Below, in pieces: positions 1 to 64,000 of a DNA stretch of 64,000 bases. Position 1 is the stretch's first letter. Every line of letters starts with the position of its first letter. Origin of the DNA: Monocercomonoides exilis PA203 (taxonomy: Eukaryota > Protista > Preaxostyla); the NCBI GenBank assembly GCA_001643675.2, contig LSRY02000023.1, positions 1,054,001 through 1,118,000 of the forward strand, given 5' to 3'. The position numbers and the translations under genes are program-made. Below the pieces are notes generated by a model. The model worked only from the letters and a program-made list of their open reading frames with translations. It was not told where the DNA came from and did not search any database.

Positions 1-3000
1 ACCGTGTTGTCATCACCGTCTTTGTGCACTTTGAACTGTGACAGATCATCCACAGTAACTTCTTCATGTTGTTCGGTTGTGCTGCTGCTGAGATAAGATT
101 TCGGATGCTTTTCTTCGCTTTCTGAGACAGATGTTTCTGCTTCTTCTTCTGTCAGATAATCCGCTGAGGCCGTTGAAGTTGATGAGGAAGAAGAAGAAGA
201 GGATGAAGAAAGTGAGAGAGAAGAAGTGGAAGTGCTTAAAGAAGAAGATGAAGAAGAAGAAGTTGAAGAAGATATAGCGGTTGATGAAGATGACGAAGAT
301 AAAGTTGATGTTGGAGCTTGTTGAATTGTCAATCGAGTTGGAACTTCATCAAGACGTTCAAAGGCATTCGTATTTTTGTCAGAAATGGAAGAAGAATTTG
401 TTGGATCTGTTGATGAATTAGTATTTGAAAGAACAAGAGATGTCGAGGAGGAAGATGAGGAGGTGGAAGTTGAAGTTGAATAAGGAGTCAAGACAGATGT
501 GATAGATGGCTCATATGCAGCAGCAGGTGTTGGATAGAAAGAAACAGGTGTTTGTAAAGTCAGCGAACGAGGTAATGGAGACGGCTGAACAAGAGATGAA
601 AAGGCAAGAGAAGATGACAAAGAAGAAGAAGAAGATGATGATGAGGAGGAGGAGGATAAAGATAAAGATGATGATGATGATGATGAAAATGACGAAGAAG
701 GAGAATGATTGTGTTTCAAGTTATGGAAGTGCTTTTCTCTTTCTGCCGAAAGAATATTCTCAATTGATGAGAATGCGTTGAAATAGGAGAATGTGAGTGA
801 ATGTCTCAGAAGATGCACATGAACAGACCACACGAGAGAAGACAGGATGGTTCTGGGCGACGTCAAAAGAAGCTTCAGAGATTTGTAGCACATTTGCTGC
901 GTCTCAACTGGAGTGCTTCTTTTGGCAAGTTGCTCGGACGATTGTTTGGTTTCTGGGTGTGGTGGGGACAATCCAATGTCTCTCTCGCCCGATGAAATAG
1001 AAGAAGAAGAAGAGGAGGAGGAAGAAGAGGAAGAAGAAGCCAAAGAAGATGGATGTGATTTGGACACAGCTGATCCGTCGTTTGGAAACAGAGGCAGGTC
1101 GCATGCAGACATCAGCAGCTCAGATATTGTTGGCTTATTCTTCTGCTCTGAATGTGAAGGCGAAGAAACCAATGAAGAAGGTTGAGGCTGTTGAGATGAC
1201 AGCTGCTGCTGCTGCTGTTGTTGTTGTTGTTGAGAAGGCTCCTGCAAATTTGGCAGAGAAGAAACAGAGCGGAATGAGGCTGGGGAGATTGGGGTGGGAG
1301 GAATTGCAGGTGAGTTTCTGGGTGATGTGGCGTGCTGCTGTGATGGATCAGGCACAAAGGGAGAAGTGGAGCCATTGCTGAGCTGCTTGGAGAGGTTGAA
1401 TGGCTGTGACAAGACAGAAGAAGCAGAGAAAGTGGAGGAGCCGCGCCGAGACGAGTGGCTGTCAGACTCAGCTGTGGGCTCAGAGTTGGACGAGATGGAA
1501 GAGGTGTGGAGAGGATGGTTGAATGACTGCGGATTGGAAGGGAGAAGAGATGAAGGAGAATATGAGGCATGTGATAGAGAAGAAAGAGATGAAGGAGAAG
1601 GTGGTGGATGTGCAGAAAGAAGGAGGTCGCGAGATACAGACGAAAAAAGCTGTTCTTTGAACTTCTTCTTCTGATAAGTCTCAATTTTCCGTTCTTTCTT
1701 TTCCATTTCCCGTTGATGTTGTGCTTCTTTACTTCGTTCTCTTTCTCTTTCTCTCTCCTTTTCTCTTTCCTCCTCCTCTTCTTCTGCATTTGCTTCCTCT
1801 TCCTCCTCAATCTGCTCTCTTGTTTTGAAGATTTCATCATACTGCTTCCTCAAAGATGGGCTTTGGAAAAGCGAATGGGCCGAAGTCGAAGAAATGCTTG
1901 TGGACTTGAAAAGAGGCTCGCCCCAAACAGAAATCTGTCCAATCAGCTGCGGTGCTGTTGATGACTGACCTTGGCGAACATGAGGAAAAGTGAAGGTGAG
2001 TGTGATGATGCGGACAAGCCCTACAGGAACTGGGTCTGCAGTTGGTGGGATGGGCAGGGGGAGAGGGAAAGGCTGGCCAGAAGTGGGAAGAAGAGGAATT
2101 TTCAATTGTGCTGTGTCGTCTGGGAATTGTGATGGAGAAGGAGAAGATGGAGATGAGGAAGAGGAAGAGGAAGAAGAGGTAGATTGGAATGCAGGAGGAG
2201 ATGACAGCGTTGGAGAATACGGAGAAGCAGAAGAGGTTGAAGCTGTGGAAGATGAATGCACAGAGTTGGCAGATGAAGATGAAGAGGATGTGGAGGAAGC
2301 AGCAGCTGCTGTGGATGATGCAGATAAAGCAGAGGGTGAAAACGGAGTTGGCATTGAAGAAGAAGAAGAGGATGATGATGAAGACGATGACGATGAAGAA
2401 GAGGAGGAAGAAGAAGTTGATGATGAAGCATTTGCAGGAAGAGGAGGAGGAGATGTGGAGACAGGAGGAGAATAAAACGGCAGAAGAGAAGGAGAAGAAG
2501 CAGGCGATGGAGAAACGCATGGAGATGATGAAGGAGTGGGAGAAGGAGTGGGAAAGGGAGATGAAGAGGATGAAGAGGAGGAAGCAGATGGTGAAAGAGG
2601 GTCGGTTGAGAAAGAAGAAGGAATACCTTCCCAAAACGATGAAAGAGGTGTTGAATCGGAAAGACGAATGGGAATCACAGTTTGAGTGGAGCATGTTGTG
2701 TTGTAACGAAATGGAGGAATTTGAATGAAAAGTGTGTTTTTTGAGTGGAAAATTCCTTCTTCGTCGCTTTCGTTCAAAAGCTGACTGAGTTCAGTTTCTG
2801 TTACTTGCTTTTGAGAAGAACTTGAAAAGGTAAATGAATGAGAATTGGCAGAAGAGGAAGATGAAGAGGATGAGGAGGAAGATGAAGAAGTTAAGTGAAA
2901 TTGCTGAAGCTGCTGTTGTAGTTGTTGTTGCGATTGTTGGACTTGTTTCTCAGAAGGTGGGTAAGAGACAAGCGAAGGTGAGTAATAGCGAGGAAGCAGA

Positions 3001-6000
3001 ACAGAAGGAAGAACAATGCCAAGTGTGTCGAATGACAGTCCCATGGCGATTGAGACAGAAGAAGGTGACGCTTCTTCGAGCTGTGCCATTAAGCTCTCTT
3101 GCGAATAAGGATTGAATGAAGATGTTGATGGAGATGTTGATTGGTTCTGAGAGGAGAAAAGAGAAGAAGCAACTTTTGAAGGAACAGTTGGACGATGGAA
3201 AAAGAGGTGTGTAACAAAAGCAGGCATTGGCAGGATGATTGTGACTGTTGGAGAACCTGAGCTGCACACAAAGGAAATATCACATTGTTTAAATGAAGAA
3301 GAAGAAGATGATGATGACGATGATGATGAAGGTGAAGAAGGATTACTGAGGCAATTTTGAACTGGAGAAAAAGGATGATGAGGCAGTGGATGAGGAATGG
3401 AGTTCTTCAGCAAAGGAGCAGATGAAAGATAGATCACATGCTGTTTGAGCAGAATCGAAGAAAAAGAAGAATGTGGAACAGAAGAGATGCATACAGGCAT
3501 CGTGTCATTGTCAGCATCGAATTCCACTTCTGTTGCCTGTGAGTCCACTTCCATTCCATCGCTTATTGAATCGTTTCTGCCTGCCTCGCTCAGTTCTCCT
3601 GAATGAAAGTGAGGCTGCTGAAGAGGTCTTTCTGAGTTCTTGTCGGTTGTCTTCCATCCAACTTTCGAATTTGAATGTGCTGATTGAAGGGATCTTTCAG
3701 GACTTGGTTCAAATGGAAGCTTATTTGATTGTCTTTTGAGCGAACTGCCTCGTTCTCGTGTTGTTTGTTTGGAATGTCTTGCGTGTAAAGGAAGAGCCAT
3801 CGAATATTCTCCAATGAATGTGGCAGAAAGTGCTTCCTGAATCTGCTTCTGGCGGAAAGCAACTTCGTCTTCATCTTCTTCTCCTTCTCCTTCTCCATTT
3901 ACAACTTCATCATTATTGCCTTTTGCATCTTTACTATCTTCTGAATTATTTGTTGATTGGCTGTGATGTTTGCTGTGGCTGTGTGAATGGCTTTGATGAT
4001 GACTATTATGATGGTAATGATGATAATGGCGATGATGCATATGGCGATGATTGAGTTTACTGGAATGATTAAAATCATGCTGCAAATGTTTACGATGATC
4101 ATCGTCCAACAAAGTTCGCTTATTTTTGCTCTGTTCAGAAGAAATATCTTCCTTGTCTTCTTCTTCTCTTTCTCTTTTTCTGTCTTTTTTATTCGCTTCA
4201 CCCAAACTGTTAGTATCTTCATTGCTGAAAGAATCCAACAATTCATCAGAGGAACGAGAAGATAAAGAAGAAGAAGAAGTTGGAGAAGAGTGATGAGAAG
4301 GGCAGGTGCTGCATGATAAGGAATATGTTTGAGAAGAAAAAGAAGAGTCTGAAAAAGCAGATGTCGAAGAAGGAGAAGGAGAAGGAGAAGGAGAAAGTGT
4401 TGATGAATCAGAATCTGGTGATGTTGATGTTGTTGATGATGACAAAGACATCAACGAAGAAGATGAAAAAGAGGAAGTTGCAGAAACCTCTTCTGAATTT
4501 GTGCTTTCGCTGCTCACAAAATCTTCTCCATACACATTTGCATGTCTTCTGCTAATTCCTCTCTCATTCCGAACTTTCTCATTCATCTTATTTTCTTGTT
4601 CTGTCTCAAGTGAAGAAGAAGAAGAAGAAGGAGAGGAAGTGGAAGTGGAAGAAGAGGAAGAGGAAAGAGATGATGCTCGTGAAGTTGATGGAGCAGCTGG
4701 TTCCAATGTAATTGGAATCTGATCAACCATCTGCCCAGTGATGAACAATGAAGCCAATCGAATATCCTCAAAAAGTTTGTTGCTTGATTGTATTTGTTGT
4801 TTCTGCTGCTGAGTTCCAGAAAGAGGAAGCAAAACATCACCAACGTTGATGTTTGGCGTGGAGAAAGGCACAGAAAATTGAGGCGGTGAATCAGACGAGG
4901 CAGAAGAGTCATATGAAGAGAAAGGAAGTTGGGGGGTGACAACAGCCAGTGCACCGTGGGAGAGAAGAGAAGGAGTGGAATAAGACGAAGGGATGGACAT
5001 GAATGGAGTGCTGGGCACATCAAATGTGATGGCTGAGAAGAATTCTTTGTCATCTGTGTTTGAAGAAGTATTGAAGTTACTGATATTATTGCTGTTATTG
5101 TTATAGTTGTTATTGTTGCTATAGAAATTGGCATTTGTATTTGGTGTGCTCAGCACTTCCGCTGGTATTAATGGAGACGATGAAGAGGAAGAAGTCAATG
5201 AAGGCATGTTTGTATTCATTCCATTTTGAGTATCTCCTGTTAAAGAAAGCAAGCTTGTGCGATGACCATTTCCATTATTTCTGCTTCCATTGCCCAAGCA
5301 AATAAGGCAGCCCAAATTAAACAGCGACCCTTCGTTCTTCAGCATCCGTTTCCTGTGCTTTCTGTCCCAATGGAACCATTCCAGCTGGCTGCCGAAGCCC
5401 GAGCGCCAAAAGAGCGCTGGGTGGAACGAGGGAAGCATCCACATGGCTGCAAACGACTGGAAAGTGAGGTGGCGCTGCGGATCAGAGAAGATGTTCTGGA
5501 AGCGCCTGCGGATGGAGATGATTGCGTTGGATGGGGTTGAGACAGAAGAAGATGATGAAGAAGAGGAAGATGATGATGAGGAGGAGGAGGAAGATGAAGA
5601 AGAAGATGAAGAAGAAGGGGAGGAAGTAGATGACGAATTTGAAGATGAAGAAAACGATGAAGATGACGGCATTTTATCCAATGGTGCTGTGATTGAACGA
5701 GTTTTCTTGTGGCTTATCTCTTTTGATGACCAGCTCTGAGATAGGCTTTGAGAAGAATTGAAAGAAGAATTGGAATACTTCAAAGACACCGAAGATTTCG
5801 AAAGAGGGGATGAAAGAGGAGTCATAACAGCTGCTGTGATATTTGGAACAAGAGGATTTTGAGACAATAAATCAGAAGAAGATGGAGAAGAAGGCGTTGA
5901 GCCTGAAGAAGAAAGATTGGATGTAAGTTGGCGATTGACTGTTGGCAGAGGCGATGGAGCAGAAGAAAGCAGAGAAGACACAAAGAAACCAGAAGAAGGG

Positions 6001-9000
6001 CGAAATCTGTGCTGTATTGGGTGAACAGGAGAAGGCTGAGGCGGAGAATTGAGCGACTGTGGCGAGAAAAAGAAATTTGGCTGCTGAAACGGAAAGATTG
6101 GATGAACGCTTCGAGGAGAGCTGAATGAGAAGGAATCGAAGGTCGAAATGGAAGAAAGAGGAAGCACTTCAGCATTTGCTGGCTTTGCTGCCTGGAGTTC
6201 GACTATCTGGTAATTCGGCTCAAACAGCTTCCTCCAAACAGACCGGCCGATTGCCATCTCTCCTCTCCTGTCCAACCGAAGCGAGGCCAAGAAATTGACT
6301 GCAGAGTGACACAGAGGTGAATCATACTGATCAGAAGACACTGAATCCCGCTTCCTGCTTCTCAGCACGTATGGTTGAGTTAAATCCTTCTGGTTGATGA
6401 AGAGGCGGATGAGACTTGTGTGTGTAGCGAGTGAATGCGTGTACAGTAAGGAATTGGCATTAGCGTGGATTACAAACTGTTCAGCGATAGCAGAAATGGC
6501 ATGCGAGGAGAAGAAGGAGCGCACAATGGAAGTAGCATCCAGATGAGTCTTTTTGGTGGAATTGTTTGAGGATGATGAGGAAGATGAAGATGAGGAGGAG
6601 GAGGAAGAGGAGGATGACGAAGTTGAAAAAGACGAAGAGGAAGGGGAAGAATTGTTATCTCCATCTGAATGCATATGCAATGCAGCTGAAAGCAACGCAT
6701 ATCGGGGCATTTGAGGAATAATTTGACTGAAGCACTTGTTTTGTTGATCAGGAGCATCTTGTTTATCATCACTGCACATTGAGAGTGATGAACGACGAGG
6801 AGAATTGACAAAAGAGGATGATGAGGGCGATGAAGAAGAAGGCGAGGATAATGCAGCAGATAATGGAGAAGCAGACGAAGATGAATCAGTCTGGCTTATT
6901 CTCTTTTGCGAGAGTAAAATCTGTTGCTTTTTCTGCAACTGTTGTGATGCTAGATGTGAATAATGGTTCATCTGTGCCAGCATCTCCTGGATGATCGGAA
7001 GAAGCAGGAAAAACGAAGAGACAGATGTTCTGTCCATCGAATCAGCACAATTCACTCGCACAATTCCTGCCTGTGAAGTTAGAGTTTTGAGGGTAAGTTT
7101 GGACAAAGAAGACATCAGAGGAGAGGCAGGTGTGGCTTGAGGGGTGAGAAGATTGGAGGAAAGGCGCTTGGGTTTGTTTGGCTCGACAGCTGGTTCTTCT
7201 TCGTCATCGTCGAATGTCATGACAGAAGTTAAATCATCGTCGATTTCGAATTCTTTGGATTTTTGTGTGAAATTGTTTGAAGAGGAAGAGCGGTGAGCGT
7301 CAGAAGGCGAAAAGGAAGCAGAAGCTGAAGAATGAAAAGAAGAGTTTGATGAATTAGATGTGAGAGAAGACAAAGAAGAAGATGAAGATAATGTGGAAGG
7401 CTGATGAGGAAATGAAGAGGGAGAGGAAGATGAATTGGAAGAAGACGAGTTCACTCCGGAAAACGATCTTCTTGTATGGCTTTTGCTTTTCTCCCTGACA
7501 ATCACGCCAGAAGAGAACCCAGCTGCTACCAACGCACTTGCCATGCGCTGCCACAGTCCAAGAATCGTCTTCTCCTTTCCAAGCTGCTTGACCAGGGCGT
7601 GCCAGTTGAAGTTGGAGAAGTGAATGGGGAAAGATGAAGTGAGGCGAGAAGGAGTGAAATCGAGTGAGAATATCTGCGGATGTTCAGCTGGTGCTATGCT
7701 TTTGATGGAAGAAGTGTATGGCGAAGGAGAAGAAGAAGGAGAAGCGATATTTTTGGAATCTGAATGTCTTTTGGGGAGGGAAGAAGTTGAAGCTTTTGAG
7801 CTTTTGTCAAAAGGAGTGGAAGGTTGAGAGACAGACGAAAATCCAATTATTGGAGAAGAAGAAAAAGAGGAGAAAGGAGAAGAGCAATTTGGAGATGGCG
7901 AATGAGATGATAAAGAAGAGGTGGAAGAAGATGAAGAAGATTGTAATTGTGATGCAAAATTCACAGTTGCATTCGAAGGAGCGAACTGTGAGTGTCGCAA
8001 TGGTGCTGGGGCATCAAATGGAATTGCCTGTTGTTTCTGAGCTGGCTGTTCAGGAAGCTCATTTATTTCGCTATGTTCATTTGATTGCTGTGCAGCTGTC
8101 TGTTGTAGCGGAGCAAAAGTGACAAGGCGATGTGGCTGAAGCGGTGTGACGATTGATCCATCGGCTGTGTGTGGAGCAGCATGTTCAGACGACTCTGTTT
8201 GATGTTCATTTGAATGTTTTGGTGTTTTGCGGCCTGACGGAGTTGAAAGTGGAGTGGATGAAGGACAATACGAAGAAGTGGAAGATGTTGATGAAGAAGA
8301 TAAATTACTTCCGTTCGAACAATCATTTGGCAGAGGCAGAGGCAGTGGCAAAGGAGTGCAAATGATCGAAGCTTCTTCGAAATGTCTGTTTGGAGCAACA
8401 GGAGTGGAAACTCTGCTCAAACATCTGGATGTTTCTAAAGCTGAAAGAGATGAAGATGATGAAGATGATGATGAAGATAAGTCAAATGTGATTGCTCCAT
8501 CTCCTCGAAATTCTGAGCCAATTGGACGGAAATGGCGCAATTGTGTGTTCCGTTTCTGTTCTCTTCGCATTGCTCTTTTCCTCTCCATTTCTTTGTCCAG
8601 CTCCTTCAGCTTTCTCAGTGACGACTGAAAATAGTCTGTCAGATCCAGCTCTGATTTGTGCTGCTCGTCGCACTGCAGAAGAGACAGGCACGTGATCACA
8701 ACAGAAGGGTCACACTGCTCAATATCACAGCTATTGATAAGGCAGCGCAAAAACATGTTGGAAATGGATGTTGTGTCTGAGAAAGGAGAAGATTGCGTTG
8801 CTTTTCGTGGAGAATGGCGATGTGAGCGGTGTTTCACGATTGTTGTGGATTGATGTTTTCGTCTTTTTCTGCTGCTATTTGGTGAAGTTGTGCTGCCCGA
8901 GCTATTCTCGACTGCGGCTTCATCTCCTTTTCCTCCTTCTCCTGTGTCTTCTCTCTCCTCTTCTCCTTCCTCTTCTTCATCCTCATCGTCTTCCAGTGCA

Positions 9001-11436
9001 TTCTCTGCCTCTTTCCTCTCCCTTTCCTTCTCCTTTTCCTTCTCAGCAAGCCATCTCGCCTTCCACATCCACTTTCTCCACTCATCCAACCTCCTCCTCA
9101 GTCTGTCCCAATACTTCTTCACACCAAAGTGGAAGAAATGCTCATCAAACTGAACATGCGCCGAATCAAACAGCGAACTCACTGAAGTTGACCACTGAAG
9201 CGGTACAGTTCCTCGCAGAAACAAGAAAGAGCACCACGCTCCACAAATCACACAATTCTTGTATTTCTCGTCATATCCAGTCATTTCGTTGCATCCATTG
9301 GGATACCCAACTCCACATTCGCCTCTGCCCATCCACTTCTCCTTTGCTTTTTCTCTGTCTTTCATCATTTCGGTTGTCCAGCACACAACTTCTGTCTCCA
9401 TCTCGTTGCCGTTCCCTCCTTCACTGTTTGTTCCTCTCGCGTTGTAGCGCGTGCCCGGATGCAGCGAGCTCTTTCGCGACAGAACAGACACAAAGAAAAC
9501 AGGACGAAGAAACGGAGAAACAGAAAGAACAGCTGAAAGCGGAGTAACAAGTGGAAGAGAGGCAATTGGAGATGAAGGGTATGAATCAGATGACGATGAG
9601 GAGGATGAAGAGGATGAAGAGGAAGAAGCAGATGATGATGATCTCTTTGAAAGTGAAGTGGAAGAGTTTGAAGTGTGTAGCTGAGAGGACGGCTTAGCAG
9701 CAGCATTAGGAAAGCTGGGAATAGGAAGATGGGACAGCGGAGAAAGAGGCATCAGCGGAGCTGTTGTGGCAGCTCCCTGCAACAGCACTGCGCAGAAATC
9801 AGCCAATCCTTGCTCTTCGAAGTGATGGCGCCAAATGGTGTTCCAGCAGAACGACCGATCGTAGTCACTGATGGCTGACTGGCAGGAAGCAGAATATGCC
9901 TCCGCATAGGCAGAAAGCGAAGTGGAGGAAGAGAAAGGAGAAAGGTTGTAAGGTGTCTGTGTGAGTGTGTGTGTGATGGCGGGTGTGGAAGTGCTTGGTG
10001 ATGTGACAAAAGATGGAGTGGATGCGGTGGAAGGGAATGGGCGTGTAATATCCATCGTTTCGCAAAAGAAGTGGAATTTGTGGACGGAAAAGGAGAATGC
10101 AGCATCCATCGATGATGCTTCGATATATTCGAGCGGCAAAGATTGTTCGGAAGTTGATGAAGAGTCAGATTTAGAAGCAGATGCAGATGAAGATGACGAG
10201 GAAGATGAAAGAGAAGATGAAGACGAAGAAAAAGAACACTGAACAGATGGAGCTGCAGCCTCCACATATGTGGCAGGTTTATTCTGCTCAAGCAGATGGA
10301 CTGTGATATTTGATGTTCCATCAACTTTCTGTTCGGAAGATGAGTTATGAGAAATGGTATTGGATCTGACAATGAAAGATGCAGGAACAGGAAAAGATGG
10401 ACTTTGTCTTTGATTTTGAATGCTATCTTCAACGATTTCTACCGATTGTCTTTGGCATTTCTCCACAGTTGAGAGAATATCAGATGTAACAATGTTGGTC
10501 CATAATAAGTCTGAACTGGATTCACAACAATTGTTTGACTGAACAATATTTGTATGTGAAACAGAACCATTGACATTTTTTGGCAATGTGGAAGTGAAAG
10601 AAACTGGTGAAAGACTAGAAGCAGATGGAGCAGATGGAGAAGGTGTTGAGCATAATGAATTGTTATGGGAAGACATAGTTGCATTTTGAATTGGCATTAA
10701 CGTTGAAAAGGGTGTAAACGATTGAGGAAGTGGAATAAGTTGTTGTGGTACAGTCAACTGTTTCTGCGAGATGCTAAGGATATGTGACTCACCTGTTAAT
10801 GTTGATTGCCGAAAAGTAATTTGATTGAATTTCGCTAATTTCCTCCTTTCCAAAGGATAATTTGGAGAAACCAAATGCTCTAATTCCTCAATTCCAAAAA
10901 CTGAGCTGCTGTCGTATCCAGGAGGATCATGCTTAAAATAATCAATTATCTTTTGCTCCATAGAAGGTGATTTCAAGGATGAATAAGATATCGGATGAAG
11001 AGGGCATTGAGGAAGATTAAATCTTATCCATTCAGCACTTTTCACAGTGAAAACAGAATGCAAGGGCGGTAAAACCATTGTTCTAACAATTGAAGTTGCA
11101 AGTAATAAAAATGATTCCCTTGCAAGAATAACATATCCAAGAATCGCATCACCAGAAAATTCAATTTTTGGATTGTTTTGAGTTGCCCTTAGGAAAGAAA
11201 GAGCTTGTTGCGACGAGGGGAAAATGTCGATTCCGGGTATTCCTGAGACAAATGAAAGAAATGTTAAAAAAGAAAAAAAATCTATAATAACCTTTAAAAA
11301 TTAGCTTCCCTGTTGAAGGTTCAACTGTCAAAATTGTCGTATCACATCGCGTCCTGAGTGATGAGACAATAAACTTTGAATAAAAAATATTATAGCAAAA
11401 CAAAATTTTCGATTGTTGGAAGAAAATATATTTCAT
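1..11436 (-). CDS. SAC9: SAC9-type phosphoinositide phosphatase (Sac domain), >3700 aa, 3' end outside the window; one intron 11243-11291
   Basis: Manual minus-strand translation gives colinear SAC9-family motifs: FIVSSLRTRCDTTILTVEPSTGKL, HFFCETMDITRPFPS, FCWN..AVLLQG, SRKSSLHPGTRYNARG..GNEMETE, FLRGTVPLQW, catalytic RVNCADSMDRT (7026-7058), LLYTHSLATH, RRFQNIFSDPQR. A GT..AG intron joins FK G|IPGIDIF. The frame after the intron matches the frame at position 1. The ORF is absent from the ORF track, consistent with no stop before the window edge. Start codon uncertain. Confidence 0.88.
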
Positions 11437-11488
11437 TCAGCGAACAAATAAAGATATTTCAAATTTTTTAAATAACATCATAATTTTC

Positions 11489-11597
11489 AAACATTACGAC
11501 CGTCATATGTTCGAACAACAAGATGTGAAGGTGTTGGACGAATCATATATCGGTAAGCCAAATAGCTCAATGTAAAGCTGCGACGTAGGTGTTTTTT
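11489..11597 (+). ncRNA. Candidate structured small RNA (three-way junction followed by T6)
   Basis: GC-richer island. 11489-11498 pairs with 11584-11594 (G-U pair favours the + strand). Long hairpin 11499-11554, weak hairpin 11556-11579, TTTTTT at 11592-11597. No known family recognised. Confidence 0.25.
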
Positions 11598-12785
11598 ACT
11601 TTGTCGTTGATCAAAAAATATCTATTGTGGATAATGATCATTAATTTGATTGTTCATACTCTTTGTAAAAATTCGATAACAAAAAATGATAATAATTGCA
11701 CACAAACAAAAAATTGAAATAAAAATCGTATGTGAAAAAAATTATGCTTTATAACACATCAAGTTATGCACAGAAGTCACTAAAATGATAAAAATCGTTA
11801 GAAATAACGAAAAGTTCAACATATGAAACGGCTTTGAAAAGGAAACGCTTCAACGAAAAGCAAGCTTATATGAAAAAAACCACAAAGTCTATTAAAAGTT
11901 TTTCAAATTTAAAGTACATTTATAAAACTGAGCGCAGAAAATCATCAATAAAACAAATAATTTAAAAAAAGAAAAGAAAATTCAAATTTTGCATAATGCT
12001 GCAAGTCATAAATCATTTCAAAAGAAAATTAATAATAAATAACAAATTAAATTATAAAAATAAAAACAAATTAAAATTGTGCAATCAATCATTTTTGATG
12101 TGATTGATGTTGATGTGGAGCTCCAAATACTTTGGAATATCCAAAATTTGAGGATTGAAATTGATCGATCATTCTCCGATAGAACATACAGAAAAAAAGA
12201 AAAAAAGAAAGAAATAATAAATTTATTAGAATATAAAATTCTCTTTATAAAACAAATGATTAAGAAAGAGAGGATAATGCATATCATAAATGGAAATAAA
12301 ATGAATATAATTTTAAAAAATGAAGAATAAAATATCACATTCAAGAAATACAAAGCAATTAGTAATACTGTTTGTAAAAACGGTTTATTTCTAACAATAA
12401 ATGTTGCTTCACTGAAATATTTCAATGAAAATCTCGTTCAACAAAATAACAGTTGAAATTCTAAAGAAGAAGAAAGAGAATGAAGTTAAATAACAAAAAA
12501 ATAAGAATCTCATTAACAGATTTATTTCAAAATCCTCAAATCTCCAGTACGCAAAGTACATCAAACAAAATCTTATAAGAAGCAGAAGAGGAAGAAGAAG
12601 AGGAAGAGGAAGAGGAAGAGGTGAGAAAAGCTTAAAAGCTGTTAACAGAGTTGATATAAATACAAAAGAAATTCATTTGTCACAAAAAGAAAGATAATTT
12701 TTTTTTTATTTTCATTCAAACAAATTGTGTGTTTTAATAAAAGGAATATTCAAAGAAAGAACTCAAACAATTAGAATTTTTAGTT

Positions 12786-15700
12786 TCATTCGCAAGAATC
12801 AAAAGAATGCTGAAGAGCAGGAGTGGATTGAGAAGAGCAAGCTTTTGGAATGATAAAAGAGACATCTTCAGAAAAGGAGTTAGAAGAAGAGGAAGAAGAA
12901 GAGGAGAAAGAAGAGGTGGAAGAGGATGAAGATGAATGAGAAGAAGAAACGGGTTGTGAACTCTCAAAAAGTGGGGAAGATGTCTGAATGAACGGAGTTG
13001 CATTGGATGCGTGGGCAGGAGAAGATTGAACAGCGAAAGCGAACTGAGAGCTTGGCGAATATTGGAACGGGCGGAGATCAAAAGCAAAGGAATCAACAGA
13101 GTCAGCAATCGACTCACGCTCATCGTCTTTTAACATTTCTTTGTCACTCTCAGCACCTTCTTCGGAACAACCACTAATGTTGCTTTTGTCTTCTTTTGCT
13201 TCTCTTTCTTTGAATGAATTCAATTTTTCTGCATTGTTTTGAGCAAAAAGTGATTTGAGTGCTGATTTGTGCTTTCCACATTTGCCATCAGAATCAACAG
13301 CATCAACAGCAAATATACCATCTTCTTCAAACACTCTCAACTTTGCACTTTCTTCATGAATTTGCACATTTACCTCGTTTTTCAATCTTTCTCTTTCTGT
13401 TTTCATCTCCTTTTCGTTCTGTTTATGATCATAACAAGCCAATGCAAACTGTCTCTTATCTTTTGATACGTCTTCGTTCCTGTTCAAATGAATGTTTTTG
13501 TCTGTTTGTGAATCATAAACATCTGCAAACAAATCTTTCGGTTGCGAAAAGAAGAATTCTCCTTCTGAGCTCCGCACAGCCTTCAAGTCAAAATTTGACT
13601 GCATCAAATCCGATGAATCCAAAGGAAGTTTATCTGAAAAAGACAATGGCAAAAAAGAAGTCGGAGAAGAAGAAGAGGAAGAGGAAGAAGAAGAAGAAGA
13701 AGAAAAGAAAGAGCTTTTCTCAAGTTCTTCAGCAATTCCTTCATGAATGAATTCGTTTTCCTTAATTGATCTTAAAGGCGTTGAATTCCATGCTTTGAAA
13801 AGAAAAGGGGAATTTTGACCGGAAAAGGGAGAATAAAAAGGAAGATTCGAAGACATCGAAGAATGTTCCTGTATTGCACGAAATTTTGTTTTGTTGTGTG
13901 TTTTTTCATTGAAATTTTCATTTCGATTGACAAAATCATCGTCTTTATTCCCCATCTTCTGCTCCATTTTATCCAAACGTTTGAGGTTTGCCAGCGTTTT
14001 GAACTCGAATTTTGGGATGTCAGCAGAAGAATAGAATGTTTCAGTGACGGATTCAGCCTGCAAAACAGAAGGGGCAGAAAAAGGAGCTTTGGCAAGTTGT
14101 TCTTTGCATCCACTTTGTTTCATTAATTCTTCTGTTGGTTCAAATGCAAAGTTTATTGTTGTACTTGAAATCTCATTCTCAATTGTTTTGTTGCTCGTTT
14201 CATTCTTTTTGTTCATTTCTTTTTTTTCTCCTTCATTTGCAGTTGTCTTATCATCAACCAAACTACCAACATCGACAATTGAGGCATTCTTAGAATCATC
14301 AATGAAATCTGCTTTTGTTTTTGTTTTTGGTACAGTTATCATCTTTTGAGATGGCATTAATACAGAAAAATGAGTGAGTCCAATGAAATTTGTTGCATCT
14401 TCTGAAGAAAAAGCTGAATGTTCAGGTTTTTCAGAAGGAGCTAAATGATTCAAATGAGCAAATTGAGCTAACCTTGAAGAAAGAGTAAGTTTTCGAGAAG
14501 ATAAATCAGATAGAGAAGTAGCAGCTTCTTCTGAAAAGTTGTGTTTTGGTGGTTGCGATGGGTCTTCATTGCTTTTCTGATTGATTTTTCCATTTTGATT
14601 CTTTGAATCGCTATTGCTATGGTTTAAGTATTCTTCTTCTGATTGATCATTGTTTCTTTCATTGGAAAGTGAAATTTTATTCAATTTTTCTGGTTCAATG
14701 ATAATTTCTTTCTCTTCTTCTTCCTTCTCCTCATGTTGTTTTGTACAATTAGAGATATTTTCACCTTCAAGTTTGTAATTGTTGCTAGTTTCATATTCTT
14801 TCTCTTTAACAATTGATTGAATGATTGGAGTATCTTCATTTAGAAACAAAGTTGGAATTTCAGAAGATGAAGAAGAAGATGAAAAAAAAGAAAGAGACAA
14901 TTGAATATTTGAAGGTTTAATGGGAAATGAAGAATTTTTGGCTGCTTCAGATTTCTCTGTTGATTCGGATGGAATTGAAGTTAATTGATTGGAATTTGAA
15001 CAAGCAGAATCCTGCGCATCAGAAAAAGATGTTTCTTTTGAATGCTCAAAGGAAAGTTGGCTGTTATTATCATTTGAAGCATTATTGTTGGTAATATCGG
15101 TATTATTGGAATTATTGGAGTTATTATATGCACAATTATTAGCAGTATAAGGATAATGGCATTCCTTATTTTCACAGTCTTCAGTAGTTGAAGATAGAGA
15201 AGAAATTGATACAGAAGAAGAAGAAGAAGAAGAAGAAGAAGAAGAAGAAGAAGAAGAAGAAGAAGAAGAAGAAGAAGAAGAAGAAGAAGAAGAAGAAGAA
15301 GAAGAAGAAGAAGAAGATATTGAGAACGCATAGCTGTTTGTGCTTTTGGAGAGAAAAGAGGATTCAAAATTGGAAGAATTGGAAGAATTGGAAGAACTGT
15401 CAATATGAGGAGAAGGAGCATCAGAATTAGCATTTAGAAAAGAAGAAGTTAACAAAGAGAAAGAAGAGGAAGAGGAAAAGGAGGAAGCTGAAGAAGAAGA
15501 ATTTAACTGAATTTGTTGAAGTTGCTGTTGATTTTGGTTTGGGTTTTGAATTTGTTGTTGTTGTTGCAGAAGAGAAGAGAAAATGACAAAAGAATTGGAA
15601 GGTGTCATTGAAGGAGGAGAAATGTTTGTCAAGGGTTGAGGGTAAGCAGGTTGAAAAGGAGTGAATGAAGAAGGAGGAAGAGAAGGAGGAGAAGCAAAGG

Positions 15701-18088
15701 TGATAAATGAAGGAGTTGAAGAAGAAGGATTAGAAGAAGCAGGAAAAGAAGAAGGAAAAGAAGGCATTTGTGGAGTTGAATGAAAATATTGTGCATCAAA
15801 AGAAGGATTGCATTGTTGAGTTGTTTGAATGGGAGGCTGTTGAAAGATGAAAGATTGATTTAATTGAGAAGAATTCATTTGTTCATTGAAAATTGGTTGG
15901 ATTTGTTGTATTTGAAGAATTCGTTGTTGCTGATTCTGTTGTTGTTGGTGCTGTTGAAGATATTCTTGCTGACTGTGTGGTTGGCATTGAAATTGGAGTT
16001 GGTCAGGAAATTTTGATTGCAGCAATGGAGAAGGTAAAGAAGATAAAGAATAAGAAGAGGAGGAAGGCAAAGAAGAAGCAGCAGAGAAAGAGGAAGGAGA
16101 GGAAGAAGAGGAAGCAATTGGAGGTTGAAGAGAAGAAGATTGAGCAGAAAAAGAAGGAGGAGGATAAGGAAAAGCAACCTGAACCAATGCAGGAGCCTGC
16201 TGTACTGATGAAGTCTGTGGCAGATACAACTGCTGCTGGCAAGGCAATTGAGATGCAGATGGAAAATTCAATGAAGAATAGCTCACTTGCCCTATCTGCT
16301 GCTGAATGAAAGGGAAAGCAGAAGATTGACAGAGCGATGTTTTGAGGGCGGGCTGAGGAAAAGAAGAAGAGGGAATTTGATTGATCACTCGAAAATACGG
16401 TTGTGTGTTGAGAGTGGAAGAGAAGAAGAGAGAAGGAGGAAGAAGAAGATGAGGTTGCATTGAAGACGATGGCTCAATTGGTTTGTTGTTTTGAGGCTGG
16501 AGAAGGAAAGGAGAAGGCAAAGGAGGCTGAGACGAATGAAAAGGTGACGAGAGAAAGGGAGATGTGTTGATTGGCGTGTGGGGTGTTATATTTTGAGAGG
16601 AAAGTGGGGTGTTTGAAGGAGGACTGAAATTTGGTGGGATTTTGTCGGGTAAAATAAGAGGATTATTCTGTTTGTGGGGGAAAGAAGGAGAAGATGATGA
16701 AGAAGAAGAAGGTTTTTGTGATTCAGTTGGGGTATTTGATTGATTGCTTGTTGATGGCAGAGAAGGAGAATGGATAGATGGAGATGTAGAAGCAGATGCA
16801 GAAAAGGAGAAAGAGGAAGATAAGGTTGAGGAAGAAGAAGAAGAAGATGCACAAGAAGAAGATGACAAAGAAGAAGATGACAAAGAAGAAGATGACAAAA
16901 AAGAAGAAGAAGAATTAGACAAAACAGAAGTACTCTCTGCATCGTTGTCTCTTGGCAGCGCCCACTCAGACACCACTTTCTTTCCGTCAATTGTGTTCTC
17001 GTGGAGCTTCTCTAACGCACAAGCAGCTGCCTCCTTTGTGTGGAAGTGAATGAACGCGTGTCCCATCTGCTTCTTCGAACTGAAGTCGATCGGGATCGCC
17101 ACAGACTTCAGCTGCAGCCGCATCTCAGCCGGCAGCAGCGCCAGAATCTTCGTCCTCAACCTCCCAACGCTGATATCTAATGGCAATCCTTTCACAAACA
17201 CACACATGATCTGCTCCATAATCTTCGGATCAATCGCCCGCCGGCGCGCAAATGTCAGGCTCAGCAGGGAGCCTGCGAGGTAGACGCCCTGCAGCTTGTT
17301 CATCGCTTCGAGGGTTGTGGCGTGCGACGGGTACGATGCCCAGCCAAAACCACGGGATTTCCCTTTGTTGTCTGTTGAGAGGATAAATTTGCTCATTGGT
17401 ATCTATAATATAAATTTAAAAGTATAAAAGTTTTTTTTTTTTAAATAGCACAAATGTGATAATTATTTGGTTTTGGGATTCAACAAAATGTCTTGCAAAC
17501 TCCTGATTTGGCTTCAAGAGTTTTCTGGATGTATTCAGAGTCAAGATGAACTGGTAAATTAACGATGAAAAGACTGTTTTTCGCATCGGCATATGTAACA
17601 ATTGCGTTATGACTATCATTCACAAAATAAAATATTTCAATTTATAACAAATTGGATTTATTACAGCATTTGTTTAGCAAACCGTCTTCCGGTGGCGTTA
17701 TCTCTAAAAGAAGGTGGAGTTTTACATTTTAATGCAGCCATTGTTGAATCCATATCAGCAAATTGAACAAATGCAAATCCTTTTCATCAAAAGCATAAAA
17801 TTAATTGGAAAAATCAAATAAGTATCCACCTTTTGCAGAAGCGTTCTTTTTCTTTTTTATAATTGTTGCTTCAATAACATCACCAAATCTTGAAAACTCA
17901 TTTTTAAGATCAGTTGCCGTAACATTACTTGGAAAATCGCTCTGTTGAGTGCATTATTAATAAAGCAAATAAAAGTGATAAATGTGAAATACCACGTAAA
18001 CTCCACAAACACCACCTAAGGCCCCAGAAGAAATTTCCGAATTTTTAGTATCTGCACTTTCGGAATATTCTTCGCTCGGTGAAGCCAT
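12786..18088 (-). CDS. Three-RRM RNA-binding protein (hnRNP Q/R / RBM47-like) with a long Ser/Pro/Gln-rich tail, about 1677 aa, 5 exons
   Basis: GT-AG introns at 17942-17992, 17780-17829, 17613-17682 and 17403-17500 splice in frame. RRM1: VYVSDFP..KGFAFVQF. RRM2: SLFIVNLP..SRGFGWASY. The linker IDPKIMEQIMCVFVKGLP resembles the hnRNP Q/R RRM2-3 linker. RRM3: MGHAFIHF. The last exon contains the 1536-aa ORF. Confidence 0.88.
15214..15315. repeat. (GAA)34 microsatellite encoding poly-Ser on the minus strand
   Basis: Directly visible perfect trinucleotide run inside the RRM gene. Confidence 0.95.
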
Positions 18089-18492
18089 CTTTGCCAATAA
18101 AATGGTAAATTAATATTGTTTGCAAATAATTATGGATATGATCATCAATTTACTCATCAAAAATTTTTATTATGTATCATTTAACTAAATACGATCTCAA
18201 TTCCATCAAATATAACTTGATATAAATGCATTCGCTTTTTAATTTTGAATATTATAATTTATTAGAAGATTTAATTGAGAAAACAAAAGAAAACCAAAAT
18301 ATCAAATTTTTTTACAAGTTACAAAAATTATCATTTGAAATACTAACTTAAAAACTAATTGTTATCGCACAATAAAAAATATAAAAAGTCTCTAGATCAT
18401 ATCACGCACTTTTTAAGATTATGAGCAGCATTTTAAAAGAAATGAAACAATTCTTTTTATTAATTCTAACAATGTTTTTAACCTTTCAATGC

Positions 18493-21400
18493 TCAAACAA
18501 CAGGTTGCAGTGTCTGCAGCATCATCCATTGAGCCTTATCTCTCTTTTTGATGTACTCCAACTCTCTTTCTCTCCTCTCCAGCATCTTCATTTCCTCTTC
18601 TATTCCTTCATTTTGTTCAGCTATTAGCTTTTCTTTCCTTTCTTCTTCAGCCAATTCACTCATTTCTTCATTCAACCTTTCTTTCATTCTTTTGCATTCC
18701 TTCATTGAATTCTCTATTTCCTTTTGTTTTTCTTTTTTTCTTCTGCCAAGTTCTTCTATCTTCTTCTTCAATTCCTTTGTTTCATCATCTCCTTCCATCA
18801 CACCAGATAATACAGACTCTAATTCAAATAGCATAAATTCTGCTTTGTTCAGCAAAGTTGCATTGAAATTCGATCTTTTTTGGGAATTTTTTTCATTTTT
18901 TTGTGATTTTTTGTCATTTTTTCGATTTTTTTCTATTTTTTGTGGTTTTTTCTTTCTTTTTTGATGAATTTTGGATTGTTTTTGTGGAAATGAGGTTGTT
19001 TGATTGGATTGCTGTGGAAATGAAGGGGTTGATGAAAGTGAAGAAGAAGTGGAAGAAGAGGAAGAAGAAGGAGAAAGAGAAGAAAAGGAAGAAGAGGAGG
19101 AAGAGAAAGAAAACAAAGAAGAAGCATTATTTCCATTGGAATTTTTTGTCAAAGAAGGAATTTTTGAGTTCAAAGAAGAGAAAAATGTGTTTTGAGGAAA
19201 AGAAAGAGCAGCAGGACTCAACGGACAATGAAAAGAAGGAGAAGAAGAGGAGGAGGAAGAGGAAGATGAAGTGATGAGAGGAAGAGGGGTGGGGGAAAGA
19301 GAAGAAGAAGGAGAAGGAGAGGATGAAGAAAAATAAGGATAAGGAGAAATGTTATTTTGAGGTGTTTGCATTGAAGAAGAAGATGAAGAAGGAGAAGGAG
19401 AACGAAAAGTGTTTGTGAAGAGAAGAAAAGGAGGAGGAGGAGGAGGAGGAGGAGGAGGAGGAGTTATCAAAGAAGAACGAGATGGAATTGAATTATGTGA
19501 TTGTTGTGTTTGTTGCATTTGAAGTGATTCAGATGGAGTTGAAGAAGAAGAGGAGGAGGAAGATGAAGAGGAAAGATAAAAAGACGGATAAGAAGAAGGT
19601 GCAGGAGAAAGAGATGAAGAAGATGATGATGAATAAGAGGAAGAAGAAGAAGGAGAAGGAGAAGGAGAAGAATATTCTATTGTTGTTGTCGTTGTTGATT
19701 GATTAGCTTGAGAAGGAATCAAAGGCAGAAGTGGAAGAGGAGTTGAAATGATGTTGTGTGAAGAGTCAGTTGAGGATGAAATGTTTGAATGGTTATCAGA
19801 AGAATTGTTGAATTGAATTGAAGAAGAGGAGGAGGAAGAAGAGGAAGAAGAGGAGGAAGAGGAGGAAGAGGAGGAGGAAGGAGAAGAAGAGGAAGGAGAG
19901 GAATAAGAAGAGGAGGAAGAGAAGGAAGTGAATGAAGAAGAAGAAGAAGAAGAAGGATTATGTTCTGTTGAAGAAGCAGCTGATGAAGTGAATGAAGAAT
20001 TTGTGAATGGAGAAGGCTGAGGAGGAAGAGGTTGATTCAAAGAAGAAGAAGGAGAAGAGGGAGAAGGAAGAGGAGAAGAAGAAGAAGAAATAGAAGAAGG
20101 AGGAAGAGGAAAACGAGAAAGGAGAAGATGAGGAGTTGATGTTGCATTCATTGCTTCATCTGCAAATGAAGGTGATGAAGAAGAAGGAGAAGGAGAAGGA
20201 GAAGGAGAAGAAAGAGAAGAAAGAGAAGATGATGATGATGATGAATTTTGAGGTATTTGTTTTGTCATTGATGATGAAGATGAAGAAGAAGAAGCAAATG
20301 GATAAGAAAGAGAAGAGGGAGAAAGTGAAGAAGAATAAGAAGGAGAAGCAACAACAGAATGCGTTACATGATTCGCTTTGGATGCATTTTTCACTTGTTG
20401 TTTTGTGAATGGCACACGAATTTGCACTCTTTTTGAGACAAAACTGTTTTTTGGCTGGTTTTTCAATGAAGAAAATGATGAAATCATATTCTTGTTTGTG
20501 TTTATTCTTGTTTTATTCATCTTTTTTGTTGTTTTGAAATTCTTTTTCTCTTCTTTTTTTATTTCTTCTTCTTCTCTTTTTCTTCCTCCTTCTCTTTCTC
20601 CTCCTCCTCCTTTTAATTCTTCTTCTTTTTCTTCTTCTTTTTCTTCTTCTTTTTCTTCTTTTTTCGATGTTATTTCATTTGGAGCCCATTCTGTTAGTGA
20701 ATGAGAAGCAAGATATGAAAGTGTTAAAAAATTTGCGGATGTGTCAAAATTTTTGTGTTGTGGAGATGAAATGGAAGATGAAATGGAAGAAGAAGAGGAG
20801 GAGGAAGATGATGTGGATAATTTAGAGTTAGAATTTAAAGAAGAAGAGGAAGAAGAGGAGGAGGAGGAGTTAAAAGAAGAAGGGTAAGAAAAAGAAGAAG
20901 AAGCAATAGAAGCATTTGGAGTGGCATTTGCATTCATCTGTAAAGAAGAAGAGGCAGAAGACAATCTGTTTATGTGTTTGGACTTGTTCAATGAAGAATC
21001 AGTTTTGTGCTTCAAATGAGAAGGAGATGAATTAAGAGAGGAAAATCTGGAGAAATGAAATGAGGAAGAGGAAGAGGAAGAAGAAGAGGAAGAGGAAGAG
21101 GAAGAGGAAGAGGAAGAGGAAGAGGAAGAGGAAGAGGAAGAGGAAGAGGAAGAGGAAGAGGAAGAGGAAGAGGAAGAGGAAGAGGAAGAGGAAGAGGAAG
21201 AGGAAGAGGAAGAGGAAGAGGAAGAGGAAGGTTTTGAGGAAGAAGAGGAAGCTATTGATGGAGTTACTGATGAAGAGGAAGAGGAAGAAGAAGAAGAAGA
21301 TGATGATGAAATTATCTTCTTTTTCTTTTTCATTAAAGAAGAAGAAGCAGAAGAAGTAGAAGAAGAAGAAGAAGAAATTGAATGAATTGAAGAAGAAGGT

Positions 21401-22271
21401 TTTTTCTTGTTTGTCAAGCGATGTTTTCGAGATGTTTGAATTGAAGAGCCAAAATCGTCTTCTTCTGAAGGATGCTCAATTTGAGGCAGAGAAGGAACAA
21501 AATTGTGGATGGGTGATGGATTTATTGGAGATAAGGTGGAAGTGGAAGAGATGGGAAAGGAAGAAGGAGAGGAGAAAGAAGAGGAGGAAGAGGATGAAGA
21601 GGATGAAGAGGATGAAGAGGATGAAGAGGATGAAGAGGATGAAGAGGATGAAGAGGATGAAGAGGATGAAGAGGATGAAGAGGATGAAGAGGATGAAGAG
21701 GATGAAGAGGAGGAAGATAATGATGATGAAGAAGGGGGAAAAGAAGAAGATGAAGGTGTTGTTGACGATGATGTGGATGATGTGGGTGATGTGGAAGATG
21801 AAGTGAAAGGAGATGAAATGTTAATAGAAGATGATATTTCTGTCTTTTTTGCTTCAATTGTGTTTTTATCATTCTCATTTGAGTGGGTCATTTTCACTGT
21901 CTCTTCTTCTTCTTCTTTTCTTTCAGTTTTTCCTTCTTCTTCTTCTCTTCTTCCTCCTCTTCCTCCTCTTCCTCCTCCTCCTTCTTCTTCTTTCTCCTCT
22001 TTCCTAACTCCCTCTTTCTTTCCCCTTTCATCTCCATCTTCTTCAACAAGCAGAGAAGAATCAAAAGGCGGAGGAGATTTCATTCTGTGTGAAGACGAAT
22101 GCAGTTGATGTTGATGTGGCAGCTCTTCAATAAGAGACGAAAGGGCAATGTTCGTTCTCTCTAAGTGGTTTCTTTCTTTGGAGTGAAGAAGAAGAAGGGG
22201 AGAGGAGGAGGAAGAGGAAGAGGAAGATGGAGAAGATGATGATGAAATTGAAATAGAAGAATGAAGAGGAG

Positions 22272-22304
<33 letters not shown>

Positions 22305-24132
22305 AAGAAGAAGAAGAAGAAGAAGAAGAAGAAGAAGAAGAAGAATGAGAATCCAATGAATATTGTTGCGTTTCTTTTTCATTCTTCATCACTTTCTGTT
22401 CCATTTCAACCCCATTCTTCAAACTTTTAATTTTCTCTGCATTCCTTTTTTCCTTCTCATTCACATTTCCTTCTTCCTTATCTCCTTCCTCCACCAAAAG
22501 AGAAGGCATAGATGACTTCTCTTCCTCTGCCTCGGCTTGCAACAGAAGCGAAGGTGAATTGCTAGTTTCACTCAGCTTGCTCAAACTGCTTGAAAACAGG
22601 CCAGAATAAATAGAAGCTTTGCTTTGTGACAGAATGTGAGAGGCATTCTTTGATTCAGTTGATTTCATTAAGTTAACTGACTCAATTGAACCAATTGAAT
22701 CACACATATCACACAAATCGCTCAAATCACTTAAATCGCTCAAATCGTCTGATTTGCTTGAATTTCCACGCAGCTGCTGAGAAGAAGCAGAAAACAATGC
22801 TTTCTCTGCTGCTTCCTCGCTCTGTTTGAAGCAATTGCCGGTCTCAGCTGATTCCTTTGCTCTTTGCTGCTTGTTCACAAGATCCAGACTACATTCATTG
22901 TCTGCACTGTATGTACTATCTTTCTCCACAATGTCTGCTATCCTTCTGTGAAACCCCTTTTGTCTGCTTTTAGCTTCTTCTTCTTCTTCTTCTTCTTTGA
23001 ATTCTTCTTCTTCTTGCTCCTTGTTCTTCATTTCCCCCTCAGCTGGTTTGTTTGCTAAGTTGCATCTGCCTTCGTCTCTGTGGTCGGGAGGGGCAGGCAA
23101 ACAACTCTCGCTTATTTTTTCTGTTCTGTATTGGAAAGAAGGCGAGGATGACGCGTAGAGAGACGACGGGATGGGCGAAGAAGCAGAGGGAGGAATGTCG
23201 CTGATGGCGTCGTTTTGTTGCTGCAGCGTTGTTGATGGAGTTGCGAGAAAAGAGCAAAGGGAATTATTTGTATAATTAATTGGTTTGTCTTCATTTTTTT
23301 GAATGTTTTCTGAATACAAGTGAATATTTGTAGAAATGTGTTCTTGTGGACTTGATTCCACTACAGTTGTTGAATGATCGGACATTGGCAATTGAGAAGA
23401 TAGGATTGTATCATCTTTTTTGTCAAGTGCAAAATCTGAAATGCTTTCTTTTCTGATTCCGCAGTTTAACTCCAATGGATCTATTAATGATGCAAACGAG
23501 TCATTCAAAAATGATTGTCTGTCGATGTGTTCGTTGTCTGATGTAGATGAATGAGAAATATGTGATATTGAATCTGTTTCTCTTTCGTAAGGTGTTGAAC
23601 AGTGCACAGATTGTTGTTCAGGAGAAGCCTGTAAGGATTCGATAGACATTCTCACAAAATCATCATTTTCTGTTGTTACTGGTGACAACAGCGAAGACCT
23701 ACAACTGGATGAAGCCGAGGCTGATAAAAGATTGTTAAATGATGAACCTGTAAGAAGACTAGAAGAAAAAAGAGGGAACCGTGAAGTATGTTCCGTTGCA
23801 TTATTTCTTAAATCATATGAATGCACCTTTGTTGAATATGAGTTTTCCATTGAGCAAATATTCGCCGATATTGTATTAAGTTGTGTGTCTTGTGATTGGT
23901 CATCCATACTTTTATTTATTGAAAGGTCAATGTTTTGATTCGTGTTGCAGCTTATAGAGATCTTTGATATATCTGTATTGTCTGTAAAATTGGCAAAGAT
24001 TTTTCGTTTATTTTTCTTTTCTCTCCAGCGTTCAGATTTTGGATAACGCTCTGCTGAATTTCTAGTAAGAGCATTTGAAGTCGATATGAAATCTATTAGT
24101 TGTTCGGAGTTATCGTTTTCATTGGAATTCAT
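18493..24132 (-). CDS. Hypothetical 1879-aa Ser-rich low-complexity protein with a C-terminal coiled coil
   Basis: Uninterrupted 5.6-kb ORF flanked by AT-rich intergenic DNA. Poly-Ser and poly-Pro tracts, Lys-rich patches, and an E/K heptad-like region in the last ~110 aa. No catalytic domain recognised. Confidence 0.8.
21062..21229. repeat. (GAGGAA)n hexamer repeat, poly-Ser on the minus strand
   Basis: Directly visible. Confidence 0.9.
21589..21706. repeat. (GAGGATGAA)n 9-mer repeat, poly-Ser on the minus strand
   Basis: Directly visible. Confidence 0.9.
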
Positions 24133-24629
24133 AAGAAAAACAATGAAAAAATTACAATTTTCAATCTAAATTATTATGAAAAATATAATTATGGGCTTGT
24201 TTATTGATGATTTTTTTATGTGTCGTTTTAATAAGAATTCCATCAAATAAATTGAATTGGAGTTTGATGATTACAATAAATTAAAAAGAAAAAAGAAAAA
24301 AGAAAATTGAAAAAAGAGAAAAATTGAAATGAAGTGTGTGTGATTATTTTCGAAATCATAACTTTTATCATTGTGTTTATTTTTCAAATATTGTTTGCCT
24401 TTCAGATGAGATATTGCAGTCAATTCGTTTATTTATCACAACTGAGTTTAAAACTGACGTTTTTTCTCAATTAAAGATGACAATTTCGTTAATTATCCTT
24501 TTCATTTTTTTCGTATTCTTTTGTTGATGTTCAAATGTTATTTTCGAACCGAAATATTTGATTTTGAAAAATATGTTTTCAAGAATAATTACCCATGTTG
24601 ATAATTTTTATTTTTCAGCTAAAGATGAA

Positions 24630-25519
24630 TCCACTCCTTCATCATCATAGGTTGAAATATTTCAGTTGAAATCCATCCAGATGTGGATCCCAAATAATTC
24701 ACGTTGTGTAAAGAAAGAAATTAATATTCCGAAGGTTTTTTTTCGTGGATGCATTCAAAAGAATGGTGGATGCGACCCATCTGCACATGTGCAAATACAA
24801 ATTGTTGCATTTTCATTTTTCGGCAAATGAGATAATGCATGAGATGACTGATTATTTAAACATATATTTGGTTTTGAAGATGCATGACCAACTCGGAAGG
24901 AAGATTCGTAGAAATTGTAGATATCTGTTGAATTAATTTCATTGGCTGTGATTATGGCCGACATCTTTTCTTACCACGCACGTATTGTTTCTGGGGATTG
25001 TGCACAAAACTTAGCCACTTCCATTTGTCTTGATATAGAAACTTTCAAAATGGAGCCTCTTTTAATAAGGTCATATGAATATTTTGAATTGACTTTCTTT
25101 CTTTTCTTCTTCGTTCCTTATATCAGAATCGATCACTTCTTGTATCTTAATAATCAAGATAATTAAAAAATAAAATAAAAAAGTCTGTAAACCATCGATT
25201 GTATATCCTTTAGTCGAATAATTTTTTGTTCAGATAATATTGCGATTGTTTGATTCTCCACCTTTTCAAGTTGATTTTTGGTTTGTATCGTTGGTCGTCC
25301 AGCTTTTCAGACTTCACGCTTTGCTTTGATAGCAGCTATCCCTCTTGCTCATGCTCTTTTGGAAAATGCACATGACCATACAGCAGCCTTCTACGATATA
25401 GGAAATTTCTTTTTTATTTGTGACACTTTTAGCGAAAACGATGAAAATGAACGGTATTCATGAGAAGATAACAGTCGATGAAGAGAATTCGAAGATAATA
25501 TTTCTGATGATTCCATCAT
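24630..25519 (-). pseudogene. Decayed pogo/Fot1-type (DDE_1) transposase
   Basis: N-terminal HTH-like region ending in AGRPT, with several stops. Then DIYNFYES (cf. IYNxDET, catalytic D lost), ENATICICTCADGSHPPFF and STSGWISTEIF, which are typical DDE_1 blocks. No TIRs found. Confidence 0.7.
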
Positions 25520-25919
25520 TTTGTTTTTGATAAAAAAATTGAATTGATCGCATTGCAAACTCTGAAATTAATAGAAAGCTAATATTTTTTATATATTTTT
25601 GTATAAAACCATCTTCCACACAAGTTTCTTGTTATCTATAAATATCAATGCAATTTTATTTCCTTGTTTTTTATTTTTCTTCAAATGAACACTTAACATA
25701 AAGCAAAATTCTGTATCAAAAAATGTTGAAATAGTATCTCAAATTTCTCCGTTACTAAACATTCTTTTTATTAAAATTTCATTTTCCAGTTGAACAAACG
25801 TATATTTTCTTTTTGAAAAAGGTTTTGAAAATATCGAACTACCCGCTTTCCAATAAATCACAGCTTAATCCACAAAAAATATTTGTTTTTATGAAATAAT
25901 TTAATTAAAAACAATTTGA

Positions 25920-26185
25920 GTCGATGCGTATTTGAAAAGAGGTGTTTTTGATCTTTTTTTAGAAAAGGTGCAATTACAAACATTGAAAAATGGAATTTTA
26001 TTTAGTTTGAAAAAAAATCTTTTTGATCATTTCAAGAAGATTGGAAGAAAAGACAGAAGATGAAATGGAAGAAATGAAAAGAAATTCAACAAAAACAGAA
26101 TTTCTTGAAAAATGGAGGAATAAGGACATGAGGACATTATCACAAGTCCTTGTGAAGTGATTCCATTTTTTTAACAGGAGATATC
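25920..26185 (+). pseudogene. 3' fragment of the multicopy 'AYQSAW' helical-repeat family (same family as 46.1-47.6 kb and 62.9-64 kb)
   Basis: VDAYLKRGVFDLF.. and IISRRLEEKTEDEMEE..GHEDIITS align with VDDLLNGGAVDAVL.. and NISKRLKKKNEGEMEE..GYEDTITS of ORF 46104-46847. Confidence 0.65.
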
Positions 26186-26899
26186 AAAAAAGTTGGTTTT
26201 TATACGTGATGGACTGTTTTATTAATGTTTGAGAAAAGGAGATTCATTTTAATTTATTGCTAAGAAATTTTTTTTATAACTTACCATTTTGCAGTATTTA
26301 ACAAAATAGAAAATAAACAAACTTGGCCTCTGCGACAGACCGACATTTTTTGAACGATTCGACATGTCGACCGACAATACAATGAACTTTTTTTAATCAT
26401 TTTTTGGAAAAAAATAATGAAAAATAAATGCAAATTTTCAAATAATAAATATTTTCAAACCATTAGCAATTTATTCTGATGTTATAAACTGAATAACAAA
26501 TTAAACAAAAAAAGTTGAATGTTCTATTTATGTGGAATCGACAGGTCAATGTCGAGATCGGTCGAGTGACAAAGATCAGTCGAGTTGTCGCCAAGTCGAA
26601 TTTCTCAGAATCATTGAAAGATGATGATCTGGAAGCAGTCACTTCCACATTTCCAATTGATCTGAAAATCTCTCTGAAAACAATAATAAATGTATGATTT
26701 TTATTACAAACTCATTTTTGATTTAAATATTTCTTTTTTCTATTTTCGTGCGAAATAGCTTTCAGTTTTTTCGAAGAAATGTGAGGAGTTAAAAAATGCA
26801 AATTGTTCCTTTGTTAATCTTATTTTGTCAAAAGTCACATTAAATAGAAATTGTATGCATAATTTGTATTTTTTTTCCATTTATTTATCAATTGCTCAA

Positions 26900-29607
26900 A
26901 GATTATCTTTATCCCAATAAAAGCGGAAAAGAAATATCAAAGATCAATTTTATTGAAAGTGAAGGAAACATTTGGATTGAATAATTACCTGTTTTGAGAT
27001 ATGGATCATTGAAAAAAGATGGTCATTATTATTATTTATGCGTTAACAGCAAATCAGGAATTGACTGTGGCTTTTCTGCAAGAAAAGGATCCCAGAAAAT
27101 TTCTGATCATGAATGTTCTTTGATGAACAAACTTTAATGTTGTCATTTGTTGAGCTGCGATCATCTCATCAATTTTCAGAGTTCACAACAAATTCAATCT
27201 TATCAACTCAACAAGATCAATTTGGGGGATTAATGGAGAAGTTTATGAGACTAATAAGTTACTGTAACATCGCGTTTTTGTCTTCATATTCAGTTGAGTT
27301 CAATTCTTTCATTCGAAATTTAATTCAAAAATCGCAACAAAATCCAACTCTTTCACCAAATATGATTTTTCCTCATTTAACATGTAGGAAACTGTAACAT
27401 TCATGAAACAGGAAGGAATAAGGAAAAAGAAAGAAAGAAATGAAAAGGTTGCAAATACGATGGCCGGAGTGATGATTGATGGAGGTGTTATTTCAAAGAA
27501 AAAATATACAGTGGTTACTGTTGTCCCTTTTAACTTCAATGAAAAATCAATGTTCTGGTGCTTGAAAAAATCTTGTACAACTTCAAAAGATTATTATGAA
27601 CTCGCAGTTGAAATATCGGAGGAGATCAGAGCAGTTTCATCTGAAGTCCGTTGTTTTTGTACTGATGGATTACTTCCTCAAAGGTTAGCAATGGAAAAGT
27701 TATCAAATATTTAAACAACAAAAAAGGAGACAACACAAAGTGTTTTCGTACCCCCATTTTTTATTTACTGTTGCAATCACATCGTCAATTTGGTTTTTTC
27801 TCACTTTCTTGATAGTGATCCATTATTTCAACAAATCAAAGAAAACATTGTTGTCTTTTCAAGATAAGCAAGAGCAATTGCTGTTAAAAATCCGACAATT
27901 CCAATATGTCCAGCGTTCGTTCAAACAAGATGGCTTTGCATTTCAAATATTTGCAATTTTATATTTAAAAACAAAGACAACGACTTTTTTGCCGACATTC
28001 TGAAAGACATCCCGTTAATTGAAGTGTTAAAGTTTGAACTGCTTTAACTACCTCTTCAAACATTACTACTTCAATTTGAAAACGAGTTAACAAAACTTGG
28101 AAATGTCTTTCCTCTTCTTCTCAAAGCATTTGCTCAGTACTATTGGATACTGGACCTAAATTGTTTTTCAGAAGAAAAATGGCAAAGAGGCCTGTGCTAT
28201 ATTATTATTAATCTATTCAATTACACTTAATCAGGTCAAAGAGGAAATACATTCGCCTTGGTTTTTTCTCTCACACCAATTGGAACAAAGCAATATCAAC
28301 AAAGTTTATTCAATTATTCGTATTCATCAGAATTTTTTGAATTGAATAAAATATCAAAGAATGAAAATTCAGATTTTTCATCACACCAAATATCATTTAA
28401 CCACAAACAATCAAATATAAGTGATAAATCATCATCTGTATCATCTGCAGATTCTGTTTTTCAATCAGTTTCAATATGTTCTTCTTCATCTGCTTCTCCA
28501 ATCTGTGAACATGGATCGTCAATTCAAAAAGGTTATTTATCGAATTCAATCAACAAACTGTTTCGAACGACTTGTGATTGTTCTCCGAAAGAATCCAAAA
28601 CGAGAGAAGAAAATATTTATTATTCCGATAAACAATCAAAATTTTTTGATCTCTTAGAACCTCCAGTCTTTTCTTCGTTGACTGTTGAAGGATTTTATGA
28701 TGCACTTTATCAGTATGAGAAAATAAAAATTAATGATAAGCACACGTTCACCACGGTTTCATCTTTGCTTCAAGGGAAAATTTTGGAACAGGAGGAGTTG
28801 TATTCGAGAAAAGACTCCTTATTGCCCCATTTTCAAATTCTTCAATGCATTGAATATTTGCAAAAAAGGAGTGAATATAAAGAATTTGATATGATAAATC
28901 AAGACAACGACGAATACGACGAAGATAAAGATTCAAATAATTTGTTCGAAGAAACATTTGTATTGAAGGAAGCTGAGGAATTTGAAGAAGATGATGTGTT
29001 TAAAACTTCTGTATTTATCGGAAAAAAAAGAAGATATATTGATCAGTCAGTGACCACGCGCTCTGCAAGTGAAAAAAATGACAATCACTTATCGAATGAA
29101 ACAAATATGGAAGAAGATATGGATAGAAAAAATGATCAAATGTTAATCGTTAGTGAAGAAGAAGATGTTATCGATCTTGGATCAAATGCAAAAATATCTC
29201 ACTCAAACATCAGCGATCGTGAACAAAGAATAAAAATTCTTCAGGATATCCAAAAAGTTATTTTAAACGATTGGTTTTTGGGTTTGAGAAGCGGATTTGA
29301 AGATCATGTTGCGCAAGTGCTTTCAAATAAAAGTCGTGAACTTCAAACGCAAATCGAGGCCTTATTCACAACATTTTTATTGGATAGAAGGCAAGCAATA
29401 ACACAAGACGATCCATTTGTATATTACACCGAGATTGGAAAATCAAGTCTCATTACTCATATTAATTCAAACATTTGTTTTGCCTTAGTTGCTTCGCCCT
29501 GCAGCGAGGCATCATGCGAGAGAGCATTCTCCAGAATTAGAAAAATTGTTGGTGACAAACGCCATTCTTTGTCACTTGAAACACTGAACAATCCGTTGTT
29601 GTTGTGA
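26900..29607 (+). pseudogene. Decayed hAT transposase
   Basis: Zn-finger-like C..C..H.C (~27040-27115), VMIDGG (D 27478), FCTDG (D 27664), CCNH = CxxH (27769-27780), and the C-terminal dimerisation motif SPCSEASCERAFSRIRKIVGDKRHSLS (E 29518). Stops and frameshifts, e.g. TAA at 27712. Confidence 0.85.
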
Positions 29608-30222
29608 ATCAGCATTTTCTTTGATAACAACCTTATTATCAACAGGTTTGCAATTGCATATTTTTTTGTTATTTATTATTTTCTATATCGAGATTTAGTT
29701 TTATTTTCCATTATAAACAGGAAATACAACAAAGCAATTTTTAAATGATAAATAATTTTAAATAACAAGCACTTGAAACATTTCAAAATCTTTAAAAGCT
29801 TTCCATATGAACCCATTTCAGACTATTTTGTCTTTTCAATAACCGTTTTACTTCTTTTAAGTTTATGTATTTTGAATAAAGCAGTTCACATCAAATGAAG
29901 ATATGTTTCCTTTTTTTTGCTCTTTTTAATCGTTTCGAATGTAATTGACTTTAAGAATTGTTTGTTGATAACAAAATTAATCTTTAAGGCTTTTTGATGT
30001 GGTTTAATAATTGAATGTCCAAGCATACGAACAGAAATGTTTTTGTGAACTCAAATTTCAAAGTATTATTCAGTATTTTATGATACACAACTGAATATAT
30101 TAAATTGAATGTGTTTTGTTCGTAATCTTGATGCAAGATAGAATATTTTATTGCTAAACAAACTTGAATAAAAAATTTAGCAATTGTTCTCGTTGGCAAT
30201 GCATTCTTGAACAAACTCATTT

Positions 30223-31720
30223 GGCATATGGTACTTATACGCCACCTTGCCAAATTAAAAATAAACTTTAGATCATATGTTTAAAGCACATTTGAAAAGA
30301 TTATTCAATTGTTAATTAGTGGAAAAATCAGATTTTATAGAAAAAAATTTTGATCAACCCATAAAAAAATTCAAAATAATTATGAACCAAATTATTAATA
30401 ATAATATTGATGAGTATATATATAATTCCAATACATTATCGAATGACAAATATTTAATCATTTGATGGAGGAAAAACATAATTTATTGAAGATTTTTAGC
30501 GATAATGGAGAAACCATGTAATGGCTTCACGACATTGTGATTAACACTGTCAGAAGATGCCCAATAGCAACATGTCGTTCATTAATGATTTTGATTAGAA
30601 GAAGCGAAGGAAAATGGTTCTTCAGATGCCGCAAATGCAGAAAAGAAGTCTCTTATAGAACAGGAACTTCGTTTTCAAAATCAAGGCTTTCAATTTCAAA
30701 TCTTATACTGATCCTTTACTTCTTTTACCATCATCTCAGTATTAAACAAACATCATCTCTAACATCATGCGAAAGACACTGTGTTTCTTATTATTATTGC
30801 ATTTGTCTGAGAACATGTGCCCAGATGATTGGTGGAATTCAAACTCCCATAGGAGGTCCTGGCCGCATTGTAGAAATTGGCGAAGCTGTTTGGAAAAGTC
30901 GAAAATACAAGAGAGGTTTTGATTCTTTATCTATTGAGACTTAATTATCAATTGAACTTTTTTATTAGGACGTGCAAAGATACAAATATGGATTTTCGGT
31001 GCTCAGGAACGTGGAGGAAATGCATTTGTTTACCCTGTGGCAAACCGATCTGCTTCAGTATTAATTCCGTTAATAAAAAAATATATTCGTCCCGGAACAG
31101 AAATTCACTCTGATCAATAGAAAGCATATTCTTCTTTGAGTGAGAATGGATTCACACACAAAACTGTCAATCATTCGGAGCTATTTGTTGGTTTTTTTTC
31201 CTTTTTTATTGTCTTTTTTCATGAAATGTTATTTTGCACTTATTCAGATCCAATCACAGGCGCTTGCACAAATCATATCGAAGCGTTGTGGGCTGCACTT
31301 CGAAAATTCCTTCCTTCACATGGAAAAACAAAAATAGAATGCAAGTATTTATCTATTCATTTTTGTTTTTCAGAAATCGAAAAGTTGATTTTTCCATTTT
31401 TGAGTCGAATGTGATAGAATACACTGATAAAGAATACAAAGCTTTTGAGGATGAAGCTTTTGGTCCAGAAGAAGAGGAAGAAGAGGCTGGAGCTGAAATG
31501 CTACACGAAGAAGAATCTTCAGAATCCGATTACGAACTTGAAACAGATACATCATAAGATGGAGCAGAGGATGGAGCTGATGCATCAGAATGAGAGGCTG
31601 ATAAATAAATACAGATTTTTCCACATATCATACTTCTTAAAATTAAAAAACGATTTGATAACTTTAATCATTTCTTTGTATTATAAAGATTTGTGAGGTA
31701 GCTTATAAGTACCATTTGCC
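30223..31720 (+). mobile_element. Merlin (IS1016/IS1595-related) DNA transposon, 1498 bp, nested in the hAT element
   Basis: 25-bp TIRs GGCATATGGTACTTATACGCCACCT vs GGCAAATGGTACTTATAAGCTACCT (3 mismatches). 8-bp TSD ACTCATTT (30215-30222) / ACTCGTTT (31721-31728). Confidence 0.92.
30465..31557 (+). pseudogene. Merlin transposase with introns, inactivated
   Basis: Zn ribbon CPIATC..CRKC, IGGPGRIVEIGE (D to G), RKYKRG, WIFGAQER, IRPGTEIHSDQ*KAY, HKTVNHS, DPITGACTNHIEALW. Introns 30916-30968 and 31191-31247 restore frame. 3' end uncertain. Confidence 0.9.
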
Positions 31721-32737
31721 ACTCGTTTAAGTTTTTTGTTGCAAAATGAATTAGTTCATTTTCTATTTATTCATTGCAAATGTTGATTCATTCTGTTGAT
31801 CGATATACTTTTTTTTTTCAAAGAACAAGCAATTCATATTCTGAAAGTTGTTGGTTTTATTCGTTTTTTTTATCACTCAAAAAGCAGGTTAATGCTACAA
31901 AACAAATTCCTCATTCATCATCTAAAATTTTAAAAACATAACAGAACAAAAACCGTAAAGTTCAAAGGCACTTTCAAAGAAGACATTTTTCTTTTGTTAT
32001 TCACACGATAAAACCATCATCATCGCCGTCCTTCTTATTCAAAAAAATATCTCATTGCTTAAAACAATTCAATAGTAATTTATTTTTCTTAAAAATTTGA
32101 GTCTTCAAAAATAATTGCTTTTTAATTCTCGAATTAGATTTAAAAAAAGGTTTTATTTTGATATTATAGATCTGTGAGTAATAAGGCTGCTTTAGCTGGA
32201 ATGAACGCAGATGGCGAAGTGATTACTGTTGTAAATGAACATTCATACATTTGGATTGCGATGAGAATAATGAAGGAACAATGACTTCGCCTGTTGAAGA
32301 GTCGAATTTGTAGGAGCTCCGGAGGAAAGAGTGAGGCTGATACTGCAAATGCGCTCTGTTGTCCGACATCGTATGAACTGAAAAGTGCTAAGCTTTTCCA
32401 GCTAAAGGCGTTTAACAAAAATGAACAGGAGTGAAAAAATTATGTGGCAGCATACGTATAACTGAAATAAAATTCACTCAATGTGGAAATGGGGCTTGCT
32501 TTACATGCGAATCTGATTTAAAAAGTGATAAACATTTTTTATATAATATAGCACAAGGATGAAAAAGCAATGCGAAAGATATAGTGGAAACAACCAAACA
32601 AACAAAAGATATAGAATATTGAGCACAAAAAGTCAGAAAAAAAATTGAAGAAGAAGAAGACCACTTTAACAAAGACGAAAAAGAAATAAGTTTATGCTGC
32701 TTTAGCAGCAGCAGTAGCAGCAGCAGCAGAATAAGAA

Positions 32738-32768
<31 letters not shown>

Positions 32769-32929
32769 AAGAAGAAAAAGAAGAAGAAGAAGAAGAAGAA
32801 GAAGGAGAAGGAGAAAAAGAAGAAGTAGAAGAAGAAAAGAGGACGATGAAGTTGAAAAACTTTTTTTGTTTGAGCTTCATTTCGATTTCTTTCGAGAAAG
32901 TTTTCATTTGCTTGGCTTGCTAAATGCTT

Positions 32930-34223
32930 CACTATCGTTGTCATCATCTTCTTCATCGTTTTCATCATCATCGCTATCTCTCTTCTCCATCTTCCTCGTC
33001 TCCTTCCTCTCTGCATTCTCTCTCCCTCCGAACTCGCCTCAAAAGGGCTGAATTCCTTCCACCCGACGCACGCTTTCTTCTTCACCTTGTCTGGAATCAT
33101 CACTTTTGGCGCCTCGTATTCAAATCTCCCTTCTTTCGAAGAGCAAAAAGAGCCGTCTGAAACAGGCGGGCGCGGAAGAGGGATCGGAATGAGCAGCTCA
33201 AATTCAACCAGAAAACACAAAGTTAAAAACGGGTGCGGATAGCAAAAGCGAACAAAAGATGTTTTTTTGGCTTTAGAAGGAGGGAAGTTATTGACAACGT
33301 TCATCTTTTTGCCATCTTTGCGTGGCATCGAAGAAGCTTTGCCTTTCACAAGAGGAATCGAAAGAGGCTTTTCAGACAGCATTTTGTGAGTGTTGTGCAC
33401 AAAGAAATGGAGGGTGCAAGAGAGGATGGTGACAGACCAATCATCTGAGGAGAAAAATAAAATATATAAAAAACAAAAAAATAAGAAGTTAATGTGAATG
33501 AATTATTGAACATAATCACTTCAAAAGCACAAACCGTTGTCTATCCCATTCTCTGCCAGTCTGATGTAATTCGCTTTTGTTCTCATCTGCTCAACGAGCG
33601 ATGCATCCATCTTCACGCAAATATTCTCCAATTTCAGTGTCAGCTGTACAACTTCAATTAGATTCACCAGGCGATTTCCGAAGAAGAGCGGGTGCTGTGT
33701 CACAACTGCATGAAGAGTTTGATGACCAGAAGGGAAAAGAGAAAGAGAGAGGGCGGAGAAACTGAAATCTTGGTTCCTCTCTTTCGTCTGTTCCTTCTCT
33801 GTGGTGCTGAGCTGCTCGCAGAAGTCGCTCCGCTCCCAAAAACTCTGATCCAGCCAGGATGAGCCAAAAAATAAAACATATTTTTATTTTGACAGATCTT
33901 CATTCTCAATCTCTTCTCTTAGTGTAGCTTCCCTGTCTTCTTCTCCTTCATAGTCATCATCATTTTCTTCTTCATTTCTGTCTTCTTCTTCATCATCTTC
34001 ATCGTCATTTTCATCATCTTCGTAGCTTCCCTCATCAGAACTTCTTTTCCTCTTCGATTTCTTTCGCTTCAAATGTGAATTTGTTCTTTTCATCAGCCTC
34101 CTCTTCTTCTTCTTCATTTGAGTTGCTTTCTAATTTGCTTTTCCATTTGCTGTTTTCTGCTATTGAATCTTTTCCTTTGTGAAAGTTTCGAATATCTTCT
34201 GCTTCTTCTTCTCCTTCTTTCAT
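32930..34223 (-). pseudogene. Nephrocystin-4 (NPHP4)-like gene fragment carried inside the hAT element
   Basis: Colinear blocks KYVLFFGS, HPLFFGNRLVN, LTLKLENICVKMDASL, TILSCTLHFFVHNTHKML, HPFLTLCFLVEFEL and CVGWKEFSPF resemble the recalled NPHP4 C2 region (LYHGT, PENLLVS, HLDDLFF, ILERRLRVGVHNG, HPAFAVIFQLEY, VRWAVWNP). Phase-consistent intron 33445-33519. Stops and frameshifts present. Confidence 0.6.
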
Positions 34224-34739
34224 TCAGAAAACAATACAAAAATTATAAACAAACAAAAAATAAAAAAATTAAAAAAAAAAGAAAAAATACACATTTTCTT
34301 TATTGTTTTGAAGAAAATGATGAAGGTGAAAAAGAATTCTTTACAAAAACGATCGAAAAGCATACGAAAGTAAATTATCTTCTGATTTTGCTGATGAAAT
34401 GCTTGAGATGCAACGAAAGGAAAATATGAGGAAGAGGAGGAGGAGGAAGAAGAAGAAGAAGAATAGAAAAATACTTATGAATGAGTTATTTTTCTTCGAG
34501 CATTTAAAACAACAACGTTAAAATTATCACTTTTAATCAAATCCACATCAGCAGCAAAGATATCTTAAAAAACTTCCATTCCAAATCATTAAATATAATA
34601 CAAAACAACAATCACTTTGATTCCTTTCATATATCTTCTCCAATTTTTCATTAATTTCTCATTTGTTTTCAAAACACAAAATAAATTATTATTATGGTAA
34701 TAAAAAAATGCAATGAAGTTTAGGAAACTTTGATATATA

Positions 34740-35189
34740 CAGTCTAAACCGGATATAATCACGTCGAATACAATCACATTCGTTTATAGTCACATTTTTC
34801 CATGCATCGACATTTTTTGCTTATTTTTCATTCTATTCCCATCACATATAATCACAGGGCTGAAAATATATAATCACATTTTTTATTATTATGTGTGATT
34901 TTTTCATTGAAAAATCGATTTTTTGATCAAAATCTCAATTTTTCGCTTTTATAAAAATGTGCTCAAATAAGTCAAAATAATATGTATTAATGAAAAAAAT
35001 TGATCAAGCAAGTGAAAAAAATGTATTTGTGTAGAATTTCCAAAAATAAAAAAATCGACCCAACATTAATTATTTAATAAAATAAATTTTTATTTTTTTC
35101 TGTGTAAAGCATCATCGTGTATAATCACAATCGGATATAGTCACAAAAAGTTGTGCAAAAACCGATGTGATTATATCCGGTTTAGACTG
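34740..35189. mobile_element. Tc1/mariner-pogo type MITE, 450 bp, nested in the hAT element
   Basis: 27-bp TIR CAGTCTAAACCGGATATAATCACRTCG (1 mismatch). TA TSD at 34738-39 and 35190-91. Internal TATA(A/G)TCACA subterminal repeats. Confidence 0.93.
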
Positions 35190-35514
35190 TACATGAATTG
35201 CAAAATTAAGGAAAAAACAATCTTTTCAATTTTTTCGACAAATGAATAATTTCTCGACCGACAAATTGAGCACAAAAAATGTGTATCGCAGAGGCGTAAA
35301 ACAAACGTTTGAAGTTCTTTTGAAAATCTTGCTTTTTTCATCTTTAAAAATGAGACAACAAGTCAAATATTAAAAATAAATTGAAAATAAAAAAAGAAAA
35401 TTTGAACAAACAATCATTTCGGAAAATGGGTATGATACGACCAGTGAAAAATTCATATCATAACGATTTCTTTTTCATATTCCTACCAGATAAATCATAG
35501 TTTAATGAAGATAT

Positions 35515-35754
35515 GGGTAATTCTTTTTGAAAAGTCGCAAATGTTTATTTTTCAAATAAATCAAAAATTTCATATTTTGTTCAAATATCTGTTTCCACTC
35601 ACGAATCTTCCTTTGAATGAATGAAATAGTTTAACGAAGAAGTGAATTTTATATAGGTGAAGTTTGGTGTATGTTAACAATAATTTGATTGAAATATAAA
35701 ATTTTTGATTTATTTGATAATTAAACATTTGCGACTTTTCAAAAAGAATTACCC
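35515..35754. mobile_element. MITE, 240 bp, ATAT TSD (Sola1-like by TSD)
   Basis: Perfect 33-bp TIR GGGTAATTCTTTTTGAAAAGTCGCAAATGTTTA, flanked on both sides by ATAT. Confidence 0.88.
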
Positions 35755-36230
35755 ATATAGTTTATTTTTATCATTAATTTTTACAAAGAAAGAAACTTAT
35801 TATTTTTTCAATTTTTGAATTATGATAAAAAAATATTTTTGTATTAAAGCCCTAATATCTTTATAAATAAAGCTAAAATGAAATTACTTTTAGGGTTAAC
35901 CCTAATTCATAGAGTTCTGTTGTTAAAACTAGTTAATAGGGAAAAAAAACCTAAAAGATGGCATGATTATATTAAATGATGGGCTTGATCAAAGATTTTT
36001 ATCTCAAAAAGATTGATAACGTTGGTAAATAATTAAAAAATTGAATAGAATTTAATAACTGATCTCAATTAATAAATTCGTTAAGCTCATTTTCAATACA
36101 TTTTTTGATATTTTCAAGAAAAAAATCATTACTGGCCGTATAATCCCCTTTTGCCATCATTTCATTCAAATGACTGCTCCATAAGAAATTTATGAATCAT
36201 AAATAAATTAGTTTTTTTTGTTAAATTATT

Positions 36231-37508
36231 ATGATCAATAAAAATATAATAGAGAACAAAATGACCAGTGAAATGGAAAAAGATATATGCACTGTTGGAC
36301 AGCTGAAAGTGCCCATTCAAATTAAAGAGTTTGCAGAACGGTTACCAGATGAACAAAGAACAAAATGCATGAGTTTATTTTCTTGCAGTGCACCAAATTT
36401 GCCAATGCCAACTGAATTGGACAGATTTTCTGAAACGCTTGGGGTTTTGGAAAAATTAGCATTTTGGAAGGCAGTGTCCTTAGTGCAGGCTCAGTCAACC
36501 AGTTGTGCACCGTTGGTATGTTTGCCTACTTCAGAAATAGTCAATTCTTCAATTAATCAAAAGCCTGCGTTTGAAGAATTGGGCAATTCGCACCCTGCTG
36601 CTAATGACGTTTTTGCCAAATCATCATCTACTTCAGGTGCTATCGTTCCAAAGAATAAATGGGAGTTAAGCTTTGTTGCTCCAATTATTGATGGAGAAGG
36701 CGTTCCTTCTGGGGAATACTTTTCTCAGCTGATGAAAGAAGAAAAGGAAATCATGAAAGAAGAGGGAAAAAATACTATATTTTCAAGATCTACAGAAGTT
36801 CAGCGCGAAGTTGCCAGGAAATCAATTGAGAATGGAAGTTTTCATGATGACAAATTTCTGGATGAAGATCAAAAGGTTGTGATCACAGAATTTAAGCGAA
36901 TTTGGGGAAAAGAGAGAGAAAGAGTAGCTTGCAATAAAAGATTCTGCCTCGGCAATTTCTGTTTTTCGTTGTGTTCAATTTACACATCAGTGGCGGGATA
37001 TGTTCTTGTATTGGTTGGAGGCATGCTATTTATAGATAATGTTGTTCCCGTAGGAGTTAATATTACTATGATAGTGGCAGGAGCAATCATTGCAATTGTA
37101 TGTGTTGTTTTACTGATTTGTTCATGTCGTCCAACAGGATTAAGCTCATTGGGAGAGGAGAGAGATTTGTCGTCACCAGGGTTTTGGGACAATTTAAGAG
37201 AATGGATGAAGCCATGTGTGAGACAAAGAGTGAAAGACTGGAGGAGGAAAAAGGAATGGAGATGGCTTTTGTCAAAGGAAGAAAGAAAAGAAGAAGAAAA
37301 GATCGACAAAGAAGAGGAAGAGAGAAAGAAAAAAGAAAAAATTGAGCAATTGAACAGAAAAGCAGAAATTGAAATGGAGAGGATGATGAAGATGCAAAAT
37401 GAGGCAAGAAGTGATGGAGGAGTAAGGAACATTCAAACAACATGTATATACGAAACTGTGGCGGCTGTTAATATCGAAACGGGAAGCATTTACAAAGACG
37501 AAGAATAA
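36231..37508 (+). CDS. Hypothetical 425-aa membrane protein (two adjacent TM helices, charged C-terminal coiled coil)
   Basis: Intact ORF. Hydrophobic segments IYTSVAGYVLVLVGGMLFI and ITMIVAGAIIAIVCVVLLICSC, with flanking Cys clusters. Confidence 0.8.
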   Translation: MINKNIIENKMTSEMEKDICTVGQLKVPIQIKEFAERLPDEQRTKCMSLFSCSAPNLPMPTELDRFSETLGVLEKLAFWKAVSLVQAQSTSCAPLVCLPTSEIVNSSINQKPAFEELGNSHPAANDVFAKSSSTSGAIVPKNKWELSFVAPIIDGEGVPSGEYFSQLMKEEKEIMKEEGKNTIFSRSTEVQREVARKSIENGSFHDDKFLDEDQKVVITEFKRIWGKERERVACNKRFCLGNFCFSLCSIYTSVAGYVLVLVGGMLFIDNVVPVGVNITMIVAGAIIAIVCVVLLICSCRPTGLSSLGEERDLSSPGFWDNLREWMKPCVRQRVKDWRRKKEWRWLLSKEERKEEEKIDKEEEERKKKEKIEQLNRKAEIEMERMMKMQNEARSDGGVRNIQTTCIYETVAAVNIETGSIYKDEE

Positions 37509-38579
37509 AATCAGAATTTTCGAGCAATTTATTAATTGCACAATTTTTTTTTGAATTTCCTTTTTTTGTTTTTAATTTTTTGTTTTTATTGAAAATTTAC
37601 AAATAGATTCGAATTTTTATGTCTATTTCCCCATTTTTATGCACCGAGCATTTATGAATTTTCTTTTATCTTTATTACTTTGTATGACAATTTATTATGT
37701 AATAATTGCTTTTTACGTGAGAACATGTTTGAGATAAATATTTTTGAGAGTATTTTTATTTTTAAGTTTAAAATTTTTTTTTTAATCTAATTTACAAATA
37801 ATCATTGACTTATTTGTTTTATTTCATCGAAAACGAGTTTTGATTTCATTTTTGACTTTAATTCATATTTATTTCTGTTGTTACAATTACACCTTGAAAT
37901 GCTTTTGAAAAAACAGTTTTTTCTTTGAAATGTTTTCATCCGAATTATTTTTTATTGAGCAAAGGATAAATAATCAATAAACATTGCAACAAAGATAACG
38001 GAAATAAATTTAAAATAGAAATAACCAATATTTCGAAAGCAGACTTGTTTGTAGATTCATATAAAACACTTCATTAAATACAAAACAACATCATTGGTTT
38101 TTGTAGTACGCTTTTCACAAGTGAACAAGACAATTTGCTCTCAACTCAACTTCTTTCATGTTTTATCCACTTTAATCATCTTTGTGACTTCTTCAATAAT
38201 CCGTGCAAAAAACGGCTTGCCATCTGCGCCTTCAGCTTCGGAAACCACGTTGATGCCTTCAGCGCATTCCAGACAGCCCCGTGAATAAACAGAAAAGGAG
38301 ATTTGCTCTTCAAAGCAACTGCGTTCAGAGACACGAGCGAATCAAGCAACAAATTTGCAAATCAACTGTTAGTAAATCGAATTCATCAGGTTTGCATACT
38401 GTTTCTGTTGCTCTTCAGAGATGAAAAGAAAACGTATTAATGAGATTATTGAACAAACATCATAAATCGATTGAGAATGAAAATCTGGAAAATAACGAAC
38501 ATCCACCTTGCGAAACTGTTTTGCATCTGTTGTTAAAGCTTTGTAGACTTCGGATTCTTAGGTGGGATTGTCAAACATT

Positions 38580-39131
38580 TTTTATTTTTATTTTATTTTA
38601 TTTTATTTTATTTTATTTTATTTTATTTTATTTTATTTTATTTTATTTTATTTTATTTTATTTTATTTTATTTTATTTTATTTTATTTTATTTTATTTTA
38701 TTTTATTTTATTTTATTTTATTTTATTTTATTTTATTTTATTTTATTTTATTTTATTTTATTTTATTTTATTTTATTTTATTTTATTTTATTTTATTTTA
38801 TTTTATTTTATTTTATTTTATTTTATTTTATTTTATTTTTATTTTATTTTATTTTATTTTTATTTTATTTTATTTTATTTTATTTTATTTTATTTTATTT
38901 TATTTTATTTTATTTTATTTTATTTTATTTTATTTTATTTTATTTTATTTTATTTTATTTTATTTTATTTTATTTTATTTTTATTTTATTTTTATTTTAT
39001 TTTATTTTATTTTATTTTATTTTATTTTATTTTATTTTATTTTATTTTATTTTATTTTATTTTATTTTATTTTATTTTATTTTATTTTATTTTATTTTAT
39101 TTTATTTTATTTTATTTTATTTTATTTTATT
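38580..39131. repeat. (TTTTA)n microsatellite, ~550 bp
   Basis: Directly visible, with a few TTTTTA variants. Continues briefly at 41807-41850 on the other side of the PHIS element. Confidence 0.98.
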
Positions 39132-41806
39132 AGACCTAATTTTGTATTATTATCTCATTTCTAAAAAGTTTGTAAATAATCTAAAAAGAATAATAAATTT
39201 TCAAAAAAATCTCGAAAAATTGAAAAAGATTGAATCATTCACGATATAAAAAAATGTTGGTATTCAATCACAAAAATTTCATTTTAATTAATGGAACTGA
39301 TCAGATCATTCTTTTAGAAATATTTTTTATCATGGAATAATCAACATTGCAAAACATTCTTTGTAATGTTGAGAAAAGAATTGCACTTCCAACACATATT
39401 GAAACAGTTTCTGCATCAGAGAAAAAATCATTGATTGAAATATCGTTAGAATTGATTCAGGATCCTTTGAATGGATTTTTTCGTCTAGCTGGATTTTCAA
39501 AAAATGAATTTTATATTCTTCTTCAACTTCTCGATCAAGAATTTACTCCGCATCGAGGTGGAAAAAAATATATCAACAATTTCGAAGACCAACTTTTTAT
39601 TTTATTGAATTTTCTTCATCTCGGATCGACTAAAATGACAAGTTATGTTACAAAACCATATTTCAATTCTCATTCTACCGTGATCCGTTTATTACATGAC
39701 ATTTTTTGCTCGGTTAAACAACCACTTTTGGACTTGCTATTTTCTTTTAGAAATGATCGTGTGAGAGAAATTCAGGATGTGGGATTAATTGTAGATTGCA
39801 CTATTCTACCAATAAACCGACCAAGTGGAAAAATAGAAGACGGAATGAAGTTTTTCAGTGGAAAGCACCATTCATATTATGTTAAAGTGGAAGTGGGAGT
39901 AAATCCCAAACTTGGAATTGCCAGCACTATCAGCGATATTTTTCCTGGAAGCACACATGATTATGTTGTGTTTCAACATCATTATCCAACGTTTGAGAAC
40001 AAATTAAGAAAAGCAAAACTGTTGGCATACTCAGCTTACATAGGAGCAAAAACATGGCTAGGGGCTTACATTACATAGCCGTGTGGAACGCCTGAGTTGT
40101 CCAAGCACAGGGTGATCATAGAGCGTTTTTTCGGAAGGTTAAAGACTGTCTTTTCTGAATTTCGACAGCATTGGCCATTAAGCATCGAAGTAGTTGGTAA
40201 TTTTCTTATTGTTGCTGTTTGTTTAACAAATTTTCATATTTTACAGAATCCTTTAACAGCCTCAGATTTAGAAGCAAATAATATTTTTTTGCTGAATTAC
40301 AAATGGAATATGCAAGAAAGCAGAAAGCAAAGAAAGAAGCAAATCAGAAGTATTTGGAGAAACAAAGAAATAGATTGAATTCATCATCACCGACAACTTC
40401 ATGTTCTTCATTATTTCTTAATGACAATTTGGTTTGTTTTTATTTTTTAACCCATATTGATGTTAAATTCTTTGAAAAAACAACATTTTCATCAACAATA
40501 TACCATTATTAATTTATTTTAGAAGTCTTAATGGAGAGCTGTAACCCATTCTCAAGTGCAACTACCAGTGAAAAAGATCAAGAAAAGAAAAAAAAGATGA
40601 AGGTTTGTGAACAAAAAGAAAGAAATAGAGAAGAAAATGAATGTCAAAGAAAAATTGAAAATGAAGTCCACGATCATGAAACCATAGACTACTCATCTTC
40701 ATGGCATCTTCCCTTCCAATATAAATCTGCATGTCTTCATAAAGTTTCATCACCAACTAATTTTCTAATCACATTTTGCTCATCTCAATCTTATTCAACA
40801 TAACCTTCCTCTACTCAGTTAACAGCAACACAACCTTCCTCTACTCAACTTTCTTCATCTTCACAATTGCATTCAAAATCAGTATCTTCTTCAACACCCT
40901 CGCTTCTGCATTCTCTGCCACAACCAAACTTGTATTTTCCTTCAAATCTCACTCTTCCTTCTTCATTTTGCGTATTTCCTCCTCAAAATTGTAATTTTCA
41001 ATCATCTTTGAATTTCACAGCTTCTTCAGGTTCAATTTCCACTCAAAGCAAAACTTATTCATCTTAAAATTAAAAAACATCTATTTGAAAAAAGAAATAA
41101 GAAAGAAGCATATTATTTTTATATTTTTGGATCGCAGATTTTGATTTAAAGAGAGTTTTATTATTATTATTTATTCTTTTTGTTTTTGATACTATTATTT
41201 CCAAGTTGTTCGTTATATGTTGTTTGTTTTGCACATCACTCACAAATGAAGCAAAAGTTGTTGCTTAAATTCTTTAAACATTCTTTTTTTATTTATCTTT
41301 ATATTTTGTGTGATTGAAATGAAAAACTTCTATAATTTATAAAACTTTGACAACATAAAAAGGATTTCCAAAATTATGTTAAAAATAAGACAAAAAAAGT
41401 TATTTGGTGAAATGTGATATGAGAGGAAAATAAAAAAGAAAAACAGATAATATTTATGTTAATGAAACATTTTAATATTCCATCCTCACCTTGCTTTTGA
41501 ACAATTTTAAAAAAGTTTCAAGAAATAAATCAGACATATAAAAACAATAAAATTGTTAAAGAAACATTTTAATACTGAACAAACAAACCTTCTATATCAT
41601 TTTTATTTTAGTTTTATTTTGTTTGTAATCATTCATTTTTTAATTAAAAAAAACGCGATCAGTAAAGCTTTGATCATAAAAATGCATTTAACGGCAAAAA
41701 AAAGAAAAGCATATTTCAAAAAAGATTGAGTCATTCGCGAAAAGAAAAAAACATTCACATAAGAATAAACAATTCGCAAAAGAAATACACATTCGAGTAT
41801 AGGTCT
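39132..41806 (+). mobile_element. PHIS-group (PIF/Harbinger-ISL2EU-Pangu-like) DNA transposon inserted in (TTTTA)n
   Basis: Termini AGACCTA...TAGGTCT. 3-bp TSD ATT (39129-31 / 41807-09). Removing the element plus one ATT restores the (TTTTA)n register. Contains a DDE_Tnp_4 transposase. Confidence 0.72.
39332..41067 (+). pseudogene. DDE_Tnp_4 (IS5/ISL2/Harbinger-type) transposase, decayed
   Basis: FFRLAGFSKNEF..RGGK..EDQLFILLNFL (HTH_Tnp_4-like), IVDCT, FSGKHH, PGSTHD, LAYSAYIG (catalytic D to Y), SKHRVIIERFFGRLK. Stops at 39338 and 40076, a frameshift near 40300, and a low-complexity tail. Confidence 0.88.
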
Positions 41807-42849
41807 ATTTTATTTTATTTTTTTATTATTTTTTATTTTTTTTTATTTTTGTTCTTTTAAGACAATTATTTTTTTTGTCTCAAAAAAGAAAATGAACAAC
41901 AAAATTGCTTCATGAAAATTTCCATTTGAAAATTACTTTCTCTGAAAAACAGCAAATAATTTTTCAACCACACTGCTTCGCAACAAGAAACACCAACGAA
42001 AAGAGATAATTAAAATTAATAGATGAATTGTGAAATAAAAAAAATTTCAAAATTATTGGGTTATTTTGAAATAACCTAATAATTTTGAAATTGTCTATGG
42101 AAATTTTGAAAATTTCGGGGAATTTTGCAATAACTCGGGTGGGCAAATTTTTTCTGTGAAAATATATATTATGCATAAACATGAAGTTATTCAAATCATA
42201 TTTTCGAAAAATATTATGTTGTTTTTATTGTTGTTAATTGAAGAAAAAAATTTTTGATAAAATTATTTTGGAATAATGAATGATTTTTCGAAACAAGCTT
42301 TGGAAGACATTTTTGTTCTTTTTAAAAAACATTTTTATGTAAGTTTGAAGGTTTTCATTGAATTTTTTTTTCAGATGAATGATAAAGGTTAAATTTTATA
42401 TAAAGTCGCCAAGGATCAAAATATTTACCGATTGGAGAATGTTATGAAACACTCCGTAAAAATTATTTATCATCAATATTTAAAATTTCACAAACGAGAA
42501 AGATTATCTATGATACACTTCAACATCCAAAAAATTCTGTTCTTGATATTAATTTTTTATGTTATTTTTTTGATCAATTTGTAATCATATTATCAGGTGA
42601 AATAAAATTTGTTGCATTTTATTATGAAATTTTCTGAACAAGAGTATTGGGGAAAATTGAATGTTTAATCAAATTCCTGTCAATCTGATAGAAAAACAAT
42701 TTTCAAACAACCATCATCATCATCTTCTTTTTTTCTTTTTCTTCTTCCTTTTCTTCTTCCTCTTCTCCTTCTTCTTTCTCTTCTCCTTCTCCTTCTCCTT
42801 CTCCTTCTTCTTCTTCGTTTTCTTCGCCTATTCTTCTGTTCATCCATCT

Positions 42850-44230
42850 CCTCTTTGTACTGTACCACACTCTCACCCCTTTCTTATCTGTCCCCAATTC
42901 TCTACCTCCAACAATGCCCTCCCCATCCCCACACCTTCTCCTCCAGCTCCTTTCCCCCCAACAAGCCACTCAACCTTCTATTCATACGACGACTTTATTT
43001 ACAACTACTGCAGCTTCTATCTAGCAAGAATCATTTGCTCCTTCACAATCACCTCATTGAGCAGCGCCTTTTGCTCAATTATCATGTGCTCATGCGCTTT
43101 CGATAGCTCCATCAGTATCTTCGTTTCCTTCTCCATCTTGTTTATCTTCCACTGCACAGTTGCATCTGCTCTTCCACCACCACTCTGACTGCATCCACTA
43201 CCTCCATTTACCCAAACGCCTTTCTTCTCCAATCTCTTGCTGATCCCAGATCTCGTTCCCCGACTTCCACATCCTCCTCCCCCACCACCGTTTGCTTCTT
43301 CCACAACATTCACACTGCTTCTCACTTTCACAACAACTCCCTTCCTGCTTGTGCATGGCCCAAGCACCACAACACTTCAATATTTGATGATTTCTGTTAA
43401 CCTCTCTAGGAACTTTTCACACAGTCCTAATGGCAGAAGCAACGACTCCGAAGACGTAACCATCCCGCACTCTGCAGAGGCCGATGAAAAAAGCATGGTA
43501 ACATGTATCGCCAACACCACCAGTTTCTGTTTGCTATCCACACTCACCACTCCTCCTTGTTTAGCTCTATCTTCTTCTCCATCTCCATCAGCTGCTCCAT
43601 CAGCTCCTTCGCCTCTGCATTGTACTTATCGCTCAGCTCCTGAATTTTCCTTGCCAGTTTCACCACCATCTCCTCAATCTTCCACACTTCATTCTCTAAA
43701 ACTCCTCATCTTATCACTTCGTCGCCTGTCTTCACAGTCACACTCCTCGACTGAGCAGATCGGAACACCAGTTGCACTGTGGAAGGTTGTTACTTAGAAG
43801 GATTAAACAGAACGTGGATCAAATGGAACGCTTTCATGCCGTTCGATACTAAGATCCACTCTCTCCTTAACAACGAACCCACCAACATTGCAAATTAAAG
43901 ATGAAGTTTCACCAGCGAAACTGAAAGTATTGCCGAAAGAGCCACAGCATATCCATACAATGTCTGCATCGCACGTGGTGACAGCCGCATGGACTGATCA
44001 AACACGCCAATCACTTTCTTATCTTCGCTTCTTTACCCTCGGAATGGCAAGGCTGATCTGTGTTCAGCATGAGCTAAAAAAATGTGAAAGTCATTTCAGC
44101 ATCTTTTCAAATTGGAAAATTTGGAATTTCAAATTATATCTGGTTGTTTTTTGGAGGATTCGAGCTGTGATGGTAAAGTTGATGTCAATTAAATCTTAAG
44201 GTGAAAGGTTTGTGTGATCGCTCTCCATGG
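42850..44230 (-). pseudogene. Decayed GC-richer coding-like cargo of unknown family
   Basis: Protein-like stretches interrupted by stops (VVLAIHVTMLFSSASAECGMV..CEKFLERLTEII; ELSKAHEHMIIEQKALLNEVIVKEQMIL). Confidence 0.4.
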
Positions 44231-44752
44231 AAAAAATTGTTAAACAAAACAACGTTTTGTTTTCTTTTATATATAGTCTGTGAAAAGCTCCAACTCCTGT
44301 ATCTTGCGTCTAATTACTGATAGAACGATTCAAAAATTTGTTGTATTTCCTTTTTAATCAACATTTTGTTTAATAAGACCGTGAACAAATTTTCACATTT
44401 AGCTCAGATTATTCAAACGACCATACGATCCACACATAGTGATTTGATTGCAACGTGAAGAGATATAACAGTAGAAGAAAGTCATTTATTCAAAAAGAAA
44501 CAAAAAATCAGTAAATCGTTTGTGAATAAATGCCTCTTTTCTTTTTTATCCAGTGGAAAATCATTACCATGGATATTATCTGTTCATTTTCTGTTCAAAT
44601 TTGTTGTGGTTAAATAGAAACCAACTTTATAAATCGAACAACAATGCTGCTTTATTCCTCTCAATCATCGGAATTTGTAAATTTTTCAAACATTAAATGG
44701 CATAGAATGTCATTTGTTTCATTGAAGGGACAGCTTCGATATATTAATAATT

Positions 44753-44956
44753 GGCTGATCCTTTTTGAAATCATTCTTTCGTTCGAGTTTTGATCAAAAA
44801 TATAAACTCAATGGGATTTGTGGAAAAATTTGTTTTTGCAATAACAACATCATAAACAACGTGTATTATCAGTTTTGTTCGATTTTTCAAAATCCCTTTA
44901 AGAAAATTTTTTTGATCAAAACTCGAACGAAAGAATGATTTCAAAAAGGATCAGCC
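44753..44956. mobile_element. MITE, 204 bp, AATT TSD (Sola1-like by TSD)
   Basis: Perfect 48-bp TIR GGCTGATCCTTTTTGAAATCATTCTTTCGTTCGAGTTTTGATCAAAAA, flanked by AATT on both sides. Confidence 0.9.
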
Positions 44957-46103
44957 AATTGTTTTCACTGGTTGCGTTCATAGTTTACAGGCGATGAAAA
45001 TCACAAAATATTTTCAAAATATTTATCTCTATTGAAATTTTTAATGTTTTGAACACTGACAATCATTTGTTGTCACAGGAATATTTATATAATCAAAATA
45101 AACTTGTAACATAATATTTAATTATTTTTATTTTCAAGGTTGGAATAAAATTTCAATAAACGATTTGCTTCACATTATTGAATGGTGAACATTATGAAAA
45201 GTGCGAAGACAATAAATGAGTATATTTTCAACAAATTTCCAATAACTTTTGAACATCACGATTTTTATGCGAAAACAGAAGATCTTCCCACAATTAAATT
45301 ATATTTTTAATTTGATGATGAAACTTAAAATAACTGCCTTATTTTAAATTTTTCTGAAAAATTTCAAAATTTCTTGATTATTTCAAAATAACATATACGA
45401 ATTTCAAATTTTTTCAAAAATTTCACAATTACACAAAAATTGTGCAATTCATCTAATGTCTGTTCATCTTTCAAGAATTTGTTTCGAACAAAGATTTGAA
45501 ATGTGTTTTTTGATTTCATTTTTTACCTTCTGTGAAATAATAAACGAGTGAAAATTTGGCAAATTCAATCAAAACATGTTCTGTTTTTGAGTTGTTCGAA
45601 ATAATATTTTTTTTTATTGCTGAAGTTTTTTTGAAGTTATTTGTGGATTAATATGGGTGAGAAGTGACTCTGGATAGGACATATAAAAAAAACTACATCG
45701 TTGAACGTTGATGTCAATAATTCTCAAAAACATTTCTTCAACAGCTTCATATTCTTTTTTATTTATTACTCTTGCTCATTCAATATCAGCAAATGATGCT
45801 TTTATCAAAAGACATTTGAAAAGACAGATGAGAAGAAAGAGCGAATAAGAGGCTTATCAAGTTGATGAATGAAAAATGACTCACTGATTTTTGTCTCATG
45901 AAACTTGATGAACAAACAAACTATTTGAAAAAGAAGAAAATGGAAGGAAATTCTATTCTCTTTTTTTTTCCTTCATTTCATCAAAATGAAGTGAGACAAA
46001 AATTTAAAAGTAAAATGGATGCTCAAATGATTATTTTCAATCACGAAATGATTAAAAGAAAAATAAATATTTTGAGTCATAAAATTCGAGGAATTTCATT
46101 TCC

Positions 46104-47578
46104 TCAAACAATTACAAAATAATCAGAAATTTTCAACAATGTTCCAAGAGAATATTTTATTTCTAGAAAAACAAATATTTTATGAAAGCTGGTGATGGTA
46201 TCTTCGTATCCTTCTTCTTCCAATTTGTCAAATACCTTCCTTTTCAACTCTTTTCTTTCCTCTTCTTCCATTTCGCCTTCATTCTTTTTCTTCAATCTTT
46301 TTGAAATATTCACAAAATACTTCAAGATTTTGTCTGCAATTTTGTTATTCAACGTTGGTTGAATGATATTTTCCAAAACAGCATCAACAGCTCCTCCATT
46401 CAACAAGTCATCAACTTTCACGTCTCTATTTTGTGCTGCATTTCTTAAGGAACAAATGCATTTCTCGCTTATTTCTTTGTGATTTTCCTTTGCTGCTCTA
46501 TGTACACAAGCAATGCTGCTGAAAAGACCAATAAATACTTTATTCCACAACTTGATCGGCGACAAGTCATTTTCAATAACACAGAACCACCTCTTGACCA
46601 CAAGCACTTCTTTCGCTTCTTTCCTTCTTCTTCCCTCTTTTTTTCTCTTCCAGTCAATGCATCTTGTCAGTTCTTCGATTTCTCTTCTTGCTTCTCTCGC
46701 GAAATGCAGTTTATTCGCAATCACTTCTTCCAAGCTGTCATCATTGAAGAATCTGCTCATCAAAAATTGCCAAGCAGATTGATACGCAAGTTGTGTCAGA
46801 TTGTGATGCTTTTGATGATAATTGATGATATCTTTCATCTCCTTCAAATACAGTTCTTCTTCTAATTCCTAATCAGAAATAAGGGGGGAAATGTAATTCA
46901 ACAATATCAAAACGGGAAAAAGGTTCTCAAACCCAAAATCCAATATTGCCCAAAGCCAGCAACGCTGTTTCCACTTCCTTCTGAGCTTCTTCGGTCTTGT
47001 CTTTCTTCGAGGCAATCTTCAGAAGGCAAGGCACAATGATTGAAAGCAATTCATCAGGAATTTCTTCATCATTCAGCAAAAGATAGCATTCACAGAGATC
47101 AATCAGACGCCTTTCGTTCTTTTCTTCTTTTTTCTTCTCTTCATTAATTATCAACTTTTGAAATATTTTAATCAGCGGAGGTTCTTCAAACCATATACTC
47201 CTTATTTATTTCATTTCTTTGCAATATCCAATATTCTTCAACAGCACAAGAGCATTTTCAAGTGTCAATTTCTTTTCATCTATCATTTTGTCAATAACAA
47301 TGAACAATTCTATTGTTAAAATGGAGTCGAATTCTTTCATATTCATTTCATCAACTATTTCATTCATTTCTCCGATTTTTTTTTCTCTGTTCATCTTCAT
47401 TGCATTCTTTCAGTTCAGAAAACAATTCTTCAATGAATTTATTTATGACGGAAAGCGCTGAACACTCAAAAAATAGAAAAATGAACAAACTTAAAAACTT
47501 ATCTTCAAGAGACGGCTCCTGAATAGCACAATTAAATTTGTCTTCATCAAACATTTCCATTCTGTCTATTATTAGCAA
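46104..47578 (-). pseudogene. Multicopy helical-repeat-like family member (YHQKHHNLTQLAYQSAWQFL), interrupted
   Basis: ORFs 47360-47578, 47206-47400, 46927-47154 and 46104-46847 are colinear with the copy at 62.9-64 kb. Internal stop and frameshift. Confidence 0.75.
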
Positions 47579-49339
47579 AGATCAATTTGTAAAAAAAAAT
47601 TTCAAATGAAAAATAGAAAAACAAACAGAAAAACAAATATTGATGATTGTTGACAAAACGATGATAAAAATCAAACTCAATTCCTTTGCTTTGTGAAAAT
47701 CTATGTTAAAAAACAAGTCACAAAAAAGTCAACGGTACAGGCTATATTGAGTCAAATACGAAAGAGTTTTATTTCTTTCTGATCAAGCCAACAGTAATTT
47801 ATTCAAAAGATCTGGATTGAATTTCGTGAAATTATGAACACATTGGGATATATACCATACATAGTTTACATTAAATATCAAAAAATTTCAATTTCAGCAT
47901 TCTGAGTGGAACAAAGAGGGGGAAATTTGGTGCTTTTTTGAACTTAACAAAAAAGTGACAAAAAAGCAACAATTTGCACATTAAACTGTGCATTTAATCA
48001 CCGATGCAATTTAAAATTCAAATTTTCGTATTTCGATTTTGGGGCTTACATTTAGAGTTATCTGGAGGCTTTCCTTCGTTGAGATGATTTTTTCTGTTAT
48101 TTCAAAATGTTTGCAAGTATCCGTGAATGTTTCAAATTTAATGTGTTGAACATAATTATTAACTATCGGGAAATTTTTTGTTATAAGTTTTTTCTTGAGT
48201 GGGCCATCCAGACTGAAGGAAAATTGATGGAGGGAATGAAGTTTTCATCAATTCACAGTTTTTTATTGCTTTAGCGCATGATAATTGAACGCATAAGAGA
48301 CCTTATCAGGAAATAACGGACGACATTGTTAATGGATCAATGAAAGAGATTCTATTCCAAAAGGCTTTGAGGCCAAGCGAAGATGAAAAAAATTTGAGAA
48401 GGCGAACTGAAGTTAATGCAATGTTGGAATCAAATTACAATCGAATTTTAAAGATCATTTCAACATATTAATCATTCAATGGCGATTGCCACTTGCCGTG
48501 TTTTTATCTGTAAGTTCGTTTGTTTCGTTTTTAGGATAATCATCATTTAGGGTTGTTTTGATGATTGTTGTTGATTCTCCAAAATCAGTGCGGATTTCGG
48601 AGCAAAGGCGGACACAAATCGAGCGATGCCGAAATGAGTCTAACAAGACAAATCAGACAACAGTTGAAGTATCTTGTCAAATTTAAGTGCGTTATCCAGT
48701 ATTCATTTCATTTATGTTTCTTTTTTTATTTTCAACAATTTAACAAAAGAAAAGAAGAAAACGAATGCTATAAAGAAGGAGAAGGAGAATAACATGAAGA
48801 AGAAGAAGTGGAGATATTCTTTATGTGAGTGAAAGAGGACAATAAACGTATTGACAAACTTTTGAACTATTGTGATTCAATGAGCCAAGTAAACATGAGA
48901 GTGAGGCAATTATTAAATAGAAACTGTTCATTTGCTTCTGCTTTGTGTGAATTCAGTTCTTTTTGAGTATTTTGGATACATTATATTTGTCTTTAGAACA
49001 GATTTTAAAAAGAAAGGATGAAATATGTGAGGAAGAAGAAGCAGAGGAAGAGGAGAAAGAGGAGAAAGAGGAAGGGGAAGAGGAAGAAAAGGAAAAAAAG
49101 ATCTAATTCATTGAACATGCTTGATGAGAGAGGTATTTAATCGAATTTTTCTTCTTCGCATTCTTTCATCTCATCTTATCTGCCTCATCTTTCTCGTCTG
49201 AAGCTGCAAACATTGTTGCTTCTCCATTCCAATGGCTGGGAAACGAATAGAAGAAGGCGGAACGGGTTGGGCAGCCATCACCATCAGTAACAGCAGCAGC
49301 GCCTGCGATTGACCCTTCGGATACCTCGGCTGTGGAGGT

Positions 49340-50530
49340 GTTATTCACATCTGCAGCAGTGATGGACGATATCTAGAGGTGGCTGGGGTGTATGAAAATC
49401 AAAAGAAGTCGTAACTGAGGGAGCAACAGACGCTGCGGGGATATGTTGTGGCTCGGCGGGCGGTGCTGTATGGAGGTGTTGTGTGTGCGTACGATGTGGC
49501 GCTTTCGGCGATGCTTTTGGTTCCGCTGGTGGCGCAGCTTCCGTCGCTTGCAGCGTCGGTGGGCACGAAGCCAGAGGGAAAGCAGAATTTTGTGTCGGCT
49601 GTATGAATGCGTTCCCGTCGATCTGCGATCTGTTTGACCCTTCACTGCAAATATGGTGATCGCAACAGTCGAGGCGTGTGGTGGTGAAGCTGGACGGCGA
49701 AGTGTTGGGGCGAGGGGTTGCAGTGTGTGAAGTGGGGGAGATTGTGGGGAAGGGGCTGTCGGCAGCGGGGACGAGAATGGAGGATGTGTCCTTTTTGTTG
49801 GCAGTGCTGGAGAAGTGAGAAAAGGCAGAGGAAGGAGGAGGAAATGGAGTGAAAGGCGGGTATCGGACAGTGCACAGAGAGTTTGTGGAGAGAATCAAAG
49901 AGAAGCAGGGTAAGTTGGAAAGTGCAATGGTACTGTTGGTTGGGAAGTACTTGGGCTGTGTCGGCTGAGGCTTGTGAAGGTGGGGCTGGAAGCTGGTGCA
50001 GGCAAGAAGCATCAATTGTGGCTGAAGTCTGCAATTCTTCCTCAGCCGATGACATTCAACAGGAGAACAGGAGAGCAGAAGAAGAAGCAGAAGATGGATC
50101 TTTTGGTATGATTTCAGATGGAAGTGAAAGAAGTGTGGGGAAAGATGTGGAACAGGTGGAAATGTCTACGAATGATTTGGGGATGAATGAGGAGTCAGGG
50201 AGAGATGGTAGTCCGAATAATTTGGAGAAGGAAGAGGAAGAGGAAGAAGAATAGGCGCAGATTCTGGATGTGGAATCGCTGCATTTGAGGTTTTTGAGGC
50301 TGGTTGACGAGAGTGCAAGAGGGAGTTGGCAGGATTATCTGGTGACGATGACGGTGACGGGGACGTTGGTGGAGCTGTGTGCAGAGCGGGAGAAAATTGT
50401 GAAGAAATTAATTGTGGAAGGGATGATATTTTAGGAAGGTACTATGAGCATCACGTTTATTGGAGAGAGGCTGTTTGTGAGAGATGGAAGAGAGAAGAAA
50501 AAAGGGGAGAATGGGTCCTTGGTATCAGAT
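49340..50530 (+). pseudogene. Decayed GC-rich coding-like remnant, possibly paralogous to 42.9-44.2 kb
   Basis: HREFVERIKEKQGKLESAMVLLVG and EREKIVKKLIVEGMIF weakly parallel CEKFLERLTEIIKY*SVVVLG and EQKALLNEVIVKEQMIL. Many stops. Confidence 0.3.
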
Positions 50531-52311
50531 GAAGGATTGTTGAATTTTAATTTGAACAAACAGAGAGAGACGATGGACGAGTTTGTTGCAATTGGGGACG
50601 CTGTGGAACAGAAATGAACGCAAAAGATATCCTAACTACATTCGACATAACCAATCGGGCAAGTATGTCACGAAAAAAGATGATTTTTGTATTTTGTATT
50701 TCGTATGGTGTGTTTGTGGACGAGTGGGAATCGTGGCTGTATCATTGGCATTCTTATGGATGTCGTATCTCCTGCAGGGGGGCATCGAGATAGCGCCTGA
50801 AAACAACCTCCTTCCGCACTGCTGCTTTGCACGTGCGCACTCCCTCCTCTGATTCTGCTCATTCTGCCTGTGCTCGGCCTCAGGGCTCTTCGAGCGGAGT
50901 ACGCAGGTCAGCCTCGTCGTGCCAGGAAATAAAAGTTCACCTTGAGTGTCTCCTTTGCCAGCTTCTGGCTCATTTTATGTCCCTGCATAAGCGTATGCCT
51001 TTCTTTCTCTGGAGGCAACGCGCACTTTTGTGATTATCCACCTGGTTAACCAGCCGGAGCTGTCGCGTGTGTTTCAGAGGTGGTTATTAGCATTCTTTTG
51101 GGAGAACATCATCACGTTTGACTGGGAAAGAAAGTTGTGATATTCAGATGCTGTTAAAGGGCATCTCATCACAGGGAATGATGGGTTTGTAGGAAGTGAA
51201 AACAGTCGATTTGGGTTGTGATGCAGACCGCTGCAAGTGAGCTGGAGGAGACGATCTTGCAAAGTTTTGATAAGCATGTGCCAATTATGATGTTAAGCAT
51301 TGATCTTTGGTGAAAGAATGGATTGCTCTGAAAAAATATGATTTGAATAAGGATAAAGGAGGAGGAGAAGGAAGAGAAAGGCTTTTGATATCGATGCAGC
51401 GGATATTCGTGGAACGGAGTGAATGCTTTTCTTCATCATATGAAAAAACAAAATTCTTTCAGAAAGCAATTCGACAAACTGTGACAATCAAAAAGGAGAA
51501 GTTGGGGATTGATCATCATTTTCTGGGTGCAGGAGATGTGTTTGATGAGAAAACAATCATGAATATGTTTTTGCTTCAAATGAAATTTGAATTTTTTGCA
51601 TGTTGCAGGAATTAAGAAATAGTGCTTTTGTCTAAAAAAAAGAAAAAGAAACGAAAAGAAAAGAAAAAGAAAAAGAAAAAGATGATGACGAAAGGGGTAT
51701 TTCAACAAATAGAAATGGCCAGGCAAACTGGAGTTTGACAAAAAGAGAAAGGAAAATGTAATTGTGAATATTAATAACAAAACGAAAAAAATACAAACTG
51801 AAAAGTGGAATTAAAGATAAAAGAAAAAATGGAGATACAAAATTCATGCAAAATAAATGTGATGTGGAAGTTAAGCGAATATAAAGCATGAATATATAAA
51901 TTCAAGCAATGCCACTCAAGGAAATGTAATATGCTGAATAGGCAAACGAAGTGAAACTCTTTTTCAACCTTCAAATAAAAACAGCAATATCAAGAAGAAA
52001 TCGTTAGACTGGGAAACAAACACAAACGTTTCAACTGAAAATTGAAGAAAATGCCTTTGTATATCCATGTGTCCATCCATATTTGAGACAGACATTCTCG
52101 TGCACACTCATCTCCACTTCTTCTGTTCGCCTTGCGCAGCACATCAGCTTTGATCAGCGTTCGTCTCCAAACCCTTCCTTTTCATCCCACTCCATCAGAC
52201 CTGAATTCTGCAAATAATCATTTTCCCCTCATAATTCTGTTTCTGGTATCTTGACTGGACAACAATCAAACTGTTTCCATTCTCTGTCCTCTAACTCTCG
52301 CTCTATGCTCT

Positions 52312-55300
52312 CTATTCTTCCAAGCTGCTATTATTGCTCTCTTCGCAGTCACCTGTCTCATATTCAATGTCCACCGCATCAGAAATTGTCATCACAACGG
52401 CACCTGCTGGAAACCTCTGAATAAACTCTCTCTTCAGTATCACCAACGATGGACGCTCCGACGGTGTTTGGAGCATGCAATTCTTCGAGACCTCTCCCAA
52501 CGTCGACTCTTCAGCCATCCCAATCTCCGGTCTCACTCCATTCACAATCTTCTTTCCTGCCATTTCTGCCTCATACTCTCCAAACGGGATCTGCAGCGTC
52601 AAACATTCCCACAACATCATCCCAATCGAGAACGAGACTGATTCCTTTGTTGCTCCAATCTTCTTGTTCATCAGCAACTCGGGCGCTTTCCACCGCAAAC
52701 ACTCATATCTGCTGTCTTCCTCATCCTCAAAGGCCGATGAGGGAAGAGAATCATCATCATCACCATCACTTGCAGATGTCACCACTGTTGATGAAGAGAT
52801 GGATGAGGAATCAGAATCATCAGACGAGAAGTCTGAATGCATCACAATGCAGATCACCATATGTTCTGAAAACAACACAATGTGAGGACTCAGATTGGAA
52901 AGTGATGAAAGAGTATTTTCGATCTCGTCAAATGAATGGAGAGCTCCATTCGCCACCCAGAACAGGATTTGAGCAGCTGTCTGCTCTCTTTGCTGAAGAC
53001 TCCCAATCGCCATTTCTTTCTTCTCATTCCTTCCATGCAATAACATGAACAGAGAATCCCTCAAGTCAACAATCAGCTTTTCATGTGGAGACGAGCATGC
53101 CATGGCATCCACCAGATTCGACATCGATGAGGTGGTTGGGCACAGATCCTCCCCTCTAACAAAAGTGGAATCTGAATCAGTTGAACAAGTGGTTGAAATG
53201 GAAGGTGAAGGCGATCTCTTTCTTGTTTCTTCTTCCTCTTCTTTCTCATCCACTTTCTCCAGCATCCACTCAGGGATCTTGTCTGAATCTCTTCCCAAAA
53301 TATATTCTGTTGAGCCACTCTCAGACAGAAGATGCTCAGATGACTCCGAATGTCCAAGGCTTTTCGCATACACTCTTTTCTTTATCCTCTCCTCATTCTT
53401 CTTCTCTGCCTCTCTTTCGGCTCTTCGCCACTGTTCCTCAGGCGACATCTCCATCGTCATCATCTCAATCAGCTTCGGATCCTTTTTGATATTGTCATTC
53501 ACAATGACTTCAAGTTCCTCTGCTCTTCTCTTTTGTTTTCTCCATCGAACAATAAATATTACAGAAATAATCAGAACAATCAAAAGAATAATTGCCATCA
53601 CAATCACAATAATCGGCCAGATCGATTTCCCTTCTTTTCCTCCTTCAGCAATCCTTTCATCTCCACTTGTTTTGGATTCACTCCTGTTCTTCAGAACGAA
53701 AGAATCAGTGGCTGATGGAGAATCAGCACTCCCAAACAGAATACTCACCCTCACTTCTGCCTCACTCGGCACCCCTTCAACTGTCTTGACAGGAACAGAA
53801 CCATGCACCTCTTCTTCTGATATGAAACCACTTTCATCAAACAAATATTTCTCAACCACTTCCTCATCCCCAACTGCTGCAACGGTCTTGAACGAGAGGT
53901 TGCATGGAAGGAGAACTGATCCTCTGAACACAACATCCACCACCTCCCCTGACTTTTCCGATGACACACTCTCCACCCTCGGGATGAAAAATGGTGATTC
54001 TCTTTCTCCGGCAATCCCTTCCAGTGCGCATCCCTCATCCAATATCCACAAAGAGGTATTGTCCTTCACTCCATCACCTCCCTTCAAGCTCACAACCCTC
54101 AATCTTCCTGAGCCTCCACACAGAATGTTTCTTCGTGCCGATCCATAATTCGCTATCGACGGATTGTTGTTCTCAAATCTCCCATCATATATCTCCACAC
54201 TTCCACCTGACAACGAAAGCCCGCCTTTCTTCGAGTTGCTGATTGTTGTGTCTTTCATCCCAACATTGCTGGATTGAACATCCACAACTGACCCATTCCA
54301 TCTGCACATCTCCTTGAATTCATTTCTGTTCTCGTTTTCATTTTCATCTTCAAGTTCTCCGTCAAATCGACACAGGCTCATTGAAACATCTGTTGAATTG
54401 CTCACCTCCACAACGCTCCCTTTTTCATAGAGAGAATGGCTGTTTGAGCAAGAGCAATTTGAAAGATCTATTTGAGCAGAAGTTGAAGAAACAGAGAGAA
54501 CAGAAGCTCCTTCTGAATTCCTTGAACAGTTGTTGAACGAGGAGCTGACAACAGAAACAGAACCTGAAGTCTTTTCGTTTATTGAAAAGACACAACCCTC
54601 AGATAGACTCACTCGATCAGCTGATATTCCATTGAATACAGCTTCTTTGCATTCAGCAATCTCAAACACATTTGTTGTTGATTCAATGTTTTCCAGCTTC
54701 ATATTTGTCAATGATATCTCTTTGCCACTGAACAGAAATGATGGCTTCTTGAATGAGAGGAATGACGCTAAGCAGTTGTCAATATGAAGAATTCCATTTT
54801 CGATGCTCAGTAATGTTGAATTGAGAACAACAGATTCAATGTTTTCTGATTGGCCAACAGAAGAGAAATCAACAGATGAAAGAGACAGCTGGGCATTTGC
54901 TTCATGGATGATTGAACTTCCAGAATATGAAAATGACTGGCCAAAATCGAATTTCAATTTTTCAATCCGAACAGTCTCTGAGGTTGTGATCAGACTTCCC
55001 TCATTGATATTAATTGTTGAGTTCAGATGGAACAGAGCAGCTGAGGAAGATTGCAATGAGCGGATGATCAAATCCATTGCTTCGCATTCTCCAACAATAA
55101 CTGTCTCCTTCGAGATCAACAGCTGCGAATACGACGAAGGAATGATGTGTTGCACTCCAACATCCAATGATTGGCAAGGCATGCTGAACTCTCCACATTG
55201 CTTGCTATCTTTGTGATTTTCAGAAACGGAAGACACAAATATCGTCTCGCTCAGATATTTCACGACTCTCAGCAGAAGATCTTCTTCTCCTTCAAATGAG

Positions 55301-58300
55301 TCTGTTGTGCAACCCCACACCGCAAGATCCTTCACAAATGGTGCTCTGAAATCCAGCAAGAATTGTTCATCAACAATCTGTGTTTCAATTGAGTGGCATT
55401 GAACATACGCATCTCTTCCCTTCAATGCTGAGTTGTCTTTGAAGGTGATATTTGAGAGAACAAAATTCAGAGGATGTTCAACTGTCGAGGTGCACTCCAG
55501 AAACAGCCACCCGCCTCTTCCTGTGGTGGAACAGAAGCACTCAGAAATCGTGCAAAATGAGCAGTCAAAGTTTCCTTCCTCATTCAACACACAAAACATC
55601 CCTCCACCCTTTCTACACCTCGTTCCACCACACTTCTTCATCGTTGTGTTTCGAATCACCATTTTCAATGGCTCATCATCGTTGTCATTTCGGATGATGG
55701 GAATATCATTTGTTGTGTTCTGGGCAACTTCTTCGAATATACTCCACTCAATAAGAACATCTTGTTCGGCTTCATTTTTTTCTCTTCTTGAACTCTTTAC
55801 TATGCTCAATCCACTTGCTCCATCAAGCTGAACGTCCTTCATCGTCAGGTTTTTCACATTCAATATCGTTGTTGACAACATAGAAATTACATCTTTTGAA
55901 AAGCTGAGTGATTGTATCGTTACAAATTCCAATTTGACTGTGCCCCCATCTGCCTTGATCAGCCCGTAATTCATTATTTCTTCTCTGCTTTCTTCATTTT
56001 TGGTGAATGAGCAGTCTTTCAGAGTCAACAGTCCTTCACTTGAACCAACATGGATCAGAACATTCACTCCACTTGTGAATGAAGATGGAATCACAAACTT
56101 CATCAGTTCGAGATTTGTGATGCCCTGAGTCTTCATTGCTGCTTCATCTCCTCCTTCAATTGAAGAGTGACATTCCAAAGAGCACATGCTGTTCTCATCC
56201 GATTTTAAAGAAACTCCACTCACATCAACACTTTTTTGGAGAACTCCTTTTCCAATGATATTTATATTCTTTTCATTTCCTTCAGGCAGTCGATCCAGAG
56301 AATAATCGATTGATTGGCAAGGATAATCAGAAAGCCCACAAACGCACACATCTTTTCCATCACCTCCAATAAATATTTCAGAACCAAATGTTCTCCAGAA
56401 ATACACCAATGGAATAGCATTTGCTGTGTCATTTCCTTCAAAGCCGCTCATTGAATCCAATGAAATATCTGCCAGATTCTCAGAAACAAATGGAAGAGAG
56501 GCATTTGTGATGCTCTTTGTCAAGTTGGATGATTCAACAAACAGGTCATTTCCATATCTCGCAACATTTGGCTTATCAAAATCAAAAACAGGAGATGATA
56601 TCACAAATGAAGAGCAATCATCAATCAGCTTCAGTGCCATCCCTCCACCGAAGCCAGTCTTCCCTTCTCCAGCTGGTGCTGTGCATCCTGTAAATGTGCA
56701 CGAAACAATATTCAATAGGATATTCCCTTTCAACTGAGCATCAATAGCCCCTCCTCTGCTTCCTTCAGCCAGCACAGAGCATTCATCAAAAATACATTCT
56801 TCAATATTTATATCCGAATTTGAATCTTCATCATCGCTGTTATCGATGCTCAAACAACCTCCATTTCCATCAGTTCTTTCGATTTCTTTGAAATTGCAAT
56901 TCGTCATGTTCAACCATTTGGTGTTCATCAATTCATCCCTTGTGCAACTTCCAGACAAAGAGATCAACGGATTTCCATTCAAGACAATTGATAAAGCTGA
57001 GAATTTGTCGATTGTCAAAATTCCTGATTCAACAGACAAGAACAGAAACGTCAATTCTAATGATGGATTTCGAAGGGAAAGAGAACACTGATTCAAAGTC
57101 AGTTGCGAAGATGATGAAATAAAAGTGGAGTGTGAAGAGAAAGAAGGAGGAAGAGAGAAGATGAGTTTTGATAATTCTGTTTCAATGCTTGTTGTTATCA
57201 TCGCTGAGTTTGATGTTGAACTTGAATCAGAGACAGTCAAACCACTTTGATCATCATTTCCTCTGATTTCATGCTTCTGTTCAGCAAAGGTCAATTCATC
57301 GCTCATCGCAATTATTCCATTCACTTTCACTTTCTTTGTGCCTGTTTGACGTTTGATGGAATGCTTCAAAGTTAAACAAGGGAATTGGACAATTCCACAA
57401 TGTGAGTGATCAGATGCCTCGGTGTTGCTCACATGTATTTCTTCTGGAATGGGGAGGAGATAGATGCACAGAGGGATGGCAACACTGGTGTTTCCATTGT
57501 CGTATCCTCTCACTTTGTCAACAGAATCCAAAGTGGCTGTCACACACGAGATCTTTTGAGGATTGGCGATTGCTTCCAGATTGGGTGAAAAGACAAAAAT
57601 ATCTCTTCCCCACTTGGCTGTGTTTGTGCCAAATGAGGAAGAAATCTGGAAATCTGGATTGTCGTTCATCAATCGAAGAAGAATTCCTCCCCCAAGACCA
57701 TTGGATGTTGAGCAAAAGCAACCATCAAAAGATCCGCCTTTCACTTTCACTTCATTTTCATTCCCAACACAAAGCATCATCAATCCTCCATTTTCTGATA
57801 ATGTGCTTCCACATCCAGAAAATGAACAAGAATTCAGATCGATGTTTGCCTTGTCGTTGGAAAACGACATCACAGCTGCTCCACCGGTTGTTCTCTCAAT
57901 CTCATCAAAGGAACACTCAGAAAGAGTCAATGAAATTCCATTTGCTGAAGAAAGCGAAAACAACGAAGTTGAAGAGATAGTCTTTGTCAAGTTTACATTA
58001 TTCATCTGAAACATCCCATTCTGAACATTTATCAACTCTGTGGTGAATGCTGTTTCTGCTGATTGCTCACTCCCAAAAGATATGTTCAGCGCACTTATCC
58101 TCATCTCTCCTGTTCCAGTAATCTCAAATAGCCTTGAGGCACGATTATTTTCATGTACCGAATCATGCACAAGAATAAGGTCACTGATAATCAAGGTGCC
58201 TGTTGAGACTGAAAAAAGAGATAAGCTTGATTCTTCAAATTCTGTTTGGATTGCTGTGCTCATATCACTTTGGCCATATATTGTGAAAGTGTTGGAACTG

Positions 58301-60060
58301 CAGTCCACACTCTTGGTCTCTTTGATTGTTCCTGTGAGAATCTCGATGTCAGCCACATGGTTAGGAATAAGTTGTGTAAAACAATGGCTGATAGTGTTGC
58401 ATGGATATATTTTGTCCATTCCACACGCATATGTATCAACGGAATTGGGTTCTGTATGCACCGATGAGACAAATCTGATTCTTCCAAAATCGTTGCGAAG
58501 CCATTCGCTGCGATCATCAATTGAGTCATATTTTGTGCTCACTCTATTATCTGTTTGCCTTGTTGTATAGCAACTTGAATCAATGTTGTTTGATGTTGAA
58601 TCTTGGAGAACAATGTCATGTCCTCCTTTCATGCATGTGTTATTGTGGAAAAAGCAATAGAAAAATAATATTCCATCATTGTTTGTATTTATATGTTGGC
58701 TAATAGCGCCTCCTGCTGTCATCGAAAAGCAATTGCAGAAATAACAATTTGAGATAACAACTTTATCCATGGAATTACAATGGACAATTGCTCCTCCTTC
58801 ACCATCATTTGTTCCATTGCATCGACAGTTATCAAAAAAGGAATTAATAAAACATTTTTTCTGTCTTTGAGTTTTTGTTTCACGAATATCAACTGCGCCA
58901 CCATCTTCACCAGAAGAGCAGTTGTTGAACAAGCAATCATCGATAATTGGTTGGACATAAATGCTTTCAATCAGAATCCCTCCACCTTCATAATCTGAAT
59001 TTTTTGCTGCACATGTACATTGAACAAACGTTGTATGGGTCACAATGCACTCTGCAATTTTCAATGCATATATTCCTCCCCCTTTTGTCGAGGAAGCATT
59101 GCATCTCGTGAATGAACAATTCTCAACAGTCAAAATAGCATTTTCATTTTCATGAACATATAGAGCTCCTCCTTGCGGTGCTGTGCAGTCAACCCATTCG
59201 CACAATGAAAACGATTGGCTTTCTGTTGTGTCCATTCGTCGTTTTCTTTCAAGATCATTCATTTCTCTCTTCCCAAAGTTAATTGTTGTGTTTTTGCAGA
59301 TAAACTCTTGTGAAGAATACGATCCACTCGAGATCCCTCCTTCAAAGGCATTCATACATGAATAAATGAGTGTGTTCTCCATTGAACTGGAACAGCATGA
59401 ATGCTCCATTTGGCAATCACTGTTTTTATCGAGCTTCACAGACATGTTCCTGAATGCACAATTATCAATCTGTTCATTTTGGCTCTTTCCAGACAATAGG
59501 AAATAGTCTGATGATGAGACAGCCAGGTCAGCAATGATGGAATTTCTCAAAATGACGGAATTCTTGTGATCAGATGAAATCATGAGACTTCCTGAATAAA
59601 TATTCATTTGAGGAATCACACTCAAGTTTGCCATGTTGATTGATCCGCTTTGGAGATGAAAAGGAGAATCTGACTTTTGGTTGGATATGCAGGAGTCCAT
59701 CATCAGAGTTGAGTATTCTGTTAGAAGCACAAAAGATGATGATGAATGTTCAAGTGCCACATTTTTCAGTCCAACTGTAGAATTGGAGAATCCCAAAAAT
59801 GCATTAATTACTGTCGAAATTCCTGACTGCTGTCTTTCTGCTCCAGATAATATATTTCGTTCAAATAAATAATGATCATTGTTATTTGTATAATAATGCT
59901 CATCTTGTTCAATAATTCGATCCGGATTAATGATGAAATTGTGAAAATAGGTGTTTTTCCGATAATCGTGATTGCTGGATGTGGCAGCTGCAGAGATATG
60001 TTGTGCTTGAAATGTATCTGCAAGGAGCAAGCATGCCAAAAGAAACAAATGCATTCTCAT
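52312..60060 (-). CDS. 2582-aa single-pass receptor-like protein: signal peptide, pectin-lyase/Pmp-like beta-helix ectodomain, TM, degenerate TK/TKL-like pseudokinase
   Basis: N-terminal MRMHLFLLACLLLA. Repeated GGA(L/I/V) and CxFxxC motifs. TM IWPIIVIVMAIILLIVLIISVIFIV followed by RWRKQKRR. Kinase C-lobe LRWKAPELL..SFSIGMMLWECLTLQIPF..GVRP..ERPS. Confidence 0.92.
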   Translation of the reverse strand: MRMHLFLLACLLLADTFQAQHISAAATSSNHDYRKNTYFHNFIINPDRIIEQDEHYYTNNNDHYLFERNILSGAERQQSGISTVINAFLGFSNSTVGLKNVALEHSSSSFVLLTEYSTLMMDSCISNQKSDSPFHLQSGSINMANLSVIPQMNIYSGSLMISSDHKNSVILRNSIIADLAVSSSDYFLLSGKSQNEQIDNCAFRNMSVKLDKNSDCQMEHSCCSSSMENTLIYSCMNAFEGGISSGSYSSQEFICKNTTINFGKREMNDLERKRRMDTTESQSFSLCEWVDCTAPQGGALYVHENENAILTVENCSFTRCNASSTKGGGIYALKIAECIVTHTTFVQCTCAAKNSDYEGGGILIESIYVQPIIDDCLFNNCSSGEDGGAVDIRETKTQRQKKCFINSFFDNCRCNGTNDGEGGAIVHCNSMDKVVISNCYFCNCFSMTAGGAISQHINTNNDGILFFYCFFHNNTCMKGGHDIVLQDSTSNNIDSSCYTTRQTDNRVSTKYDSIDDRSEWLRNDFGRIRFVSSVHTEPNSVDTYACGMDKIYPCNTISHCFTQLIPNHVADIEILTGTIKETKSVDCSSNTFTIYGQSDMSTAIQTEFEESSLSLFSVSTGTLIISDLILVHDSVHENNRASRLFEITGTGEMRISALNISFGSEQSAETAFTTELINVQNGMFQMNNVNLTKTISSTSLFSLSSANGISLTLSECSFDEIERTTGGAAVMSFSNDKANIDLNSCSFSGCGSTLSENGGLMMLCVGNENEVKVKGGSFDGCFCSTSNGLGGGILLRLMNDNPDFQISSSFGTNTAKWGRDIFVFSPNLEAIANPQKISCVTATLDSVDKVRGYDNGNTSVAIPLCIYLLPIPEEIHVSNTEASDHSHCGIVQFPCLTLKHSIKRQTGTKKVKVNGIIAMSDELTFAEQKHEIRGNDDQSGLTVSDSSSTSNSAMITTSIETELSKLIFSLPPSFSSHSTFISSSSQLTLNQCSLSLRNPSLELTFLFLSVESGILTIDKFSALSIVLNGNPLISLSGSCTRDELMNTKWLNMTNCNFKEIERTDGNGGCLSIDNSDDEDSNSDINIEECIFDECSVLAEGSRGGAIDAQLKGNILLNIVSCTFTGCTAPAGEGKTGFGGGMALKLIDDCSSFVISSPVFDFDKPNVARYGNDLFVESSNLTKSITNASLPFVSENLADISLDSMSGFEGNDTANAIPLVYFWRTFGSEIFIGGDGKDVCVCGLSDYPCQSIDYSLDRLPEGNEKNINIIGKGVLQKSVDVSGVSLKSDENSMCSLECHSSIEGGDEAAMKTQGITNLELMKFVIPSSFTSGVNVLIHVGSSEGLLTLKDCSFTKNEESREEIMNYGLIKADGGTVKLEFVTIQSLSFSKDVISMLSTTILNVKNLTMKDVQLDGASGLSIVKSSRREKNEAEQDVLIEWSIFEEVAQNTTNDIPIIRNDNDDEPLKMVIRNTTMKKCGGTRCRKGGGMFCVLNEEGNFDCSFCTISECFCSTTGRGGWLFLECTSTVEHPLNFVLSNITFKDNSALKGRDAYVQCHSIETQIVDEQFLLDFRAPFVKDLAVWGCTTDSFEGEEDLLLRVVKYLSETIFVSSVSENHKDSKQCGEFSMPCQSLDVGVQHIIPSSYSQLLISKETVIVGECEAMDLIIRSLQSSSAALFHLNSTININEGSLITTSETVRIEKLKFDFGQSFSYSGSSIIHEANAQLSLSSVDFSSVGQSENIESVVLNSTLLSIENGILHIDNCLASFLSFKKPSFLFSGKEISLTNMKLENIESTTNVFEIAECKEAVFNGISADRVSLSEGCVFSINEKTSGSVSVVSSSFNNCSRNSEGASVLSVSSTSAQIDLSNCSCSNSHSLYEKGSVVEVSNSTDVSMSLCRFDGELEDENENENRNEFKEMCRWNGSVVDVQSSNVGMKDTTISNSKKGGLSLSGGSVEIYDGRFENNNPSIANYGSARRNILCGGSGRLRVVSLKGGDGVKDNTSLWILDEGCALEGIAGERESPFFIPRVESVSSEKSGEVVDVVFRGSVLLPCNLSFKTVAAVGDEEVVEKYLFDESGFISEEEVHGSVPVKTVEGVPSEAEVRVSILFGSADSPSATDSFVLKNRSESKTSGDERIAEGGKEGKSIWPIIVIVMAIILLIVLIISVIFIVRWRKQKRRAEELEVIVNDNIKKDPKLIEMMTMEMSPEEQWRRAEREAEKKNEERIKKRVYAKSLGHSESSEHLLSESGSTEYILGRDSDKIPEWMLEKVDEKEEEEETRKRSPSPSISTTCSTDSDSTFVRGEDLCPTTSSMSNLVDAMACSSPHEKLIVDLRDSLFMLLHGRNEKKEMAIGSLQQREQTAAQILFWVANGALHSFDEIENTLSSLSNLSPHIVLFSEHMVICIVMHSDFSSDDSDSSSISSSTVVTSASDGDDDDSLPSSAFEDEEDSRYECLRWKAPELLMNKKIGATKESVSFSIGMMLWECLTLQIPFGEYEAEMAGKKIVNGVRPEIGMAEESTLGEVSKNCMLQTPSERPSLVILKREFIQRFPAGAVVMTISDAVDIEYETGDCEESNNSSLEE

Positions 60061-62099
60061 GCGGAATAAAAGTCAACTTTGATTTGAAAAATTGAGTATT
60101 TTTTTATTTGATCAAATAGCCCTTAATATTTGTTTTGAGCACATTTTTAAAGAGTAAAAGCCTTCTTTCGATAAATATTTTGTGGCATTTGGAAAATATC
60201 TGGGGCTCTTCCAAAACATTATTACTTCTTTGGCTGCCTGGAAGAATGAACCAGTATTTGTTGGTGTAGGTGAGGAATTATCAAATCATATCCAGATAAA
60301 AAAATCAAAACAATAAGATGCGAAGTTTGAAAAAATAAGAAATACTCATAAAAAGAAGGGCAAAGATGAGAGTGTGATATGTTTGGATTCATTTTACGCA
60401 TCAAAAGAATCTGCCATGCATTGCTTGCACAGCAATATTAAAACATTGTAGAATTTGAGAGAGATTGAGTTTTTCGGAAATGTTGAATTCTTCATATTTG
60501 TAATGAACAGATAACAAATAAAAAGAAACTCATCAAAAAGAAACATCTGTCCAATAAAAACGTTAAAAAAGTCAAAAATACCGCATCAAAATGCATACCC
60601 TCATAATTACCTTGAAAATGTGTTGTTTCGAATCATCAAGTTTCTCCCTGTCCATTGCAATAAAACAGCAAGTCTTTCTTTACCAGCTGCTCTGATTTTC
60701 TCTAAATATATCAGACAATCAATCTTCATTCAACGCTTTGCTCTTGTTGTTTCAAATGTTCATTCACAGTCTCTTTCTTCCTCTCTTCTGATGCTCAACT
60801 GCTCTCCTCTTTTCAAAACTTCCTCCAATTTTCACAGCATTTCACTGACCAATTCCTCTTTCTCTCCTCCAATGTCCATCTTCTTTCCTTCTTCTCTCTT
60901 TTTTCCTTCTTCTATCAATTTTGAATGCTTCACGAAATTTTGATTTGAAATGTCTTTTTTTTCAACCGATTTGCGGAATTATCCTCCGAAAAAACAGAGC
61001 AGCACTACACAGGAAAATTAATTTCTGGTGGTTTGGGGGAATATTTGAAGAAGATGTTAAGCATGATGATGATGAGGAGAAGAAGAAATCAGTTTGGGGA
61101 GGTTTTATTGTCTGCTGATTGAACAGAAAATAGAACTGAAATAGACGCTTTGCCATTCAGCGAAGGGAAAAGATAAAAAATGGAAATGTAGAAAAAGACA
61201 ACTAAGAAGAAGAAAATGAAGAAGTTTCGAAGAAATACAGAGAAACAGAAAATCGTTGTTTTAGTTGAGGATTACGAGTGAACGAAGGAAAAGTTGGAGA
61301 AAATGAAAATTGGATGACAAAGGAAGATGAAGTGAAGCTGTTGAAGAAGAATGAAGAAATTCATCTTTTGTATTTGAAGCATATAACTCTTCGATCTGTG
61401 TGAGTGAAAACAATCAGAAACCGATGAAATGCTTGGAAGACGAAGGAAAGATGCGATGAATATGAATTGAAGGAGTTTGTCGTTCTTCATTTCAACTCTG
61501 ACGAAGATGGATGAAAAAAGTCGGCATTCATTCAGCTGTGCTAGTGTTGCATGTCACAGTCAGGAAGAAACTCATTCTTCGACGTTCAAGAGGAGAAAGC
61601 CAATGGCACATGCACAAACATACAAAAAGGATGCAATAATAAGCATTCTGTTGAATGATGATGAAGATTGAATAAGTTGATGATCTCCAATTTCTCTTCC
61701 ATTGTCCCAACGCTGAAGGAAATATGTTTCAATATAAAATTGCCTCTTTTTCTCAAAATGGCTGTCCTTTCGAAGAATGAAACCCAAAAGCGGCTGACGT
61801 GAATACTCTTCGATTACCAAAAAATACTTGATAATTGGATGTCTCGTAGTTGGCGTTTCTCCACTCTTTTGAAGCAAAAGCGGAATCAGAAATAGAAATT
61901 CATCGCTATCCATGTCTGCCTGGCACAGTCAGAGAAACAGGAAAACCTTATAAATAAAACTGATATTTGGGGGCTCTCCTTTTTTCCGTCGAATTCTTGC
62001 CTTTTTTGTGATAAATATCCTTCCCTTGATATTGCCGGCCACTTTCCTTGCGAAAAAATACCCCAAACTGCTCTCCCTGCCTTATGCTCCTTAAATTCT

Positions 62100-62470
62100 A
62101 TATAAATTTGTGCAGATTTTGTCCTTCACAGAATTTCATCCATAAATCTTCATTCAAAAAAGCAACAGTCGAATTTATCTTCACCTCTTGCTCCAAACAA
62201 AAATTATGAAAAGTGTGAAAGTTGCACATATTCCTTTATTTCTCAATCGCTATACAATAATCAGCTCCATTCACATCGTATTGCTCTCCAAAGCGGGGAT
62301 TTGCCATTTCAACAATAATTCTGATTCCTGGGCTTTGGAAAGCATACAGATGGAAATATCTTCACAACAAACAAAACAAAAAAAAATTACATACATTATG
62401 TCTTTTTGTGTTATTGATGAAATTGTTGTATTCCCCTTTGCCATCCAATTGACAAAAATCATCAGATAAA
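62100..62470 (-). pseudogene. RCK/TrkA_N-like (K+ channel regulatory domain) gene fragment
   Basis: After a 35-nt GTATGT..AG intron (62360-62394) the frame reads SPGIRIIVEMANPRFGEQYDVNGADYCIAIEK*, matching the P-x-x-RII..GAD-x-x-I RCK pattern. Confidence 0.4.
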
Positions 62471-62909
62471 ATTTCAAATTTTATGCATTACCATCATTTC
62501 TTGTTGTTATCACAGAAAATAATATTTCTAATTCAATAGGTAATGATTGCTCACGAAATTCTCAATCGGTGTATAAATATTCCAGTTCAAAGTAAATAAT
62601 TCGATCATTGCAACCATAACATCAAAGTGAAAAGACAAAGCGTTCTGTATCTTTGTATTTACAAATCGACAACGACAACGCAAGATAGAATGGCGTGAAT
62701 GCATATATTTTTTTGTCTTTTATGGGTTTTTTATATTTCATCAATTTCTCCATTTAAATATATGCGAATTCAATATGAATGATCAAAATTTTGTTGTTTA
62801 ATGTTTTCAACATATTTTCAAAAATACAGGAAACAGAAAACACAAAAAAGTCCACTGGCATGCAATCATAATTGATATATATTACATATGATTCTTTCTT
62901 TTTTCAATT

Positions 62910-64000
62910 TTTTGAAGAATTGTTTTCTGAACTTGAAGATTGCGATGAGGACGAGTAAAAACTGAAAATCGAAGAAATGAACGAAATTGTGGAATATATG
63001 GACAGAGAAGAATTTAAATCCATTTTCACAACAGAACTGTTCAATAAGATGGACAAAATGATTGAAGAAGAGAAAATTACAATGGAAAATGCAATAGGGT
63101 TACTGAAGCACTTGGGATATTACGAAGTTCTTTTGAGCTTGTGGAATTCTGCCTTTCATAGTTCATTGTTATGTGAAAGATTTGAGAAAATGATTGTTGA
63201 TGAAGATGAGAAAAATGAAGAAAAGAACGAAAACCTTTTAATTGATAGTTGTGAATGCTATCTTTTGCTTGGTAATTCTTTTTCATTTGAAACGCTTTCG
63301 ATTTGCGTGCCTTGTCTTCTAAAAGCGGCTTTGAAGAAAAAGGAAGATGAAGAAACAAAAACAGAAGTGGAAATGGCTTTATTGGGTTTTAGTTGCATTA
63401 GGAAATATTATGTGTAAGCTCTTCTATTTTATTTTTGATTGTTGAATTAGCAATTGTTTTTAAATTAGCACATCGAAAAAGAACTTTATTTAAATGAAAT
63501 CAAAGAGATAATCCAATATCATCAAGAGCACCGCAACCTCACTCAGCTTGCCTAACAGTCTGCTTGGCAGTTTTTGATGAAAAGATTATTTTTTGATGAG
63601 AATTTGGAAGAAGTCATTGCAAATGAACTGCATTTCGGAAGAGAAGCAAGAAGAGAAGTGAAAGAGCTGACCAGATGTGTGGGATGGAAGAGGAAAGAAG
63701 AAGAGAATGAAACGAGAAGAAAAGAAACGAAAGAAGAGGTTTGTTGAGATGGCTGCGAATATTGAATTTTTCTTTTCGCAGTTTTCGATGCAAATCATGG
63801 AAAGAAGAATTTGTGGCACTTTTGAGCAGCCTTGGTGATACATTTCGAGCTGCAAAGGATAATAATGGAGAAATCAGCGGGATGTGCATGAAGATATTTT
63901 TGGTAGCAGCAAATAGCAATTTGACAGAAATTGATGAGTTTGTGAAAAGTGGAGCAGTTGATCTCATTTTGGAGGAGATTGAACGATCGACAATGGATGA
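62910..64000 (+). pseudogene. Another 'AYQSAW' family copy, interrupted and truncated by the window edge
   Basis: ORF 62977-63417 aligns with the 46.9-47.4 kb ORFs (IDxCECYLLL, VPCLLKxA, EVExALL). YHQEHRNLTQLA*QSAWQFL has an in-frame stop. Confidence 0.8.

Follow-up and report, generated by a model that had tools for sequence, protein, structure and literature searches.

In plants, animals and fungi, hAT elements are already known to capture genes. Among animal Pack-TIR elements, 208 of 370 are hAT, and only four of those found (1.4%) are multicopy (PMC8277862). Pack-hATs were described in maize (PMC8903248), and a complete hAT carrying histone H3 was described in fungi (PMC6710886). Given these cases, the view of the initial annotation that Pack-type capture is mostly a matter of MULE, CACTA and Helitron elements is out of date. 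In the literature searched on transduplication in protists and on Monocercomonoides transposons, no case of capture in a protist was found. Repeats make up 46% of the genome of Monocercomonoides exilis, and unclassified repeats account for 35% of the genome (PMC8767320). Seven Merlin families, with 8-bp duplications and inverted ends of 23-29 bp, have been published from this organism (PMC8101967).

Here, we describe a hAT insertion of about 9 kb in a 64,000-nucleotide window of M. exilis (the window being the whole stretch of DNA that was analysed). In our estimate, it is about 80% probable that its history as a whole comprises hAT insertion, ancestral capture of host-gene DNA, amplification, and later nested insertions and decay. 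The locus resembles the histone H3 hAT of Dothideomycetes (Pseudocercospora fijiensis and Pyrenophora tritici-repentis; PMC6710886, PMC3538342) in that a transposase-encoding hAT holds captured host coding sequence, and in that the composite has been amplified while one original gene appears to be intact elsewhere. However, the fungal cargo is a whole small housekeeping gene, whereas the cargo in M. exilis is only part of a very large gene and contains an intron. The fungal composite is present in hundreds of copies and that of M. exilis in tens; the latter have decayed by ordinary mutation and deletion with no sign of repeat-induced point mutation, and their host is a metamonad protist.

Ends, target-site duplication and related copies

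Positions 26323-35298 of the window are a single cut-and-paste insertion of the hAT superfamily. The insertion is enclosed by an exact 8-bp target-site duplication, AAACAAAC, which was read directly at 26315-26322 and 35299-35306 (8/8). In general, the inverted ends of hAT elements are short (about 10-25 bp) and typically start with YARNG; the family end start TAGGC agrees with this motif at four of five positions. The left end (26323-26761, forward strand) begins with the inverted repeat TTGGCCTCTGCGA at 26323, and the right terminal region (35190-35298, forward strand), which contains CGAC repeats, finishes at 35298 with the inverted repeat TCGCAGAGGCGTA (35286-35298). Within the window copy, 11 of 13 positions agree between the two inverted ends. 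About 55 ends elsewhere in the genome yielded a family consensus of 14 bp, TAGGCCTCTGCGAC / GTCGCAGAGGCCTA, and each end of the window copy therefore carries one substitution. In comparisons with other copies, homology breaks off exactly at 26323 and 35298. While the window as a whole has 2.4 CGAC/GTCG motifs per kb, their density rises to 40 per kb over the leftmost 300 bp of the element and to 28 per kb over its rightmost 106 bp. This 12- to 17-fold enrichment in both subterminal regions might represent putative transposase binding sites. In the left end, CGAC/GTCGA clusters are located at 26333-26376 and 26539-26598, and blocks at positions 3-60 and 205-265 are conserved family-wide. Accordingly, the inverted ends with one substitution each, the exact duplication and the CGAC-rich subterminal repeats were all recorded correctly in the initial annotation.

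At least 101 genomic occurrences of the left end were counted, compared with two of a reversed-pattern control, and the right 106 bp are present in 29 genomic copies with 84-92% identity. Pairs of both ends that share contig and strand were found at 10 or more further sites. Of the nine pairs that could be read, eight have an 8-bp duplication of their own, which is perfect (8/8) in six (contig 6, AATGAATC; contig 17, ATTTTGAA; contig 37, GATAGAGC; contig 20, ATTTTATT; contig 43, AAAAATTC; contig 8, GATAAAAC) and matches at 7/8 positions in two (contig 36 and a second copy on contig 37). Ends that never co-occur in other copies had been named beforehand as one observation that would speak against a mobile unit. 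Since the ends co-occur in many copies, this is not what was found, and the proposal that the entire element moved as one unit is supported by the paired ends together with the exact duplication.

Three copies, in the window and on contigs 6 and 17, are composites that bear the transposase. In both sister copies the order is the same as in the window (transposase, the stretches corresponding to 29608-30222 and 31721-32696, gene fragment, right subterminal region). The gene-fragment module is present in at least 13 copies with 80-86% identity, most of which are derivatives of 4.3-5.6 kb; at least 10 of these shorter derivatives retain the gene fragment. Two derivatives, on contig 8 and the second on contig 37, were read over the left inner 1.5 kb, and transposase homology is absent from this part. 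Module-bearing copies are flanked by distinct duplications (GATAAAAC on contig 8, ATTTTATT on contig 20, a 7/8 match on contig 37 and AAACAAAC in the window). The first part of the family's right subterminal region (34221-34739, forward strand) matches more than 25 copies with 82-89% identity. Other copies harbor about 1 kb between 34220 and 34251, including the upstream exon of the captured gene, and this DNA is missing from the window copy.

Two internal stretches are shared only with the two sister copies. The first (29608-30222; GC 0.25) lies 3' of the transposase stop and showed no protein similarity; the region 28100-30222 is 85-86% identical to contigs 6 and 17. The second (31721-32696) is 83% identical to contig 17 (128596-129583) and contig 6 (283196-284174), has no recognisable coding potential and gave no protein matches. 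It is followed by a low-complexity (GAA)n/(GCA)n tract (32697-32854; repeat families D1-D7) at the left edge of the host-like fragment.

The transposase gene

A hAT transposase had been annotated in the first 3.3 kb. Its location was confirmed (26762-29607, forward strand), but the gene is broken, and in the window copy it is a pseudogene. The N-terminal half of the contig 6 transposase maps to frames 2, 3, 2 and 1 of the window copy (tblastn), and the sole remaining single open frame is the C-terminal one of 449 aa (28258-29607), which ends in the hAT dimerisation motif. The transposase of the contig 6 sister copy, on the other hand, is intact with an open frame of 949 aa. Dimer_Tnp_hAT (PF05699) scored 17.8 bits (E=0.0029) in the window copy, which is under the Pfam cut-off of 21.4 bits; in the sister copies on contigs 6 and 17 the match lies at the ORF end and, with 22.9 bits, is over it. 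About 70 related genomic ORFs also pass this cut-off and match the window ORF with E-values down to 1e-46. For the catalytic core (RNase-H-like DDE and insertion domain), neither half of the transposase matched Pfam or solved structures, and a word search with the C-terminal half revealed no homologue. CxxH and RW motifs are visible by eye in the N-terminal half of the contig 6 transposase.

The host-like fragment and its candidate source gene

Within the element only about 1.3 kb (32855-34159, reverse strand) is host-like and, judged by its homologies, is a decayed gene fragment. It lies antisense to the transposase and corresponds approximately to residues 410-706 of large host-type proteins. 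The fragment is in frame -1 from 34159 to 32921, with one TAA near 33884, and it retains an 87-nt GT..AG intron at 33449-33535, as read directly; at the position of this canonical intron the homologues read straight through. Homology to other module copies and to a locus on contig 25 begins at about 32854. The gene models on the fragment are MONOS_9315 (P0001) and P0002-P0005. P0001 matches the centre of a 2294-aa Blattamonas protein (P0007) with 30% identity (E=4e-24), and the fragment is also homologous to the M. exilis proteins MONOS_5470p1 and MONOS_9376. The family of the host gene consists of oxymonad proteins of 1100-2400 aa, and the large host-type proteins are mutually homologous in three separate regions. 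Sister elements carry further pieces of the source gene, namely the upstream exon (approximately residues 68-212) and a piece near residue 1500. The precomputed domain of P0006, P0007 and P0009 is PF28126; a Pfam search of these three proteins gave no match, and no solved-structure or Atlas match was obtained for the large host-type proteins. Their motifs resemble Nephrocystin-4 (NPHP4), which we take as a lead only. The captured gene is large and possibly ciliary, its host is an amitochondriate protist, and the fragment is present at more than a dozen loci.

Some element-borne copies of the fragment keep open frames of 275-460 aa, and annotated genes, including MONOS_9315 and MONOS_9580, are among them. 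The protein identity of the fragment copies (75-92%) is somewhat over the rough neutral expectation at about 15% DNA divergence. Therefore, some of the copies may be under selective constraint.

On contig 25 (approximately 2,517,000-2,522,700) all three gene pieces follow one another in order and are normally spaced; their open frames measure 440, 380-393 and 1163 aa. The locus is about 85% identical to the window fragment at the DNA level. Neither the hAT left end nor the right end nor the right subterminal sequence was found near it, the last among the 40 of 105 candidates that were scored. From its coordinates, identities and open-frame lengths, contig 25 likely represents the source gene, as the closest extant locus. 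Module copies on contig 36 (2.133 Mb) and contig 52 (37 kb) are also without a detected right end, and missing ends alone are therefore no proof that a locus lies outside an element.

These three loci without detected ends bear on another explanation, in which no host gene was captured: the module would be an accessory gene native to the hAT lineage, and the loci on contigs 25, 36 and 52 would be decayed or truncated old copies. The open frames of 275-460 aa in some element-borne copies would also fit. However, we regard this as improbable. The elements hold mere fragments, whereas the full gene layout, with three homologous regions spread across more than 1500 residues, is present in at least five diverged M. 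exilis paralogues and in a protein of another genus. Furthermore, contig 25 possesses the 1163-aa open frame and the normal spacing of the pieces, and the fragment is antisense and contains a spliceosomal intron. Its GC content of 0.43 is host coding-like, in contrast to 0.25-0.33 for the remaining element. We therefore favor a transfer from host to element as the probable direction.

Nested transposons

Two further elements interrupt the window copy. The first, of 1498 bp (30223-31720, forward strand), is a decayed nested transposon of the Merlin/IS1595 type, as indicated by its ends, its duplication and its homologies. Its inverted ends (GGCAWATGGTACTTATA...) match at 22 of the first 25 positions, and it is flanked by the 8-bp duplication ACTCATTT (30215-30222) / ACTCGTTT (31721-31728), which agrees at 7/8 positions. 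Both features fit the Merlin/IS1595 superfamily, for which duplications of 8-9 bp and inverted ends of about 20-30 bp are characteristic. At least 35 genomic copies with 81-93% identity were detected. The transposon is absent from the sister copies on contigs 6 and 17, and on contig 17 an empty site was found, where the alignments of the two flanks coincide in 8 bases (129576-129583). Direct searches with its ORF pieces gave no match in Pfam or NCBIfam. A 135-aa piece matches the N-terminal parts of other ORFs (E 1e-22 to 1e-13), adjoining parts of which exceed the cut-off for DDE_Tnp_IS1595 (PF12762), for example on contig 10 (32876-33604) and contig 1 (758068-758775); the link is thus transitive. 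With its 8-bp duplication, inverted ends of about 25 bp and homology to DDE_Tnp_IS1595 ORFs, the element resembles the published Monocercomonoides Merlin families (PMC8101967), but unlike these the nested copy is decayed and without detectable Pfam domain.

The second (34740-35189) is a miniature inverted-repeat element of 450 bp. Its 23-bp inverted repeat, CAGTCTAAACCGGATATAATCAC, is perfect, and it has a TA duplication; based on these two features it is a candidate Tc1/mariner-type element. More than 460 genomic candidates exist, and the 40 copies that were scored are 90-95% identical. The corresponding site is uninterrupted in five other hAT copies. Both nested elements probably inserted after the arrival of the window copy.

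According to the initial annotation, the unit transduced about 3.5 kb of non-transposase DNA including host exons. Read literally, the window copy itself would have picked up this DNA from its neighbourhood, and the entire non-transposase interior would be host cargo. The perfect duplication around the full 9-kb unit and an interior far longer than the transposase gene would be in line with this. What remains of the claim is the host-derived 1.3 kb with its intron. About 1.95 kb, a third of the supposed cargo, are the two later nested transposons, the larger with its own ends and duplication; both are absent from sister copies, and their junctions in the window have no second occurrence in the genome. 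A further 1.6 kb (29608-30222 and 31721-32696) is without host or coding similarity. The fragment, moreover, is a family trait: it is common to at least 13 other copies, with an identity of only 80-86%, and was therefore acquired long before the window insertion, so that a capture by the window copy is very unlikely. Even less credible is the idea that two separate hAT-family elements or solo ends flank resident DNA, since, although more than 100 left and about 30 right ends make chance neighbours conceivable and two ends that seem to form a pair on contig 21 lack a matching duplication, an exact 8-bp duplication lies around exactly these ends (chance probability about 3e-5, given base composition), and the same internal order is seen again in the copies of contigs 6 and 17, both of which are flanked by an 8/8 duplication of their own.

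Discussion

The favored history begins with an ancestor of the subfamily that would still have encoded a transposase. This ancestor probably took in several kb of genomic DNA from a large host gene, together with the introns, possibly through template switching in the course of gap repair or through mobilisation from flanking ends. The captured DNA would have come to lie antisense, with the transposase gene on one side and the right subterminal region on the other. Subsequently, the composite transposed repeatedly, giving rise to the three transposase-bearing copies and at least 10 shorter derivatives, and through internal deletions the copies came to differ in the pieces of the gene that they retain. 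In the window copy, the central 1.3 kb of the fragment is kept, the upstream exon is lost and the transposase is frameshifted. Struck by the 1.5-kb Merlin-type transposon and the 450-bp TA-flanked miniature element, this copy is now a dead composite.

Like the Pack-hATs of animals and plants (PMC8277862; PMC8903248), the M. exilis elements have inverted ends and an 8-bp duplication around host-gene fragments that were captured as genomic DNA. The fragment has a candidate parent locus outside the elements, on contig 25, and was mobilised after capture, as several copies have different duplications. By definition, a Pack-TYPE element is non-autonomous and has no transposase gene; such a gene is, however, present in the window copy (in broken form) and in two sisters. 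The 4.3-5.6 kb derivatives fit the definition of a Pack-hAT so far as they were read, two of them over the left inner 1.5 kb. Animal Pack-TIR elements are rarely multicopy (PMC8277862); the fragment in M. exilis, in contrast, is present in at least 13 copies. With the Pack-MULEs of rice and other plants the family shares capture at the DNA level with retention of introns, and gene fragments that are annotated as genes. However, Pack-MULEs belong to the Mutator-like superfamily, with 9-bp duplications and long inverted ends, and they often combine fragments of several genes, while the M. exilis element shows one source gene.

The M. exilis case leaves the understanding of the capture mechanism unchanged. 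Fragment copies might act on the host, either as a source of small or antisense RNA directed at the parent gene family or by encoding novel proteins of truncated or chimeric structure, but we consider this improbable. If true, a functioning system for gene shuffling or regulation would exist beyond plants, animals and fungi. The family shows by example what part of the unclassified repeats of the genome consists of, namely large and diverse hAT and Merlin populations, many of them with intact open frames. It also illustrates that annotated "hypothetical proteins" can be element-borne gene fragments, and that multiple copies of a captured fragment can exist, a rare finding in the survey of animals (PMC8277862). 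In summary, the candidate source gene and at least 13 copies of its fragment provide material for studying capture by hAT elements and later internal deletion in M. exilis.

Boundaries and recurrence of the element

The window element at 26323-35298 is a real composite hAT insertion, confirmed here, which carries a captured gene fragment found throughout its family together with two nested transposons. On direct reading, the 8-bp duplication AAACAAAC occupies positions 26315-26322 and 35299-35306, and the element begins just inside it with TTGGCCTCTGCGA and terminates on the right with TCGCAGAGGCGTA. Positions 26323 and 35298 are also the exact limits of similarity to other copies. A random match at all eight positions has a probability of about 3e-5 at the local base composition, which bears out the exact target site duplication reported in the initial annotation. 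About 55 ends elsewhere in the genome (82.3 Mb, 101 contigs searched) gave the family consensus TAGGCCTCTGCGAC / GTCGCAGAGGCCTA, and comparison with it recovered the single substitution at each end that had been described for this copy. The CGAC-rich subterminal repeats were likewise recovered, CGAC/GTCG being enriched 12- to 17-fold in both subterminal regions.

The left-end pattern occurs 101 times in the genome, as against two occurrences of a control pattern, and the right 106 bp occur 29 times. In at least ten places a left and a right end share contig and strand and are separated by 3.0 to 13 kb. Perfect 8-bp duplications flank six of these other pairs (AATGAATC, ATTTTGAA, GATAGAGC, ATTTTATT, AAAAATTC and GATAAAAC); among the remaining pairs that were read, two have a duplication matching at 7/8 positions and one apparent pair has none. 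Thus, the two ends do co-occur elsewhere, as expected of a single unit. The element lies among long uninterrupted ORFs on the minus strand, at 12786-17396 (1536 aa, with an RRM domain, Pfam E=2e-10), 18493-24132 (1879 aa, no Pfam match) and 52312-60060 (2582 aa). A 243-aa ORF at 39347-40078 (+) contains a DDE_Tnp_4 domain of the PIF/Harbinger-type endonuclease (Pfam E=1.4e-10).

Transposase and superfamily

The 449-aa ORF at 28258-29607 carries a hAT dimerisation motif at its end, which scores only 17.8 bits in Pfam. At the same place, both sister copies, which lie on contigs 6 and 17 and also bear the transposase, score 22.9 bits and exceed the Pfam cut-off. About 70 more genomic ORFs exceed it too; many of these are similar to the window ORF (E down to 1e-46), with reading frames that stay open over 900-1016 aa. 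Taken with the 8-bp duplication, the subterminal repeats and the shortness of the inverted ends, these scores identify the window element, as judged from its sequence, as a member of the hAT superfamily. Pfam searches with ten ORFs of the element returned nothing beyond the weak dimerisation match, and none of the libraries searched gave support for the catalytic core of the transposase. Solved-structure searches with both transposase halves gave no useful match. A word search likewise found no match to the 449-aa ORF; the related ORFs of 900-1000 aa probably lie beyond the length range of that search.

Frameshifted transposase pieces, like the exons of the captured fragment, were each searched as separate pieces. 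The contig 6 copy has an open frame of 949 aa, the N-terminal 454 residues of which fall successively in frames 2, 3, 2 and 1 of the window at 26762-28119, and the open frame left in the window copy spans 449-458 aa only. The transposase gene of the window copy is therefore a pseudogene. With 28258-29607 as query, at least 95 hAT-transposase matches were scored out of 219 candidates in the genome, and dozens of them have uninterrupted frames of 900-1016 aa.

Nested transposons in the interior

Interior pieces were compared both with the whole genome and with individual family loci. The stretches 26323-30222 and 31721-32696 are common to just two other copies, those on contigs 6 and 17 (83-86% identity). 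Within them, 29608-30222 and 31721-32696 were considered as further captured-gene pieces and rejected, as searches found no protein similarity. The intervening stretch, 30223-31720, belongs to a separate repeat family with at least 35 copies (81-93% identity); its inverted ends agree in 22 of their first 25 positions, and it is flanked by an 8-bp duplication (ACTCATTT/ACTCGTTT). It is absent from both sister copies. On contig 17 the alignments of its two flanks share eight bases (129576-129583), as is characteristic of an empty site. A 135-aa ORF piece of this Merlin-type element is similar (E 1e-22 to 1e-13) to the upstream portion of ORFs in which the adjoining portion exceeds the DDE_Tnp_IS1595 cut-off. 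For M. exilis, Merlin families have been published that have inverted ends of 23-29 bp and duplications of 8 bp (PMC8101967). No Pfam match was found for the ORF pieces of the 30223-31720 element, relaxed Pfam and NCBIfam scans returned no match to the Merlin pieces or the cargo ORFs, and a tblastn comparison of the Merlin piece with plasmids was likewise negative. Searches with window 30537-30944 and PF12762 yielded at least 575 DDE_Tnp_IS1595 (Merlin) candidates in the genome, far above the 'over 100 copies' reported from an older 454 assembly (PMC8101967). All of the 150 candidates that were scored exceeded the Pfam cut-off, many with open frames of 350-670 aa.

The second nested transposon, at 34740-35189, is a 450-bp miniature element whose 23-bp inverted repeat is perfect and which is flanked by a TA duplication; its uninterrupted site is seen in five other hAT copies. 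More than 460 candidates of its family were found, and the scored copies are 90-95% identical; this combination of abundance and low divergence suggests a recent burst. On contig 18, of which the window covers 1,054,001-1,118,000, and on contig 25, two copies of the 450-bp element lie inverted relative to each other at a distance of a few hundred bp (478914/479387 and 2286018/2286900, respectively). The family copy on contig 20 contains an insertion of about 8.3 kb (435019-443307) a few bases from the TA site of the window at 34736-35193; two independent insertions seem to have struck the TATATA stretch of the right subterminal region, one in the window copy and one on contig 20.

Since both stretches are separate elements, about 1.95 kb of the supposed cargo consists of two nested transposons. 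The junctions of these two with the hAT element have no other occurrence in the genome, so there is no sign that either ever moved with it. Of the roughly 3.5 kb of non-transposase DNA proposed to have been transduced, only about 1.3 kb, within 32850-34220, is host-like.

The host-like gene fragment

This central fragment has at least 13 other matches in the genome (80-86% identity), 10 of which have a family right end of the same orientation no more than about 2 kb away. Besides the window, copies lie on contigs 1, 2, 8, 13, 20, 25, 29 and 36, with three each on contigs 37 and 52, and there are paralogues on contigs 14, 23, 24, 31, 44 and 50. By combining these matches with the genome-wide left ends, full elements of 4.3-5.6 kb carrying the fragment were delimited on contigs 1, 2, 8, 13, 29, 37 and 52, and longer ones on contigs 20 and 37. 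Read on the minus strand, the fragment keeps a single frame from 34159 to 32921 with one stop codon, and it contains an 87-nt insert (33449-33535) with GT..AG borders and a pyrimidine tract. With a GC content of 0.43 it resembles host coding DNA and differs from the remaining element. A HMMER search with a 200-aa core of the fragment found eight proteins. Five of them are gene models for other copies in M. exilis, for example MONOS_9315 and MONOS_9580, and three are large: MONOS_5470p1 (1112 aa), MONOS_9376 (2406 aa) and a Blattamonas nauphoetae protein of 2294 aa. The spliced MONOS_9315 product aligns with the Blattamonas protein over 208 residues (30% identity, E=4e-24), and the alignment runs ungapped across the intron position. 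Three separate regions of MONOS_9376 have homologous counterparts in MONOS_5470p1, which indicates that the captured sequence is a fragment of a much larger conserved gene.

The captured gene may be NPHP4-like, its motifs being in agreement with those of nephrocystin-4. The large host-type proteins carry the precomputed domain PF28126; a Pfam scan of these proteins gave no match, and MONOS_9376 gave no useful match in a solved-structure search. Word searches with the Blattamonas protein and with another large host-type protein (P0006) returned the queries alone, and both Atlas searches gave no usable match. The first annotated 'intron' of MONOS_9315 was rejected as a real intron, as reading through it matches coding sequence of MONOS_9376 (SWVDKCFWDE), and a decayed exon is the more likely interpretation. 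At least five annotated M. exilis 'genes' (P0001-P0005, including MONOS_9315) are element-borne copies of the captured fragment, and one of them is labelled 'putative DDE superfamily endonuclease' though it has no transposase sequence. These gene models represent annotation inflation through transposon cargo.

Further pieces of the same gene occur in the family. In seven members, an exon matching residues 68-212 of the host-type proteins lies about 1.3 kb away from the right end. The window copy is without this upstream exon, about 1 kb being absent between 34220 and 34251, and the copies on contigs 6 and 17 have the exon and lack the central part; the common ancestor of the three transposase-bearing copies thus had both. 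A piece matching residues ~1500-1560 is present in the 3.0-kb contig 37 copy and in copies on contigs 8 and 21. In the contig 37 locus (170445-170600) it sits where other copies have the upstream exon. This different gene piece at the same position shows that the copies took shape through internal deletions whose breakpoints differ.

All three pieces were found in order and on one strand on contig 25 (2522161-2522652, 2520822-2521971 and 2517050-2517340), with the spacing of the old paralogues and within open frames of 440, 380-393 and 1163 aa. This locus has its gap at the same intron position as the window fragment, shares 85% DNA identity with it, and is 93% identical in protein sequence to the element-borne third piece. 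No family left end, right end or right subterminal sequence was detected within hundreds of kb (for the subterminal sequence, among the best 40 of 105 candidates). From its coordinates and open-frame lengths, the contig 25 locus is a candidate for the source gene.

Proposed mechanism and comparison with known systems

Based on what is known of the family, the element would move by cut-and-paste transposition of the hAT type, in which its transposase would bind both the 14-bp ends and the CGAC repeats. Retention of the intron places the capture at the DNA level. Potentially, the gene segment was acquired by template switching while an excision gap was repaired, or a segment lying between two ends was mobilised. 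Internal deletion during gap repair is known in hAT elements to yield such spectra of copies, and the later copies, which differ in their gene parts and in the presence of the transposase, might have arisen in this way.

Among 370 Pack-TIR elements found in 100 animal genomes, 208 were hATs and only four were multicopy (PMC8277862). Pack-hATs have been described in maize (PMC8903248), and in fungi amplification of a complete hAT element with a captured histone H3 has produced hundreds of copies (PMC6710886). Compared with these gene-capturing hATs of animals, maize and fungi, the window element is of the same kind, and its host is a metamonad, the oxymonad protist M. exilis. The literature searched on protist transduplication and Monocercomonoides transposons gave no protist report. 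The initial interpretation as a single 'Pack-hAT' insertion is partly supported: the hAT unit and its captured gene fragment are real, but the transposase gene is still present, which places the window element outside the strict Pack-TYPE definition. The short derivatives of its family, as far as they were read, fit that definition. More generally, 35% of the M. exilis genome is classed as 'unclassified repeats', and hAT elements, possibly active ones, may account for a large share of this fraction.
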